Part shown: positions 1 through 64,000 of the stretch, piece by piece
How the letters are laid out: the number at the start of each line of letters is the position of its first letter
Position numbering within the stretch: position 1 is the first letter of the stretch
Assembly (NCBI GenBank): GCA_964016885.1
Contig: OZ024743.1
Location: forward strand, 160,766,001 to 160,830,000
DNA: 64,000 bases
Direction of reading: 5' to 3'
Source of the DNA: Eledone cirrhosa
Lineage: Eukaryota
Notes under the pieces: generated by a model
Database searches by the model: none
Told to the model about the DNA's origin: nothing
What the model saw: only the letters and a program-made list of their open reading frames with translations
Translations under genes and position numbers: made by a program

Positions 1-106
1 TGGAGGTCTAATCCGTTTGAAAAGTCGATTCATAGTTTAGGAACCAAGCGGCACTATTTTCCCAGCGTTGAAGGGATTTCAGTTCTTCTCTGTTGCAGTC
101 ACCTTT

Positions 107-709
107 CTATAATTTAGAGATCTTCTCTACCTTGGGGCCTTCGATCTTATTGTTGATTTCCAGGAGGATCTCTTCATCGATGGTTTTGATTTTTTCCTCA
201 TTTGTCTGGGCCCTCAATTTAAGAAGTTCAATTTCTGTCTTCATTTTTTCCAATGCCATTCTTTCCTTAAGGTGTCTTTGAGGTTCGGGTTCATTTGGAA
301 TGGACTTTATTTGTATTTTACGGGGGAGAGTTAGAGGGGTTGAGTTAAACCATTTTTCATATATCTCCACTTTGTTGTGATTTTGTATCATCTTCCAGAA
401 TGAGAACTTTCTGTCTCTGATGGATTTGTTCCATTTTGGAATTGTTCGAATTTTTATTTTGTATGAATCAATCTCACATGGTTCTTCGTTGGTTTTTCCT
501 GGGTTGGTAGTAGTGAACATAGTTTGGATAGTATCGCAAAGGTTTTGAAGTTTATCGCCGATTTCGGAGGGTTTGTATCCGGTGACGGTTTCCTCATTTG
601 TGGAGTCAAGTTTGTCGACCAGCACAGATAGGTTGGTGTTAATTTTCTTGAGCTCCTGTAGAATCTCTTCATTTGTGTTGCTACGAGTTGTATCTGTTTT
701 TGTTGGCAT
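107..709 (-). pseudogene. N-terminal, coiled-coil-like part of the Penelope-like ORF (MPTKTD...), interrupted by a stop
   Basis: ORF 107..763 with ATG at 709, directly downstream of the pseudo-LTR. Confidence 0.5.
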
Positions 710-890
710 TTTCTGTATCTCGTGTGAGGATATGATATTTAAAAGAATAGAGGTGTAACACACGAGTTATGATATATTGGTAAAAGGAAAAGAAAATGGT
801 GACAAATTGTTCCCAGTGAAAAGTAGTTTAATTAGGAATAAGTAAAAATTAGTAATAAGTATTGGTTAGTATTCAGTTTTGGTTTTAAGT

Positions 891-926
891 TTTTACCGGT
901 TGCGCATTTCTAATGCTTTTCAAAAA
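891..926 (-). ncRNA. Hammerhead-like motif with variant core (UUGAAAA ... GCAA)
   Basis: uuu-UUGAAAA-GCAUU aga AAUGC-GCAA-CCGG-UA-aaa. A second copy at 18324-18359 has core UUGAAAG. Confidence 0.4.
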
Positions 927-1085
927 TAATTTTGAGATAGAGCACCCGCTATGTTTTCTCTAATCTGATTAGTTTTGGAAATTCTACCTGTTTTATGTGA
1001 AAAAAGTGGCTCCAGATGTATTAAAATAAGTTTCGCGCCAAATCGTGTGTCGCAAAAATTCTTGTGGTCAAAACAATTTTGATTG

Positions 1086-1149
<64 letters not shown>

Positions 1150-1845
1150 TTATTTATTTATTTATACTATATATACATATATTTAGGGAGTGTGAAAAGG
1201 ACTACTCTCATTGCTTACAGCTCTTGGGCATATTGCAACTCTGATATATTGTATCAACATTATATAAACGCAATTCAACACTACAAGCTGTTTAGAACAC
1301 GAAATATATGTGTATGAGACTACATATTTGATACAGTCTAATCATAGTTGTATGAATAATTAGTCATATAGGCAGATGGTACATCACATATTGTTGTAGA
1401 CTCTAACAACTTTACTGCTCCTTGTAGTTGCTATCAGCCAATATTACCAAGTAGCAGAGACAGTCTTCTGGTATCTCTTTATATTTTCTAAATAGCTTAT
1501 AATTTATTGAATTTATTTCGCATATGTGAAGACTCTTAAGTTTAAATATGACGGCAAGCAGTAGTGTAATCCTCTTAACTGCCAAACGCGGGAGATTATA
1601 TACATTTATAGAGTTGTTTTAATATCTGTTAAAATTGGATATATAAAACTAATGGTAAATCATATAAAACACTGTTAATTTTCTCTCTTCATTTCTTTTC
1701 CTTTCAATCGTTATATGGTGTCGTATGGAAAACTGGAATAAAACCATATTCCCTGGAGGCATTCGATTTCGTGATAGCTAATCTTCTCGTAGCTGGCAAA
1801 TTTTTACAGGACTTTATAATGCGCTTTATATATATGTATGTTTCA

Positions 1846-1921
<76 letters not shown>

Positions 1922-1944
1922 GGGGGGGTTATATGCATACATTC

Positions 1945-1977
<33 letters not shown>

Positions 1978-1979
<2 letters not shown>

Positions 1980-4089
1980 CTGCTTGATATCAGGAGAGGT
2001 ACCAGAGTGGTTGACAAAAGGTACCACAGTTCTGATAATGAAAGACCGAATCAAGGGTAATGATGTTACCAACTATAGACCTATCACATGTCTGTCCGTA
2101 ATGTGGAAACTGTGTCTGAGGAAATCTACCATCACCTCCACACAAACAACTTGTTACCAGACGAACAGAAAGGATGCCGAAAGAAGTCACGTGGTACAAA
2201 GGACCAGCTACTTATTGATAAGATGGTAATGGGGAATTGCAGGAGGAGAGACACTGATCTTGCCATGGGATGGATAGACTACAGAAAGGCATTTGACATG
2301 GTGCCTCATTCTTGGAACACCAAAAGCCTGGAGATCTTCAAGGTGGCAGATAACATCAGACAGTTGTTGGGCAAGAGTATGAGGTCCTGGAAAACAGAGT
2401 TGACATCAACTGGAGAATCCTTGGGAAGCGTGAAGATCAAGAGAGGTATCTTCCAGGGAGATGGCCTGTCCCCTCTGTTGTTTGTCCTTGCCCTGATGCC
2501 CCTGACCAGTGTACTGCGAAAAGTGAGAGCAGGATACGGGTTGGGAAAGTAAGGGCTTACTATCAATCACCTCCTCTTCATGGACGATCTTAAGCTCTTC
2601 GGGAAGAGTGAGAAGGAGTTGGATGTGCTTGTTGACACTGTCCGTATTTTCAGCAGTGATATATGTATGCAGTTTGGTATTAGTAAGTGTGGAGTCATTG
2701 TGATGAGGAGGGGTAGGTTGAGCAGAAGTAACGGAATCCAGATACCAACAGGTGAGATGATAAAGGAAATTGACTCTGAGGAAGGATACAAGTATTTGGG
2801 CGTTCTGGCGGCTGATGGCATAAAGAACAAAAAAATGAAGGAATTGTTAAGAACTGAATACATTCGGAGAGTAAGGAGCGTATTGAAGTCACATCTGAAC
2901 AGCAGAAATGCCATAAGCGCAGTAAATTCCCGAGCTGTGTCTATTATTAGGTACAGTGCGGGAATTCTGAGATGGAATGTTGCTGAACAAAAAGAAATGG
3001 ATAGGAAGACTAGGAAGCTATTGACTATCTACAACATGTTCCACAAGAGGCGTGATGTCGATAGACTCTACCTAAGGAGATCTGAGGGTGGAAGAGGTCT
3101 TATCAGCATAGCGGACTGTGTTCAGATGGAGAAAAACAACCTACACAAATACGTGACTGATAGTAAGGAGCCAATGCTCAGAACTGTACTGAAGGAGGGG
3201 ACAATAGGCCAGCGGATGTCCAAGGAGGAAATAACATCAAGGAGAAAGAGCAGCCTTCAGGAAAAATCCCTTCATAGTACCTTCTTTGAGAAAACTGAAT
3301 TTAGATATCCACAGACATGGAACTGGTTGAGAAGAGGAGACCTTAAAAAGGCTACAGAAGGAATGTTAATGGCTGCGCAGGAGCAGGCCCTCAAAACGAA
3401 ATGGTTGAAACATCATATTTACAAGGAGGAGGCTAGCCCACTGTGCAGGATCTGTGGAGAGAGAGAGGAGACTGTGGCTCACATTGTATCCGAGTGTAAA
3501 CACCTAGCCCAGACCCACTATAAGGGCTGGAGACATGATGTGATGGGCAGGGTGATCCACTGGCACCTGTGCAAAGTAAACAATTTACCACATTCTGAGA
3601 AATGGTATGAGCATAAGCCAGAGGCGGTGATGGAGAACGATCAAGTGAAGGTGCTGTGGGATTTTAGGATACAGACGGACAAGAAACTGGAACACAATAG
3701 ACCTGACCTGGTGGTTGTGGACAAAGAAAAATGATCGTGTCTGATTGTGGATGTGGCCTGCCCATTCGACACGAGAGTGCAGGAGAAGGAGAGGGAGAAA
3801 ATTAACCGATACCAGGACTTAAAGTGGGAGGTAAAAAGGATTTGGAACTGCCATGAAGTCAAAGTGATCCCGATTGTCATAGGCGCACTGGGGACTATCT
3901 CCAAACGTTTCCAGGGATGGTTAAAGAAAATCGGCCCCTTCACGCTTTTGGGAACGCTTCAAAAGGCATGCTTGCTGGGAACAGCAAGAACCCTCCGATA
4001 CGTCCTGAATATCTGAGGCTGCAGGTAGTGGCTTGATATTCATTCCAACGGACTTTCCAGTTAACCAACATCAATGACTGAGACTCAAG

Positions 4090-4090
<1 letters not shown>
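1978..4090 (+). mobile_element. R4/Dong-clade non-LTR retrotransposon (RT + CCHC + RLE), 5'-truncated copy 1, disrupted
   Basis: Motifs GIFQGD, LFMDDLKL, CRIC..ETVAHIVSEC, RHD and PDLVV..DVACP..K. It has stops and a frameshift and is flanked by (AAT)n. Confidence 0.92.
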
Positions 4091-4133
<43 letters not shown>

Positions 4134-4145
4134 TTAATAATAATA

Positions 4146-5896
4146 CAGGGTGGCAGATAACATCAGACAGTTGCTGGGCAGGAGTATGGGGTCCTGGGAG
4201 ACAGAGTTGACATCAACTGGAGTATCCTTGGGAAGCGTGAAGATCAAGAGAGGTATCTTCCAGGGAGATAGCCTGTCCCCTCTGTTGTTTGTCTTTGCCC
4301 TGATGCCCTTGACCATTATGCTGCGAAAAGTGAGAGCAGGATACAAGTTGGGAAAGGGAGAACTTACCATCAATCACCTCCTCTTCATGGACGATCTTAA
4401 GCTCTTCGGGAAAAGTGAGAAGGAGTTGGATGTGCTTGTTGACACTGTCCGTATTTTCAGCAGTGATATATGTATGCAGTTTGGTATTAGTAAATGTGGA
4501 GTCATTGTGATGAAGAGGGGTAGGTTGAGCAGAAGTAACGGGATCCAGATACCAACAGGTGAGATGATAAAGGAAATTGACTCTGAGGAAGGATACAAGT
4601 ATTTGGGCGTTCTGGAGGCTGATGGCATAAAGAACAAAAAAATGAAGGAATTGTTAAGAACTGAATACATTCGGAGAATAAGGAGCGTATTGAAGTCACA
4701 TCTGAACAGCAGAAATGCCATAAGCGCAGTAAATTCCCGAGCTGTGTCTATTATTAGGTACAGTGCGGGAATTCTGAGATGGAATGTTGCTGAACAAAAA
4801 GAAATGGATAGGAAGACTAGGAAGCTATTGACTATCTACAACATGTTCCACAAGAGGAGTGATGTCGATAGACTCTACCTAAGGAGATCTGAGGGTGGAA
4901 GAGGTATTATCAGCATAGAGGACTGTGTTCAGATGGAGAAAAACAACCTATACAAATACGTGACCTATAGTAAGGAGCCAATGCTCAGAACTGTACTGAA
5001 GGAGGGGACAGTAGGCCAGGGGATGTCCAAGGAGGAAATAACATCAAGGAGGAAGAGCAGCCTTAAGGGAAAATCCCTTCATAGTACCTTCTTTGAGAAA
5101 ACTGAATTTAGAGATCCACAGACATGGAACTGGTTGAGAAGAGGAGACCTCAAAAAGGCTACAGAAGGAATGCTAATGGCTGCGCAGGAGCAGGCCCTCA
5201 AAACGAAGTGGTTGAAGCACCATATTTACAAGGAGGAGGCTAGCCCACTGTGCAGGATCTGTGGAGAGAGAGAGGAGACTGTGGCTCACATTGTATCCGA
5301 GTGTAAACACCTAGCCCAGACCCACTATAAGGGCTGGAGACATGATGTGATGGGCAGGGTGATCCACTGGCACCTGTGCAAAGTAAACAATTTACCACAT
5401 TCTGAGAAATGGTATGAGCATAAGCCAGAGGCGGTGATGGAGAACGATCAAGTGAAGGTGCTGTGGGATTTTAGGATACAGACGGACAAAAAACTGGAAC
5501 ACAATAGACCTGACCTGGTGGTTGTGGACAAAGAAAAATGATCGTGTCTGATTGTGGATGTGGCCTGCCCATTCGACACGAGAGTGCAGGAGAAGGAGAG
5601 GGAGAAAATTAACCGATACCAGGACTTAAAGTGGGAGGTAAAAAGGATTTGGAACTGCCATGAAGTCAAAGTGATCCCGATTGTCATAGGCGCACTGGGG
5701 ACTATCTCCAAACGTTTCCAGGGATGGTTAAAGAAAATCGGCCCCTTCACGCTTTTGGGAACGCTTCAAAAGGCATGCTTGCTGGGAACAGCAAGAACCC
5801 TCCGATACGTCCTGAATATCTGAGGCTGCAGGTAGTGGCTTGATATTCATTCCAACGGACTTTCCAGTTAACCAACATCAATGACTGAGACTCAAG

Positions 5897-5897
<1 letters not shown>
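4146..5897 (+). mobile_element. R4/Dong-clade element, copy 2 (chimera of copies 3 and 1)
   Basis: ORFs 4150..5541 and 5554..5823 are split by the same TGA seen in copy 1. Flanks are (AAT)n. Confidence 0.92.
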
Positions 5898-5940
<43 letters not shown>

Positions 5941-5952
5941 TTAATAATAATA

Positions 5953-7704
5953 CAGGGTGGCAGATAACATCAGACAGTTGCTGGGCAGGAGTATGGGGTC
6001 CTGGGAGACAGAGTTGACATCAACTGGAGTATCCTTGGGAAGCGTGAAGATCAAGAGAGGTATCTTCCAGGGAGATAGCCTGTCCCCTCTGTTGTTTGTC
6101 TTTGCCCTGATGCCCTTGACCATTATGCTGCGAAAAGTGAGAGCAGGATACAAGTTGGGAAAGGGAGAACTTACCATCAATCACCTCCTCTTCATGGACG
6201 ATCTTAAGCTCTTCGGGAAAAGTGAGAAGGAGTTGGATGTGCTTGTTGACACTGTCCGTATTTTCAGCAGTGATATATGTATGCAGTTTGGTATTAGTAA
6301 ATGTGGAGTCATTGTGATGAAGAGGGGTAGGTTGAGCAGAAGTAACGGGATCCAGATACCAACAGGTGAGATGATAAAGGAAATTGACTCTGAGGAAGGA
6401 TACAAGTATTTGGGCGTTCTGGAGGCTGATGGCATAAAGAACAAAAAAATGAAGGAATTGTTAAGAACTGAATACATTCGGAGAATAAGGAGCGTATTGA
6501 AGTCACATCTGAACAGCAGAAATGCCATAAGCGCAGTAAATTCCCGAGCTGTGTCTATTATTAGGTACAGTGCGGGAATTCTGAGATGGAATGTTGCTGA
6601 ACAAAAAGAAATGGATAGGAAGACTAGGAAGCTATTGACTATCTACAACATGTTCCACAAGAGGAGTGATGTCGATAGACTCTACCTAAGGAGATCTGAG
6701 GGTGGAAGAGGTATTATCAGCATAGAGGACTGTGTTCAGATGGAGAAAAACAACCTATACAAATACGTGACCTATAGTAAGGAGCCAATGCTCAGAACTG
6801 TACTGAAGGAGGGGACAGTAGGCCAGGGGATGTCCAAGGAGGAAATAACATCAAGGAGGAAGAGCAGCCTTAAGGGAAAATCCCTTCATAGTACCTTCTT
6901 TGAGAAAACTGAATTTAGAGATCCACAGACATGGAACTGGTTGAGAAGAGGAGACCTCAAAAAGGCTACAGAAGGAATGCTAATGGCTGCGCAGGAGCAG
7001 GCCCTCAAAACGAAGTGGTTGAAGCACCATATTTACAAGGAGGAGGCTAGCCCACTGTGCAGGATCTGTGGAGAGAGAGAGAAGACTGTGGCTCACATTG
7101 TGTCCGAGTGTAAACACCTAGCCCAGACCCACTATAAGGGCTGGAGACACGATGTGATGGGCAGGGTGATCCACTGGCACCTGTGCAAAGTAAACAATTT
7201 ACCACACTCTGAGAAATGGTATGAGCATAGGCCAGAGGCGGTGATGGATAACAATCGGGTGAAGGTGCTGTGGGATTTTAGGATACAGACGGACAAAAAA
7301 CTGGAACACAATAGACCTGACCTGGTGGTTGTGGACAAAGAAAAAAGATCGTGTCTGATTGTGGATGTGGCCTGCCCGTTCGACACGAGAGTGCAAGAGA
7401 AGGAGAGGGAGAAAATTAACCGATACCAGGACCTAAAGTGGGAGGTGAAAAGGATTTGGAACTGCCATGAAGTCAAAGTGATCCCGATTGTCATAGGCGC
7501 ACTGGGGACTATCTCCAAAAGTTTCCAGGGATGGTTAAAGAAAATCGGCCCCGTCACGCTTTTTGGAACTCTTCAGAAGGCATGCTTGCTGGGAACAGCA
7601 AGAACCCTCCGATACGTCCTGAATATCTGAGGCTGCAGGTAGTGGCTTGATATTCATTCCAACGGACTTTCCAGTTAACCAACATCAATGACTGAGATTC
7701 AAGG
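5953..7704 (+). mobile_element. R4/Dong-clade element, copy 3
   Basis: Offset 1807 bp from copy 2, with (AAT)n flanks. Confidence 0.92.
5957..7630 (+). CDS. Uninterrupted C-terminal part of the Dong/R4 ORF: RT domains 4-7, thumb, CCHC zinc knuckle and restriction-like endonuclease (5'-truncated)
   Basis: 557-aa open frame with FMDD, CxxC..H..C, RHD and PD-(D/E)xK motifs. Confidence 0.85.
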   Translation: MADNIRQLLGRSMGSWETELTSTGVSLGSVKIKRGIFQGDSLSPLLFVFALMPLTIMLRKVRAGYKLGKGELTINHLLFMDDLKLFGKSEKELDVLVDTVRIFSSDICMQFGISKCGVIVMKRGRLSRSNGIQIPTGEMIKEIDSEEGYKYLGVLEADGIKNKKMKELLRTEYIRRIRSVLKSHLNSRNAISAVNSRAVSIIRYSAGILRWNVAEQKEMDRKTRKLLTIYNMFHKRSDVDRLYLRRSEGGRGIISIEDCVQMEKNNLYKYVTYSKEPMLRTVLKEGTVGQGMSKEEITSRRKSSLKGKSLHSTFFEKTEFRDPQTWNWLRRGDLKKATEGMLMAAQEQALKTKWLKHHIYKEEASPLCRICGEREKTVAHIVSECKHLAQTHYKGWRHDVMGRVIHWHLCKVNNLPHSEKWYEHRPEAVMDNNRVKVLWDFRIQTDKKLEHNRPDLVVVDKEKRSCLIVDVACPFDTRVQEKEREKINRYQDLKWEVKRIWNCHEVKVIPIVIGALGTISKSFQGWLKKIGPVTLFGTLQKACLLGTARTLRYVLNI

Positions 7705-7742
7705 AATAACAACAACAATAATAATAATAATAATAATTAATA

Positions 7743-9510
7743 ACCAAAAGCCTAGAGATCTTCAGGGTGGCAGATAACATCAGACAGTTGTTGAGCAAAA
7801 GTATGAAGTCCTGGAAAACAGAGTTATCATCGGGCGGAGAATCCTTGGGAGGCGTGAAGATCAAGAGAGGTATCTTCCAGGGAGATAGCTTGTCTCCTCT
7901 GTTGTTTGTCCTGGCCCTGATCCCCCTGACCAGTGTACTGCGAAAAGTGAGAGTAGGATACAAGTTGGGAAATGGAGAACTTACCATCATTCACTTCCTC
8001 TTCATGGACGATCATAAGCTCTTCGGGAAGAGTGAGAAGCAGTTGGATGTGCTTGTTGACACTGTCCGTATTTTCAGCAATGATATATGTATGCAATTTG
8101 ATATTAGTAAGTGTGGAGTCCTTGTGATGAAGAGGGGTAAATTGAGCAGAAGCAACGGAATCCAGGTACGAACAGGTGAGATGATAAAGGACATTGATAC
8201 TGAAGAAGGATACAAATATTTAGGTGTTCTGGAGGCTGATGACATCAAGAACAAAAAAATGAAGGAATTGATAAGAACTGAATACATTCGGAGAATAAGG
8301 AGCGTATTGAAGTCACATCTGAACAGTAGGAATGCCATAAGTGCAGTAAATTCCCGAGCTGTGTCTATTATTAGGTACAGTGCCGGAATTCTGAGATGGA
8401 ATGTTGCTGAACAAAAAGAAATGGATAGAAAGACTAGGAAGTTATTGACTATCTACAACATGTTCCACAAGAGGAGTGATGTCGATAGATTCTACTTAAG
8501 GAGATCTGAAGGTGGAAGAGGTCTTATCAGCATAGAGAGCTGTGTTCAGATGGAGAAAAACAACCTACGCGAATACGTGACTGATAGTAGGGAGCCAATG
8601 CTCAGAATTGTACAGAAGGAGAGGACAATAGACTAGGAGATGTCCAAGGATGAAATAACAAGAAGGAAGAGCAACCTTCAGGAAAAATCGTTTCATAGTA
8701 CCTTCTTTGAGAAAACTGAATTTAGAGATCCCCAGACATGGAACTGGTTGAAAAGCCGAGACCTTAAAAATGCTACAGAAGGAATGCTAATGGCTGCGCA
8801 AGAGCAGGCCCTCAAAACGAAGTGGCTGAAACATCATATTTACAAGGAGGAGGCTAGCCCACTGTGCAGTATCTGTGGAGAGAGAGAGGAGACTGTGGCT
8901 CACATTGTATCCGAGTGTAAACACCTAGCCCAGACTCACTATAAAGGCTGGAGACATGATGTGATGTGCAGGGTGATCTACTGGGACCTATGCAAAGTAA
9001 ACAATTTACCATATTCTGAGAAGTGGTATGAGTATAAGCCAGAGTCGGTGATGGAAAATGATCAAGTGAAGGTGCTGTGGGATTTTAGGATACAGACGGA
9101 CAAGAAACTCGAACACAATAGACCTGACCTGGTGGCTTTGGACAAGGGAAAAAGATCGCGCCTGATTGTGGATGTGGCCTGCCCATTCGACACGAGAGTG
9201 CAAGAGAAGGAGAGGGAGAAAATTAACCGATACCAGGACTTAAAGTGGGAAGTAAAAAGGATTTGGAACTGCCATGAGGTCAAAGTGGTCCCGATTGTCA
9301 TAGGCTCACTAGGTACTATCTCAAAGAGTTTCCAAGGATGGTTAAAGAAAATTGGTCCCGCCCCGCTTTTTGGAACACTTCAAAAGACATGCTTGCTGGG
9401 AACAGCAAGAACCCTCCGATACGTCCTAAATATCAGAGGCTGCAGGTAGTGACTTGATATTCATTTCAACAAACTTTCCAGTTAACCAACATCAATGACT
9501 GAGACTCAAA

Positions 9511-9511
<1 letters not shown>
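7743..9511 (+). mobile_element. R4/Dong-clade element, copy 4, more diverged
   Basis: ORFs 7767..8636 and 8640..9449, the same 3'UTR and an (AAT)n tail. Confidence 0.92.
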
Positions 9512-9545
<34 letters not shown>

Positions 9546-9786
9546 TTTTCTTTATTAACCACAAGGGTTCACATAAAGTAGACATTAAGGACAGTACAGG
9601 ACAATACAGGACGGTACAAATGGGCATTTCTGCGTGTAAAAAAACAGAGGTTGAAATAAAATAACAAAGAAAAATTCCCCAATATGGGGGAGACTTCCGA
9701 GGGACATCTGTGGAGAAAGCCCATTAAAAGACCACAGTGGCCCTGACCAACAGAGCAAGTGCCCTTCCCAGTTTTCCACCTTTAAT

Positions 9787-12700
9787 TTACAGACACATAC
9801 TCAGAGAAGGCCCATTCATTCGGGCCATACTTGCTTCTCTCACCCATCTTTCAACAAAATGCTGGGAAGACAGCACTTCCCTCTCTACCCTGATTTTCCT
9901 TTTCAAATGAAATTGAAAAAGTTAATCAGAGCATCACCGAAGAGGTAAGTGCGCGTCTTCAGCCCTTTCAAACGTGTCCACCATACTATCCCTTTCGCCA
10001 TGGCCACCAGACAGATAAAAACTGCCTGCCCTTCCCGGCTAAAGGAAGGGGGCGGGGCAATCCTCACGATGGACTCAGCTGATAGCTGGATCCGTCCTAC
10101 ACGTGACAGCAGGTGTTCGACATAAACCCACAAGTCAGTAATGCTCAGACACTGGACGAATGCGTGCAGGACGGTTTCGTCGCCCTGTGCGCATCTCGGA
10201 TATGCCCGGCTGACGGTACCTCCATGCCTGTAGAGTTTATCCCGAACTGGCAAAGCTCCTCGGTAGCACTGCCAGGCCAGGGATTTCTGGAAGTTGTCCA
10301 TAGGCCCCGGCCCGAAAGTCCTTCCGAAGAGATTGGCTAGTTGATTTTCATCGACGCCTAGAGTTTCTCCAAGTACGTCGTCGCTCTTCCCCTCCACTAA
10401 TCCCCTATAGAACGCCAAGGTGGAGTTTCCACCGATCACATTGCCCGATTGGTCGAGGGCTGTGAGCGCCTGAAGACATTCCAGCCTCCAAGCGCTCCCT
10501 CTCGGTCTTCGCTTGACCCAGGACTGCAGTTCCGTCAAGGAGACGAGCTGGGGAAAAACGTGTCTAGCAAACGGCGACCACACCTGATCACCGTCGAGGA
10601 AGAGGTGGAGATGTCGTAGCCTGAGCGCGTGTCTGCGCATCATCAGCCACGGAATGCCCAGCCCTCCACGTAGCGGGTGTTGACAGCAGATGGACCGCCT
10701 GACTATCGGAGCGCGTCCCTTCCACAAGAAGCGAAAGAGCAAACGCTCCAGCGCAGTCAGGCGGGGCTTAGGACAAGGTACGACGGTCAGGCAGTAGTAG
10801 ATGACGGATGCGATGTACGCATTCGCCACCTCCGCTCGACCTTTCAGGGATAGCTTCCTCTCGGCCCATTTCTGGGTGAGAGAAGCCACCCTGCTCGTCA
10901 ATTCGTCCCAGTTTTTGTCCGTCTGGAGGTCTGGACCGAACCAGACCCCTAGCAATTTAACCGGTCCGTCCGTCCAGCGCCCGACGACGCTGTTGGACGG
11001 CATGGACCTGCCTCTCCAGGTGCCGAGCTGCAGGCCCACTGACTTTTCCTGGTTGATCATTGCTCCTGTCACCGCTTCGTATTCTCTTAGTGTAGTGCCG
11101 ATCGCCTCGATGTGTTTGGCGTTCGACACCACTACGGTGACATCGTCCGCATATGCTGACACGGATCTTCCGCATCCTAGTTCACGCGGGACCCCCTCAA
11201 CGTCTCCAGTTTGTGCAGTAATGGCTCGAGAGTCAATACGTACAATTGGGACGAGAGGGGACATCCTTGGCGGACCGAGCGCATGATGTTGAACGGTTCC
11301 GAAAGGTGACCGTTCACTCTCACTACAGAGCAGATGTCGCTGTGCATGGCAGCGATCCAGCCTCTGATAACGGGCCCAAAGCCAGCCGCACGCAGGACTG
11401 CCGCTAGGTAACGATGGTCGACCCTATCGAAGGCTTTCGATTGATCTAAATTGATCAAAGACCCACCCTTGCCAGGTTCCCTAGCTACCCTCTCTACGAT
11501 GTATCGCATGAGGTGGAGGTTGTCGTGGATAGATCTGTCGGGAATGGCGCATGTCTGTGCCTCTCCCACCATACCACCAACGACAAGCGCCAACCTCTTT
11601 GCTAGCACCTTGGCCAAAATCTTGAACTCTGTGTTTAGCAGAGTTATGGGCCTAAAATTATCTATGTTATCCCCCTTGTTCGGATCCTTTCTCAGCAGCG
11701 CCACCGCTCCTCGGCTCACAGAGCTGGGAATTCTCCCGTTCTGTTGCCAGTTGCAGTAGACGTCCGCCAAGAGGCCTCCGAACAAGTTTGGCATTGTTAC
11801 GTAAAGTTCATAGGGCAGACCATCCAAACCAGGCGATTTACCCCTTGTGCAACTAGTCATTGCATCCCGTACTTCAGCGGTTGTTATCGGCTTTTCGCAA
11901 CACTCCGCCTCAGTGGCCGAAAGCCGCAGCAGTCCGTCGAGGTAGACACTAAATTCCATCCCTCGATACGGCCCGCCACTGCTCCCGAACAGTTGAGCGA
12001 AGTGTCTTTGAAAAGCTTCACACATTTGCCCGGGATCGAGTAGCATGCGCCCGTCGTGGTCCACCAAAGACCGGATCGTGGCTTTGTTGCCACGACGCGC
12101 CTCCGCCACTCGGGCCCATTGAACGGCTTTCGTCCCCTCGTGTCTGAGAGCACGCACCCTAGCTCTGGCAACGCAGCCTTCGTGATTTGCATTGAAGAAT
12201 TGGTCAAGGGCCAATTTCGCCGCAAGTACGTCGGTCGCGATGCCTTTGCTAAGCGCCTCATCTAATTTTCTAACTAGTTCTCCATCTGCTCTATTTTTCT
12301 CTATTGCTAAAGTCTTACTAAACCTAATGGACTCTATTCTAATTGCTCTTTTCAGAGCAAACCACCACTTGTTGTTGACGATGGCCCCCGTCAACGCCCG
12401 CTTAACTAGTTCGCTAATCCGGTCTCTGTAGGCCTTGCGCGCTGGTAAGGACGCGTTTAGCTTCCAGTAGCCGGGTCCTCGCCTATGAAGCCTCTCTAAG
12501 TCAAGCACACAGATCACGAATTTGTGGTCCGTGTAGCTGACTATCTTGAATTGTGGACAGCCTATGCTAGACCTATCTATTTCCCTACAAAATACTCTAT
12601 CTAGATATGATCTGGATGACCCTATGCGATTTGTCCAAGTCCACATTGGTACATTCGGGAAATCCATTCGGTACCTGTCAGACAGTTCAAAACGTCTGAG

Positions 12701-13204
12701 CAGGTTGGTGAGACTCTTGCACCCTCCTTCCCTATCCACCAATGCCACACAATCCCAGCGTGCATCTAAGATCCCGTTCCAATCGCCCACTAACACTAAA
12801 GAGCGGGACGTTCCAAGAAAGGTCTCCAGACGCCGGAAGAAATCAGGCCGCCCTGCTCCTGTCGGGGCATAGACGGCCACTAACCTGAAAGCTTGCCCGT
12901 TTCCGCTGGTCACGTCCAGCACCACCAACTTACCTTCTGGGTCCAGAAAGATGGCCCGTATGGCAAGATCCAAACCTCTCCGAAAAAGCACAGCAACTCC
13001 TCCACCCGATCCCGGACGGCTGGGAGATGCGTACACATCGTAGCCGCCGAAGATCGGTGCGAAAGCCTGTGCTTCGGAGATTCTGGTCTCGCTGATGGCC
13101 ACTACATCTATGTTTAGTGACCTGAGGTCGTTGAGCAGGTGGCCCTGCTTCCATGACGACCCCAAGCCACGCGCATTTATGCTGCCTATTCTGAGTGAGG
13201 TCAT
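9787..13204 (-). pseudogene. Tx1 ORF2 (APE endonuclease + RT + C-terminal zinc finger), frameshifted near 11200 and 9905
   Basis: Motifs SINARGL, GDWN, YLDR, YTDH, KSPGLDG, RQGCPLS, AYADD and ETVLHAFVQC across ORFs 11177..13204 and 9903..11264. Confidence 0.88.
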
Positions 13205-13238
13205 GTTGAAAAGGAGTGGAAAAGATGGGAAAGACCAC

Positions 13239-15233
13239 TTACCTTACTTCTCGTAGGGGAAGGACGGTTTTTCCATCCTTTTCACTGCTTGTGGCCTCCT
13301 CAGGAAGGATGTCCTTATAAATCCTCCTGGAGAGTGCTTGTCGGAAGTCTCCGATGTCTTTGGGGAATTTTTGTTTTAGTGTCATGTACGTTTTCTGTGT
13401 GATGCGAGTGATTTGTATGTGTGGAGGTGGTGTGAATTTTGGGGTTGTTGTGTAGTCTTTTTCTGTGATGCTGGTGTTGTGTTGGATGTAGTGTAATAAT
13501 TGCTTGTTTTTCAAATTTAATGCTGTGTAGTGTGTATCGTTTTGGTTGTTTTGTTTTGTTTGCGTTTGTTGTGGGTTTGTTTCTGTTTCGCATTTTGGTG
13601 ACTTTTGTGGTGTAGGTGATGGTGGTGTTGGAGTTAATGATGGTGATGGTGTTGGTGTTTGGGTTGATGGGGTTGGTGATGCTGGTGTGGATGGTGGCAT
13701 ATCTGTCCTAACTTTTTTGTTTCTTAGTTTATTTGTTTCCCTCTGTATTTTGTTTTTGGAGGGGGAAGGAAGAGAATTTTTTTCTTTTTTGGTTTCTTTT
13801 TTATTTCCGGATATCGTTTCCCACTCCTCGTCGTCACAATCTGTCTCCAGTTGTGATAGGCCGGGGAGTGGAAAATCCTCCACAGGCGTTAGTTTTGGTT
13901 GTGGCGTGGTGGATGGTGTAGGCGGTGGTGCTAGTTCTGAAGCGTTGGGTGGTGGTGGTGTTGGTTTTGCTGGTGGTGGTGGTGGTGTTGGTTTTGATAC
14001 TGTTGCTGGGGTTGTTGCTGTTATAGTTGCTTCTCTTGTTGCTGCTACAGTTGTTGCTGCCATCTCTGCTACTGGTGGTGTTGATGATTGTGTCACTGGG
14101 GTGGGTAGGAGAGGTGGCCTCAACCTTTTAGCCTGAGGGCAGAAAGCCCTTAGGTGGGTTCCTTCACCACAAACGACGCACCTAGGTCTTCTGCCCTGGA
14201 CAATTACCGTGAGGTGGCTGCCGTCAGTGAGGTCTATTACCTCTGGGATCTCCTCAATGTTTTTTTGGTCCGCTTGGATCAGGAGCTCCATCCCAGATCC
14301 GGACCAGTTCTCCTGCTTTTCTTTTGCTATTGCTATTATTTTTGTGTTGGCTTCGATTCCGGCGAGGACGGCCGCTATTAGCCAGGGAATTTTGATGGCC
14401 GGTGGAACGTGGGTCACCCTGATCTTTACGAGTCTCTGGCCACAATAGCTTGGGTCGAGTGTGAAGTCGTCACTTCTTAATGGGGCCATGGAGTGTTCTC
14501 TAGCCTCCTCTGGTGTTTCAAAGAACACGTCCACGGTTCCATACTTCTGCCCACGTCTGATGTGGGTTTTTCTTGCCCACATATGTCCCAAAGCTTTTTG
14601 GATTTGGGACTCGGATGCCCGTTCCACTCGGCGCGATTTTACATTTATCGTTCGATACGACACGGTGCATAGGCGCCGATGCTCCATTTTATTAGGTGGG
14701 GGGTTAGGCTGACCCTGTACCCATCTTTCTTTACTATTTGTTTGGCATTTTCTAAATCCTCCTGAGTTATCGTAAATGCTTCGAATTGTTTTGCTACTCT
14801 GGCGAAACTGGGGGGGGGGGGTTATAATGTCATTGTTGTTGTTGTTGCTATCGTTATTTGTGTTAATATTAATTTTAGTTTCAGTTGTGGTGGTGGTGAC
14901 GTCAGTCGTCTTTGGTGGGGAAGAGTCCATTTTGCTTGATTTCATTTCGACATCACGAGTTAATTTATTTTTTTCTTCTTTTGTTTCTGTTGTAGCGGTG
15001 GTGGTGGGGGTGGTGGTTGTTGCGGTGGTCGTGGTGGTGGAGGCTTTAACACCTGCAGCCATTGGTAATGGCGGGAAATGAATGTCTGCCTGAGACAAAT
15101 TTAAAATATTGCTACTGCTTATACTTTTTGTAGTGTTGGCAAACGTAGTAACATTTACAATGGTGGTGTCGGTGTGAGGTGTTAATTTGTGAGGAAGGCT
15201 TTCGGCTGCTTGGTGCAGAAGTGAATTAGCCAT
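13239..15233 (-). CDS. Tx1 ORF1 (gag-like; CCHC knuckle CVVCGEGTHLRAFC, Pro/Thr-rich tail)
   Basis: Intact 664-aa ORF immediately upstream of ORF2. Confidence 0.85.
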   Translation of the reverse strand: MANSLLHQAAESLPHKLTPHTDTTIVNVTTFANTTKSISSSNILNLSQADIHFPPLPMAAGVKASTTTTTATTTTPTTTATTETKEEKNKLTRDVEMKSSKMDSSPPKTTDVTTTTTETKININTNNDSNNNNNDIITPPPQFRQSSKTIRSIYDNSGGFRKCQTNSKERWVQGQPNPPPNKMEHRRLCTVSYRTINVKSRRVERASESQIQKALGHMWARKTHIRRGQKYGTVDVFFETPEEAREHSMAPLRSDDFTLDPSYCGQRLVKIRVTHVPPAIKIPWLIAAVLAGIEANTKIIAIAKEKQENWSGSGMELLIQADQKNIEEIPEVIDLTDGSHLTVIVQGRRPRCVVCGEGTHLRAFCPQAKRLRPPLLPTPVTQSSTPPVAEMAATTVAATREATITATTPATVSKPTPPPPPAKPTPPPPNASELAPPPTPSTTPQPKLTPVEDFPLPGLSQLETDCDDEEWETISGNKKETKKEKNSLPSPSKNKIQRETNKLRNKKVRTDMPPSTPASPTPSTQTPTPSPSLTPTPPSPTPQKSPKCETETNPQQTQTKQNNQNDTHYTALNLKNKQLLHYIQHNTSITEKDYTTTPKFTPPPHIQITRITQKTYMTLKQKFPKDIGDFRQALSRRIYKDILPEEATSSEKDGKTVLPLREVR

Positions 15234-15457
15234 TTTTTTTCAAAGAAATTTTTTGATAATAATAAAAGTTTAAATTTTGGGCACAAAGCCCCAATCTTTT
15301 TGGGTGTCCTTTTCGGAAAACGATGTATGTGCGCTTATATATGGTTAACAATAAAAAATTTCCATAAATGGCAATTTTTAAGAAACGGAAATAACAAACT
15401 TTTGCGGAGCTCACGATGATACGATTTACTACGTAGGTCGCCAATAATAATAATAAT

Positions 15458-15496
<39 letters not shown>

Positions 15497-15497
<1 letters not shown>

Positions 15498-15626
15498 TTT
15501 TCTTTATTAACCACAAGGGTTTACATAAAGTAGACATTAAGGACAGTACAGGGCAATACAGGACGGTACAAATGGGCATTTCTGCGTGTAAAAAAAAACA
15601 GAGGATGAAATAAAATAACAAAGAAA
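15497..15626 (-). mobile_element. Isolated 3'-end fragment (about 130 bp) of the same Tx1 family
   Basis: Near-identical to 9545-9672 and flanked by (AAT)n. Confidence 0.85.
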
Positions 15627-15640
15627 TAATAATAATAATA

Positions 15641-15823
15641 ATTGTTTCTACTTTAGGCACAAGGCCAGCAATTATCCCAGTGCATTACTGGTACTTTATT
15701 TTATCGACCCCGTAAGGATGAAAGGCAAAGTTAACCTCGGCGGGATTTGAATACAGATTATAAAGGGACGTAACTATGCTGGAAAGCATGGCGTCCGACC
15801 CTCTACCGATACTGCCAATCCAC
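15641..15823 (-). mobile_element. tRNA-derived SINE (octopus-type family)
   Basis: A box TGGCAGTATCGG and a degenerate B box; homologous to 47478-47667. Confidence 0.8.
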
Positions 15824-16019
15824 AATAATAAGTGTAACCGAAGTTGCAGCTGCGAGTAGCTGGTTCGCAATCAATTCTTGGAGGCTGCTATATTTATCTG
15901 GAGCCAGGAAATCGCAACAGAAGCCATGGATATACGAAGTCTCTTAGAATTGAGAGAGGAGCTTCCCGCCGAAAGTAGTCTTGTTCCGCATTACAAATTT
16001 TCCCAGGAAACTTTGTATA

Positions 16020-16057
<38 letters not shown>

Positions 16058-16060
<3 letters not shown>

Positions 16061-16338
16061 ATAATAATAAATTTGATGACTAAAATCCAAATATATGACT
16101 AAATCCAAATATATATCAAATATATAAGAACCGTAGAGAAAATATTTATTAAAATAACAGATTAAAGTTTAAGCAAAGAATTGCTGCTTTCACCCTTAAC
16201 GGGATCTTCCGAAATGTTGCAACGTTTTTTGAAATATCCACTTCTGCGTTTACAGATTGACTTTGTTAGTTTCAGAAGATCCCGTTAAGGGTGAAAGCAG
16301 CGATTCTTTGCTTAAACTTTAATCTGTTATTTTAATAA
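16058..16338. mobile_element. Penelope family B mini-element: two inverted pseudo-LTR pieces between (TA)n tracts
   Basis: 16058-16215 matches 39925-40085; 16242-16338 matches 41738-41836. Confidence 0.75.
16268..16318 (+). ncRNA. Hammerhead-like motif with CAGAAGA (U4A) core
   Basis: AGUUU-CAGAAGA-uCCC guuaa GGGu-GAAA-GCAG..UUGC-UU-AAACU. Confidence 0.55.
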
Positions 16339-16396
<58 letters not shown>

Positions 16397-16721
16397 GCAT
16401 GTGTGTGTGTATTTATGTCTGTGTATGTGTGTGTGTATGTATGTGCGTGCGTGTGTGTGCGCGTGTGTGTATGAGTCTGTGTGTGTATTTGTGTGTGCCT
16501 TTTCTTTGTCTTCTGATTTTTCACACACACCTTATATATAAAAGAAGCTGTCATCATTTTCCCACGTCGGAGCGGTGGATTAGCAGAATTGTTATTTGTT
16601 CTGGCACATTACGAGCTTAGTTCAAATTCTACCAAGGTCAACTTTGCCCGTCATCCTACCAAAGAAGATTTTAAAAAGTACTGGTCAGTATTGGTGCCGT
16701 TTTAATTTATTTGGTCATATT

Positions 16722-16822
<101 letters not shown>

Positions 16823-18134
16823 CAAACACACACACACACACACACAAATAAGATGAACTTCCCCATTCCGCAGCTTTCACCTTCCTAATTTCACAATAAG
16901 CTATGGCAGAAAAATCTTGCTCAATTTTTGCATAGTAGTAGAGAACCCAAAAGCATGTAGTTGAGAAATGAAATTTACTAAATGGTCATGCCTAAAGAGA
17001 AAATTCTATACTTCCAGCATTTCCTCAGGTGATTTAGGAGAATCAAATATACGGCGTTTCTAGAATTAATAAGTTTCTTGCAACATATTACCCCAGTAAT
17101 TAATATGCGGTTTATGTCTTTCCACCGTGAAACTGATTCTCTTCGGCATTACAACTAGTTCTAAGTAATATATAATAGTATATTTCAAGAAAATCTGAAC
17201 ATTACAAAAATGTCGCAGAAACAAAATAAAAAGAAATAAGTTTCATATCTATATAACACTAATTTGAATGTATTTTATTTTGAAGTGTATGTGAAAAGTG
17301 TTCAAGAGAGAAATTTACAAGAGCAAAGATATTGTAATTTTAAAAATGAATAAATAAATTATCAAAATTGCGCACGCGTGTTTACCAACACTAAGAAATA
17401 CAAAAATAAATTAATATAATGACAGTAGATAATATATAAAATTCAGTTGATATTTTAATTGAGTTAGAAGGTTTTCAGCTGTAGTACGTTACGTAGTTGC
17501 ATTTTAAAATGTAGAGCTATCATAGATTGCAAAGCTAAGGTTTCATGTATGGACCCGTCTCTAGTGACATACAGTTTGGTGGGGCCCTCTTCAGATCTGG
17601 ACACAGCTGATTTCTTCAAGAGGTTGCGAAAGAGTGATAGATAGGAAGAACCGACCCCAGTACATATCTGGCATTTTTTTTTAATCGACCCTGAAAGGAT
17701 GAAAGGCAAATTTGTAATACAGGTGAAGTACCGGAGAACTGAAAGAACGTAGCAGTTGTCTGTATCCACCAAAAAGTAATCTTGCAAAATGTAACAACTG
17801 CAGAGGAGTAACACTTCTATCCATACCAGGGTTATCCTGAATCGAATGAAAGAGGCAGTCGATCATGTCTTATGTGAGCAACGAACTAGATTCCGATCAA
17901 GTATTTATTCTATGACGCATCATTGAGAAATACAATGAATTCCAAGTACCACTAGCCATCACATTCATTGACTTTACTAAAGCATTTAATAGCCTACACA
18001 GACCATCCTTATGTGGAGGACATGTACGATTTCACCCACCCCGGAAGCTCTATCAACAGTTATATATTTATATATATATATATAAAGCTGTTATATATAT
18101 GTAACAGTTATATATATATATATATATATAACAG

Positions 18135-18210
<76 letters not shown>

Positions 18211-18211
18211 T

Positions 18212-21010
<2,799 letters not shown>

Positions 21011-21032
21011 TTCGTACGTATACATACATACT

Positions 21033-21139
<107 letters not shown>

Positions 21140-21277
21140 AGTGTAAGTTTCTACACAAAACGAAGGTTATAGAGAAAATTGAGGTTGGTAATGGCACATG
21201 GAATATATAAGAGACAGAATACTTTTTTGTGAAAAAACATATCATTTTATAAGGTAAGGAAAGAATAAAGGGTATAA

Positions 21278-21325
21278 AAAATGACCGGTTTCGATGGGTC
21301 TCCAAAAGCCATCTTTTCAAATGTT
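21278..21325 (-). ncRNA. Type I hammerhead, U3-A8 variant
   Basis: aacau-UUGAAAA-GAUGG..CCAUC-GAAA-CCGG-UC-auuuu; stem I is weak. Confidence 0.6.
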
Positions 21326-21679
21326 GATTAATATTAAGAAAAATTAATAATAAGAAGAGTTAAAATTTGAGATTTGAAAATTCAAGTATAAAATTCAGTG
21401 TGGGATTTCATAGTAGTTTTCATCTTGGTAGCAGCAAGCTGACTGCTGTGTGTCCCCTTCTGGCAGTGAATGAGGAATTATTTGTGGGGAGTGGTTCTTT
21501 TCAAGGTCAGATTTAGCAATGGCCAGACGGCCAGCTGCTGGTCAGTGAGGGGGTGGAAGCAATATACATACATACATCTCCATCTGGTCGGTAGGAGAGG
21601 GGAGAGTGATAGAAAGGGATTTAGTGCACTTACACCCATATATACACATACCCTCATCCACACACACATACATATACAT

Positions 21680-21752
<73 letters not shown>

Positions 21753-23312
21753 TACATACACACACACATACATATACATACACACATACACACACACATA
21801 TATACACATACACACACATATATATACACACACACACATATATATACATACACATACATCCAGATACACACATACATACACACCTCAATTTTATCTCTCT
21901 CTATATATATATATTTATTTATTTATTATATGTATATCGTTTCATTAATACCTATAATACTCTCTATATATATATTTGAACAAATTTGTCTATCTAGTAT
22001 AATAACATGCTCGTAATTACATTTATAAGTAATTTAGATACTCAAATGACTCTCTATTGTTATAAGTGTTAGATATTTCCTTAATGTTCGAAATTATATA
22101 ACGATTATTACTTAATTTAATTTAATTTATTTTATTTTTATTTTAATTAAATTTAGATTACCTTCGGCTCATTCAAATCCTTAGATCCTCTTTCTATCAT
22201 CTTCGTGGACATTTTAGAAGTGTCTTTTGTCTACTATATAATAAAACCCTCTTGCATTTTAAACTATATTTTTTAATATTGGGCATTTTTATGTTTCGCA
22301 AACAATTCATTATTTTTTCACTTTTATTTTGTATCTAGTCCTTATCCTTAGGACTCATGAAGTTTTGACTTATATATATATAGTATATATCTATTAAATA
22401 ATCCTATTGCAATAATTGATCTAAAACATTAATTTTTAACAATATTTTCAGTAACTTATTTACGATATTGTAATATGTTATGTATATTTGAAAGGTATCA
22501 TCTTAAGTCTTTCTTTAGACAATATAATCTTTGTGTATTTTTTTGATAACCGCATATATGTAATTTAAAATTCAGACCTTTTTAAGTTTAATTATAAGGC
22601 CTGTTGATCCTTTAGGCACTCAAATTGTTAATAATAAATTCTTTAAAAATTATAATTGTAATTATTTTCTAAATTATATTATATAAACTGTTGTCAATAT
22701 TATATAATATATTTGGTAAAGTTTACCTTCGTGAGGTTGTAAAAACATTATGTTTTCTTTCTCGTGTTTGCAAATCCTTTAAATTTGATTTCATAAAATT
22801 TGATTTTAGAAATTAAATTTGATAGTATTTAATATTAATACAGATACTTATTAACTTTTAAAACCTAAAATATTATTCATTACTCTGAACTAACTTAATT
22901 TAAATATTTTGAATATTAACGGTCAACCAGATATGTTTAGATATATACTGTATATATGGCTAATTGTCTAAAGACTTGAACATAAGTTATTCCTCTGTAT
23001 CTCTCTCTCTCTCTGTAATCAACTCTTTGTTTTTCTAGGCTCCTACTAACTATATCATCCCCTCATCATGTTCTTCCTCTACGCTTTTCTTTTCTTTCCT
23101 CTTTCTTCAGTAATTTAAATTATTTAACAGTTATATTGATGCCAAGTATTTTTTTAAGCTGTCTCACACACACCCTCTCTATTGTATGTATTATATATTT
23201 TTCTTATGTTCTCAATATTAAGGTATATACATTTTGAGTTTTGTCATACATTACTCACTACCATGACTGAATCTTAACCATGTACTATGTCAGGGTATGT
23301 CATGCGTCATCT

Positions 23313-23379
23313 TATTTTATCTGATGAGGATTTACTGTTGAAGTTAACTCAGTACCTCTGAAATGTGTATAATAAAATA
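23313..23379 (+). ncRNA. Type I hammerhead with canonical core and extended stem II
   Basis: UAUUUUAU-CUGAUGA-GGA uu UACUG..CAGUA cc UCU-GAAA-UGUGUA-UA-AUAAAAUA; 8-bp stem I. Confidence 0.7.
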
Positions 23380-23474
23380 TACTTTATCACAAGAATATCT
23401 ATTTTGTTAATATTTTGAATTAATATATATATATATGAATTATAAGAATCAAAGAACTGTTCAAAACATGTTTA

Positions 23475-23521
23475 TGCTTACAACTGTTTCCTCCAAACCG
23501 AGGTTTGGATTCTTCGGAGCA
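23475..23521 (-). ncRNA. Type I hammerhead with CCGAAGA (U4C) core, left arm
   Basis: Reverse complement of 24063-24109. Confidence 0.65.
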
Positions 23522-24062
23522 ATTTATTATTGAATGAACACTTATATGACCTCCTTTTCACCCAAGATACATATGCAAATATTGTGGGTCAACATTCATT
23601 ACAGCATTTAGTGTGGCAGTACACATTTAGAGATTACATTCATATTAAAAGATACAAACAAAAATACAGGTTAAAATACAACATGAAATTAAGCGGTTAT
23701 AGAGTGCAATGGTTATACGTGTGGCAAGCACGTGCGTCTTGTTTATATAGTGTGGCAGATCAACCAGATCAACCCCCTTAACACTCTTGATTACCTGCTT
23801 AAGTGCTTCTATTACACGTAACTCTCTGCCACACTATATAAACAAGACGCACGTGCTTGCCACACGTATAACCATTGCACTCTATAACCGCTTAATTTCA
23901 TGATGTATTTTAACCTGTATTTTTGGTTGTATCTTTTAATATGAATGTAATCTCTAAATGTGTACTGCCACACTAAATGCTGTAATGAATGTTGACCCAC
24001 AATATTTGCATATGTATCTTGGGTGAAAAGGAGGTCATATAAGTGTTCATTCAATAATAAAT

Positions 24063-24109
24063 TGCTCCGAAGAATCCAAACCTCGGTTTGGAGGAAACAG
24101 TTGTAAGCA
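24063..24109 (+). ncRNA. Type I hammerhead with CCGAAGA (U4C) core, right arm
   Basis: UGCU-CCGAAGA-a UCCAAAC cucg GUUUGGA g-GAAA-CAGUUG-UA-AGCA. Confidence 0.65.
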
Positions 24110-24320
24110 TAAAAATGTTTTGAACAGTTCTTTGATTCTTATAATTCATATAACTGCTCTGTAAATCATCTGATGTTATTACATTGAGCTATTTAACTTA
24201 CTGGTAATAAGGTAGTAATATATTACTGCCTACCACTATTTAGGATTTATAAAAATATATATAACTACAAAAGGTTTTTGTATTTGCATAACCATAAATA
24301 GTATACTTAATACTTAATAC

Positions 24321-24367
<47 letters not shown>

Positions 24368-24493
24368 CTGTCTATCTAGTCTAATTTATTTCTCTCTCCT
24401 TCTCTATCCTCCTATCTATCTTTTGTTTTCTCAATATTTGTACCAATTTGTCTTTCTCCCCTCCCCTCTCTCTACCCCCCCCCCCTCTCTACT

Positions 24494-24534
<41 letters not shown>

Positions 24535-24999
24535 TCTCTCTCTCTCTATCTCTATCTCTTTAACCAAGCTCTATTCATCTCCCATTTTTCTTACTATCAA
24601 TCGTTGCATTTTACGCTATATCTCTCCTTTGTTTCCTAATATTTCTATCAATCTCACTCTTTTTATTTCTCCTTCATTTCCTCTTCCTATCCCATTTTCT
24701 CTATCATCCTCTCTTCTCCCATCTCCCTATCTGTCTCTCCTATCTTCATCTAACCCATTGTCACTTTACACTGTATACTTTATATTTTTCTCTTATTAAT
24801 CTCCTTCAACTTTCACTCTCTCATTTCTTCTTTCTGCTCATCCCCACCTTACGGTCATTTTATTTCTCTCATCCTCACCCTGCAGCTCACTTTCTATCAT
24901 TCATACTCTATTTCTCTCCACCCCTCTATATCTACGTATTCTCAATAGGTTAAATGTATTTTTGATGTTGATACAATAATGGCATCATATGAAGCAGTT

Positions 25000-27900
25000 G
25001 TTAGAATATCAAACATGACACCGTACACAAACACACACATACATGTTTGGAGGTGTACATGCCCGCCTCCAAATATACATGTACGCCTCCAAACATATAC
25101 ACAGATGTATACACATTAACACGTATATAGGACATGCAGATATGCATATATTGGTATATTCGCTCATATAGTGCATACGTCGGTGCATACATACACTCCT
25201 GCATACATAAACATCTATACTCTCTTTCATAGAGAATCAAGCATACAAACATACAAATACAACTCTCTCTCTACGCACGAATACACTAACCTCCAGAGAC
25301 AGTTATACGTATACACACACGGTACACTCTCACATAAACACGTGAACATACTATTATGACTTGTGTAATATTGAGCCAGTAATGTATACAAGCTCGTAAA
25401 CACACACAAACACACAAACAATAACATTAATACACACTCGCAAATGCACATACCCCGTTAGATTATACGGATTTGGGGCTTATGATTTATATCAATGGTC
25501 CCTTTTTGGGGGGTTTATAGTTTCAGGAGAGACACGGAAAGGGGTCGTGCAAGATTATAATCATTCTTATTATACAGAAACTACGTAATATGACGTTTGC
25601 AGCTTGAGAACATCTGTCTAGACCCTAGTAGTGGAAAATAGAAGTGCGTGTAAGTGGCTCGTTTAACTGGAAATAAAGATGATGTAGTAAGAACGTGCGT
25701 GTTCTAACTTTTCTTTGAGTGGTATGGAAGATGTATGAGGTTAAATATAACCGTTTGGTTTATATTTGGCTTGGGTTCTAAGTGGGCTTTCTTTTCTGAT
25801 CGTATTTAATTACGGATTAAGGCAAACGACGTAATATCCATGCAGTGTGACCGTCAAGTAATATTGCACTTTCTCCACTGTCGAATATTTTCTGTACACG
25901 CACAGATTCTGGTGATGTCTAAAGTGAAGATGCTTAAATTGGACTCGATTAGATCATTCAGTTGCTGGTCCTCTGTACTTGTTGTTAGCGGCATGCATTG
26001 CAACACAGTGTTTGGGGCTAGCGAGGCTGTTAATGTTTTAGCTATTTCTAAATGTCTTTTGTTTTTTCATGTTTGTCTGTGTTGAGTGGGAGAGGTAGTA
26101 TTTCGATGATATGCTAGTAGTGTTCTAGTGTGTTGAATATGCGTCTGGAGGTTTGGAAGTATTTTTCCTGTAGTACCAAGGTTCAACCTATTGCAACAAC
26201 AAACTGTGCCCCTGATATGTCCAGATAGTCTTTCATTTTAAGTATTTGTGTTTCTGTGTCAATGTGCTCTGAGGATGTGCTTGTGTGTTTCACGAGCTTG
26301 TACATATTGCTGACTCAATATTACACGAGACATATTAGTGTGTTCGCGTGTTTGTGCGTCTGTGTGTATATGTGTATATGAGTGATTATGTGTGTGTGTG
26401 CGTGCTAGTGTGTGTATGATGTGTATAAGTGTTCCTGGGTGTTAGTGTATTCGTGTGTAGAGAGAGTTTAAGGGCACTAGTTTACTATGACTTAAATAGA
26501 ACAGCAACCTACACAGGGCCGATTTAATCTGTTTATACACCCTTGTTGGTTCTGTTGGTTATATATGGTACCTATGAATGTTTGTTTATTTTGGCTAATT
26601 ATACATTTAGTTGTAGAGACTGCGAATGCTGGAGGTTCTTGCAACAACAAACTATAAACAAATATCTTTTCATTTTTTCGTATTTTTGTTTTAGTCTATA
26701 TGTGGTTTGTATAAAGCCCGAGATGATGCACTAATTTATATTCTATTTAGGACTAAATTGTGGTTTGTTGTGGGGAGATTAGAGTCCCACTCTGAGCTGA
26801 CATAAACTGATGAATCTAATGCCTTTCAGTTGGATAAATGCGACACATGTGAATGCTTCATATATGCGTGTACGCTGTTCTATCTTCTGTAATGTCTTCT
26901 GTGCTGTGTGAATGTTGTGGGGGATGTATGTATGTAATCCTCAGTATATGTTTATGTCGATGAGTGTGAGGTGTTGTGTTTAATGTTACTTAATGTTGCT
27001 AGTAAAAACGGTGATTGTAGATTCTTTGAATTGCACTTTGGCGTTTGGGAAACAGGTATATAAGTAATTAATTGTTTCTTATATAGGCACAAGGCCAGCA
27101 ATTTTGGCGGAGGGGAAAGTCGATTAAAACAACCCCAGTGCGTGACTGGTACTTTATTTTATCGTCCCCGTAAGGATGAAAGGCAAAGTTAACCTCGGCC
27201 GGATTTGAACTCAGATCATAAAGGACCGTAACTCTATGCTGCAAAGCATGGCGTCCGGCCCGCTACCGACACTGCCAATCCACCGCCCTAGGTATACAAG
27301 TAATTAATATTGTGCTGGAATAATTTGTAGCAATGGCTGGAGCATAGTAAGGAGATATATGCGTGGTGTACTTTGTGTATGAGACTGTATATTCTATGGG
27401 CAGATGGGAAAAGGTAAATGTATGTATAGAACGAAAAGAATAGTTGAGAAAACTGATTCATGTGGAACATCATTCGGGAAATGAAAAACACTCTGAATGC
27501 CTGTGTATACTACATAGGTTCGGACATCTAAGAGATAGTTTGGTAGCTAATGTTTTGTGTTGATTCTTCTGTATGCGTTGAGTACTTTGTTTAGCGCATA
27601 GGAATTTGACGAGTATGTTTGTTAGGGACTTTAAAATTGCAATGAGCCCACTTTTTTCGGATTGTGGGAAGCAGGTAGCATTGATATGAGAAGTTGGGTG
27701 TATTGGTATATGTACTAATGCCTTTAGAGTATATTTTTAGGTGTATTTCTGTAATTTTGTCAGGCCTTAACACTTTTCAGTTTGGCGATTTCCCCATAAC
27801 TTTTCTAATATTCTAATGGATGGAAGTGGCCTAAGTTTTGATCTGTCTTGCGTTTCGTATTTCTGTCTACATTATAGCGTTTGGTTCTTAGTGGATGACT

Positions 27901-29400
27901 CTGGAAAATGTGTTTGATAAGTGAACTCACTTGGTGTTGAAGTGTGGGTATTTTGCTTTAGATTGCTAATGTGATATAAGGTCTGCTTTGTCAACTGTTG
28001 GAATTTTGATGCTGATAACTACTCTGTGTAATGTTTTACAACTTATTTTGTAGTTCGCTAATTGTCTGATGTGTTGTTGGGGTGGATATTTCCTTTATTT
28101 CTATGTTTAGTAGATTGATCTGAATTGATGTTTAAAAGTTGTGTATAGGGCTGTTTCTGGTTTACACTAAATTGGCTACTAACTGGACTTACATATCTTA
28201 CATCACTTTGTAGGGGGTATATATATGCGTAACGCATCACTTGTGTTTAACGATTATGATGTTAAAAGCATTGAACTATAAATCTCTATCGTATTGGAAA
28301 TGGTTGCACTGCATACATTTGATGTCTATAGAGAAGTTTTTGTTTTGTTCTTTGATGATTTTCTTATCATGATGGGAAGGTGGCCAAAAGAGAATTGAGG
28401 AACTATTAGAGTGTAATATCTAGGAATATAAGCAAAAATTGATGTCTCGAGAGATATCGTGGTAGTTTACTTAATGAGATGCACGAGTCTTTTGGTATGG
28501 GTTGTTTAGTATGTAAAGGGAGATTAGTCATGATACCATTATCTTATGTCTTGTTTTATTTAAATTGCTTTTATACCAGGATATGATGTATTCATTCAAG
28601 TCTCCCTCATTTTGTGGAGATTAGGAATATGATAAAAGTTTATAGTTGGTTATGTAATGGCTGAAGTGGTTGGTAAGTTTGGTGGTGGTATCTATCCATT
28701 TATCATATTAATGTTATTTATGTTGGTGTTTTTTTATTTTAAATACTGCCAATTCTAGTTTTTCTGCCGTTATATGAACATTCAAATGTCATTTGTGACA
28801 TTTGTGTAAAGTATGCCGGAAGCTACGTACTTCATATGGTATGTTTTGTGTTTTGATATGCTCAGCCTTCTGAAGCTTTAATTAGGGAATGGAGGTGTTG
28901 TTTTACATCACCTCGTCAAAAGGAGACGGATATTGTTCATTATCTTTTTGTTTGACCTCTCTGACTGGAGACCTTGCACGGATGGCTGCAACAGAGCAAA
29001 CTTTGATAAAGTACACAGGATTGTGGTATTAAACAATGTAACAGATTAGGTCTACCACAAAGCATTTGTTCCTGTGTTATTGTAATTTGAATGACGTATG
29101 AAACAATACATTTTAAGTTCCATAATTTTTTTGCATGGAGCATTATATGGCAGTACATCAACAGTTTTTGTTTCGTAATTACGAGGTTTAGATTTGTGTT
29201 TGAAGTAATGGGATACTCTAGAATTGTTTATATTCTGTGCAGAATATAAATTTGAACAGAGAGATAATGGCAAGACTTCCTGTTTTATTAGTGTTGTTAT
29301 GGTTTCTGACTTGAGAGTTATTTATGTGAGCACAACGGAATTGTATTGGCTGTTTTTAATTAAGCGAAATTGTTGGTGGAATGTGTTTAACTTTTCAAAG
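25000..29400 (-). mobile_element. Heavily decayed Penelope-like remnants with an inverted repeat (about 25260-25450 vs 26260-26470)
   Basis: Inverted homology is visible (ctctctctacgcacgaatacactaac vs gttagtgtattcgtgtgtagagagag). Strand bias is coding-like but there is no intact ORF. Confidence 0.4.
27073..27289 (-). mobile_element. Full-length tRNA-derived SINE with a 19-bp target-site duplication
   Basis: A box and B box (GAGTTCAAATCC). TSD aggtata(t/c)aagtaattaat at 27054-27072 and 27290-27308. Confidence 0.9.
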
Positions 29401-30002
29401 ATTTAATGTTTTCTTCGTGTAGAGATTGCTTTCAGATTCTTATCTCAGTCAGTGTATAAGTGTCAAATGGAATAGATTAACTACGTGCATTCATATTTAA
29501 TGGAATTTGGCTGTTATTCCTAGCTAGTTAAATTACCGCGTAGAGGTTTCCGATTTTGATTCGCTGTTATTGATGGTGAAGTTAGTTTGGCTCAATGTTA
29601 GCACTGAATTAGCGGGCCTCTTACCAAAACGTCTTAAGGACGGTTGGGTGAGATTTAAAGGAGATTTGACTGATATTACGTACTTGTAACATAACTAGTA
29701 TATTTGTTTAATAGACGTTCCTTTCGTGTTATTGTTATTTAGCCCCAAATCAGCACTAATCAATTTGATCTGTAATAAATGGTGTTAATAATGTGAACAC
29801 ACCATGTTTCTTTTTAGCTTCAGCGTATGTAGGATAACTCGAAATAATCCATACAGATATGAAGGTATTAACCATAAACTGTGCTATAGCTATACAATTA
29901 AAAACCAGTAAAATTGATTAATAAACTCAGATGGCCATCTCTGATTACCTCTATGATAAACGAACAACCTTAACATCACCAATAATTATCATAAATATAT
30001 AT

Positions 30003-31525
30003 TTCTTCTTCTTCTTCTTCTTCGATCACTTATTCCTGGGAGGATCGTGGGGGAAGAGTCGTGAAACACTCATTCCAGGGGTCCTGCCAAAAGCAACCGT
30101 CTGCAGCTGATCCAGCAGATTCCCCAAGCGTGAACAGCAAAGCCCATGGGTGTTAACCAACCAACTTGCTCGGGGTCTACCCCTGGGTCACCTACCGGTT
30201 GGTTTTACCCGTAACATGTGTCCAACGATTCTTTCCTGAGACATTCTAACCATATTCCCATAGTATTAGAGTTTGTAATCTCTCAATTCGGAGAGGTAGC
30301 GACTCTACCTGGAGTGACTCGGTAATATCCGACTTACGCACTCTATCGGGTAACGATGCACCAAAGACCTTTCGGGGAATCCCCACTTCAGCCGCCTGTA
30401 TTTGTGATCGTATTCATTCAGTCATTATTAAAGATTCATGATCATAGGTAAGGGTTAGCACAAATACCGAATTGAAGATAGCTAGTTTTACTTTTACACC
30501 TACCTCGGCTTTTACACCTTCTTTTACACCTTCTTCTGATTACCGAATGCTGAATGTGGCGCATTACTGCACCAACATCTGCAATTTATGCACTTATTTC
30601 AGCCTCCTGCCTTTCATCACTCGTGAACACGGCCCGAGACACTTCAAATCTCAACCTACTTCAGTGCAACTCCATTCAGATGTTGAGTGCTCTGCGCAGG
30701 CTTCCATGTAAGGACGAGTGTTTCAGTTTCGCTGCACTGATCTTCATTCCAGCCATGCAGTACTCGGCATCAAACCTATCAACAGGAAGTAGGAGATCAC
30801 CTTCTGTCGAGTTAAGTAACACCATGTCGTCTGCAAATTCCAGCTGACTAATGATACTGCCGCCAGTCATGATATTACTTCCAACCCGGCTGCGCATGTC
30901 AATCCTGTAAATAATGAACAGGAGAGGTGACTACGCTACCTTGGCAGAGTCCGACTCCAGCATGAATGGTTTCCATTTAACACCATTTATCGAAACACAA
31001 ATACACATACATTTGTTTAGAGAGATAAGGGCAGCAGCAAGCTGACCATCGATCCCATACTCCTACACAAGCTTCCACAGCAGGTCCTGAGGAACGTAGC
31101 TATATGCCATTTCGAGGTCTATAAAACATTACTCTCAAGATATCCCGAAGACCTGCCATAGTGTGAACATCTAGTCGGTTGTGTGGCGTCCGGAGCGAAA
31201 ACGACACTGTTCATCAGCTGGCTTGGACTCGAATACCTCCCTGCATCTCTTTGCCAAACAATTAGCATAGACTTTACCGGAGAGGCTTAACAATGAGATC
31301 CCTCTCTAATTGGAACAATCTCTCTTGTCACCACTCTTATGACTTCCGATTGCCATTTGAGCTCATAAATTGCTTTTGTGACTTCAGCCTCCGGGAGATT
31401 AGTCCCCGCTCCCAGATACACCTCGTGTACATCAGAAGAGGCTGTAGTGATCGGGTTTAGGAGAACACCAAAATATTCTCTCCTCATCGCGAGGATGCAC
31501 CTCTCTGAAGAGAAGAGAACCCTTA
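30003..31525 (-). mobile_element. Decayed RTE-clade LINE, 3' part with (GAA)n tail
   Basis: LEFADDMVL in ORF 30676..30897; homologous to 54400-55600 and 56780-57740. Confidence 0.8.
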
Positions 31526-31595
31526 TAGAGAATATATATATATACATGTATGTATATACATGTTTATATATATATATATATATATATAGATGTTT

Positions 31596-31699
<104 letters not shown>

Positions 31700-31746
31700 G
31701 TATACATGTATATATATATATATTTATATATATATATATATACATG

Positions 31747-31839
<93 letters not shown>

Positions 31840-31841
<2 letters not shown>

Positions 31842-33601
31842 CGAAGGAAATGTGGTAAGGAACCAGGTGGACCATAACGCACCAAAGTACTCAATACTTG
31901 AGGTAGTAGAGTGGGTAATAGGAACCAGTAGGACCCCGACAGCTGAGCTCAAGCCGTTTCGACAATCACTTTGACCATATATGGTCAAAGTGATTGTCAA
32001 AAATCAGTAGTAATTCTGTGGTTGCAAATTAGTAGGGGAGATGGTGGCTAAACCTGCCAGTAAGAGAAAGAGGGGAGGGGGTGGAGTAGACCCAATCAAG
32101 CGTTGGTAGTACCAGCTACAGCTGGGCATGAGGTCAAAGAAGATACAGGGGAGGGGGAGGGGGAGGAAGTCGGAACGGTAGGTAGAACAATGGGGGGTAG
32201 AAATATATAGAAAAGCAAATAAGTGTAAAGAAAAAAGTAAAGTAAATTAAATTCTACGACCTAGGTGTCAGGCTATTGGTAGGCTAGAATAAAATAAAGA
32301 AAGAAAGAAAGAAGTAAATAAATAAATAAATAAATAACGAAAAAAGTAAAAGAACTAGGTGGGACGGAATAGGCAAGGACCCTTTTAAGAGGTATAAGTA
32401 CGTAAATGATACGGTGACGGGTCAACAAAAGGGGCCAAATACTAAAGAGACTACCACGAAATACACAATAAAGGTTTCCATCCCGGGCCAGCAACGACCC
32501 AGTGCAGCAAAGTGAACTTGTACGAGATAGTAATTCTGAGTCCCGAGAAAAATATATACTAATGCTAACTCTAAAAGATCTAAGACAAGCTACATGAAAG
32601 TTCGTACGAAATAAAGGTAGAATACGGAGAAATAAATTCAGAATCCCCCCCGCCCAGAAGAAAAGCGAAGCAAGAGATACTGAAACGAAAAAATAAGGCA
32701 TAAGTGCCACTAAGAAATATAGAGGGCACAGAGAATAGTGGGAGCGGTCGGAAAAAGGGGGCAAGTATCCGGGGTCTAAGCCAACTGCTATAAAGGGCGG
32801 AGTCCGCCAAATCTATCATAGACTAGGGGAGGGGGTGGTGGGGTACTAAGGCTACATGGGGCCAAAGGGCAGCCTCGGGTGGGCGAGAAAAGACGCCGAC
32901 AAAGGAGAAGAGCTGGGGTAGAAGGACAAAGGAGAGAGGGGGGAAGGAAATAAAGGAAGCGATAAAAGAATACAAAGAAGATCTTACGTCTTCCTTGGCA
33001 AGCAGGGGTTACCCATTGCAAAATCGGCAAGTGGGGTGTTATAGCCCTAGTCTACCCCCCCCCCCCCCCCCCCCCCGGGTCATTATGGGGTTTGAGGGCG
33101 AGGTAAGTCCTACGCAATCTATGTTTACATGCAGTAACCAGTTCATCTTTCTTGTTTAGGAGTTGGTCCGTCGAAAACAGCATTTGTAAAGTTTCCTCCG
33201 AGCATAAATTGCACGGACGGCGTCCTCCCGTGTAAGAATTGGCTCTGGACAGTAATCTCCAAGTGAGATCATAGGTGATGTTGTTGTCCTTGAGGTCCCA
33301 TATGTGGCCCGAAAGAGTAGTGGCGTGACGCAGGGCCGGGTTTCGGAAGGTATGTCTATGTTGGTATAGCCGGGTCTTGAAGTCACATGCGGTAAGTCCT
33401 ATATACTGGCAGGTTTAGCCACCATCTCCCCTACTAATTTGCAACCACAGAATTACTACTGATTTTTGACAATCACTTTGACCATATATGGAATTACCCC
33501 TTGAGAAGATCGGCTATTTAAATACCAGGATAAATTTTCATTTAGTCCAGAATTAGCCGTCGAAACGGCTTGAGCTCAGCTGTCGGGGTCCTACTGGTTC
33601 C

Positions 33602-33604
<3 letters not shown>
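31840..33604. mobile_element. Non-coding Penelope-type element (family C) with inverted pseudo-LTRs, between (TA)n tracts
   Basis: 31973-32062 is the reverse complement of 33404-33491, and 31918-31963 of 33559-33604. A perfect palindrome lies at 31961-31998. Confidence 0.75.
33496..33589 (+). ncRNA. Type I hammerhead, U3-A8 variant with long stems
   Basis: ACCCC-UUGAGAA-GA(U)CGGCUA..UAGCCGUC-GAAA-CGGCU ugagcuc AGCUG-UC-GGGGU; predicted cut after C33584. Confidence 0.85.
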
Positions 33605-33635
<31 letters not shown>

Positions 33636-35021
33636 CGCTTTCTTGATAGCAGGTGTGGAGCAGGGTTTATAATTACGAAGTCAGTGGATCCAGCCCATAA
33701 CACATTCTGACAGCCGGGGTTAGTATTCTCAAGCCGCCCGGAGTCTCTTTGTCGTAAAGTAGGCTTTTTTAGAGGCGGCCTTTACTTGCCTCGTCATATC
33801 TACGTCACAAGTGTCACCCATTGCTCCGTTTCACATTGTTTGTAATTAGCTACCACTCATCTGGCCTATTGAAATATTATTACTGATGTGTCTTTTGAAA
33901 ATAGATTACAGTTTACATAAACAATCTTTTTAAAATATTAGCATGTTTAAATGCTAAGTCTCTTTCAGTTTCGTTTTGTATTCCTTATGTTTGATCAAGC
34001 AATTGAGTTCAAGGTCATACCTTTTATAAGCTGCAAACAAATCATTACAAGTAAGATACACCCAATTTTTGTTTACTTCTAAGAACGAAAAACTTTTAGC
34101 TGTAACTTTTTTCGATCATTAGTTTAGTACTAACCATTTCAGAAATGGTTACTTTTATACACATTAAAACATTTATTTAAAATATTTAAAACAAATAAGC
34201 AAATGAACCTTAAATGTCGCCATCATTAAAAGTGATTAAAGACGCTACCAGCAAATAATCAATTCAAAATTTAAATTCACACATCAATATCAATATTTAA
34301 TGATGCATAATAAATGCTCGCAAGTTGTTTTATGGTTTTTTTTTTTTTTATTAATGACAATATGCGCAATTCTAATTGGCTGTAATAAAGGTTAGACTAT
34401 TAGGCCGTCAATTCGTAAATATTAATATCATAAAACAGGCAAAGAGATATCTGTTTATGACTTATAGTAGCAAATATTATTAAATCACTATTTTGATCTT
34501 AAGGTGGAAATGGTTTTTCATGTGCGTTTTTAGAGAATTTTGACAACAGCGGTAATTTCAAATTCTAATGCAAACGAAATTTTCATTGTGGAGGAATGCT
34601 TCTGGGAGAAAGACTCTCCCTTTGTCTTATTGGTGTTGTTACCTTTGCTACTGTCATTGTTGTTGTTGTTGTTTAGTCCATCTCGTATCTTTTTTTGTAT
34701 TTGTTTGTTTTTTTTTCAAATCAGCTCAACGTTTTTAAAAAATAGATCATTGTTTAGATTCTGGTCGGTTGATAGAACTTAAAAATGAGGGAAGATTTCT
34801 TCAGCTTCACTTTGGAGCAATCAGTTGCTCTGCAGTTCGGCATAAAACAAATGTGAGTTCGAGTCCCACGGGCGACGCTGTCAACCTTTTTTCTGTCCAG
34901 GGACTTTTCTACCCTATTTGTTAGGCTAATTTTCATAGTAAAAAAATACGTTGAAGCTTCTAAATGTTCAATGAATACATATCCGTCGAACGTTTTTAAA
35001 AGTAGATCATATATATATGTA

Positions 35022-35077
<56 letters not shown>

Positions 35078-35167
35078 TATGCAAAAGATAAACAGAAATA
35101 ACAAAGCAAACGACACAGCACATTGAAGGAACATATTAGTTTAACACTTGAAATATCAGGAAGAGAG

Positions 35168-35202
35168 TTTTAACGTTTCGGACATTTGTTCTTTATCAGA
35201 AG
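35168..35202 (-). ncRNA. Decayed minimal hammerhead
   Basis: uu-CUGAUAA-aGAACA aa UGUCC-GAAA-CG-UUA-aa; carries G8A and a stem II mismatch. Confidence 0.4.
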
Positions 35203-35583
35203 ATAGAGTTAGAAGTAGAAACACCGGGGAAAAATGAGGAAAAATATATATCATAGAAATGACTTCTATAGGACTAAATCTGTTTCATTCGTATGAAATC
35301 ACCAGGATTGATTTCATACTAATGAAGCAGTATTAGACCTTTAGAAGTCATTCTATATAAAATAACGATGCTTATACATTACCAACGTATTGAGTTTCAC
35401 ATATATATATATAAAAGAAAATTTCGCTCTACAAGGCTAAATACAATAAATATAATCTGAGTTTTTCGAATATTAATAATAGCATTCGATACGTTTGCAA
35501 TTTTGCAATCAAGCCTCAATTTTATAGCCATGTCAGTAGAATGAACACTTCATTCTTGCTCTTGTGTTGGCATGCAAACAGAC

Positions 35584-35627
35584 CTGCAGACACTAATGTT
35601 TCTTGGTATCACCCGTCATCAGTACAG
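35584..35627 (-). ncRNA. Type I hammerhead with canonical core
   Basis: CUGUA-CUGAUGA-cgGGU gau ACCaa-GAAA-CAUUAGUG-UC-UGCAG. Confidence 0.75.
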
Positions 35628-35687
35628 CTCACTGTTCACCTGCCAAACTGTCAGAGCTAGTGAAAATATATGCTATTTTCAAAAATA

Positions 35688-35790
35688 CAGTCCTGATTTG
35701 CATATTAGCAGACTGACTGATCAGTCAGATCTGCATATTAGCAGATCCATTGATCAGCCAGATTTGCATATCAGCAGACTGGCCAGTCAG
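35688..35790. repeat. Three 33-bp tandem repeats each carrying ATTTGCAT or ATCTGCAT
   Basis: cagtc(c/a)gat(t/c)tgcatattagcaga... repeated three times. Confidence 0.8.
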
Positions 35791-36049
35791 TTTCCTGTAT
35801 ACGAGCGATTAATGGCCGCCTTTGTCAAATTCAAATAAAAAAGAAAATTTCGCTCTACATGGCTGAATACAATAAATGTAATCTGAGTTTTTCGAATATT
35901 AATAATAACATTCGATTCGTTTGCAATTTTGCAAACAAGCCTCAATTTTATAGCCATGTCAGTAGAATGAACACTTCATTCTTGCTCTTGTGTTGCAAAA
36001 TTGCAAACGAATCGAATGTTGTTATTAATATTCGAAAAACTCAAATTAC

Positions 36050-36159
<110 letters not shown>

Positions 36160-36569
36160 AAGAGTGAGAGAAAATGCCACTCAAATGAGAATAGCCTCTT
36201 CTGTGCAGATAACAGCTTCAGCGTTTACGGGAAAATACGATTTATAGAAGAGAAAACTGCAGATTTTTCTAACAAATTTAATGTTAAGTTTGTGTAATGT
36301 CATTGTCAGACGACATTGGTTTCTTAGGAGAGAGAGAGAGGTGGAGCAAATTAAGGGGGATGTTGGTTTACTGAAGTGGGAGGGGAAAATGTACAGGGAA
36401 GACAAAGGAGGAAAAGTGTCTCGGTGAGCGAAGGAAGAAAGTCTATAAAATATGACGACGAGAGAGAGATTAAAAACCAGTAGAGAATATAATGGAGAGT
36501 AAAAAGGAAACCGAGTGTCATACAAAGTAGATGGGGAAGTGAAGTGAAGTAGGAAGAAAAAGCAACAGA

Positions 36570-36660
36570 GAAGAAGAAGAAGAAGAAGAAGAAGAAGAAG
36601 AAGAAGAAGAAGAAGAAGAAGAAGAAGAAGAAGAAGAAGAAGAAGAAGAAGAAGAAGAAG

Positions 36661-36690
<30 letters not shown>
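36570..36690. repeat. (GAA)n microsatellite
   Basis: Read directly. Confidence 0.95.
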
Positions 36691-36691
<1 letters not shown>

Positions 36692-37029
36692 GATTGTATG
36701 AGAAAGATGAAACGATAAACCGAGAGAGATGGAGCGATAGAGGGAGAGAGAGGCTATGACGACTAATGGGGATGAGACTAGAAATGGTGTAACGAAACGA
36801 AGTATGGAGAAGGAAATTGAGAGAGTTGGGTGGATTGAGAGAGAGAGGGAAAGAGAGAAAGAAGATGGATGAGAGAAGAAAAAAAAGACATAGAGAGATT
36901 AGAGCAGGTAATTGGAGAAAAGAAAAGAGTGCCAGAGGATAAAGATAGAGGGATGAGAAGTGATGAGAAGATAAAACTGATACATGAATATATGTGTGTG
37001 TGTGCATATATATATATATATATTGCATA

Positions 37030-37497
37030 GAAAGATAGATATATAGATAGATTGATAGATAGATATATACATACATAGATACATAGATACATAGATACAT
37101 ACATAGATACATAGATACATAGATAGATAGATACATACATAGATAGGTAGATAGATAGATAGATACATACATGCATACATACATACACACATACACACAT
37201 ACATACACACATACACACATACATACACACATACATACATACATACACACATACATACATACATACATACATACATACATACATACACATACACATACAT
37301 ACATACATACATACATACATACATACATACATACATACATACATACATACATACATACACATACACATACATACATACATACACACATACATACATACAT
37401 ACATACATACATACATACATACATACATACATACATACATACATACACACACATACATACATACATACATACATACATACATACATACATACATACA

Positions 37498-37528
<31 letters not shown>
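37030..37528. repeat. (GATA)n/(CATA)n compound microsatellite
   Basis: Read directly. Confidence 0.95.
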
Positions 37529-37872
37529 GCATGTGGTGTGTTGTGTGAGTGGAAAAAGGGGAAAAACAAAGAGATTTTTGCGTGAACAAAAAAAAATGAA
37601 AGTGTGACGTCAATGCAAAATCTAATTTCATTAGCACTACCTCCCCCCACTAACTCTTCCCAACACCACCACCATCACGATTACCACTCCCCACCACAAC
37701 CATCACCGATACCTTTACAATTTCAGAAGATAACATGTGAGACAATATGTTTTATAGTAGCAAAAGCAAGACCACGTTTAGTTAAGGCAAACCACATCTG
37801 TTGCATCTGTGTGTGTATATACACTCTACTACCCTAACTATTGAGTACTCTGGTGCGCCATGCTCCACCTGG

Positions 37873-37910
<38 letters not shown>

Positions 37911-37911
37911 T

Positions 37912-37947
<36 letters not shown>

Positions 37948-37950
37948 TAC

Positions 37951-38029
<79 letters not shown>

Positions 38030-38032
<3 letters not shown>

Positions 38033-38129
38033 ATAATAATAAATTTGAAGACTAAAATCCAGAGTTTCAGAAGATCACGTTAAGGGTGAAAGCAGCGATT
38101 CTTTGCTTAAACTTTAATCTGTTATTTTA

Positions 38130-38173
<44 letters not shown>

Positions 38174-38248
38174 ATAATAATAAATTTGAAGACTAAAATC
38201 CAAAGAGGGCTCGATAAGGATAAATACATATCAAATATATAAGAACCG
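38030..38248. mobile_element. Penelope family B pseudo-LTR fragments (hammerhead-like copy at 38063-38113) in (TA)n
   Basis: Matches 39925-40020 and 41763-41836. Confidence 0.75.
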
Positions 38249-38284
38249 TAGAGCAAATATTTTAATAAATATATATATATATAC

Positions 38285-38346
<62 letters not shown>

Positions 38347-38476
38347 TTAATAAATGAATATATATATATATATATATCAGCTCGGGATTCACACACCTTA
38401 TAAACGTAAATAACAACGTTATTACTCCAATCAACCTACTAACAATCAGCAAATACCCCAAACATATGACAGTTAT

Positions 38477-38553
<77 letters not shown>

Positions 38554-38729
38554 ACATGTGTAGGCACATAAACCTTGCGGTAGCTATACAAGCAGAGGCA
38601 CACAAATGTAATAGCTATAATGTGTGTTGGAACTTCGCCCTACATGACTCCGAGTATCACAATTGTGCGAACAACGATACAGCATGCGCGTGAAATTAAT
38701 GAGCATTTCAAAGATATGTGTAGCTGTAT

Positions 38730-38858
38730 CATATTACACTGGGACATTCTTTGAATTACAGGTACAACTTATCTTTTGCAGCTCAGTGAACTGAAGCAAA
38801 GTGAAACAAAATGTTTTGCTCAAGGACACAACGCATCGCTGAGAATCGAACTCATGAC
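38730..38858 (-). mobile_element. Fragment of a second tRNA-derived SINE family
   Basis: B box GAGTTCGATTCTC and the gtgtccttgagcaa motif. Confidence 0.55.
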
Positions 38859-38918
<60 letters not shown>

Positions 38919-38919
38919 G

Positions 38920-39150
<231 letters not shown>

Positions 39151-39395
39151 TATATATATATATATATATATAGTTATGCGTATTTATACCTATTATATGA
39201 CTGAGTATATCTACAGCTATTGCTTCTACGGAGTATAAATGTATATGTGCGTGAATGTACGAGTGTATATACCTATTCTTTTGTGTGCATACATGTGTGT
39301 CTAGAGCGTCTGGAGTCAGTCAGTCATATATTTTGCTGCTTAATGTGCATAATTGTATCAGGATTTATATAGATTCTCTGGCCTTGTCATTTTCC

Positions 39396-39482
<87 letters not shown>

Positions 39483-39766
39483 ATATACACGTACAAAAAT
39501 GTGTGTGTGTATATATATATATATATATAATATGTACATCCTACCCTGTTCTATACCAATAAATAGAAGTTACTTGCAATACAAGTTGCACCAAGGGGCT
39601 GATCACTATAATTTTGATCAGCCAGCAGGCGAAACTCGAATTGCAAGTAGCTGCCACTTAACTCTCACATATTGATATAAAATAAATTTGCTTACTATAC
39701 GTATAGTGGTCTGTATCAAATAATGTTTTCAACCTGTATAACATGTAACGGTATACAATTTATGTT

Positions 39767-39879
<113 letters not shown>

Positions 39880-39880
39880 G

Positions 39881-39924
<44 letters not shown>

Positions 39925-39931
<7 letters not shown>

Positions 39932-41836
39932 TAATAAATTTGAAGACTAAAATCCAAAGAGGGCTCGATAATGATAAATATATATCAAATATATAAGAAC
40001 CGTAGAGCAAATATTTATTAAAATAACAGATTAAAATTTAAGCAAAGAATCGCTGCTTTCACCCTTAACGGGATCTTCTGAAACTAACAAAGTCAATCTG
40101 TGAACGCAGAAGTGGATATTTCAAAAAACGTTGCAACCGGAGGAAGACAGGAAGACGATACTTTGGTTCGTGGAAACGTTCCCTGGCAAAGAACGGGAAA
40201 AAACGAATATAAAACGTCATTAATAGGAGCGGTGAAAAACAATTACGCGCAAAGACAGAACCACGTTTATGGTATAAAAGAAGTCGTAGACTAATCTTCT
40301 CTTAGGTGGTTCATAGAGACGTTCTCTAGCAATGAACGGAAAAAACGAAGATAATACGTCATATGTGGGGCGTGGAGAACAATTGCACGCAGAGACAAAA
40401 CCACGTAAATGGTATAGCTGAAGTCGTAGACTAAAATTCTAACTAGGAGACCGAAAGAATCTCCGTTTCAGAGTAAAGAATAAAGTAAATAAATACAATA
40501 CAGGGGTAATATAAATTAAATAAATGCATACACAAATTCAAATACGTACATACACAAGCATACGCAAAACACTTGCTTTAGGTATACAAAACCACGCACA
40601 TATAAATATGTGTGTGTGTGTGCGTGTATACAAATAAATAATTAAATAAACGTATATTAATAAATAAATACGTATATAACAAGCGCACCCACATACCTAC
40701 ATGTAAATACACAAATGTTCGAAGACGTAAGTCAGCCATAACATGAAGTACACAAATACACACGCCCTACATACGTACGAACCTGCATACACACGCAGAC
40801 GCAAAACTCCCGTATACACATAACCAAACCATATGTACCAGAAAATATAAAAAATGTATACGCCACAACATAATCAATCAAATATACGTATGAGAAAGTA
40901 TACGTACCTTCACAAAACATACAGGTAATATATACTTACCTATGCAAATAAGTAATGGTATAAACAAAACATATACTTAGCTACCACATCAAGACGTAAA
41001 AAAATCCACGTATAGATCCTACTATCCGTTAGGGTATAATGTGGGGCTGTAATACAGGAAAATTTTGTGCAATTTATGTTTACAAGCCGAAATTGCCTCA
41101 GATTTTTTTGTTTAAGGTGTGGTCTGTGGCGTAGAGTATTTCCAGGGCCTCGGCGGCGCAGAGGTGACATGGTTTTTTATTTCCGTTATACGATCTAGCC
41201 CTAGCTAGGATCTCCCAGTGTAACTTATATTGGGTGTGGTTGTCTTTTAGACTCCAGAAATAAGCTGAAAGTGAGGTCATATTCCTTCTAAGAGGGTAAC
41301 GAAAAGAATGGGAATGCATGTAAAGACGCAGCTTGAATCTATTGGCGGTTAACCCTATGTAGACCCTACGGGACGTGGGTGTTTCAACCTTACATTTGTA
41401 GACAATGTTACTAGAGAGGCATTTCCCGGATAGGGGGCAATCGACCCGATTCCTACAAATACAGTTAGTACTAACTACAGGCTTGCACGTGTTCCTTCGG
41501 TTAGGTAGTTTAGCTAAATTTGAAACTGTGATGTTATGTGCAAGGTTAGGAGTCGTAGAGTAAGAAATTTTAATAGTATTTCTATTAAAAATTTTACTAT
41601 ATTTATGTGTAGGGGGAAAATGCTTCGTAATAAGGGAAAGAAAGATCTTAGCTAATGGTGTGGCCACCTCCATATTATATGGTGGGTTATACCAACAAAT
41701 GCGACGGGATCTATTACGTCTAGGTCTATCTTCGTCCTCTGCGTTTACAGATTGACTTTGTTAGTTTCAGAGGATCCCGTTAAGGGTGAAAGCAGCGATT
41801 CTTTGCTTAAATTTTTAATCTGTTATTTTAATAAAC
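39925..41836 (-). mobile_element. Penelope-like element family B, 5'-truncated, with an inverted pseudo-LTR at the truncated end
   Basis: GIY-YIG ORF present; 40014-40111 is inverted relative to 41738-41836; (TA)n flanks; hammerhead-like motifs at 40035-40085 (-) and 41763-41813 (+). Confidence 0.88.
41098..41673 (-). pseudogene. Penelope GIY-YIG endonuclease fragment
   Basis: CICRNRVDCPLSGKCLSSNIVYKC..VYIGLT..FKLR..H, followed by CHLCAAE. Confidence 0.85.
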
Positions 41837-42032
<196 letters not shown>

Positions 42033-42689
42033 GTGCGTATGTCTTTGTGTGTCGGCTAAATCGATCCAGTATTTCATTGATTAGTTATTTATCCTCCACA
42101 GAAAAATGAAAGGCAGATATAACCATGCTGGGATTTGAACTCTGCTTTATTCACTGACGCAATTATCCGTCAATAGATAGGTGTTCTAATACCAATATTG
42201 TTTGTTTTAAACTTGGAAAAGCAATATGAAACTGCAGAGCATGATTATACTTTGGTCATTACTATTACTCTTTAGCCCCGAGTTTAGTCTGATTGAGCAG
42301 CCCTATTATCACAGAGTATTTTTCCCTCAGCAATTGTCTACTTAGTCCTGAATTACTGGTAATGTTTGATTCGAAAGCTACTTTACCTAGCATTTCGAAG
42401 TATTATGTAGAAAGGCCTGTCATTAACGCTAATATGTTCCTGTTATAAACACTTGCTCTTGTATTGTGCAAACAAAAATCTACTCTTTGCTATTTTAATG
42501 ATTGATCCATATCACAGTCTAGCTTTCATGTCCCCTATGTTTGCAGCAATAAAGGGGGGACAATGTTAACTTAGATGATAAATAAACAGAGGAATTGTTA
42601 TACAGGAACAGTAAGAAGTAAATGAAAAGAATAATTCACCAACACACATAAGGCGTCTATTGTCATCTGTCGTAATGTCCATTTTCCTT

Positions 42690-43870
<1,181 letters not shown>

Positions 43871-43994
43871 ACATACATACATACATAAATACATGCATAC
43901 ATACATACATACAAACATACATACATACATACATACATACATACATACATACATACATACATACATACATACATACATACATACATACATACAT

Positions 43995-46805
43995 GCATGA
44001 CATCAGTCAACGCGATCAGTTGCATATTTTGGCGTCGGAGACTATTCATTAAATTTAAGATGAATACTATCTCCAACAGTAATGCCACAACTACCAGTCA
44101 TATTGAATAACTGGATATTCTTCTACCTATATCTACTGAAGACACCTTTTATTCGAATTCGTGTAGATATCCGACTAAATACATAATTCATTTTACAAGG
44201 ATATGCTACAAACAGCATGGCTGAACATAACAACAAAAACATCAGTGGAGTACCGCAGAATAATGAGAAAGGTAAATAAAATTTATTCAGACAAATAACA
44301 AAGAAGGTAATCAAACTTTATTCAGTTGTAGCTACAGAAGAAACCAAAATTATGAATCGCATTTCTCTTGGAGTTGCGAACTTCATGATGATTTATTTAA
44401 TTGTTATAAAATGGCAAAAGAACAATCCCTCCATTGGCTATATGAACAGAATGAAGCTACACTGGGATGAAATATATCCAGAGCTAAATCACTTCACAGC
44501 GAAACAATTACGCCAACAAGCGACGTTTGTTGAACGTTAAAATAAGATAAATATGATTAATTGTAAGTCCCCCACAACAAACATGGAATCAAGAAAACGT
44601 GCTACAAGTCCCCATGCTACTAGACTTCCTAGCAGCCAGGTCGAACAGTTCCTTGAAACAACTATGCCTGTAAGAAATTTGACACCACGTGTACCATCAA
44701 AGTCTACCTCGAATGCTGGGTAAAACACTATCGATAATAATAATAATCGAATAATAATAATAATAATCGAAGAACTTTGACACCACGTGTACCATCCGAG
44801 TCTACCTCGACTATTGTGGAAAATACTATCGATAATGATAATAATCAAAAGTATAAACAATTGAAAATTTCCCTCAACGAAATCTTCCAGAGAGAAATTA
44901 ATTCATGTATAAACATTTCTCTTGTTGAAAGTTTTAAAACAACAATATTTAATAAAAAACCAAATAATGTAATATTACGTGTTATTGACGAAATAGGGAT
45001 GAATATTTACAACGGAAAAAAACCCTAACACTTTGGCAAATCAACGCCTGTTTATATGCCTTAGCAACGACAGTAAAGCATTATCTTGGTGATAGCAGAT
45101 ATATTAACAAGAACAAAACACCAACAAAAATACCATCATATATAACTAAAATAGAAAAAAAGATTGCTGACCTACGAAAAACCATAGGATATGTGACAAT
45201 GCTCCTTACATGCAAACAAACACAAAAAACCTCACTCCTCACCAACAAAGAGTGAAAAATAAAATAGAGACGATGTTTGGTAACAGTAGAACCAGAACTC
45301 TTCAATATAAGCTGATTACCCTCAAACAAGAATTGACAGATGTTAGCGAAAAAGACCGATACCTGAAGAAGGTAGATGAAAGAAAAGTGCTTAATAAAAG
45401 ATTCAGACGAAACCAAACATCAGTCTATAGAGATATGAAGGTCAAAATAATAAGTGTCACTGAGGCCCCATCCCAGAAAGACAGATTCCTTTTGGAGAAA
45501 AATATGGGGTGAAAAGAAGAATTTCCACCAAGATGCAGTGTGGCTAAAAGAATTCCTAAAGAACTATTGAGGGTACCCTTGAGATTGTGATAGGAAAACT
45601 CCAAGATAAGAAAACACCAGGAGGAGACATGATTGTCGGCTATTGGTACAAAAAACCGATATTCTATCGGAGGGGTCTTACTGACCTCTACCAACAAGTT
45701 CTTAAGGGTGATACACTTATACCAGAATGGTTGACATTAGCACAAACGTTACTGGTCCCCAAGAACAAAGACACCCACTTGGCAAAAATGCACCGACCCA
45801 TTGAATGCCAGAACCGGATGTATAAGATGTATACAGCCTGCCTGAACCTATTCCTCCAAGATCACTGTGAAAATAATAACATCATCACAGATGAACAAGC
45901 AGCTGGGAAGAAAGGGGTTTGCGGAAGTGCTGAACAACTCCTAATCAACAAAACTGCGATGTCGGAGGTGCGACAACTTAGGAGGAGTATGGCTACAGTC
46001 TGGCTGGACTACAGGAAAGCTTTCGATTCTGTTCCCCACTCTTGGAGTAATGAGGCTCTTTGACTTGCTAAAGTCCCAGACATTATTATCAGAGCCATAG
46101 AGAAGCTGTCTTCTTTTTGGGTTACTATCCTAAAGTTAAAGACAGAGAAGGAGGACTCTATTTTCACTGATAAAATAAAATATCGCAGGGTTATATTTCA
46201 GGGAGACAGTCTCTTTGTGATATTATTCATCCTGTCATTAAACCCCTTGTCCTTTCTGCTCAACAAATGTGAAGGATACATCATTGGCTCACAGGAGGAC
46301 AGAAATACGAACCTAACCCATAATTTCTTTGTGGATGATCTGAAACTCTATGCCAAGAACATGGATGGGATGAAGAAAAATCTTGACCTCGTTACAGCAT
46401 TCTCAAAGGATATAGGAATGGAGTTTGGCCAAGATAAATGCTCATATATGACTGTAAAGCGGGGAAATACAACAACCCAATCTAGCCACATTGTCATCAA
46501 TGGCCTAACTGTTTCACCGATATCTGATGAGGACTGTTACAGATACCTGGGGATAGATGAGAACATATCCTATAATGGTATCTGTAATAAGGAACGCGTA
46601 ACAAGGGAATACCGATTAAGAAATATATGGTCATCGGAACTCTCTGCGCAAAACAAAACAGCGGCTCACAGTGTGTTTGCTGTGCCTGTCCTAACACCAA
46701 CTTTTGGAATACTCAATTGGACGATAGACGAAATCCGAGCGATTGATGTTGGAACTCGAAAAATACTAAACAACACCGGAAACTTCCACATCAACAGTGA
46801 CATTT
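43995..46805 (+). mobile_element. (CATA)n-associated R4-like element, 5' end through RT, disrupted and 3'-truncated
   Basis: WLDYRKAFDSVPH and FFVDDLKLY; starts right after (CATA)n, at the same point as 58885. Confidence 0.85.
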
Positions 46806-47477
46806 CACTGGATTTCCCAGAAAATAAACCATGAAATTCAAGAAGCTTTGATAATCAGTTCTTCAATATAATCAGTTATAGAATGATACAAGTAGATAAA
46901 TAAATGATATAACTGACAAACCAGAAATTATGAATTAGTTCAAATAAATCTGAAGAAATTTTCAATAAATTTTCATAAAATTTAGAACTTATCAACTAGT
47001 TCAAAGACATTATCACTTAGTTCAAAGATATTCTCAACTAGTTCAAAGAAAGTATCAATAAAGCTAAAGATTTCAAAGGAAAAATCAATTGTTTCAAAAA
47101 CTTAATTATTAATACGAAATTAGCAATAAATTCAAAGTAATTACGAACTAGTTCAATGGAATTAGTAACTAGTTCAAATGTTTTCAGCACTGAAACGCAT
47201 CACACTAAATAAAAATATTTCTCGAAAGAGTATTTCTGACTGATTGGTTTAGAGGAAGTGCATCAGTATTTCCTATTGTTATTTCCGATACATAATTAGT
47301 TCATTAGACAGCATACTGCTGTATTACCTATGGCTATGAGTAGATAATTTATAATCCAATTATAAAATATGTACCTTACACATTAACTCTCTTGATTGGC
47401 TTTCTATGATCTCTCCAGCCAGGACTATATATCTGTTGATAGACTGCTTTCACTGCTCGTTAATCTATGTGAAGCCA

Positions 47478-47667
47478 TGGAAGGCGGTGGATTGGCAGTA
47501 TCGGTAGAGGATCGGACGCCATGCTTTCCAGCATAGTTACGTCCCTTTACGATCTGAGTTCAAATCCCGCCGAGGTTGACTTTGCCTTTCATCCTTACGG
47601 GGTCGATAAAATAAAGTACTAGTAATGCACTGGGTAATTGCTGGCCTTGTGCCTAAAGTAGAAACAA
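47478..47667 (+). mobile_element. Full-length tRNA-derived SINE with an 18-bp target-site duplication
   Basis: TSD ttaatctatgtgaagcca at 47460-47477 and 47668-47685; A and B boxes present. Confidence 0.92.
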
Positions 47668-47775
47668 TTAATCTATGTGAAGCCAGCGAGGGAGCTTCAA
47701 CATGGTTACGCTACTTGTTTGAAACAGCAGCTATATTTCCATCAATTCCGATCATAGCACTTACAAAAAGAATAA

Positions 47776-48043
47776 TGGTTTCTACTTTTGGCACAAGGCC
47801 AGCAATTTTCCCAGTACATTACTGGTACTTTATTTTATCGACCCCGTAAGGATGAAAGGCAAAGTTAACCTCGGCGGGATTTGAACTCAGACTGTAAAGG
47901 GACGTAATTATGCTGGAAAGCATGGCGTCCGACTCTCTACCGAATGCTTTCCAGCATAATTACGTCCCTTTACGCTTTACGGTCTGAGTTCAAATCCCGC
48001 CGAGGTTAACTTTGACTTTCATCCTTATGGGGTCGATAAAATA
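47776..48043. mobile_element. SINE on the minus strand (47776-47943) fused to an inverted partial SINE on the plus strand (47944-48043)
   Basis: Same family as 47478-47667. Confidence 0.85.
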
Positions 48044-48174
48044 AGAATAATAGATAATATATTTGGGCGGAAAGTGAAATATGGTCTCGTCACATTTATA
48101 ATTCCTTTTGATCTTATGTCTGCTTGGTCAAAATGGATGCGAGGCTAAAAAACAACAATAACTACTAGAGTAGT

Positions 48175-48224
<50 letters not shown>

Positions 48225-48446
48225 TGATGTTTGTCATAAGTTAATCAAGTGTGATGGAGCATGTGCATGTTCTCTCATGGTCAGATTGATGCGACCAATA
48301 ATCTGTAGTTTAATGTCTGAAGGAAAAGCGTAAGATCGAAATTTGTGTTTTAATCTGAGTTCATGAAACCTGCTATAAGCATGCAATGAATAACATGCCG
48401 TAGTGTTAAATCTAGGAGTATGTTATTAAGAGGTGATAAACCGCGA

Positions 48447-48659
48447 TTGCCAATAAAAATACACGCACCTGTTGGATTCACTTCAATTTATTATAAATTT
48501 CCGGTTGGCTGGTTGGTTGGTTTTATGACTGCATGGTAGTTTGTTTATATATTGTTACAGCTCTATAAACAACCATCTGGTTATCGAACCAACCAACTAA
48601 CCGGAAATTTATAATAAATTGAAGTGAAAACCATTAGGTGCGTGCGTTTTTATTGGCAA
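48447..48659. mobile_element. MITE-like hairpin with terminal inverted repeats of about 75 bp
   Basis: ttgccaataaaaa..cacttcaatttattataaatttccggtt and its reverse complement at 48587-48659. Confidence 0.65.
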
Positions 48660-48734
48660 CATGACCCTCCCAAAGTATAACAATACCTCTTTCAACACAC
48701 GTTTTCAGATAAGAGACCTTGCAAAACAAATTCA

Positions 48735-48772
<38 letters not shown>

Positions 48773-49031
48773 GGAAAAAATGAAACGAAATTTCATTTCC
48801 CACTCTTAGTACGGCTGTTACTTAAATATAAGTATGTACACCTACATACATATATGTATACAGACGTACAGTAGTATGTATATATATACATACATGCACA
48901 CATATATATATGTACGTATGGATTCACCGAACATTTATTATAATGCTAGGTGTGTTTGTAAACAAATATCCCGTATTAAGCCGTAGTGTCTAGCAACCAT
49001 CGTTGTTCGTTTGTTCAACACTGACAAAGGA

Positions 49032-49074
49032 ACGCTGTACTAGTTTCAAGCTTATTAGCTATCGTCAGCAACGT
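49032..49074 (-). ncRNA. Type I minimal hammerhead with canonical core
   Basis: ACGUUG-CUGACGA-uAGCU aaua AGCUu-GAAA-CUAG-UA-CAGCGU. Confidence 0.88.
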
Positions 49075-49455
49075 ATACCTTCCTGCCAAATTGTTGAACG
49101 TATATACTTACCTTATGCATATTAACGGCTGAGTAGCCCAATTTGCATATCGAGTGGGTTAATCGGCCGGGTGCACCGTAAACGATAAACGGGAAAAAAA
49201 TGAAACGAAATTTCATTTCCCACTCTTAGTACGGCTGTTACTTAAATATAAGTATGTACACGTACATACATATATGCATACCGACGTACAGTAGTATGTA
49301 TATATATATATACATACATGCACACATATATATATGCACGTATGGTTTCACCGAACATTTATTATAATGCTCGGTGTATTTGTAAACAAACATCCCGTAC
49401 TAAGCCATAGTGTCTAGCAACCATCGTTGCTCGTTTGTTCAACACTGACAAAGGA

Positions 49456-49498
49456 ACGCTGTACTAGTTTCAAGCTTATTAGCTATCACCAGCAACGT
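49456..49498 (-). ncRNA. Second hammerhead copy with mutated core CUGGUGA
   Basis: Stems identical to 49032-49074; A6G change. Confidence 0.75.
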
Positions 49499-49553
49499 AT
49501 GCCTACCTGCCAAATTGTTGAACGTATATACTTACTTTATGCATATTAACGGC

Positions 49554-49598
<45 letters not shown>

Positions 49599-49667
49599 AA
49601 AAAAAGATGAAATCGAAAAGGCAACTGGAGTCTTATTTTTAAAAAAATATATATATATATTTGGTTC

Positions 49668-49703
49668 CTTTACCGGTTTCGCAGTTCTTCTGCTTTTCAA
49701 AAG
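49668..49703 (-). ncRNA. Type I minimal hammerhead, U3-A8 variant
   Basis: CUU-UUGAAAA-GCAG aagaa CUGC-GAAA-CCGG-UA-AAG, ending a few nt before (TA)n. Confidence 0.8.
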
Positions 49704-51559
49704 TAGAGTTGAGATGGAGGGTCTGTGGTTTTTCTCACATCTGGTCTCTGAATGTTATATATATATATTTAAAGTGCCTAAGACACACCGTGTGTCATGG
49801 TCCTGTCCCTACGTCTCTATCAGGTGTTACGTGTAAAAAGAAAGGGATGTTATTAGAGCAAACGCCTAAATACTAGGCCTCCTGTCCATAGACATATGGT
49901 GGTCTTAACACTATCCACTTAACTTTGTCGCATTTTCTATAATGGTATTAACTCTGATTTTTAAGAAGATAGTATTAAGTATTCCAATAAACACAACAAC
50001 CAACGATGATTACTTTCTCTTACATCTATCCCTCAGTGTTGGAAACGAACTACAGTTCAGGAATTCCATATTTGTGAAGGAAATGGTATAAAATGTAAGC
50101 CACTCTCAGCTAAGGCGTAATCTTTTCAAATCTTATCCAAACATTTCTGGGCCCAGGGAAAGTTCCATCAATAGACACAGTCATCCTTTGCTAAACACAA
50201 TTTGATGTTATACTCTTGAACACCCCTTTACATACTATTTGGTGGTTGTTGCTGTTTTTTTTTTATTTTGCTCCTGATCAGCCTGAGTTTTTTCTGATTT
50301 ATAAGATCTGTTAACCGTTATGTCTTCCAGGTTGACGACCACGTAGAATATCTATCATTGGTGGGAATACACTTGGTGTATGACAGTGGTGATCAAATGG
50401 TGTTTTGTTACTAGAACTGTTACACTCGCATAAACATTCATCAACTTTAAGAAAGAAAATATAGTACCTCCAATGATAAATTGACGTCTATTTTACTGGA
50501 CTGTAATATGTTAAACACACAATAATCCACCACCAATTAAACATTTTACTCTTCTCGATTGCTTCTACAAAACGAATGCGCGTACTTTTCTTATTTTCAC
50601 TGGAGGTGTATCGACTACTCTGCTTTATGCTCTGAAAGATCTCAAAGTCAGAAATTCAAGTAGCGGCCAAAGCTGATTCCCAATTTCTACTGCCTTTTCC
50701 ACTTTTTCCACTTTCTATCACATTTTTACCCACTACATGCCACTTTCTACTCTGTCTCCCAATAGCTGCCATTTCTTAGTGCTTCCCACTAGTTCCATCA
50801 CTTCCTACGATTTTTCAATAGCTTCCTACTTCTGCATGTTTTATGGGAAGATTGAAACAATCTTCTGTTGCACCATACTATCTACTCCAAGCAGACATGA
50901 GGCTTTGATAATAAAATAACAAACTAACGAGACATTTTTTAATTATATAGTACCGACGCTTCTTACAAAAGTACACTGTATTAACATACTGTTTGTATTA
51001 AGAGATAGGTGGATTGAGTACAGTGACGGCGTATATTTTCCCATGAAACATTGAGCGTTCACAGATTGCCAATATATTTGGTCAGAAATGCAATTTTATA
51101 TCAAGTCACCCATACAATATGCAACATTTATCATATATACAATATTTTACCATACATTATCAATGAGTTGATCAAATAACTAGAACACTGAAAAGTATTA
51201 ATCTATATGTCATTATATAATATTCAAGATCTTATAAAAATCTCAATATAACATTGTATATATTACACGCCCTACAGTGTTATCAAATATACAATATCGT
51301 TGAGTATTGCAGGCGTGGAATAATTATTATACTGATGTTGAGTAATTGGATTAATCAACTGGATTTCTGGCTCACTCCGTTCAAGTCATCGTCGCTTAAG
51401 CGAGTCACTTAATTCATCCAGGGTTTCAAAGTTGACGGAAGAAATCGTTATTAATGTAGAAATATGAAGGCAAGAAAAGAAGCGAATACAATCTGCGATC
51501 CAGTTTTGATATACGATATCATTATATAATACGATTGTATTATCTTCCATCAATTCCAA

Positions 51560-51666
<107 letters not shown>

Positions 51667-51729
51667 CACACACAGAAACACACACACACACACAGAAACA
51701 CACATACAGAAACACACACACAGAAACAC

Positions 51730-51762
<33 letters not shown>

Positions 51763-53149
51763 AACACACACTTTTAAAGAATAGCGATATTAGGAGAATG
51801 AATGGATGGTGATTAGATAAAGACGGGAGAATGCTGGACTACATACTTTGCAACACTTATGTTTTTGATAAGATGTGTGCAGATCTTACCTCGGTATATT
51901 TTTGCTTTTATACCTCCTGCGTTGACACACTATTTACTACCATTACCTTTGTCTAATCAACAATATTCTCACATCCATTTTAATACTAAACTTTTAGTAT
52001 TAGAATGCATGTGTAAATATTGTTGATAAGACAAAGGCAGGAGGTATTTTCATTGGCGCACAACTTGTTTTGTTTTAGGCCCAGGTAAAGCTTGGTTGTG
52101 TAGTCAAATGAGAAAGGATGAGGGTGATGTTTAGGCTCAAATCAGACTTGGTCAAGTAAACTATTGATCAAAGGCATTCTAATCATGACCATTTCATCTG
52201 TTTTATATATATATATATATATCAGACACTTGGGGACTACAATTCCTAATGTATTATATACTCAAGACTAGTTTGTTGTTTGAGCAAGATTTAGCTACAA
52301 ATTTTAGCAGGTCAAGCAACCGCATAGGCGCTCATAACAATCAGTAATATATTGAATAAAGGTTAAATTCATTGTTTGTGCTCGTGATTTGCAGATCTGT
52401 TCTAATATAAGAAATTAAATCGATTTCTAACATAGTGCACACACTTTGCATGAGAAGATACAATCGTATTTTATTCATTCCGGTAAAAAGAACCTCAAAA
52501 TTAAACTCAGAGGGATTTGGACTCAGAGCGCAAACGTTCGGCGCTAAATACAGCATGGCATTTTGTCTTTCCCACTATCGAATCTGTCCATCCACCTCCC
52601 CCCATATACCATTACATTAGCAGAAATTATTTTATTATATTAGCACAGATCATATGGAATTGATTGTATTAATATATATTACATTATTGTATTAACCTAG
52701 ACCACTTAAAATGTATTATATTGCCATGTATTAGGTTATTATATTCGCATGAATTGTATTATATTATATTTCATATTAGATTATATTATGTATGAAGTCA
52801 GTTGTTATGGAAATGATGATAATACAATCATAGTAATGACAATATAATGTTATGTTGACCTCCTTTATCATATCGTGTTCGTCCATCGGTAATCAATGAA
52901 GAACGTGATCTCTATTACAGTGTTGATTGGGATTTAAGTACCTTCGATGTCTAATGATGCCTCATGTAGAGTACATGCAGTTACCGACTTCATTCAGATG
53001 TCGGCCAACCGGGTTTTGTGGAGCTCAATTTTAGTTTCTGTTGCCTGAATGCGGGCGCGAGTAAGGATTTCGTGGTAGGAGTGTAACATACAAGACTGTT
53101 CTCAGAAAGCTAATTCTGGATTTAAATTGAGCATGGATTTAAATGCTAT

Positions 53150-55613
53150 TTTCAGGCTTGAACTGTAACGTTTCCTTTCCCCACCAAACATTTCCTGTTT
53201 GTAGCAAGCTTATTATAGAGGAATTGCTTTAGTAAACACTTACTATTCACGCAGACGACAGGACGGGGTCCTGTGAAACTAGTTATTTGCAACAGAGTAT
53301 GTATTGTTGGATATTTTGCCCGTTCAAGCACTTCCGTATCTGAAAATAAAATTGAACGACGTGAATGAGGGTGCAAAGAATGTGTGAAAATTTCTCCCAA
53401 TTCAGGTGTCACATTGATCGACTAGGTGGGCCCTACAACTACTATAAAGTGCAGACGATTCTATTAAACAGAAAAGCGGTAGAAATACGACTGTAACAAG
53501 CTATAACGTGTATGCGCCAAACAAAGAGCCCGAATACAGATCCTAATGCCATACTTAAATGCACATGTTGGCACAGACTACCTAACATGAAAAGAAGTAA
53601 TTGGAAGGAACAGAGATCCCGATCCATATGGAGAGGCCTTATTAGACTAATGGAGAGGCCTTATTAGACTTCTCTACAAGTAATGGGTTCTCTATTATGA
53701 ACGACTTTTTCCAGCACAGAGACAACTATGTATGAGGGAAATTGGGGACAGTGATCAATAATTAATTTTGTTATCTCTTATCTCTTCGATTCTGTGCTGG
53801 ATGTTCGTGTTACGAGAGAAGCCGAGATGTCAACTCAGCCCCATTTAGTTATTTACAACCTGAATCTACCGAAGACCAAGAGAGCACGCAAAACCTGCAT
53901 GTCCAGTTCGACCTACAGAAAAAAGTGGGAAGCGCTAGCAGATAAGAACGTCAGGAACACGTTTGCGGAAACTATTGTATCCAAATTCAGAGCACTCTCT
54001 GAACAAACTGGGAACGTTGAATCGGAGTGAAGACTGTTCAGTGCGACAGTTTCTGCTTCAGCTGTTAAATGCTGCGGGAGAATGTGGCATGGTGTGGCAC
54101 TGGATTGCAGGAGCACCCCTTCGTTCATTCAATTGATCAAAGATACCATCCCAATAAAGGAGGAGGCTTACAAAGCTTGGTTTGGAAATAAGTTCTCCTT
54201 CTTGTTCTTGCGATACAAGCAGGGGCGAAACGTCGCTACAGAAAGATTAACGATGTCCAAAGTTAAGACATGGGAGAGCTTTGCTGGAATCTGACTTAAG
54301 ATCAGCAAATAAAGTGTTCTGGCAGAACATCGACCGATTTCGTAATAAAAAGCCCCTACACACCTATTATCAAAAATGCGTCTGGGATTGTCTTCCCTTC
54401 AGAAAGATGCATCCTCGCGAGGAGGAGAGAATACGTTGCTGATCTCCTAAACCAGATCACAGCAGCATCTTCTGATGTATATAAGGTGAATCTGGGAGCG
54501 ATACTGAGCTCTCGGAGGCTGAAATCACAAAAACAATTTAGGTAGCTTAAATGTGGCGATGCCACCGAGGAGGATACAATTCGGACTGAGATGTTAGTCC
54601 TTAAATAAGCAATGGTAATTGGGAGTGATAATCGCAAAGTTTTAAAAGAAAAACAAGAGAAATTTCTGAAGTTATAGAGTGATCGCCTAGGTAAGAGTCT
54701 GGCAAAGAGATGTAAGGATATTATCTAGTCCAAGCTACCTGACGAAGAGTGTGGTTATTGCCCCGGACGCCCCACAGCCAACCAAATATTCACACTGTGG
54801 CAGATCTTTGAGATATTCTGGGAGTACTGCCAAGAAATGTATATTTGATCGTAGACCTCGAAAAGTCATATGATCGCGTTCCATAGAACCAGCTGTGAAA
54901 CGTTGAGCAGAAGTAAGGGATCGATGGATAGGTTCTTGTCACTCTAATGTCCTTTTACAAATTCCATGGTATTTGTGTTCGGATAAATGGTTCTACCTCA
55001 AAACCATTCAATGTGGGTGTCGGACTGCGCCAAGGGTGCGTACTCTCACCTCTCCTGTTCCTAATCTTCATGAAACGGATTGGAATGCGCAGCTAGGTTG
55101 GAAGTGTTATCGAGACTGGTGAGTGTATATTTCGACTGTAATTTGAGGATGACATGATACTATTCAACTTGTCGAAAGGGGATCTCGGACATACACTTGA
55201 TAGGATTAACGCCGAGTGCTTCACAGTAGGGATGAAAGTCAGTGCTACGAAGACTGAGACATTTGTCCTACCAAAGAAGCATGCGAAATGCATTCTAGAT
55301 ATGAGTGGAGATCCACTAAAGCTAGTGGAGAAGTTCAAGTAACCCGAGTTGATGTAATACAAGAGGCTCAATTAAGTGAAAGAATGGCAGGAGCTGGTGC
55401 AGTAATACGCCTACTTCAGCATTCAGTCATCAGAAGATTAAAGGCAGATGTAAATGCAAAACTCACCCTTACTTATGGTTATGAATCCTGTGTAATGACT
55501 GAAAGTATACGATCGCGAACACAAGCGGCCAAAATGCTGTTCATAAGAAGGGTCTTTGGAGTAATTTTCCTCGATACAGTGCGTAGCTCGGAGATCAGAG
55601 AGTCTTTCAAATT
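53150..55613 (+). mobile_element. Decayed RTE-clade LINE (APE and RT remnants)
   Basis: VYAPN-like, GVGLRQGCVLSPLLF and LTYGYES remnants with many stops. Confidence 0.75.
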
Positions 55614-55949
55614 ATAACTTATATCACAACTAGCCATTATAACTGGTAGCCGTATAACTCTCCGCCACCTGCGACCTTTTCTCTAGCAGAACAGCTCTGC
55701 CGAGAAGAAATGGTATTTAACCAAGATAATATAAATTCCAAAATGTGCCCCCAAGCAAGTTATATTATTTATATAGATCGCAATTATTACCAGAGTTCTA
55801 AAATATACAGAACTTGGTGTAATAATGTTCCTTTAACAGTCATTTCCTAGCACCAGTTCAATATAATCATGAAATAGTTGTATAAAATTTGCATTCGTTT
55901 GTCTATGTTTTATTCAATAAAGTGTGCAGTATTGTCATAACTACAATCA

Positions 55950-56590
55950 ATACCGTTGGCTGAGAAACAGTTTTGATTCTAAACATTCTCTTCTCATTTC
56001 TTGATTCATCTCTCCATCGTGAAGCATGCAAAATGTTCTTGTTCCAGACTTCCCGACTTTTCATCACATCAAGAATATCCCGGCAATTGAGGCCAGTGTT
56101 CCTCGTCAACAGAGTCCTAATGGTTATGTTTGGACATCATACTCGGCGCATGCAGGTTCATCATTACGGGAAACATGACCAACAAAAGCCAAGAAACGGG
56201 ATCGAACTTCGGATAAAACTCGTGGCAGGTCTCCATAAAGAACCTAGTTGGTATTGTGACTTTGTCACGAAATGTTGAACACGACACGTAACATCTTGAT
56301 GCAGGAACATTTAAGTCTCCATGGGCGGTTGACACCGAGCATCCAGAACTCTGAACCATTTAGCAAGATGGCCTCGTGAGTAGCCTGGAATATCCTAAAG
56401 TTCGTAAATCTTGGGATGGGAGCCTTCCAGACGTTTTGCAGTTAAATTATTGCACTCCATGCTTGACCAATTTCGGCGGTCATGTCATGCTTAGAGTCAG
56501 TATAACCACCCAGATGCCTAAACTCCTGAAACAGTTCGATAGGTGAACCGTCAGAAGCATGTAGTTGATTGAGTGTGGATGGATTCAAAT
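55950..56590 (-). mobile_element. Decayed 3' RT fragment of another RTE-like LINE
   Basis: Minus-strand remnants EFRHLG, ILLNGSEFW and MLR..FNIS. Confidence 0.5.
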
Positions 56591-56779
56591 GAAAACATGT
56601 ACATGTAATATACTATATATATATATATATAGTGGTGGAACGCTGGAAGGTAATATCCGTAGTGGTAGAGCACTCAGTCCAAGGGACGAGTTAGGTAGAA
56701 GTGGTTACACAACAGTTAGTTCACCATACTGAGAACAATTGTTTCACCTTCGCGGATCTTCAGCTCGGGATGTGTACAC

Positions 56780-57735
56780 ATCTGCTAACAAAAACGCGTC
56801 TTGCGTTATCCTCTCTTCAGAGAGGTGCACCCTCGCGTGGTGGAATGAATATTTTGCTGATTTCCGAAACGCGATCATAACAGCATCTTCAGATGTACAC
56901 GAGGTGCATATAGGAGCGGTGACTAATCTCTCAGAGGCTGAGATCACAAGAGCAGTTAAAGGCCTCAATTGTGGCAAAGCCGACAGGGAAGATTAAATCC
57001 GGCCCGAGATATTAAAAGCCATAAATAGAGAAGTTATTCTCTGGTTGACTCGTGTGTACCGGGTGGCCTGGATCTCTCGAAAGGGACCTACGCAATGGCA
57101 ATCGGGAGGGATAATCTCAATTTTTAATGAATAGAGTCCCACTGAGGCATGTGGAGGAGTTTAAGTATCTTGGGGCCGTGTTCACGACTGTTCAAAGGCA
57201 GGAGACCGAATTAATTGCAAGAATTGCAGGAGCTGGTGCAATTCAGTATTCAGTAACCAAAAGAAGGAGTGTTGGCGTAAAAGCAAAACTCACTATTTTC
57301 AATTCGGTATTCGTGCTAGCCCTATGCTAATGAATCTTGATTAATGACCGATCGTGACTACAAGCGGCTGAAATGAGATTCCTCCGAAGGGTCTTTGGAG
57401 TAATAATACTCGATAAAGCACGTAGTTGAGCGATCAGAGAGTCACTCCAGGTAGAGCCGGTATTTCTCCGAACTGAGACATCACAGCTCCGATACTATGG
57501 GCATGTAGTTAGAATATATCAGGAAAGAATCGCTAGACAGATTTTACGGGGAAAACCAACAGGCAGGAAACCCAGAGATAGACCCCGAGCAAGATGGTTG
57601 GATAACATCCATGAGCTTGGCTGGTTACGCTTGGTGATCCAGCCGGATCAGCTGCATATGATTGCTTGTGACAGGATCCGCTGGAAGGTGTGTTTGGGGT
57701 ATCTGCCCCTACGACCCTCTCAGAAATAAGTGAGC

Positions 57736-57766
<31 letters not shown>

Positions 57767-57868
57767 AAGAAGAAGAAGAAGAAGAAGAAGAAGAAGAAGA
57801 AGAAGAAGAAGAAGAAGAAGAAGAAGAAGAAGAAGAAGAAGAAGAAGAAGAAGAAGAAGAAGAAGAAG
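56780..57868 (+). mobile_element. RTE LINE, internally deleted, with a long (GAA)n tail (57738-57868)
   Basis: VEEFKYLG; 3' end homologous to 30003-30500. Confidence 0.8.
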
Positions 57869-57899
57869 ATATATTATTTAGTTTTTATTCAGTATATAT

Positions 57900-58351
57900 T
57901 AAAATTAGCAAAAAGGAGAATATCTATGCAGAACTAAGAAATCTTCAGATACTACACCTTGACTATACCTTCAGATTTATACCTGTGATTATTGGGGCAC
58001 TGGGATATGTTACTAACAGCCTTAGTACAAATCTTGAGAAGCTGGGCTTCCCAGAAATAGAAAGAATACGACTAGTTAGGAAATTAGAAGCAGAATCCAT
58101 TAATGGAACAGTATAAATATGTAAAACATTCCAAAAATGCTGCATCTAATAACTGCATATAGAGATACAAATCATATGTACATTCACACATACAATAACA
58201 TCTATGCCTGCACACACATGCATGTAAACATGTATACATAACTACCTACTTGATGTTGTTTAAATTCTAATGAGAGAGTTTTGTGTCTATGTTAGAAACC
58301 GACTCTCTCTCTCTCTATTAGCAAAAATGTATAAAATTATAAAACCAGAAC
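57900..58351 (+). mobile_element. 3' fragment of the (CATA)n-associated R4-like element
   Basis: Homologous to 61748-62184; ends accagaacatacata. Confidence 0.8.
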
Positions 58352-58884
58352 ATACATATTTGATGGCAGAAACTCGATCTCGAGTAATGCCATCGCTAGA
58401 TACTTAATCATGAGCATCACTGGCGTGGCTTTTTAGTGCTGCTAGGGACTTGCCTATGACCAGCAATACCATGAATCACAAAACAATGTCACATATCAAG
58501 CGATATCTGTGCTTGAAGCTTTTTTAAATGAAGAAAGAATTGCACTGGCAAATCCCACTCTTTGAACATCGAATTGTCCCAAAACAACTGGTCTACATTA
58601 TTGGATGCAAACGAAATAGTAAATTTTATATCCGAGTGACCTTCTCCAAGAAGAGCTCTCGCTCCACCAAAAAATTAAACTTTTCTGGATGGCTGTTGAC
58701 TTTCCTGAGTTCCCCCACCCCTTGACAGGTTTTGTGTTTCATCCCGCAGGGTGTCCAAAGTCACCGACTTACATGTTACCAGTACATACATACATACATA
58801 CATACATACATACATACATGCATACATGCATACATACATACATACATACATACATACATACATACATACATACATACATACAAG

Positions 58885-61800
58885 CATGCATGACATCAGT
58901 CAACGCGATCAGTCGCATATTTTGGCGTGGGAGACTATTTATTAAATTTAAAATTAATATTATCTCCGACAGTAATGCCACAACTACAGCCAGGTTGAAT
59001 AACTGGTTATTCTTCTAACTTTCCCTTCTGAAGACACCTTTTATTCGAATTCGTGTAGATATCCGACTAAATACATAATTCATTTTACAAGGATATGCTA
59101 CAAACAGCATGGCTGAACACATCAACAAGAAAATTAAAGAAGTATCGAAGACAAATAACAAAGAAGGTAATCAAACTTTATTCAGCTGTAGCTACAGAAG
59201 AAACCGAAATTATAAATCGCATTTCTCTTGGAGTTGCGAACTTAATAATGATTTATTTAATTATTATAAAATGGCAAAAAACAATCCCTCCATTAGCTAT
59301 ATGAATAGAATGAAGTTACACTGGGACGAAATGCACCCAGAGCTAAATTATTTCACAGCGTAACAATTACGCCAACAAGCGACGTTTGTTGAACGTAAAA
59401 ATAAGATAAATATTATTAATTGTAAGTCCCCCCACAACAAACATGGAATCAACAACACGTGCTACAGATCGCCATGCTACTAGACTTCCTAGCAGCCAGG
59501 TCGAACAGCGCCTTGAAACAATTATGCCTGTACCATCTAAGTCTACTTCGAATGCAGGGGAAAACACTATCGATAATAATAATAATCGAGGAAATAATAA
59601 TAATAATCGAATAAATGTGACACCACGTATACCATCCGAGTCTACCTCGACTCTTGTGGAAAATACTATCTATAATGATAATCAAAAGTATAAACAATTG
59701 AAAATTTCCCTCAACGAAATTTTCCAGAGAGAAATTAACTCATGTATAAATATCTCTCTGGCTGAACGTGTTAAAATCACAATGGTGAATAAAAAACCAA
59801 ATAATGAAATACTACGTGTTATTGACGAAATAGTGGATGAATATTTACGACGGATAAAAACCCCAACGTTTTGGCAAATCAACGCCTGTTTATAATCCTT
59901 AGCAATGACAGTGAAGCATTATCTTGGTGATAGCAGAGATATTAACAAGAACAAAACAGCCCCAAAAATACCATCATGTATAACTAAAATAGAAAAAAAG
60001 AGTGCTGACCTAAGAAAAACATAGGACATGTGATAATGCTCCTTACATGCAAACAAACACAAAAAACCTCACTCCTCACCAACAAAGAGTGAAAAATAAA
60101 ATAGAGACGATGTTTGGTAACAGTAGAACCAGAACTCTCCAATATAAGCTGATCACCCTCAAACAAGAATTGAGAGCTGTTAGCGAAAAACGCCGATACC
60201 TGAAGAAGGTAGATGAGAGAAAAATGCTTAATAAAAGATTCAGACGAAACCAAACATCAGTGTATAGAGATATGAAGGGCAAAATAATAAGCGTCACTGA
60301 GGCCCCATCCCAGAAAGACATAGATTCCTTTTGGAGAAAAATATGGGGTGAAAAGAAAAATTTCAACCAAGATGCAGTGTGGCTAAGAGAAATCCGAAAG
60401 AACTATTGCTCCTACACTACAACAAAAACATACGAAATAAGTGAGGGTACCCTTGAGACTGTGATAGGAAAACTCCAAGATAAGAAAACACCAGGAAGAG
60501 ACATGATTGTCGGCTACTGGTACAAAAAACTGATATTTTATCGGAGATATCTTACTGACCTCTACCAACAAGTTCTTAAGGGAGATACACTTATACCAGA
60601 ATGGTTGACATTAGCACAAACGTTACTGGTCCCCAAGAACAAAGACACCCACTTGGTAAAAAACTACCGACCCATTGCATGCCAAAACCTGATGTATAAG
60701 ATGTATACAGCCTGCCTGAACCTATTCCTCCAAGATCACTGTGAAAATAATATCATCACAGATGAACAAGCAGCTGGAAAGAAAAGGGTTTGGGGATGTG
60801 CTGAACAACTCCTAATCAACAAAACTGCGATGTCGGAGGTGCGACAACTTAGGAGGAATATGACTACAGTATGGCTGGACTACAAGAAAGCTTTCGATTC
60901 TGTTCCCCACTCTTGGATGATAGAGGCCCTCCAACTTGGTAAAGTCGCCGACATTATTGTCAGAGCCATAGAGAGGCTGTCTTCTTCTTGGGCTACTATC
61001 CTAAGGTTAAAGACAGAGAAGGAGGACTCTATCTTCACTGATAAAATAAAATATTGCAGGGGTATATTTCAGGGGGACAGTCTCTCTGTGATATTGTTCA
61101 TCTTGTCATTAAACCCCTTGTCCTTTCTGCTCAAGAAATGTGAGGGATACATCATTGGCTCACAGGAGGACAGAAATACGAACCTAACCCATAACTTCTT
61201 TGTGGACGATCTGAAACTCTATGCCTAGAACATGGATGGGATGAAGAAAAATCTTGACCTGGTTACAACGTTCTCAAAGGATATAGGAATGGAGTTTGGT
61301 CAGGATAAATGCTCATACATGACTGTAAAGCGGGGAAAAACAACAACCCAATCTAGCAACATTATCATCAATGGCCTAACTGTTTCACCGATATCTGATG
61401 GGAGTATCAGGGAGGCAGAGGCATAACATCAGTCCAGACAACATTTGAATGTCGCATCATATCTCTCCAACAACATCTACGAACCTCGAAGCGTAGGAGC
61501 CCGCTTCTCGAGCAAGTCTATCTGCATGAAACAGATAAGATCATGAGAGTTGGGAAGGAACTCCTTGAGAGATATTCCCTGTGTGATAATCAAAAACTCA
61601 CACCCAGGGATGTCGCTCAGCAGTATCTCAGTGAATCCATGGATGAAAAACTGCATGCCTATCAGCAAAATATCATGCATGGATATCTTGCCAGGAATCT
61701 CCAAAGTGAGAGTAATGTAGATAAGGAAAGTAGTCTATCTTATGTCTTTATGCAGAACTGATGAGAAATCTGCAGATACTCCACCCTGATTACACCTTCA

Positions 61801-62184
61801 GATTTATGCCTGTGATTATTGGGGCACTGGGATATGTTAGTAACTGCCTCAATACAAATCTTGAGAAGCTAGGCTTCACAGGAACAGAAAGAACACAACT
61901 AGTTAGGAAATTACAAGTACAATCCATTAATGGAACAGTAAAAATATGTAAAACATTCCAAAAATGTGCATCTAATAACTGCATATACACATGTACAGAT
62001 ACAACTCAAAACATACACATCCACACATACAATAATATCCATATCTACACATGCATGCATGCAGACATACATACATATCTACCTAGTTGATGTGTAAATT
62101 CCAATGAGAGAGTCTTGTGTCTATGTTAGAAACCGACTCTCTCTCTCTATTGGTTAAACTTTGTGAAATCATAAAACCAGAAGA
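58885..62184 (+). mobile_element. (CATA)n-associated R4-like RLE element with both termini, internally deleted
   Basis: ORF 60047..61228 has NYRPIAC, DYKKAFDSVPH, GIFQGD and FVDD. C-terminus PVIIGALG. (CATA)n on both sides. Confidence 0.88.
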
Positions 62185-62206
62185 ACATACATACATACAT
62201 ACATAT

Positions 62207-62702
62207 ATGTTGCCAGGAAGCTCCAGAGTGAGAGTAATATAGATAAGGAAAGTAGTCTATCTTGGACCAACAACCGCTATATTGGCTCCCACTTTGAAGG
62301 ATACGCTTTTGCAATCCAAGAACAGGAGATTAACACGCAATACGTGATTCACAAAAGAGATAGGGATGCAGGCAAAACACCTAGATGGGATAACAAGTGC
62401 AGACTCTGCAGAACTAACACCGAGGATATCACCCATGTCATCAGCAGCTGTCCAAAGATGTCATCGCGGTACTATCTACCTATGAGGCATGATGAAGTGG
62501 CCAAAACACTGTACAATGCAGTTCGTAAAAAAGATAGCCCCGATAATAAACACAATAAAAGCTACAGCAATGTGGAAGATATCCACGTACATAATATGAA
62601 AGAGTACTGGCGGAATGATCCAGTAAAAACCCCAATAAAATGCAGGCATAGATCATATATTATGATATGGGACAGGGAGAAGAAAGCATGCACAATAGTG
62701 CA
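62207..62702 (+). mobile_element. Internal fragment of the same family (CCHC, RHD and start of RLE)
   Basis: CRLCRTNTEDITHVISSC and RHD in ORF 62344..62739. Confidence 0.8.
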
Positions 62703-64000
62703 AGCTTTCGAGTACGGCCACTACTTTATATCCATGTAGGAGAACCCCTACCGATGCGCTGAACGAGTGTGACTTTTTAGTCCAGCCAGCGACTTGAAAA
62801 CTCTGGTACAAACACTACACTTGTGACAATTATTGACACATAGTGCTGGGCCCATGGTACCATGTGACGACAAGTGCAGAGAGATCTCCAGATATAAAGC
62901 AATGCCTGTGCCGTGAAGCTTTTATATACATACATACATACATACATACATACATACATACATACATACATACATACATACATACATACATACATACATA
63001 CATACATACATACATACATACATACATACTTGAGAGTGTGAAGTGCGAAACAAGTACAACGGTAATATAAAATATAAAAATAGAGTTTTATGAAACGAAG
63101 AGCGGTAGAAGCAACAGATGAATACAAAGGATCGAGGAAGGAATACATTGTACCTTAAGTAACCGGAAGTCTTTACAGCACATATTTCTGCGGTATAAGT
63201 GAATGGCCGCCAAAGAGAAGATTACTAATATGCAAACACCATACAAAACAACTTCTCACGGGCTGGTATATTTAAGACTATTATTGCTGGTTCTACAAAT
63301 AATTTCTATATTTTCTCGGATTTATCTGCTTCAGAGTAACTTTTTATCTTAGTAGTAGAATGCAAATCTATTGTAGGTAGCTTTAAATCACTGTCAGAAT
63401 TGAACTTAGCACTACATATCTGGATCATAGACTTAATCTATTATTCAGTTTAACACTATTACTCGACTTTGGACTTTTTAGTGTTCATTCTTCTGAAAGC
63501 ATTCAGATTAGTTCACTGATCTGTGAATAATCCTTCTCTCCACCCGTCTCTGAAGCCTTACAAATAATCAGATGCGTTCCTTTGTCTTCTCTCACTAAGC
63601 CATTAAAAAGGTTAAAGGATCATTTTTGAAGTTTCATAAGATACTACGGCTTTCGATAGTCAGCTATATGTCTGTGTTGTATCTACTTACTGCTAAGTGG
63701 ACTGAGTCGATTGGAATTAAGTACATTAGTAAAAGACACACTCGTCAGTGTATAAACCTCCGACTACTCCGATTCAATATTGATTTGACCATTTATAATC
63801 TATACAGAGAAGATGGTAATTAGGTAATACCAGACTATCCTTCTGCCTGTTGTTAATACAGAGGCTGTTGATTAGCAGTCACTAATTGGACGTGAAATGT
63901 CAACGGAGTCTAGAAAATGCGAATATTGTATCAAAATCTCATTGAATATATGGAGGTATGGAGCAACTTGTAAAGACCCTGTTGGTTTAAATGTCATTTA

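Follow-up and report, generated by a model that had tools for sequence, protein, structure and literature searches.

Penelope-type elements and hammerhead units in the window

The window, a stretch of 64,000 nucleotides of Eledone cirrhosa DNA, is rich in microsatellites and contains three Penelope GIY-YIG fragments (P1, N1 and N2) together with elements A, B, C and D, whose hammerheads were called by a descriptor search for type I folds. An Rfam scan of the window gave no hammerhead and no snRNA among 65 weak matches. Atlas look-alikes of one protein of the window mostly carry the label Mollusca, on very few records, and the repeats may resemble those of octopus.

Family B is represented by 1.37 units of a 426-nt element inserted between (TA)n runs at 35408..36055 on the minus strand, as delimited by repeat comparison; the two parts of its direct repeat, 35414-35569 and 35840-35995, are 96% alike. 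One end only carries a 37-nt tail (35409..35445, minus strand; 35835-35871 in unit register), which was defined from loose ends in (TA)n, and a tail-less copy of the B end, inverted and adjacent on the 5' side, lies at 35993..36055 on the plus strand. The (TA)n junctions of B copies fall at two places 37 nt apart, 35835 in 38 contigs and 35872 in 67 contigs and 756 reads, and the window copy uses both types, one at each end. Penelope-like insertions are marked by a partial tandem, an inverted 5' copy, a tail of 30-40 nt and a microsatellite target, according to PMC8557442; B has the first three marks in full, its tail being the 37 nt just described. The B unit at 35500-35925 was used as the query on 4 of 15 sequencing runs, and it matched 8547 contigs and 45583 RAD reads under one species label (organism A), 32 contigs of organism B and 1864 contigs of organism E; the run with the 8547 contigs may be close to the source of the window. 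No RNA data set was among those listed as containing B. Tandem joints of 426 and 422 nt occur in the contigs and reads of this family.

The type I hammerhead core of B (CUGAUGA..GAAAC..GUC) lies at 35589..35622 on the minus strand, with an extended helix I at approximately 35560-35650. Helix II is weakened in the window copy. The majority letters of the family differ from that copy at 35604 (15348 of 16415 reads) and at 35615 (15355 of 16186), and because these letters pair helix II the ribozyme is intact in family B. Read starts at 35571/35574 and read ends at 35831 belong to a RAD library and were taken as restriction ends, not as RNA ends.

Family A consists of about 1.9 units of an element of about 420 nt, again between (TA)n runs, at 48771..49559 on the minus strand; repeat comparison pairs 48770-48825 with 49188-49245 and 48923-49135 with 49347-49559. 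The descriptor search found its type I hammerhead core, with a short palindromic helix III, at 49038..49068 (minus strand), and a second, mutated copy (CUGGUGA) starts at 49492. Of the partial tandem, the inverted 5' copy and the tail, A has the partial tandem only. Element C (23432..24152) was recognised by repeat comparison as a Penelope-like 3' end of 328 nt that is present as an inverted pair, with arms at 23432-23759 and 23825-24152, a (TA)n run at its left arm, and a hammerhead with the core variant CCGAAGA at 24067-24105 on the plus strand, mirrored at 23479-23517 on the minus strand. The microsatellite target, (TA)n, is present at the ends of A and B and at the left arm of C. Since A and B combine Penelope insertion marks with hammerhead units, we class them as non-LTR retrozymes that are non-autonomous Penelope derivatives.

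The frame NQINPLNT in C (23760-23825, plus strand) resembles the C-terminus of P1, INKYGPRLNT, and from this likeness C may be the end of an autonomous Penelope element; the similarity of C to P1 at the DNA level is not significant (84/500). The right flank of C (24153-24320) has a hairpin resembling the splice-donor word discussed below and, at 24282, a further copy of the 9-mer TATGCAAAT that precedes a (TA)n run by 39 nt; this flank may be more Penelope-derived sequence. Element D, a fourth hammerhead-like fold found by the descriptor search, lies at 23321-23371 on the plus strand and has an 8-bp helix I and an AUA triplet. About 50 nt separate its end from the (TA)n run that D and C have in common, and it has no octamer upstream.

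P1 (19536-20701, minus strand) is an RT/GIY-YIG fragment with a Pfam GIY-YIG match at E 3.6e-7. Its protein led to 20 candidate loci in viral contigs and 66 in prokaryote genomes, of which 0 were confirmed as related in either set. N1 (41098-41760, minus strand) has a 3' region that extends to about 39991 and an inverted 5' copy at 41738-41838, and N2 (33052-33414) is 55% identical to it. Neither N1 nor N2 had a Pfam match by hmmscan; N1 lies near Atlas GIY-YIG/HTH_animal clusters at 0.96, one of them with GIY-YIG on 28% of its members. A relaxed descriptor found no hammerhead in P1, N1 or N2, and in a pLTR homology comparison these three had only short words in common with A, B and C. The N1 end at 40011-40140 (minus strand; copies at 16142-16338, 38063-38137 and 41738-41838) and the N2 end at 33404-33604 (plus strand) have an AGAAGA-hairpin-GAAA arrangement that resembles a hammerhead core, without helix I/III by the descriptor used; these ends are possibly a ribozyme variant. 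A repeat family of about 180 nt (15643-15823, 27134-27287 and 47487-48044), in which no octamer or hammerhead was found, has inverted and partial-tandem arrangements like those of Penelope-mobilised elements.

An octamer common to Penelope-type ends

The earlier note had placed an octamer at 35696, 35762, 49141 and 24004, and all four sites are present; ATTTGCAT at these positions accounts for 4 of the 11 octamers of the window. B has the 10-mer ATTTGCATAT in the first and third of its 33-nt repeats (35696..35705 and 35762..35771, plus strand), and in the middle repeat, at the centre of a hairpin, the one-mismatch form ATCTGCAT (35729..35738, plus strand). A has its 10-mer at 49141..49150 (plus strand) and a half site with two mismatches at 49113-49122, and the octamer of C at 24004 is mirrored at 23573. 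We found the octamer also in P1 (19415..19422, minus strand), 113 nt past the stop codon, and in N1 (40942..40949, minus strand), 148 nt past the stop codon. Counted in unit register, insertion A has its 5' end (49559) about 6 nt past the octamer on the downstream side, with 67 nt left before the second hammerhead; this is a single case.

The only 10-mer common to A, B and C is ATATGCAAAT, of which there are 0 copies in 48 kb of background; any 10-mer common to three was seen in 0.2% of 3000 shuffles and in 0.5% of real background triples. The 9-mer TATGCAAAT is present in five of the six Penelope-type 3' regions (A, B, C, P1 and N1, and absent from that of N2; null 1/1000) and is the only 9-mer in at least four of the six ends, while the 24 words one change away from the octamer each occur in two of them at most. 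Its one background copy in 45.7 kb is the one at 24282, 130 nt beyond C. These statistics describe one 64-kb window, and the regions were set once the octamer positions were known, by the rule that all GIY-YIG fragments and all hammerheads found were taken. A set of twelve regions, composed of the six ends, D and five other hairpin/repeat candidates, has the word in 5/12, the additions all being misses (null 4/1500 for the 9-mer); at 8-mer length this test is uninformative (431/1500). With B left out, the null of the enrichment test is 42/2000. Of the regions that lay outside the earlier note (P1, N1, N2 and D), two of four have the word, with nulls of 19/20000 at 9-mer and 169/20000 at 8-mer length, and two of the three autonomous Penelope 3' regions have it. 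The sharing of the octamer among Penelope-type ends within the window is real and statistically supported.

A chance likeness, amplified by local duplication and palindromes in AT-rich repeats full of ATAT and TGCA and accompanied by read-through transcription only, would be another account of the word. TATGCA is common (30 in 45.7 kb), the octamer copies of B are internal duplications and the sample is small; the second motif of the earlier note, treated below, is matched by 10% of shuffles, and none of its 19 matches in metagenomes has a hammerhead. We consider coincidence unlikely nevertheless: nulls corrected for the look-elsewhere effect, from shuffles and from real background, are 0.001-0.02, those of an independent validation set are 0.001-0.008, and the winning word is exactly a known POU site. 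A 5' T is preferred at the octamer site. The full consensus word of a POU/Oct site, counted in either orientation, was enriched over background.

The word accompanies Penelope ends and not ribozymes, since P1 and N1 have it without a hammerhead and D has a hammerhead without it. It lies anywhere between about 150 and 930 nt from the 3' end. On the sense strand it reads ATGCAAAT in A and B and ATTTGCAT in C, P1 and N1, and its occurrence in both orientations agrees with a site in DNA and not with a loop in RNA. Two of the three copies in B are perfect, although the perfect letter breaks the symmetry of the local hairpin. The first of them stands in the loose-end consensus of 8638 reads with an agreement of 0.93, so that the conservation expected by the earlier note holds for the octamer in the majority sequence of B; the TTAAT of the second motif proved to be a minority form in organism A. 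Neither perfect octamer has a position among the 40 best-supported of 147 variants from three organisms. Conservation is not above that of the family, with 0 of 7 changes, all taken from the best 40 of the 147 variants, in 20 of 109 nt (p 0.23).

From octamer to hammerhead core there are 72 nt in A, 73 nt in the window copy of B and 55 nt in C; the distances of 67-69 nt (A and B) and 52 nt (C) given previously are right if counted to helix I. Most B reads have some 12 extra nucleotides at 35686-35691, which lengthens the interval to about 85 nt in most copies and makes the equal spacing of A and B, true of the window copy, an accident. A fixed spacing of octamer and hammerhead was therefore rejected.

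The CGAG motif and two further readings

The second motif, CGAG..TTAAT.GGCCG, lies where the earlier note had put it, close to the unit junction and beside an A-run: at 49151..49170 (plus strand) in A, 20 nt from the A-rich element end, and at 35802..35819 (plus strand) in B, as CGAG..T(T/A)AAT.GGCCG, 17 nt from the A-rich tail end. It occurs nowhere else in the window at one mismatch or fewer and is absent from C and from the Penelope ends of P1 and N1. Some common 4-5-5 pattern was found in 151 of 1500 shuffled pairs, and in 76 of 3000 with the position fixed, so that enrichment over shuffles, clear for the octamer, is marginal for this match (p 0.03-0.10). Between it and the octamer there are 2 nt in A and 32 in B. 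With this variable spacing and the absence of the CGAG motif from C, the proposed two-part module of hammerhead elements did not survive, whereas its octamer is enriched, and in a wider set of ends. In viral contigs the module pattern had 0 matches; its 19 metagenome matches lack hammerheads and (TA)n runs and, with a best BLAST E of 0.017 to A, B or C, were read as chance.

In reads of organism A, position 35810 is occupied by A in 6148 of 6351 of the plus mates and in 134 of 474 of the minus mates, which makes TAAAT the majority form and TTAAT the minority form there; organism E mostly retains T. At 35819, G in 5540 of 5961 reads of organism A lengthens the match to GGCCGG, and 76 contigs of organism E, with a loose end at 35813, retain this GGCCGG core. 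A short stretch of GC close to the priming end may therefore be important, on evidence that is thin, and we regard the CGAG..GGCCG match as a separate, weak similarity of A and B beside the priming end and outside any fixed module.

As far as tested, A and B are unrelated, as had been claimed. Their whole units align with a high score when the motifs are unmasked (reached by 0/1000 shuffles); with the motifs masked, 106 of 1000 shuffles reach the score and the similarity outside them is not significant, nor is that of the post-hammerhead segments (219/2000) or of the end and tail segments (424/3000). Common ancestry was rejected, because the alignment exceeds chance only through the motifs.

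Both words might act in RNA, CGAG/GGCC as a docking site of the Penelope RT past the priming site and the TGCA-cored repeats as arms of a circular-RNA rod. The place of the motif, which is 17 nt away from the element end in B and 20 nt in A (fixed-position p 0.025), is consistent with this, as are the folding of the octamer array of B at z -4.0 and that of circular monomers of A and B, which at -119 and -135 kcal/mol are more stable than 40 shuffles each (-91±5 and -95±5 kcal/mol); the word also closes a hairpin of 4 pairs in C and of 8 in N1. Such a role is quite improbable for the octamer all the same, because its orientation is not the same in all elements, in A, B and P1 it is flanked by no more than 2 pairs, TGCA would suffice for pairing and leave the full 9-mer superfluous, and the GGCC motif has no structure in common between A and B (z +0.6 for the region in A). 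For the CGAG motif alone, a role in RNA is the better reading.

In snRNA genes the DSE lies at -250 to -170 and the PSE at -70 to -40, and ATGCAAAT is the Oct-1 site of distal elements, according to PMC9652321. A promoter of this type, as in newt satellite 2, with the octamer as distal element and CGAG..GGCCG or another word as a SNAPc-bound PSE, would draw on the defining DSE site (PMC9652321), on precedent in a hammerhead satellite of the newt (cited in PMC2220036) and on a GC-rich motif that A and B share and whose GGCCGG core recurs in organism E; it is the most doubtful of the readings, since the place expected for a PSE, about 100-200 nt downstream of the octamer, has none, the CGAG motif lies upstream of the octamer on the hammerhead strand, is only 2 nt (A) or 32 nt (B) away on the other strand, which would yield antisense RNA, and is missing from C, P1 and N1, and A and B have no significant similarity downstream of the hammerhead (219/2000). 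Thus, of the snRNA-type signature seen in the earlier note, the octamer stands, and the CGAG motif is on the wrong side of it, or too close to it, to be a PSE. No word resembling a Pol III B-box was found in A, B or C.

A candidate POU site carried by Penelope ends

The explanation that we prefer, with a probability of about one half, is that A and B are non-autonomous Penelope-like elements, that C is a truncated, inverted Penelope end, and that the octamer is an enhancer-like host POU site. The double-stranded 9-10-mer (A)TATGCAAAT would be the site for a host POU-domain factor which, 55-150 nt upstream of the hammerhead, would help polymerase II to start upstream of the ribozyme. The hammerhead would trim the leader and cut again one unit later, and the resulting monomer, probably circularised, would carry the octamer as RNA. 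A Penelope RT/GIY-YIG protein would then copy the monomer, with priming at (TA)n, and by copying more than a unit would again place an octamer before the hammerhead and so regenerate the promoter at each jump. The trimming, unit-length and reverse-transcription steps of this scheme follow a published model (PMC4209133 and PMC7229834). The sequences establish the anatomy, the fold of the hammerhead, the high copy number and the enrichment of the word regardless of its orientation; POU binding, transcription, the polymerase and circularisation are steps that we infer. A promoter role for the octamer is plausible.

The class of element is already known, and the octamer in Penelope and retrozyme ends is the new part. 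A and B resemble animal non-LTR retrozymes in their short tandem non-coding units and the type I hammerhead with short palindromic helix III (PMC7229834), and in a strongly folding monomer with Penelope-like elements alongside (PMC7229834; bioRxiv 10.64898/2026.07.22.740005). Retrozymes seem to lack promoters, according to a 2020 review (PMC7761336), and promoters go unmentioned in PMC6155905; arrays of POU sites are predicted in A and B, and B differs further in its full Penelope insertion anatomy of tail, inverted copy and (TA)n target. The pLTRs of endonuclease-positive Penelope-like elements offer a second likeness, with a hammerhead near the end and internal regulatory sequence (PMC8557442, PMC4209133 and PMC2377424), and B shares with them the partial tandem, inverted 5' copy, tail and microsatellite target. 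Penelope pLTRs contain a promoter and tissue-specific elements; the promoter of Drosophila virilis Penelope is of the Inr/DPE type, and the term 'Oct' occurs 0 times in the paper concerned (PMC2377424). We found no report of octamers in Penelope or invertebrate retrozyme ends in a search of literature listings, mainly of freely accessible papers.

Coats, Zhang and Epstein reportedly found in 1994 that the promoter of newt satellite 2 includes an octamer. This satellite is likewise a hammerhead tandem repeat with an internal promoter, in its case of the snRNA type (cited in PMC2220036). There the full snRNA-type promoter was reportedly shown by experiment and here the octamer alone is found; the elements of the window have no PSE at the proper distance, and the word is found in autonomous Penelope ends as well. 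The octamer is also what the elements have in common with snRNA gene promoters, which are built of DSE and PSE (PMC9652321); they differ in having no element in the PSE position and orientation and in an octamer that is repeated and reversible.

An extension of our preferred reading, namely that Penelope-like elements and retrozymes from molluscs to newts generally recruit POU/Oct factors through an octamer upstream of the hammerhead, and so promote their own transcription from a promoter that rolling reverse transcription rebuilds, is on balance unlikely. If true, such recruitment would explain the high and broad expression of retrozymes and tie them to POU-rich tissues, for example the nervous system or germ line. 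On the transcription of retrozymes the sources differ, the review describing the elements as seemingly promoterless (PMC7761336) and the old work on the newt having found a promoter. A specific, mutable 9-base site common to unrelated Penelope and retrozyme families makes the matter testable. If the site is functional, the high-copy family B, with its 8547 contigs and 45583 reads, would scatter clustered POU sites throughout the genome.

The intron of Penelope overlaps its promoter, and words that look like splice sites occur in A, B and N1. The 13-mer AGGTAAGTATATA, a perfect splice-donor word, is common to A (49101-49113, minus strand) and N1 (40929-40941, minus strand), in both of which a TGCAT site immediately precedes it. 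At the 5' edge of the extended helix I, A (49082-49090) and B (35639-35647) have TTTGGCAGG on the minus strand, with pairing partners that differ between the two. This word could be a candidate splice acceptor, by analogy with D. virilis Penelope, in which the intron ends at helix I (PMC4209133).

The window also contains LINE sequences. At 2319-9522 the 3' part of a LINE is repeated head to tail in four copies of 1807 nt; every copy ends at (AAT)n, two of the copies are 99-100% alike, and from their motifs we take them to encode an RT and a restriction-like endonuclease. A nearly full two-ORF LINE follows on the minus strand at 9903-15239; by its motifs it presumably encodes an AP endonuclease and an RT and is L1/Tx1-like.

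Follow-up and report, generated by a model that had tools for sequence, protein, structure and literature searches.

Metazoan tandem retrozymes consist of non-coding units of 150-450 bp, with a GC content below 50% and one type I hammerhead ribozyme each (PMC7229834), and the mussel retrozymes described in the same work already represent molluscs. The usual metazoan hammerhead comprises a 6-bp helix I, a 4-bp helix II and a 1-2-bp helix III with a palindromic loop, and ribozymes with so short a helix III and such a loop are reported to need dimers (PMC4209133), while the catalytic core is invariant apart from position 7 (U7) (PMC2837043). Retrozymes have been termed active where they carry two consecutive complete ribozymes (10.64898/2026.07.22.740005). 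Penelope-like elements (PLEs) have been proposed as retrozyme movers mainly on the basis of co-occurrence and pseudo-LTR homology, and a 2020 review states that no conserved motif of metazoan retrozymes gives a clue to their mobilising enzyme (PMC7761336). PLE insertions themselves carry a signature in the form of an inverted, 5′-truncated copy with a tail often found at one end only (PMC8557442), and an anole PLE was shown in vitro to use two internal reverse-transcription starts, with both AT-rich target strands being cut and extended (PMC11167929). A literature search that reached few subscription papers returned nothing direct on cephalopod retrozymes or on long and short insertion ends, and supplements may list such families. 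Neither fixed long and short 3′ ends nor inverted arms were found in the available text of PMC7229834, where the word "inverted" has 0 occurrences, and the terms "ribozyme" and "retrozyme" have 0 occurrences in the accessible main text of an octopus repeat annotation (PMC13282606).

The window, a 64,000-nt stretch of Eledone cirrhosa contig OZ024743.1, contains a tandem non-coding unit between two (TA)n runs, which we assign to retrozyme family A (Table 1). It has a period of 424 nt, 1.9 copies and 94% matches, and its right boundary lies at about 49557. Each unit carries a minus-strand type I hammerhead, the two cut sites predicted in the preliminary description lie 424 nt apart, and the canonical (CUGACGA) and mutated (CUGGUGA) cores were both read in the units to which they had been assigned. 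The longest ATG-started frames are of 50-53 codons and low complexity, in agreement with the earlier view that no meaningful ORF is present. The tandem arrangement, the low GC content, the one type I hammerhead per unit and the lack of an ORF uphold the identification as a retrozyme, while its non-coding and non-autonomous nature is borne out by the absence of a reverse transcriptase (RT) or GIY-YIG ORF from the unit. The 3′ piece of the insertion stops at the long end typical of family A, and since both junctions lie inside (TA)n, a target-site duplication cannot be read. The dispersed fragment noted earlier could be mapped to a separate insertion elsewhere in the window, which shares 84% identity with the unit and lacks the ribozyme. 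An inverted-repeat element lies to the left of the retrozyme (window 48300-48740), and the stretch 48560-48740 represents the sequence after the hammerhead of another PLE type, seen also in loci L078 and L164, so that the window retrozyme sits in the terminal (TA)n of that element. A composite element made up of the retrozyme and this left flank was considered and rejected, as the flank occurs alone in many loci and constitutes the pseudo-LTR end of the other PLE.

Table 1. Coordinates of the family A retrozyme features in the window.
Feature	Position	Strand	Remarks
Single-arm insertion, retrozyme family A	48767..49557	-	5′-truncated piece, one full unit and 3′ piece
5′-truncated piece	49462..49557	-	monomer positions about 327-424
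Upstream hammerhead, mutated core	49456..49498	-	CUGGUGA 49492-49486, A6G at 49489; predicted cut 49462/49461
Full cut-to-cut unit	49038..49461	-	424 nt, 38% GC, predicted strongly self-paired
Downstream hammerhead	49032..49074	-	intact core, U.U at 10.1/11.1, palindromic stem III; predicted cut 49038/49037
Predicted stem I extension past internal loop	49023..49087	-	49087-49078 pairs with 49030-49023
3′ piece	48767..49037	-	monomer positions 1-277
58-nt "tail"	48767..48822	-	between short end (219, about 48823) and long end (277); predicted hairpin
(TA)n target, 3′ junction	about 48740..48769	.	adjoins 3′ piece
(TA)n, 5′ junction	about 49557..49595	.	adjoins 5′-truncated piece
Separate, more-diverged, 5′-truncated family A insertion	20814..20999	-	in (TA)n; monomer positions 79-264

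Family A shares with the non-LTR retrozymes of corals, mussels and axolotl its thousands of copies, a predicted self-paired monomer and coexistence with PLEs, but its 424-nt unit is at the upper end of their size range, it has a U.U mismatch at positions 10.1/11.1, and its insertions in (TA)n leave no target-site duplication that could be resolved (PMC7229834). Cleavage and circles have furthermore been shown for retrozymes of that work, whereas family A is known from its sequence and both properties are predicted. It fits the metazoan non-LTR retrozymes in all features that can be judged from sequence, except for the G10.1-C11.1 pair and, at the window locus, the presence of two intact cores. 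The class is already known, and family A itself is as such not surprising.

In the downstream hammerhead, stem I is formed by the pairing of 49074-49069 with 49037-49032 (6 bp, one G-U), and is followed on the minus strand by CUGACGA (49068-49062), a 4-bp stem II with an AAUA loop, GAAA (49047-49044), CUAG and GUA. With a helix I of 6 bp, a helix II of 4 bp and a short palindromic helix III all present, its form is that of the usual metazoan hammerhead and not of the minimal PLE type; the palindromic stem III noted earlier stands. The U.U mismatch takes the place of the usual G-C at positions 10.1/11.1, and is also found in retrozyme family B and in a Hydra-like PLE (see below), while family C/D has G-C. 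Stem I is predicted to resume beyond an internal loop. When folded as a single strand, stems I and II form and the 2-bp stem III does not, and the double-hammerhead fold was not obtained by cofolding two 46-nt ribozyme copies. The covariance-model search suggested earlier was run as an Rfam scan of the window and gave 65 matches at E≤1, none of them to a hammerhead family. The miRNA matches among the Rfam results correspond to TA-rich hairpins, fall below threshold and were discarded. Family A resembles satellite 2 of newts and axolotl and pDo500 of crickets in its very short helix III and palindromic loop, and in the compensatory changes in stems I and II (PMC7229834, PMC2837043, PMC6155905). 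For satellite 2 and pDo500, the very short palindromic helix III implies cleavage as double hammerheads. In contrast to the blocks formed by these satellites, family A is mostly found as short dispersed insertions with PLE-type ends.

Copy number was determined across the 3.0 Gb genome by exact-match counts with reversed-sequence controls. The 20-mer just past the cut gave 14,003 matches, against 0 for its control, and the 34-nt ribozyme gave 6,010, again against 0, which shows that the window motif is not a product of chance; leaving the first seven core letters of the ribozyme free raised the number of matches to 6,669. The long-end/(TA)n junction is likewise present in 2,444 exact copies (control 0). 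Three retrozyme lineages share a common architecture, namely A (424 nt), B (310 nt) and C/D (466-468 nt). Family C/D (loci L259-L288, L100 and L255-L258) can be aligned to A along its length, gave 5,307 pattern matches, and is distinguished by a GUU or GUC triplet, with some of its arrays being 100% identical. Family B, with 9,220 exact matches to its ribozyme, shows no alignable similarity to A and is a very young retrozyme. Its loci (L125-L137, for example G000:C1:36479000-36498999) contain arrays in head-to-head orientation, the longest with about 25 near-identical units, and it represents the best system for testing rolling-circle copying.

Conservation of the core across copies, raised as a further check in the preliminary description, was evident in two sets, with the core intact in 87/100 and 73/94 copies, some of those scored as non-intact being truncations. 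To avoid the bias of loci picked by their ribozyme, one set was drawn from the first 100 hits of an anchor outside the ribozyme; the recurrent ribozyme changes in it are a stem I swap and changes at the 10.1/11.1 mismatch, at position 7 and in loop II. The stem I swap affects pair 391/3, where U-G is replaced by G-U, and in contigs from four public runs (kind unrecorded) the common ribozyme variants fall only on this pair and on loop II. Contigs from two runs of other organisms (X6 and X8; low depth, run kind unrecorded) span most of the unit, and the ribozyme differs in them only at the 391/3 pair, in loop II and at position 7. A fixed-length descriptor was furthermore used to compare nine ribozyme types common in families A, B and C/D, which were chosen by the authors from these three lineages. 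All 117 cells pair; in 9 of the 13 pairs both partners change, CUAG gives way to CGCG as the stem III palindrome, and the core is constant apart from position 7; the shuffle control of this covariation does not translate into a probability, as the types were hand-chosen and are not independent. Since single copies decay after insertion while the fold is kept by compensatory changes, selection acts on the transposing lineages rather than on each copy, and it is in these lineages that the hammerhead fold is, to judge from the sequences, selected. The monomer is predicted to be strongly self-paired (z -6.56, 0/100 shuffles), a value partly inflated by TA-rich palindromes, as is the 69% of positions predicted to be paired in the circular form.

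The upstream hammerhead of the window copy, which carries A6G, is predicted to be weak or dead. Its CUGGUGA core has 4 matches genome-wide, at 2 loci, a rarity that indicates decay rather than a subfamily, and a mobile CUGGUGA subfamily was accordingly ruled out. Whether the ribozymes act as single or as double hammerheads, one damaged core removes one of the two cuts, so that at most one cut would be made in cis and a monomer could probably not be set free by the window copy itself; the release of a 424-nt monomer from this locus, as initially put forward, was thus not borne out. Its transcript may be cleaved in trans by other transcripts. Two consecutive complete ribozymes are absent at the window locus, where one of the two cores is intact, and are present at many other family A loci (for example L024, L098 and L147).

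The ends of the insertions were counted in 81 loci, after the removal of 19/100 overlapping views or duplicates, and head-to-head pairs and flanks in 109 loci, after the removal of 21/130. Among the 116 3′ ends, 53 lie at monomer positions 262-282 (37 exactly at 277) and 44 at 213-226 (34 at 219), and a TA run follows 33/53 ends of the long class, 27/44 of the short class and 3/19 of the others. Family A thus has two fixed 3′ end points, 277 and 219, which are 58 nt apart and joined to (TA)n, while the 105 5′ ends are scattered over positions 35-395. The end points of family C/D (235 and 304) align with those of family A, and those of family B are located at positions 139 and 165. The 59 head-to-head pairs comprise 36 with a long and a short end, one long+long, one short+short and 21 with an off-class end, such that 36/38 classifiable pairs are long+short; four of the 36 represent local duplicates at L138. 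As in PLEs, including the Hydra clade, family A shows partial tandems, 5′ truncation, an inverted 5′ copy, a tail at one end, a (TA)n microsatellite target, a type I hammerhead and two internal end points, although it has no ORF and its 58-nt tail is longer than the 30-40 bp of PLEs (PMC8557442, PMC11167929). In comparison with the PLEs examined here, its ends lie 219-277 nt past the cut, and family A shows no sequence homology to their pseudo-LTRs. The proposal of Penelope-type mobilisation is strengthened by the fixed long and short ends, the inverted arms and the (TA)n junctions, and the 58-nt tail may represent the region where reverse transcription starts. The value of family A is mechanistic, in that the PLE signature is seen at scale, in 2,444 identical long-end junctions and 36/38 long+short pairs.

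The abundant PLEs of the genome have open frames of 784 and 758 codons, along with a third type, and no fewer than three PLE types ending in (TA)n are present side by side. A protein search returned no clade name. By its motifs (DKT, RWR and CxCX5C), the 758-aa family resembles the Hydra clade, which is characterised by DKT, RWK, CxCX5C, a hammerhead, (TA)n insertion and a short element. The candidate partner at L252 has the hammerhead and (TA)n insertion and differs in its RWR motif and in its size of about 5 kb, rather than under 3 kb. This abundant Hydra-like PLE (L252:4541-9700, L254 and L218-L247) has intact 758-codon frames and a hammerhead that combines the U.U mismatch with a full stem III; it is also represented by numerous tiny head-to-head insertions comprising little more than two ribozymes. 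Its ribozyme gave 7,549 matches, with the same U.U mismatch as family A, and is identical to that of family B at 25/28 letters. The two end points of the element, both in (TA)n, lie about 21 and 89 nt beyond its cut; 22 loci yielded 14 short ends, 13 long ends and three read-throughs, with 8/8 head-to-head pairs being long+short, and two end points in (TA)n are likewise seen in other hammerhead-bearing families. Among 50 PLE loci of two families, no terminal sequence common with family A was found, a relaxed ribozyme pattern used in the search for an autonomous parent revealed only family D among the matches listed, and a tail motif shared by family A and PLEs was too weak to be claimed. Family A is comparable to the Xenopus retrozymes derived from PLE pseudo-LTRs, which are likewise non-autonomous, tandem and co-occurring with PLEs, the match between the family B and PLE ribozymes forming a further parallel. 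It differs in that no parent pseudo-LTR was found and in that its arrays look multimer-inserted, not only locally expanded (10.64898/2026.07.22.740005).

We suggest, with a probability of roughly two in three, that family A is a non-coding retrozyme, the predicted self-cleaved and circularised monomers of which are copied from circles into (TA)n by a Penelope-like enzyme. Transcripts of tandem source copies would be cleaved at paired hammerheads, presumably acting as double hammerheads, into 424-nt monomers, which would likely circularise through ligation by a host ligase. A Penelope-like RT/GIY-YIG protein would then copy these into (TA)n sites, with copying initiated within the unit and continued across the cut site, both nicked target strands being primed at positions 277 and 219 of a putatively circular template. 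The window copy would represent a single-arm product that has since decayed, with damage to one of its ribozymes. The specific form of rolling-circle reverse transcription in which one Penelope-like complex primes both nicked (TA)n strands at two points of one circle, yielding inverted multi-unit arms, we consider evenly poised between right and wrong. The U.U mismatch, the 2-bp stem III, the missing Rfam call, the mosaic and higher-order arrays and the decay of cores argue against the circle-based reading.

The nature of the template can be addressed through the cut site, which is run through in 96/100 units, 93 of them with no indel within 6 nt, while 4/100 units start at the cut, against 4.4 for an even distribution of the 54 starts within range. 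The template must as such be a circle or an uncut multimer and not a cut linear monomer. The same element and PLE enzyme may instead use an uncut multimeric transcript, with the hammerhead cutting rarely or serving another step and circles not being transposition intermediates, an alternative we hold to be unlikely, though a serious one. It accounts equally for the passage of the cut site, and also for the mosaic and 2-unit arrays, the U.U mismatch and the weak stem III, and is in line with the anole PLE, for which uncut RNA is the main substrate and ribozyme-dead RNA was inserted normally (PMC11167929). The compensatory changes, in contrast, point to a fold that is selected in the transposing lineages, and although insertions are 5′-truncated, family B forms arrays of 16-25 near-identical units with private variants in both arms, for which a monomer bottleneck is needed. 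Such private variants in both arms are found in young arrays of family B (L132 and the second array of L135/L136, where each unit carries them) and family A (L024 and L093), the family D arrays in L276 and L282 are 100% identical, and identical units make up 6/6, 6/6, 17/25, 13/19 and 8/16 of family B arrays; the inverted arms of family A differ by a median of 2.8%, against 4.8% between loci. The young arrays favour a monomer bottleneck. Mosaic family A arrays (L013, L029 and L147) and higher-order repeats of two units (L093 and L098) or four units (L095-L096) are nevertheless not explained by one monomer circle without later recombination. The 2-unit arrays of L093 and L098 alternate strictly, one of their two ribozymes carrying a stem-weakening change; they were discounted as proof of dimer circles, as the 4-unit repeats of L095-L096 point to expansion after insertion. 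Contigs from two runs guessed to be RNA match only the TA-rich part of the unit, and by their nature do not inform on strand, ends or circles. In the Xenopus study, one of nine retrozyme dimers was cleaved in vitro (10.64898/2026.07.22.740005).

Local expansion after insertion clearly takes place, as seen in the 4-unit higher-order repeats of the L094-L096 array and in the whole-insertion duplicates at L138 and L015-L019. In the model proposed for vertebrate retrozymes (10.64898/2026.07.22.740005), a single satellite monomer or detached pseudo-LTR would be inserted at each site and then multiplied locally by unequal crossing-over. We regard this as improbable for family A, since multimers are frequent in both inverted arms, which retain their fixed long and short ends, and since a template that already crosses the cut is needed for most of the insertions longer than 277 nt. 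Still less credible, to the point of being nearly dismissed, is the notion that the unit represents no more than a pseudo-LTR belonging to a coding Penelope element outside the sample. PLE protein matches do occur in 28/109 loci, and about 110 of several thousand insertions were sampled, but the unit is closed upon itself, no junction to sequence outside the family is common to the 67 free 5′ flanks, and between the unit and the two closest PLE ORFs on the same strand (581 and 676 nt off) lie a (TA)n run and the pseudo-LTR belonging to those ORFs. A coding junction, which the preliminary description had named as evidence against a retrozyme, was not found among the 109 loci. With PLE-signature ends, intact PLE ORFs and very young sister families in one genome, the identity of the enzyme and the choice between circle and multimer become directly testable; if the circle-based reading is true, the three retrozyme lineages and the intact Hydra-like element would provide a ready system for proving both the mobilising enzyme and the circular template. 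Arrays of family A range from one to about 50 units, the largest being that of L094-L096 (G000:C1:51772400-51793800), which is a retrozyme turning into a satellite.

Additional mobile elements can be observed in the window, the microsatellites and SINE-like repeats of which have an octopod character. A 5′-truncated, frameshifted PLE with part of the RT and a GIY-YIG domain (PF01541) is located at 19536-20701 (-), belongs to a family with many intact 784-codon copies, and borders directly on the (TA)n in which the dispersed retrozyme fragment lies, while the region 107-766 (-) matches a 455-codon frame located upstream of the 784-codon ORF in full-length tandem copies of a PLE. C-terminal fragments of Hydra-like PLE ORFs, judged by eye, are found at 33052-33414 (-) and 41098-41760 (-). 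Another type I hammerhead of a common family, with an 8-bp AT-rich stem I and a long stem II, is present at 23313-23380 (+), with (TA)n about 51 nt past its cut. LINE-like RT fragments occur at 2079-9449 (+), as a near-tandem series, at 9903-15239 (-), as a two-ORF element, and at 45560-46834 (+) and 60014-62739 (+). SINE-like copies, in both direct and inverted orientation, are clustered at 47460-48050.

What the first reader, a model, noticed from the sequence alone, without database searches (positions are those of the whole stretch)
49668..49703. Recurrent UUGAAAA-stem II-GAAACCGGU(A/C) minimal hammerhead class in unrelated elements
Seen: the same U3-A8 core and palindromic ACCGGU stem III occur with three different stem II sequences: GCAG/CUGC here, GAUGG/CCAUC at 21278-21325 and GCAUU/AAUGC at 891-926. 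Flanks are unrelated. Inference: sequence change with preserved pairing points to selection on a lineage-wide variant ribozyme class.
Basis: partly seen in the sequence, partly recalled or inferred. Interest (0 to 1): 0.72.

Follow-up and report, generated by a model that had tools for sequence, protein, structure and literature searches.

The report
Penelope hammerhead with fixed core mutation
The three motifs are the hammerhead-ribozyme sequences at the ends of three related Penelope-like jumping genes, a known feature; what stands out is that one family spread to about 12,000 copies carrying a change in a core base that would likely weaken cutting, which suggests these elements may not need to cut their RNA in order to move.

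Summary
The motif is real: about 19,900 exact copies in the 3.0-Gb host genome against 18 for a reversed control. The elements are not unrelated. The three sites are pseudo-LTR hammerheads of three sister two-ORF Penelope-like retrotransposon families (A, B, C; RT/GIY-YIG ORF2 55-58% identical, synonymous sites saturated). Core and palindrome are kept while stems I and II covary, so selection on the fold is supported. The U3-A8 core, short palindromic stem III and dimer cleavage are published for such elements, and this scan found them before on other DNA. This A13C change is the fixed state of family C (12,257 copies against 149 with another base), including young intact copies. Insertions carry the uncut motif: at most about 1% begin at the cut site, while 15 of 26 family-A copies begin 32-43 nt upstream of it. 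Best reading: a weak, probably protein- or dimer-assisted ribozyme whose cutting is not required for copying. I found A13C in no searchable paper, but could not read Lünse 2017. Cleavage is untested.

The parts
49668..49703 (-). Family-A type I minimal hammerhead with 3-bp stem I. U3 at 49700; stem II GCAG/CUGC; GAAA; ACCGGU palindrome; predicted cut after GUA between 49671 and 49670.
   Evidence: Sequence; same motif at pseudo-LTRs of intact family-A elements in 10 of 10 loci.
49592..49757 (-). Family-A pseudo-LTR stub (about 165 nt) between TA-rich/(TA)n flanks. It starts 57 nt 5' of U3 and ends 79 nt 3' of the cut site, one of the family's two recurrent 3' ends. No ORF.
   Evidence: blastn to loci and to a full-length element; end positions.
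21283..21320 (-). Family-B hammerhead: stem II GAUGG/CCAUC, 11-nt loop, GUC triplet, 2-bp stem I.
   Evidence: 2,061 genome copies; at pseudo-LTRs of intact family-B elements in 10 of 10 loci.
21129..21883 (-). 3' end of a 5'-truncated family-B element, ending about 152 nt past the cut site in (TA)n.
   Evidence: blastn 97% over 282 nt and 83% over 773 nt.
894..923 (-). Family-C hammerhead with A13C (GCAA); C13 is window base 902. It is the 5' pseudo-LTR copy of a full-length element.
   Evidence: no alternative base at 5% or more at 902 in contigs of two public runs.
1..1088 (-). 5' part of a full-length but mutated family-C element: pseudo-LTR, ORF1 ATG at 709. It continues about 4.2 kb past the window's left edge through ORF2 to a 3' pseudo-LTR.
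   Evidence: blastn 91-94% to an intact copy, across the window edge into locus L031; ATG position.
18327..18356 (-). Fourth motif: family-C hammerhead with A13C plus A9G, in the 3' pseudo-LTR.
18204..20703 (-). 5'-truncated family-C element: RT fragment 19940-20701, GIY-YIG 19536-19991, 3' UTR and 3' pseudo-LTR, inserted in (TA)n.
   Evidence: Pfam PF01541 E 3.6e-7; 93-95% aa identity to intact family-C ORF2. The RT fragment alone had no Pfam hit.

Best explanation
The three motifs are the hammerhead sequences in the pseudo-LTRs of three sister Penelope-like retrotransposon families, inherited from a common ancestor; they are likely weak ribozymes that would cut only as palindrome-paired dimers and probably with help from the element's protein, and cutting is likely not required for copying. 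Shown: each family has a hammerhead 168-192 nt before the ORF1 ATG and again after ORF2 (RT, linker, GIY-YIG); insertions end at two fixed sites between the hammerhead and the ATG; they include the uncut motif. Inferred: reverse transcription starts internally at those two sites on uncut RNA. Starting in the 3' repeat gives long 5'-truncated copies. Starting in the 5' repeat and running off an RNA end about 42 nt before the core gives stubs such as site 1. Family C fixed A13C and kept amplifying, so full catalytic speed is probably dispensable while the fold stays constrained.
For: Hammerhead beside intact ORF2 in 10 of 10 A loci, 10 of 10 B loci and 19 of 20 C loci. It is at both ends in L114, L117, L119, L122, L124, L078, L081, L088. 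ORF2 is 55-58% identical with saturated synonymous sites. Only N7 (A/U/C), H17 (A/C/U), position 13 and stems vary over 13 chosen representatives; 4 of 8 pairs show two-sided changes, including two in stem I, which was not filtered on; covariation 0.53 against at most 0.13 when slid. Monomer stem III is 2 bp; the ACCGGU duplex is 6 bp (-8.3 kcal/mol), and young family A cofolds as a double hammerhead. 3' ends cluster at +79/+147 (9 and 15 of 26, A), +110/+152 (10 and 15 of 28, B) and +134/+172 (37 and 17 of 59, C), matching the PLE two-start 'tail' (PMC11167929). Copies starting at the cut site: at most 175 (A) and 90 (C, about half local duplications) genome-wide. By contrast 15 of 26 A and 21 of 59 C copies start 32-49 nt upstream of U3. 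In Anolis Poseidon the hammerhead cuts only with protein, and core mutants still insert in vitro. A13C is in 12,257 copies against 149 with another base, which were 50 T, 35 A and 15 G in the first 100, a mutation-like spectrum.
Against: No cleavage assay. Stem I is only 2-4 bp. Naked-RNA folding does not give the hammerhead for family B (stem II probability 0.04 or less). For family C the UUGA core strand is sequestered in an upstream hairpin (p 0.98). The motif lacks the extra base after A9 that is typical of PLE minimal hammerheads. Absence of cut-site 5' ends shows only that cut linear RNA is not the main template; cut RNA could be degraded, or re-ligated into circles. The -42 end could be a fold-back hotspot rather than a transcription start, and family B shows no such cluster (5 of 28 within 55 nt). 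That A13C impairs catalysis rests on recalled mutagenesis and on A13 being listed as consensus core, not on a test.
Confidence: 0.68

Rival explanations
1. All three are working ribozymes whose cleavage is needed in vivo (processing of tandem transcripts into unit RNAs or circles), and C13 is a tolerated natural core variant in the U3-A8 background.
For: After A13C was fixed the rest of the motif stayed unchanged. Majority flanks of the oldest and youngest family-C loop types differ at 24 of 163 sites, with none in core or stem pairs apart from a position-13 sampling artefact (P about 0.02). H17 is never G and N7 is free, as catalysis requires. Cervera and De la Pena proposed cut-and-ligate.
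Against: No peak of insertions at the cut site in A or C. Stubs with a fixed 5' end upstream of the core cannot come from circles cut at the hammerhead. Anolis core mutants insert normally in vitro.
Confidence: 0.2
2. The motif is kept for a non-catalytic job: RNA dimerisation through ACCGGU, protein or RT binding, or as part of the internal promoter. The hammerhead look is ancestral and all three may be inactive.
For: A13C is fixed. Stem I is very weak in B and C. The 40 nt upstream of the core, and a UCAA 3 or 8 nt before UUGA, are also conserved between families, as a promoter or binding site would be.
Against: Conservation follows catalytic rules precisely in A, B and the older D/E types (N7 and H17 free, stems I and II compensating). 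This is hard to explain by DNA-level promoter function alone.
Confidence: 0.1
3. A free-standing, host-selected ribozyme class that arose in unrelated elements.
For: Family-B upstream flank shows no clear similarity to A or C. A U3-A8 core also occurs in a 316-bp tandem repeat with a different palindrome.
Against: The carrier proteins are homologous and the motif sits at the same place in each element. Copy number is explained by retrotransposition. No family with this pattern was seen among 120 metagenome matches (11 with a 4-bp stem, all singletons).
Confidence: 0.02

Closest known systems
Minimal hammerheads in pLTRs of metazoan Penelope-like elements (Cervera and De la Pena 2014, PMC4209133; main text parts 1-2 and supplement parts 1-2 read)
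   Same: Type I topology, position in both pseudo-LTRs, G10.1-C11.1, short stem I, palindromic stem III suited to dimers, opposite-strand pairs close together. U3-A8 with UUGAAAA is reported in Schistosoma mansoni Cercyon elements. A 2-nt CG loop III without the extra base after A9 is listed for Marsupenaeus japonicus.
   Different: No extra nucleotide between A9 and 10.1, unlike their consensus. U3-A8 is combined with ACCGGU. Family C has GCAA, whereas all rows of their Fig. S3 have GAAA.
Dimer-cleaving PLE hammerhead variants (Lünse, Weinberg, Breaker 2017; not held, seen only through reviews PMC6765202 and PMC7761336)
   Same: Diminished palindromic stem III, PLE association, dimer cleavage.
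   Different: Whether A13C occurs among their variants could not be checked.
Anolis Poseidon PAc hammerhead (Frangieh et al. 2024, PMC11167929; passages read)
   Same: Two internal RT start sites giving a tail, uncut RNA as the main template, no RNA ends at the cut site.
   Different: PAc is a single-ORF Penelope/Poseidon element with C3-G8 and the hammerhead overlapping the start codon. Here there are two ORFs, a Zn-finger-like linker, and the hammerhead lies about 170-190 nt before the ATG.
Neptune/Nematis-type EN+ PLEs (Craig et al. 2021, PMC8557442; passages and section 11 read)
   Same: C-terminal GIY-YIG, CX4CxxC linker, DKG and GLKF motifs, CxxC inside GIY-YIG plus two His, (TA)n targets, inverted 5'-truncated copies, optional frameshifted ORF1.
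   Different: Clade not placed on a tree. Not Naiad (EN is C-terminal) and not Hydra (DKG, linker and CCHH-type residues are intact).

Membership tests
Type I hammerhead ribozyme | Core Y3UGANR8A with 3-8 base pair | tested here: met
   U3-A8 at all sites; natural U3-A8 is reported as compensatory (PMC3088659).
Type I hammerhead ribozyme | G12 A13 A14 A15.1 | tested here: inconclusive
   Met in families A and B; not met in family C, where position 13 is C in 12,257 copies.
Type I hammerhead ribozyme | U16.1-H17 cleavage triplet | tested here: met
   GUA, GUC, GUU across families, never GUG in the 13 representatives.
Type I hammerhead ribozyme | Stems I, II, III with covariation | tested here: met
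   94% of cells paired; 4 of 8 pairs with two-sided changes. Rows were hand-picked from a catalogue filtered on stem II. Stem I is only 2-4 bp.
Type I hammerhead ribozyme | Folds as a hammerhead in isolation | tested here: inconclusive
   Predicted only for the young family-A dimer; B and C prefer other folds.
Type I hammerhead ribozyme | Site-specific self-cleavage | not testable with these tools
   Needs an assay.
Rfam hammerhead families | Covariance-model hit | tested here: not met
   No hammerhead family at E<=5 in the window.
PLE pseudo-LTR minimal hammerhead | Located in both pLTRs of an RT plus GIY-YIG element | tested here: met
PLE pseudo-LTR minimal hammerhead | Palindromic stem III allowing a dimer | tested here: met
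   ACCGGU 6-bp duplex, -8.3 kcal/mol.
PLE pseudo-LTR minimal hammerhead | Extra base between A9 and 10.1 (usual, not universal) | tested here: not met
   Absent in all families; also absent in two rows of the published alignment.
Neptune/Nematis-type PLE | CX2-5CxxC linker before a C-terminal GIY-YIG; DKG motif | tested here: met
   Motif scan of A, B and C ORF2.
Neptune/Nematis-type PLE | RT phylogeny with reference elements | not tested
Non-LTR retrozyme | Non-coding tandem unit of 150-450 nt with a canonical hammerhead | tested here: not met
   The three sites belong to ORF-bearing elements of about 5 kb.

The most novel reading that the evidence does not exclude
Penelope hammerheads are kept for their fold, not their chemistry. 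Family C lost catalysis through A13C yet amplified to about 12,000 copies with the rest of the motif still constrained, so the palindromic hammerhead serves as an RNA dimerisation or RNP-assembly signal for reverse transcription. The alternative, that C13 is a new active core, would also be unreported as far as I could search.
Probability: 0.3. Interest if true: 0.68.

Novelty: new variant of a known kind. Interest (0 to 1): 0.4.

Why it matters
The role of hammerheads in Penelope-like elements is described as unknown in reviews (PMC7761336; PMC8557442). Three sister families in one genome, two with a consensus GAAA and one with a fixed A13C, all with young intact copies, form a natural experiment. 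Side-by-side cleavage and transposition assays would show whether catalysis matters, or add a base to the set of tolerated hammerhead cores. The motif as flagged (U3-A8 plus palindrome) is ordinary for these elements. Descriptors that demand CUGANGA and GAAA would miss more than 30,000 motifs in this genome.

Tried and rejected
Rfam scan of the window: only microsatellite-driven miRNA/snoRNA noise, no hammerhead. C3-G8 with the same palindrome: 139 matches against 167 in the control, so no enrichment by count, although one small old family is visible. Further stem II types starting GG or GU: 22 against 11 in the control; one small family at most. Metagenome scan for the pattern: 120 loci, 11 with a stem of 4 bp or more, all singletons, treated as chance. 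RNA runs: no RNA holder listed. Cross-family rescue of family C by A or B through the shared palindrome: heterologous stem I is only 1-2 bp with C as substrate, so not favoured. A13C as a sequencing error or single-copy mutation: rejected. The RT fragment at 19940-20701 as partner of site 2: rejected, it belongs to family C. Cut-site 5' ends as a genomic readout of activity, A against C: about 1% or less in both, no difference, so uninformative on A13C. My automatic labels of those hits were crude and the denominators are approximate. UCAA/UUGA 'off' hairpin: strong only in C (0.98), weak in A and B in the longer context (0.12 or less), so not claimed as a general switch. Literature searches for A13C or GCAA hammerheads; none found. 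Lünse 2017, Martick and Scott 2006, a Scott review and one further article sought for A13 data were not held.

Full report
Observation. The three motifs are on the minus strand at 49671-49700, 21283-21320 and 894-923. Each reads UUGAAAA, stem II, G(A/C)AA, CCGG, U, (A/C). Two match the strict pattern and three the pattern with position 13 free; none appeared in 100 block-wise dinucleotide shuffles. Site 894-923 has GCAA, not GAAA, and a fourth copy with GCAA and A9G lies at 18327-18356. Rfam finds no hammerhead at E<=5. In the 3.0-Gb host genome the GAAA pattern has 19,949 exact matches against 18 for the reversed control; 92 of the first 100 listed are of the site-1 type. The GCAA pattern has 12,257 against 5, and the site-2 type 2,061 against 0. 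Types with N7 other than A add 2,411 against 36, part of them a tandem repeat with another palindrome. C3-G8 with the same palindrome is not enriched (139 against 167).

What carries them. A GIY-YIG fragment at 19536-19991 (Pfam E 3.6e-7) led to many genomic copies with a 784-codon open frame. Of 20 such loci, 19 have the site-3 motif nearby, always with GCAA, and three have it at both ends. ORF fragments next to site-1 and site-2 type motifs led the same way to 775- and 777-codon frames. All 10 loci fetched for each carry the matching hammerhead. All three families have an ORF1 (409, 427 and 455 codons stop to stop) overlapping ORF2 in the -1 frame with a U_UUU_UUA heptamer. ORF2 has GLKF, DKG, RYLDD, a CX4CxxC linker and GIY-YIG. 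These features fit Neptune/Nematis-type Penelope-like elements rather than Naiad or Hydra, as described in Craig et al. 2021 (PMC8557442; passages and section 11). No tree was built. In the window, site 3 is the 5' repeat of a full-length, mutated family-C copy running off the left edge. The copy at 18327 is the 3' repeat of a truncated family-C copy (18204-20703). Site 2 ends a family-B fragment (21129-21883), and site 1 is a 165-nt family-A stub.

Selection. ORF2 proteins are 55.5-57.7% identical, and four-fold degenerate sites are 32-36% identical against about 31% expected from composition. Yet 16 of 17 core and stem III bases are shared by A, B and C. In 13 representatives that I picked from a catalogue filtered for a 4-bp stem II, the variable core positions are N7, H17 and 13. 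Of 8 pairs counted, 4 change on both sides, two of them in stem I, which was not filtered on. The covariation score is 0.53 against at most 0.13 for slid controls; the rows are related, so this is not a probability. An older family-A type has the same GCAU/AUGC stem as the oldest family-C type but GAAA. With A, B and the older D and E types all A13, C13 is derived.

The A13C family. Only 149 family-C-type motifs have another base at 13; among the first 100 they are 50 T, 35 A and 15 G, as expected for mutation away from C. Contigs of two public runs (one study, possibly the source of the assembly) show no alternative base at 5% or more at that position. Three loop types exist, with median copy divergence of 4.0%, 3.5% and 1.0% from their majority (17, 37 and 45 copies; the oldest set was enriched for non-C13 by my sampling). 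Oldest and youngest differ at 24 of 163 flank sites but at no core or stem-pair site other than that artefact, P about 0.02. So the motif seems still constrained after A13C. A13 is part of the consensus core, and hits mutated there were discarded in Perreault et al. 2011 (PMC3088659; passages and section 8). That A13 changes sharply lower activity is recalled, not read here. Roberts et al. 2023 (PMC9901934; passages) gave no A13 value in the passages seen.

Folding. Monomer stem III is two pairs around a 2-nt loop; two molecules form a 6-bp ACCGGU duplex of -8.3 kcal/mol. A short young family-A RNA cofolds exactly as a double hammerhead (-22.5 against -15.0 for two monomers). Family B prefers another fold, and family C hides its UUGA strand in an upstream hairpin. 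Stem I is 4 bp in young A, 3 in site 1 and in C, and 2 in B. These results argue against efficient unaided cleavage.

Insertion ends. Among copies with an intact motif, 3' ends fall at two sites per family: +79 and +147 (9 and 15 of 26, A), +110 and +152 (10 and 15 of 28, B), +134 and +172 (37 and 17 of 59, C). All lie before the ORF1 ATG at +168, +174 and +192 (copies near locus edges or not matching the family pattern were dropped). This is the two-start tail shown for Anolis Poseidon (PMC11167929; passages). 5' ends cluster 32-43 nt before U3 in 15 of 26 A copies and 33-49 nt in 21 of 59 C copies, but not in B. Copies beginning at the cut site number at most 175 for A and 90 for young C, some being local duplications, roughly 1% or less of copies. 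I infer that the copied RNA is mostly uncut and that a transcript end, or a fold-back hotspot, lies about 42 nt before the core. This agrees with Frangieh et al., where the hammerhead cut only with protein and core mutants still inserted.

Comparison. Cervera and De la Pena 2014 (PMC4209133; main text parts 1-2 of 4, supplement parts 1-2 of 3) report minimal pLTR hammerheads, U3-A8 in Schistosoma, small palindromic stem III in flies, rotifers, shrimp and mosquitoes, low activity as dimers, and opposite-strand pairs. Every row of their alignment has GAAA. Lünse et al. 2017 was not held and is known here only through reviews (PMC6765202 passages and part of section 11; PMC7761336 passages); it and its supplement could contain A13C. 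Searches for A13C or GCAA found nothing. I also saw passages of PMC13282606, PMC12602865, PMC7229834 and bioRxiv 10.64898/2026.07.22.740005 (the bioRxiv supplement is closed); none bore on core variants. Earlier notes of this scan report U3-A8 PLE hammerheads in this and other genomes, none with the word A13C.

Verdict. A real, selected motif, but a known kind: the pseudo-LTR hammerhead of three sister Penelope-like families. The new element is a family-wide A13C in a recently amplifying family, which makes the open question of what these ribozymes do directly testable. Interest 0.4; new variant of a known kind.

Noticed in passing
L113:2108-5571, L124:288-3814, L088:3758-7407: All three families have ORF1 overlapping ORF2 in the -1 frame with the same U_UUU_UUA slippery heptamer; a frameshifted ORF1 is noted for some PLEs in Craig 2021 Fig. 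1 legend. The one ORF1 fragment scanned (window 107-763) had no Pfam hit.
   Followed up: partly
L147-L152 (G000:C1:6519946-6521556): A 316-bp tandem, retrozyme-like repeat with a U3-A8 core (N7 = U), stem II GCUU/AAGC and an ACAUGU palindrome; many arrays in the first 100 hits.
   Followed up: partly
window 49709-49712, 21324-21327, 932-935 (minus strand): UCAA lies 3 or 8 nt before the UUGA core in families A, B, C and most D types; it could pair with the core or belong to an internal promoter. The hairpin is predicted strongly only in C.
   Followed up: partly
L412-L431, L283: Older families (D, E) with the same core and palindrome but other stem II and N7/H17 bases. Two loci (L424, L431) lie near ORF2 pieces 72-88% like family B. 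One D copy (L418) also has GCAA.
   Followed up: partly
L114:7589-8555, L024: A tandem repeat of about 465 bp with a canonical C3-G8 hammerhead and an ACUAGU palindrome.
   Followed up: no
window 2000-9500: Four head-to-tail 1,807-bp copies of the 3' part of a non-LTR retrotransposon (RVT_1 hit, zinc finger, restriction-like endonuclease motif; R4/Dong-like by recollection), separated by (AAT)n.
   Followed up: no
window 9903-15239 (minus): Near-complete LINE with ORF1, AP endonuclease and RT (Pfam hits); L1/Tx1-like by recollection.
   Followed up: no
window 23432-24152: Inverted repeat with 328-nt arms, 99% complementary, 65 nt apart.
   Followed up: no
window 33052-33414 and 41098-41760 (minus): Two more ORF ends with YIG-like motifs, probably other Penelope-like types; no Pfam hit at E 0.01.
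   Followed up: no
window 45171-46834 and 59410-62090: Two degraded copies of another RT-bearing non-LTR family (RVT_1 hit at 60014-61225).
   Followed up: no
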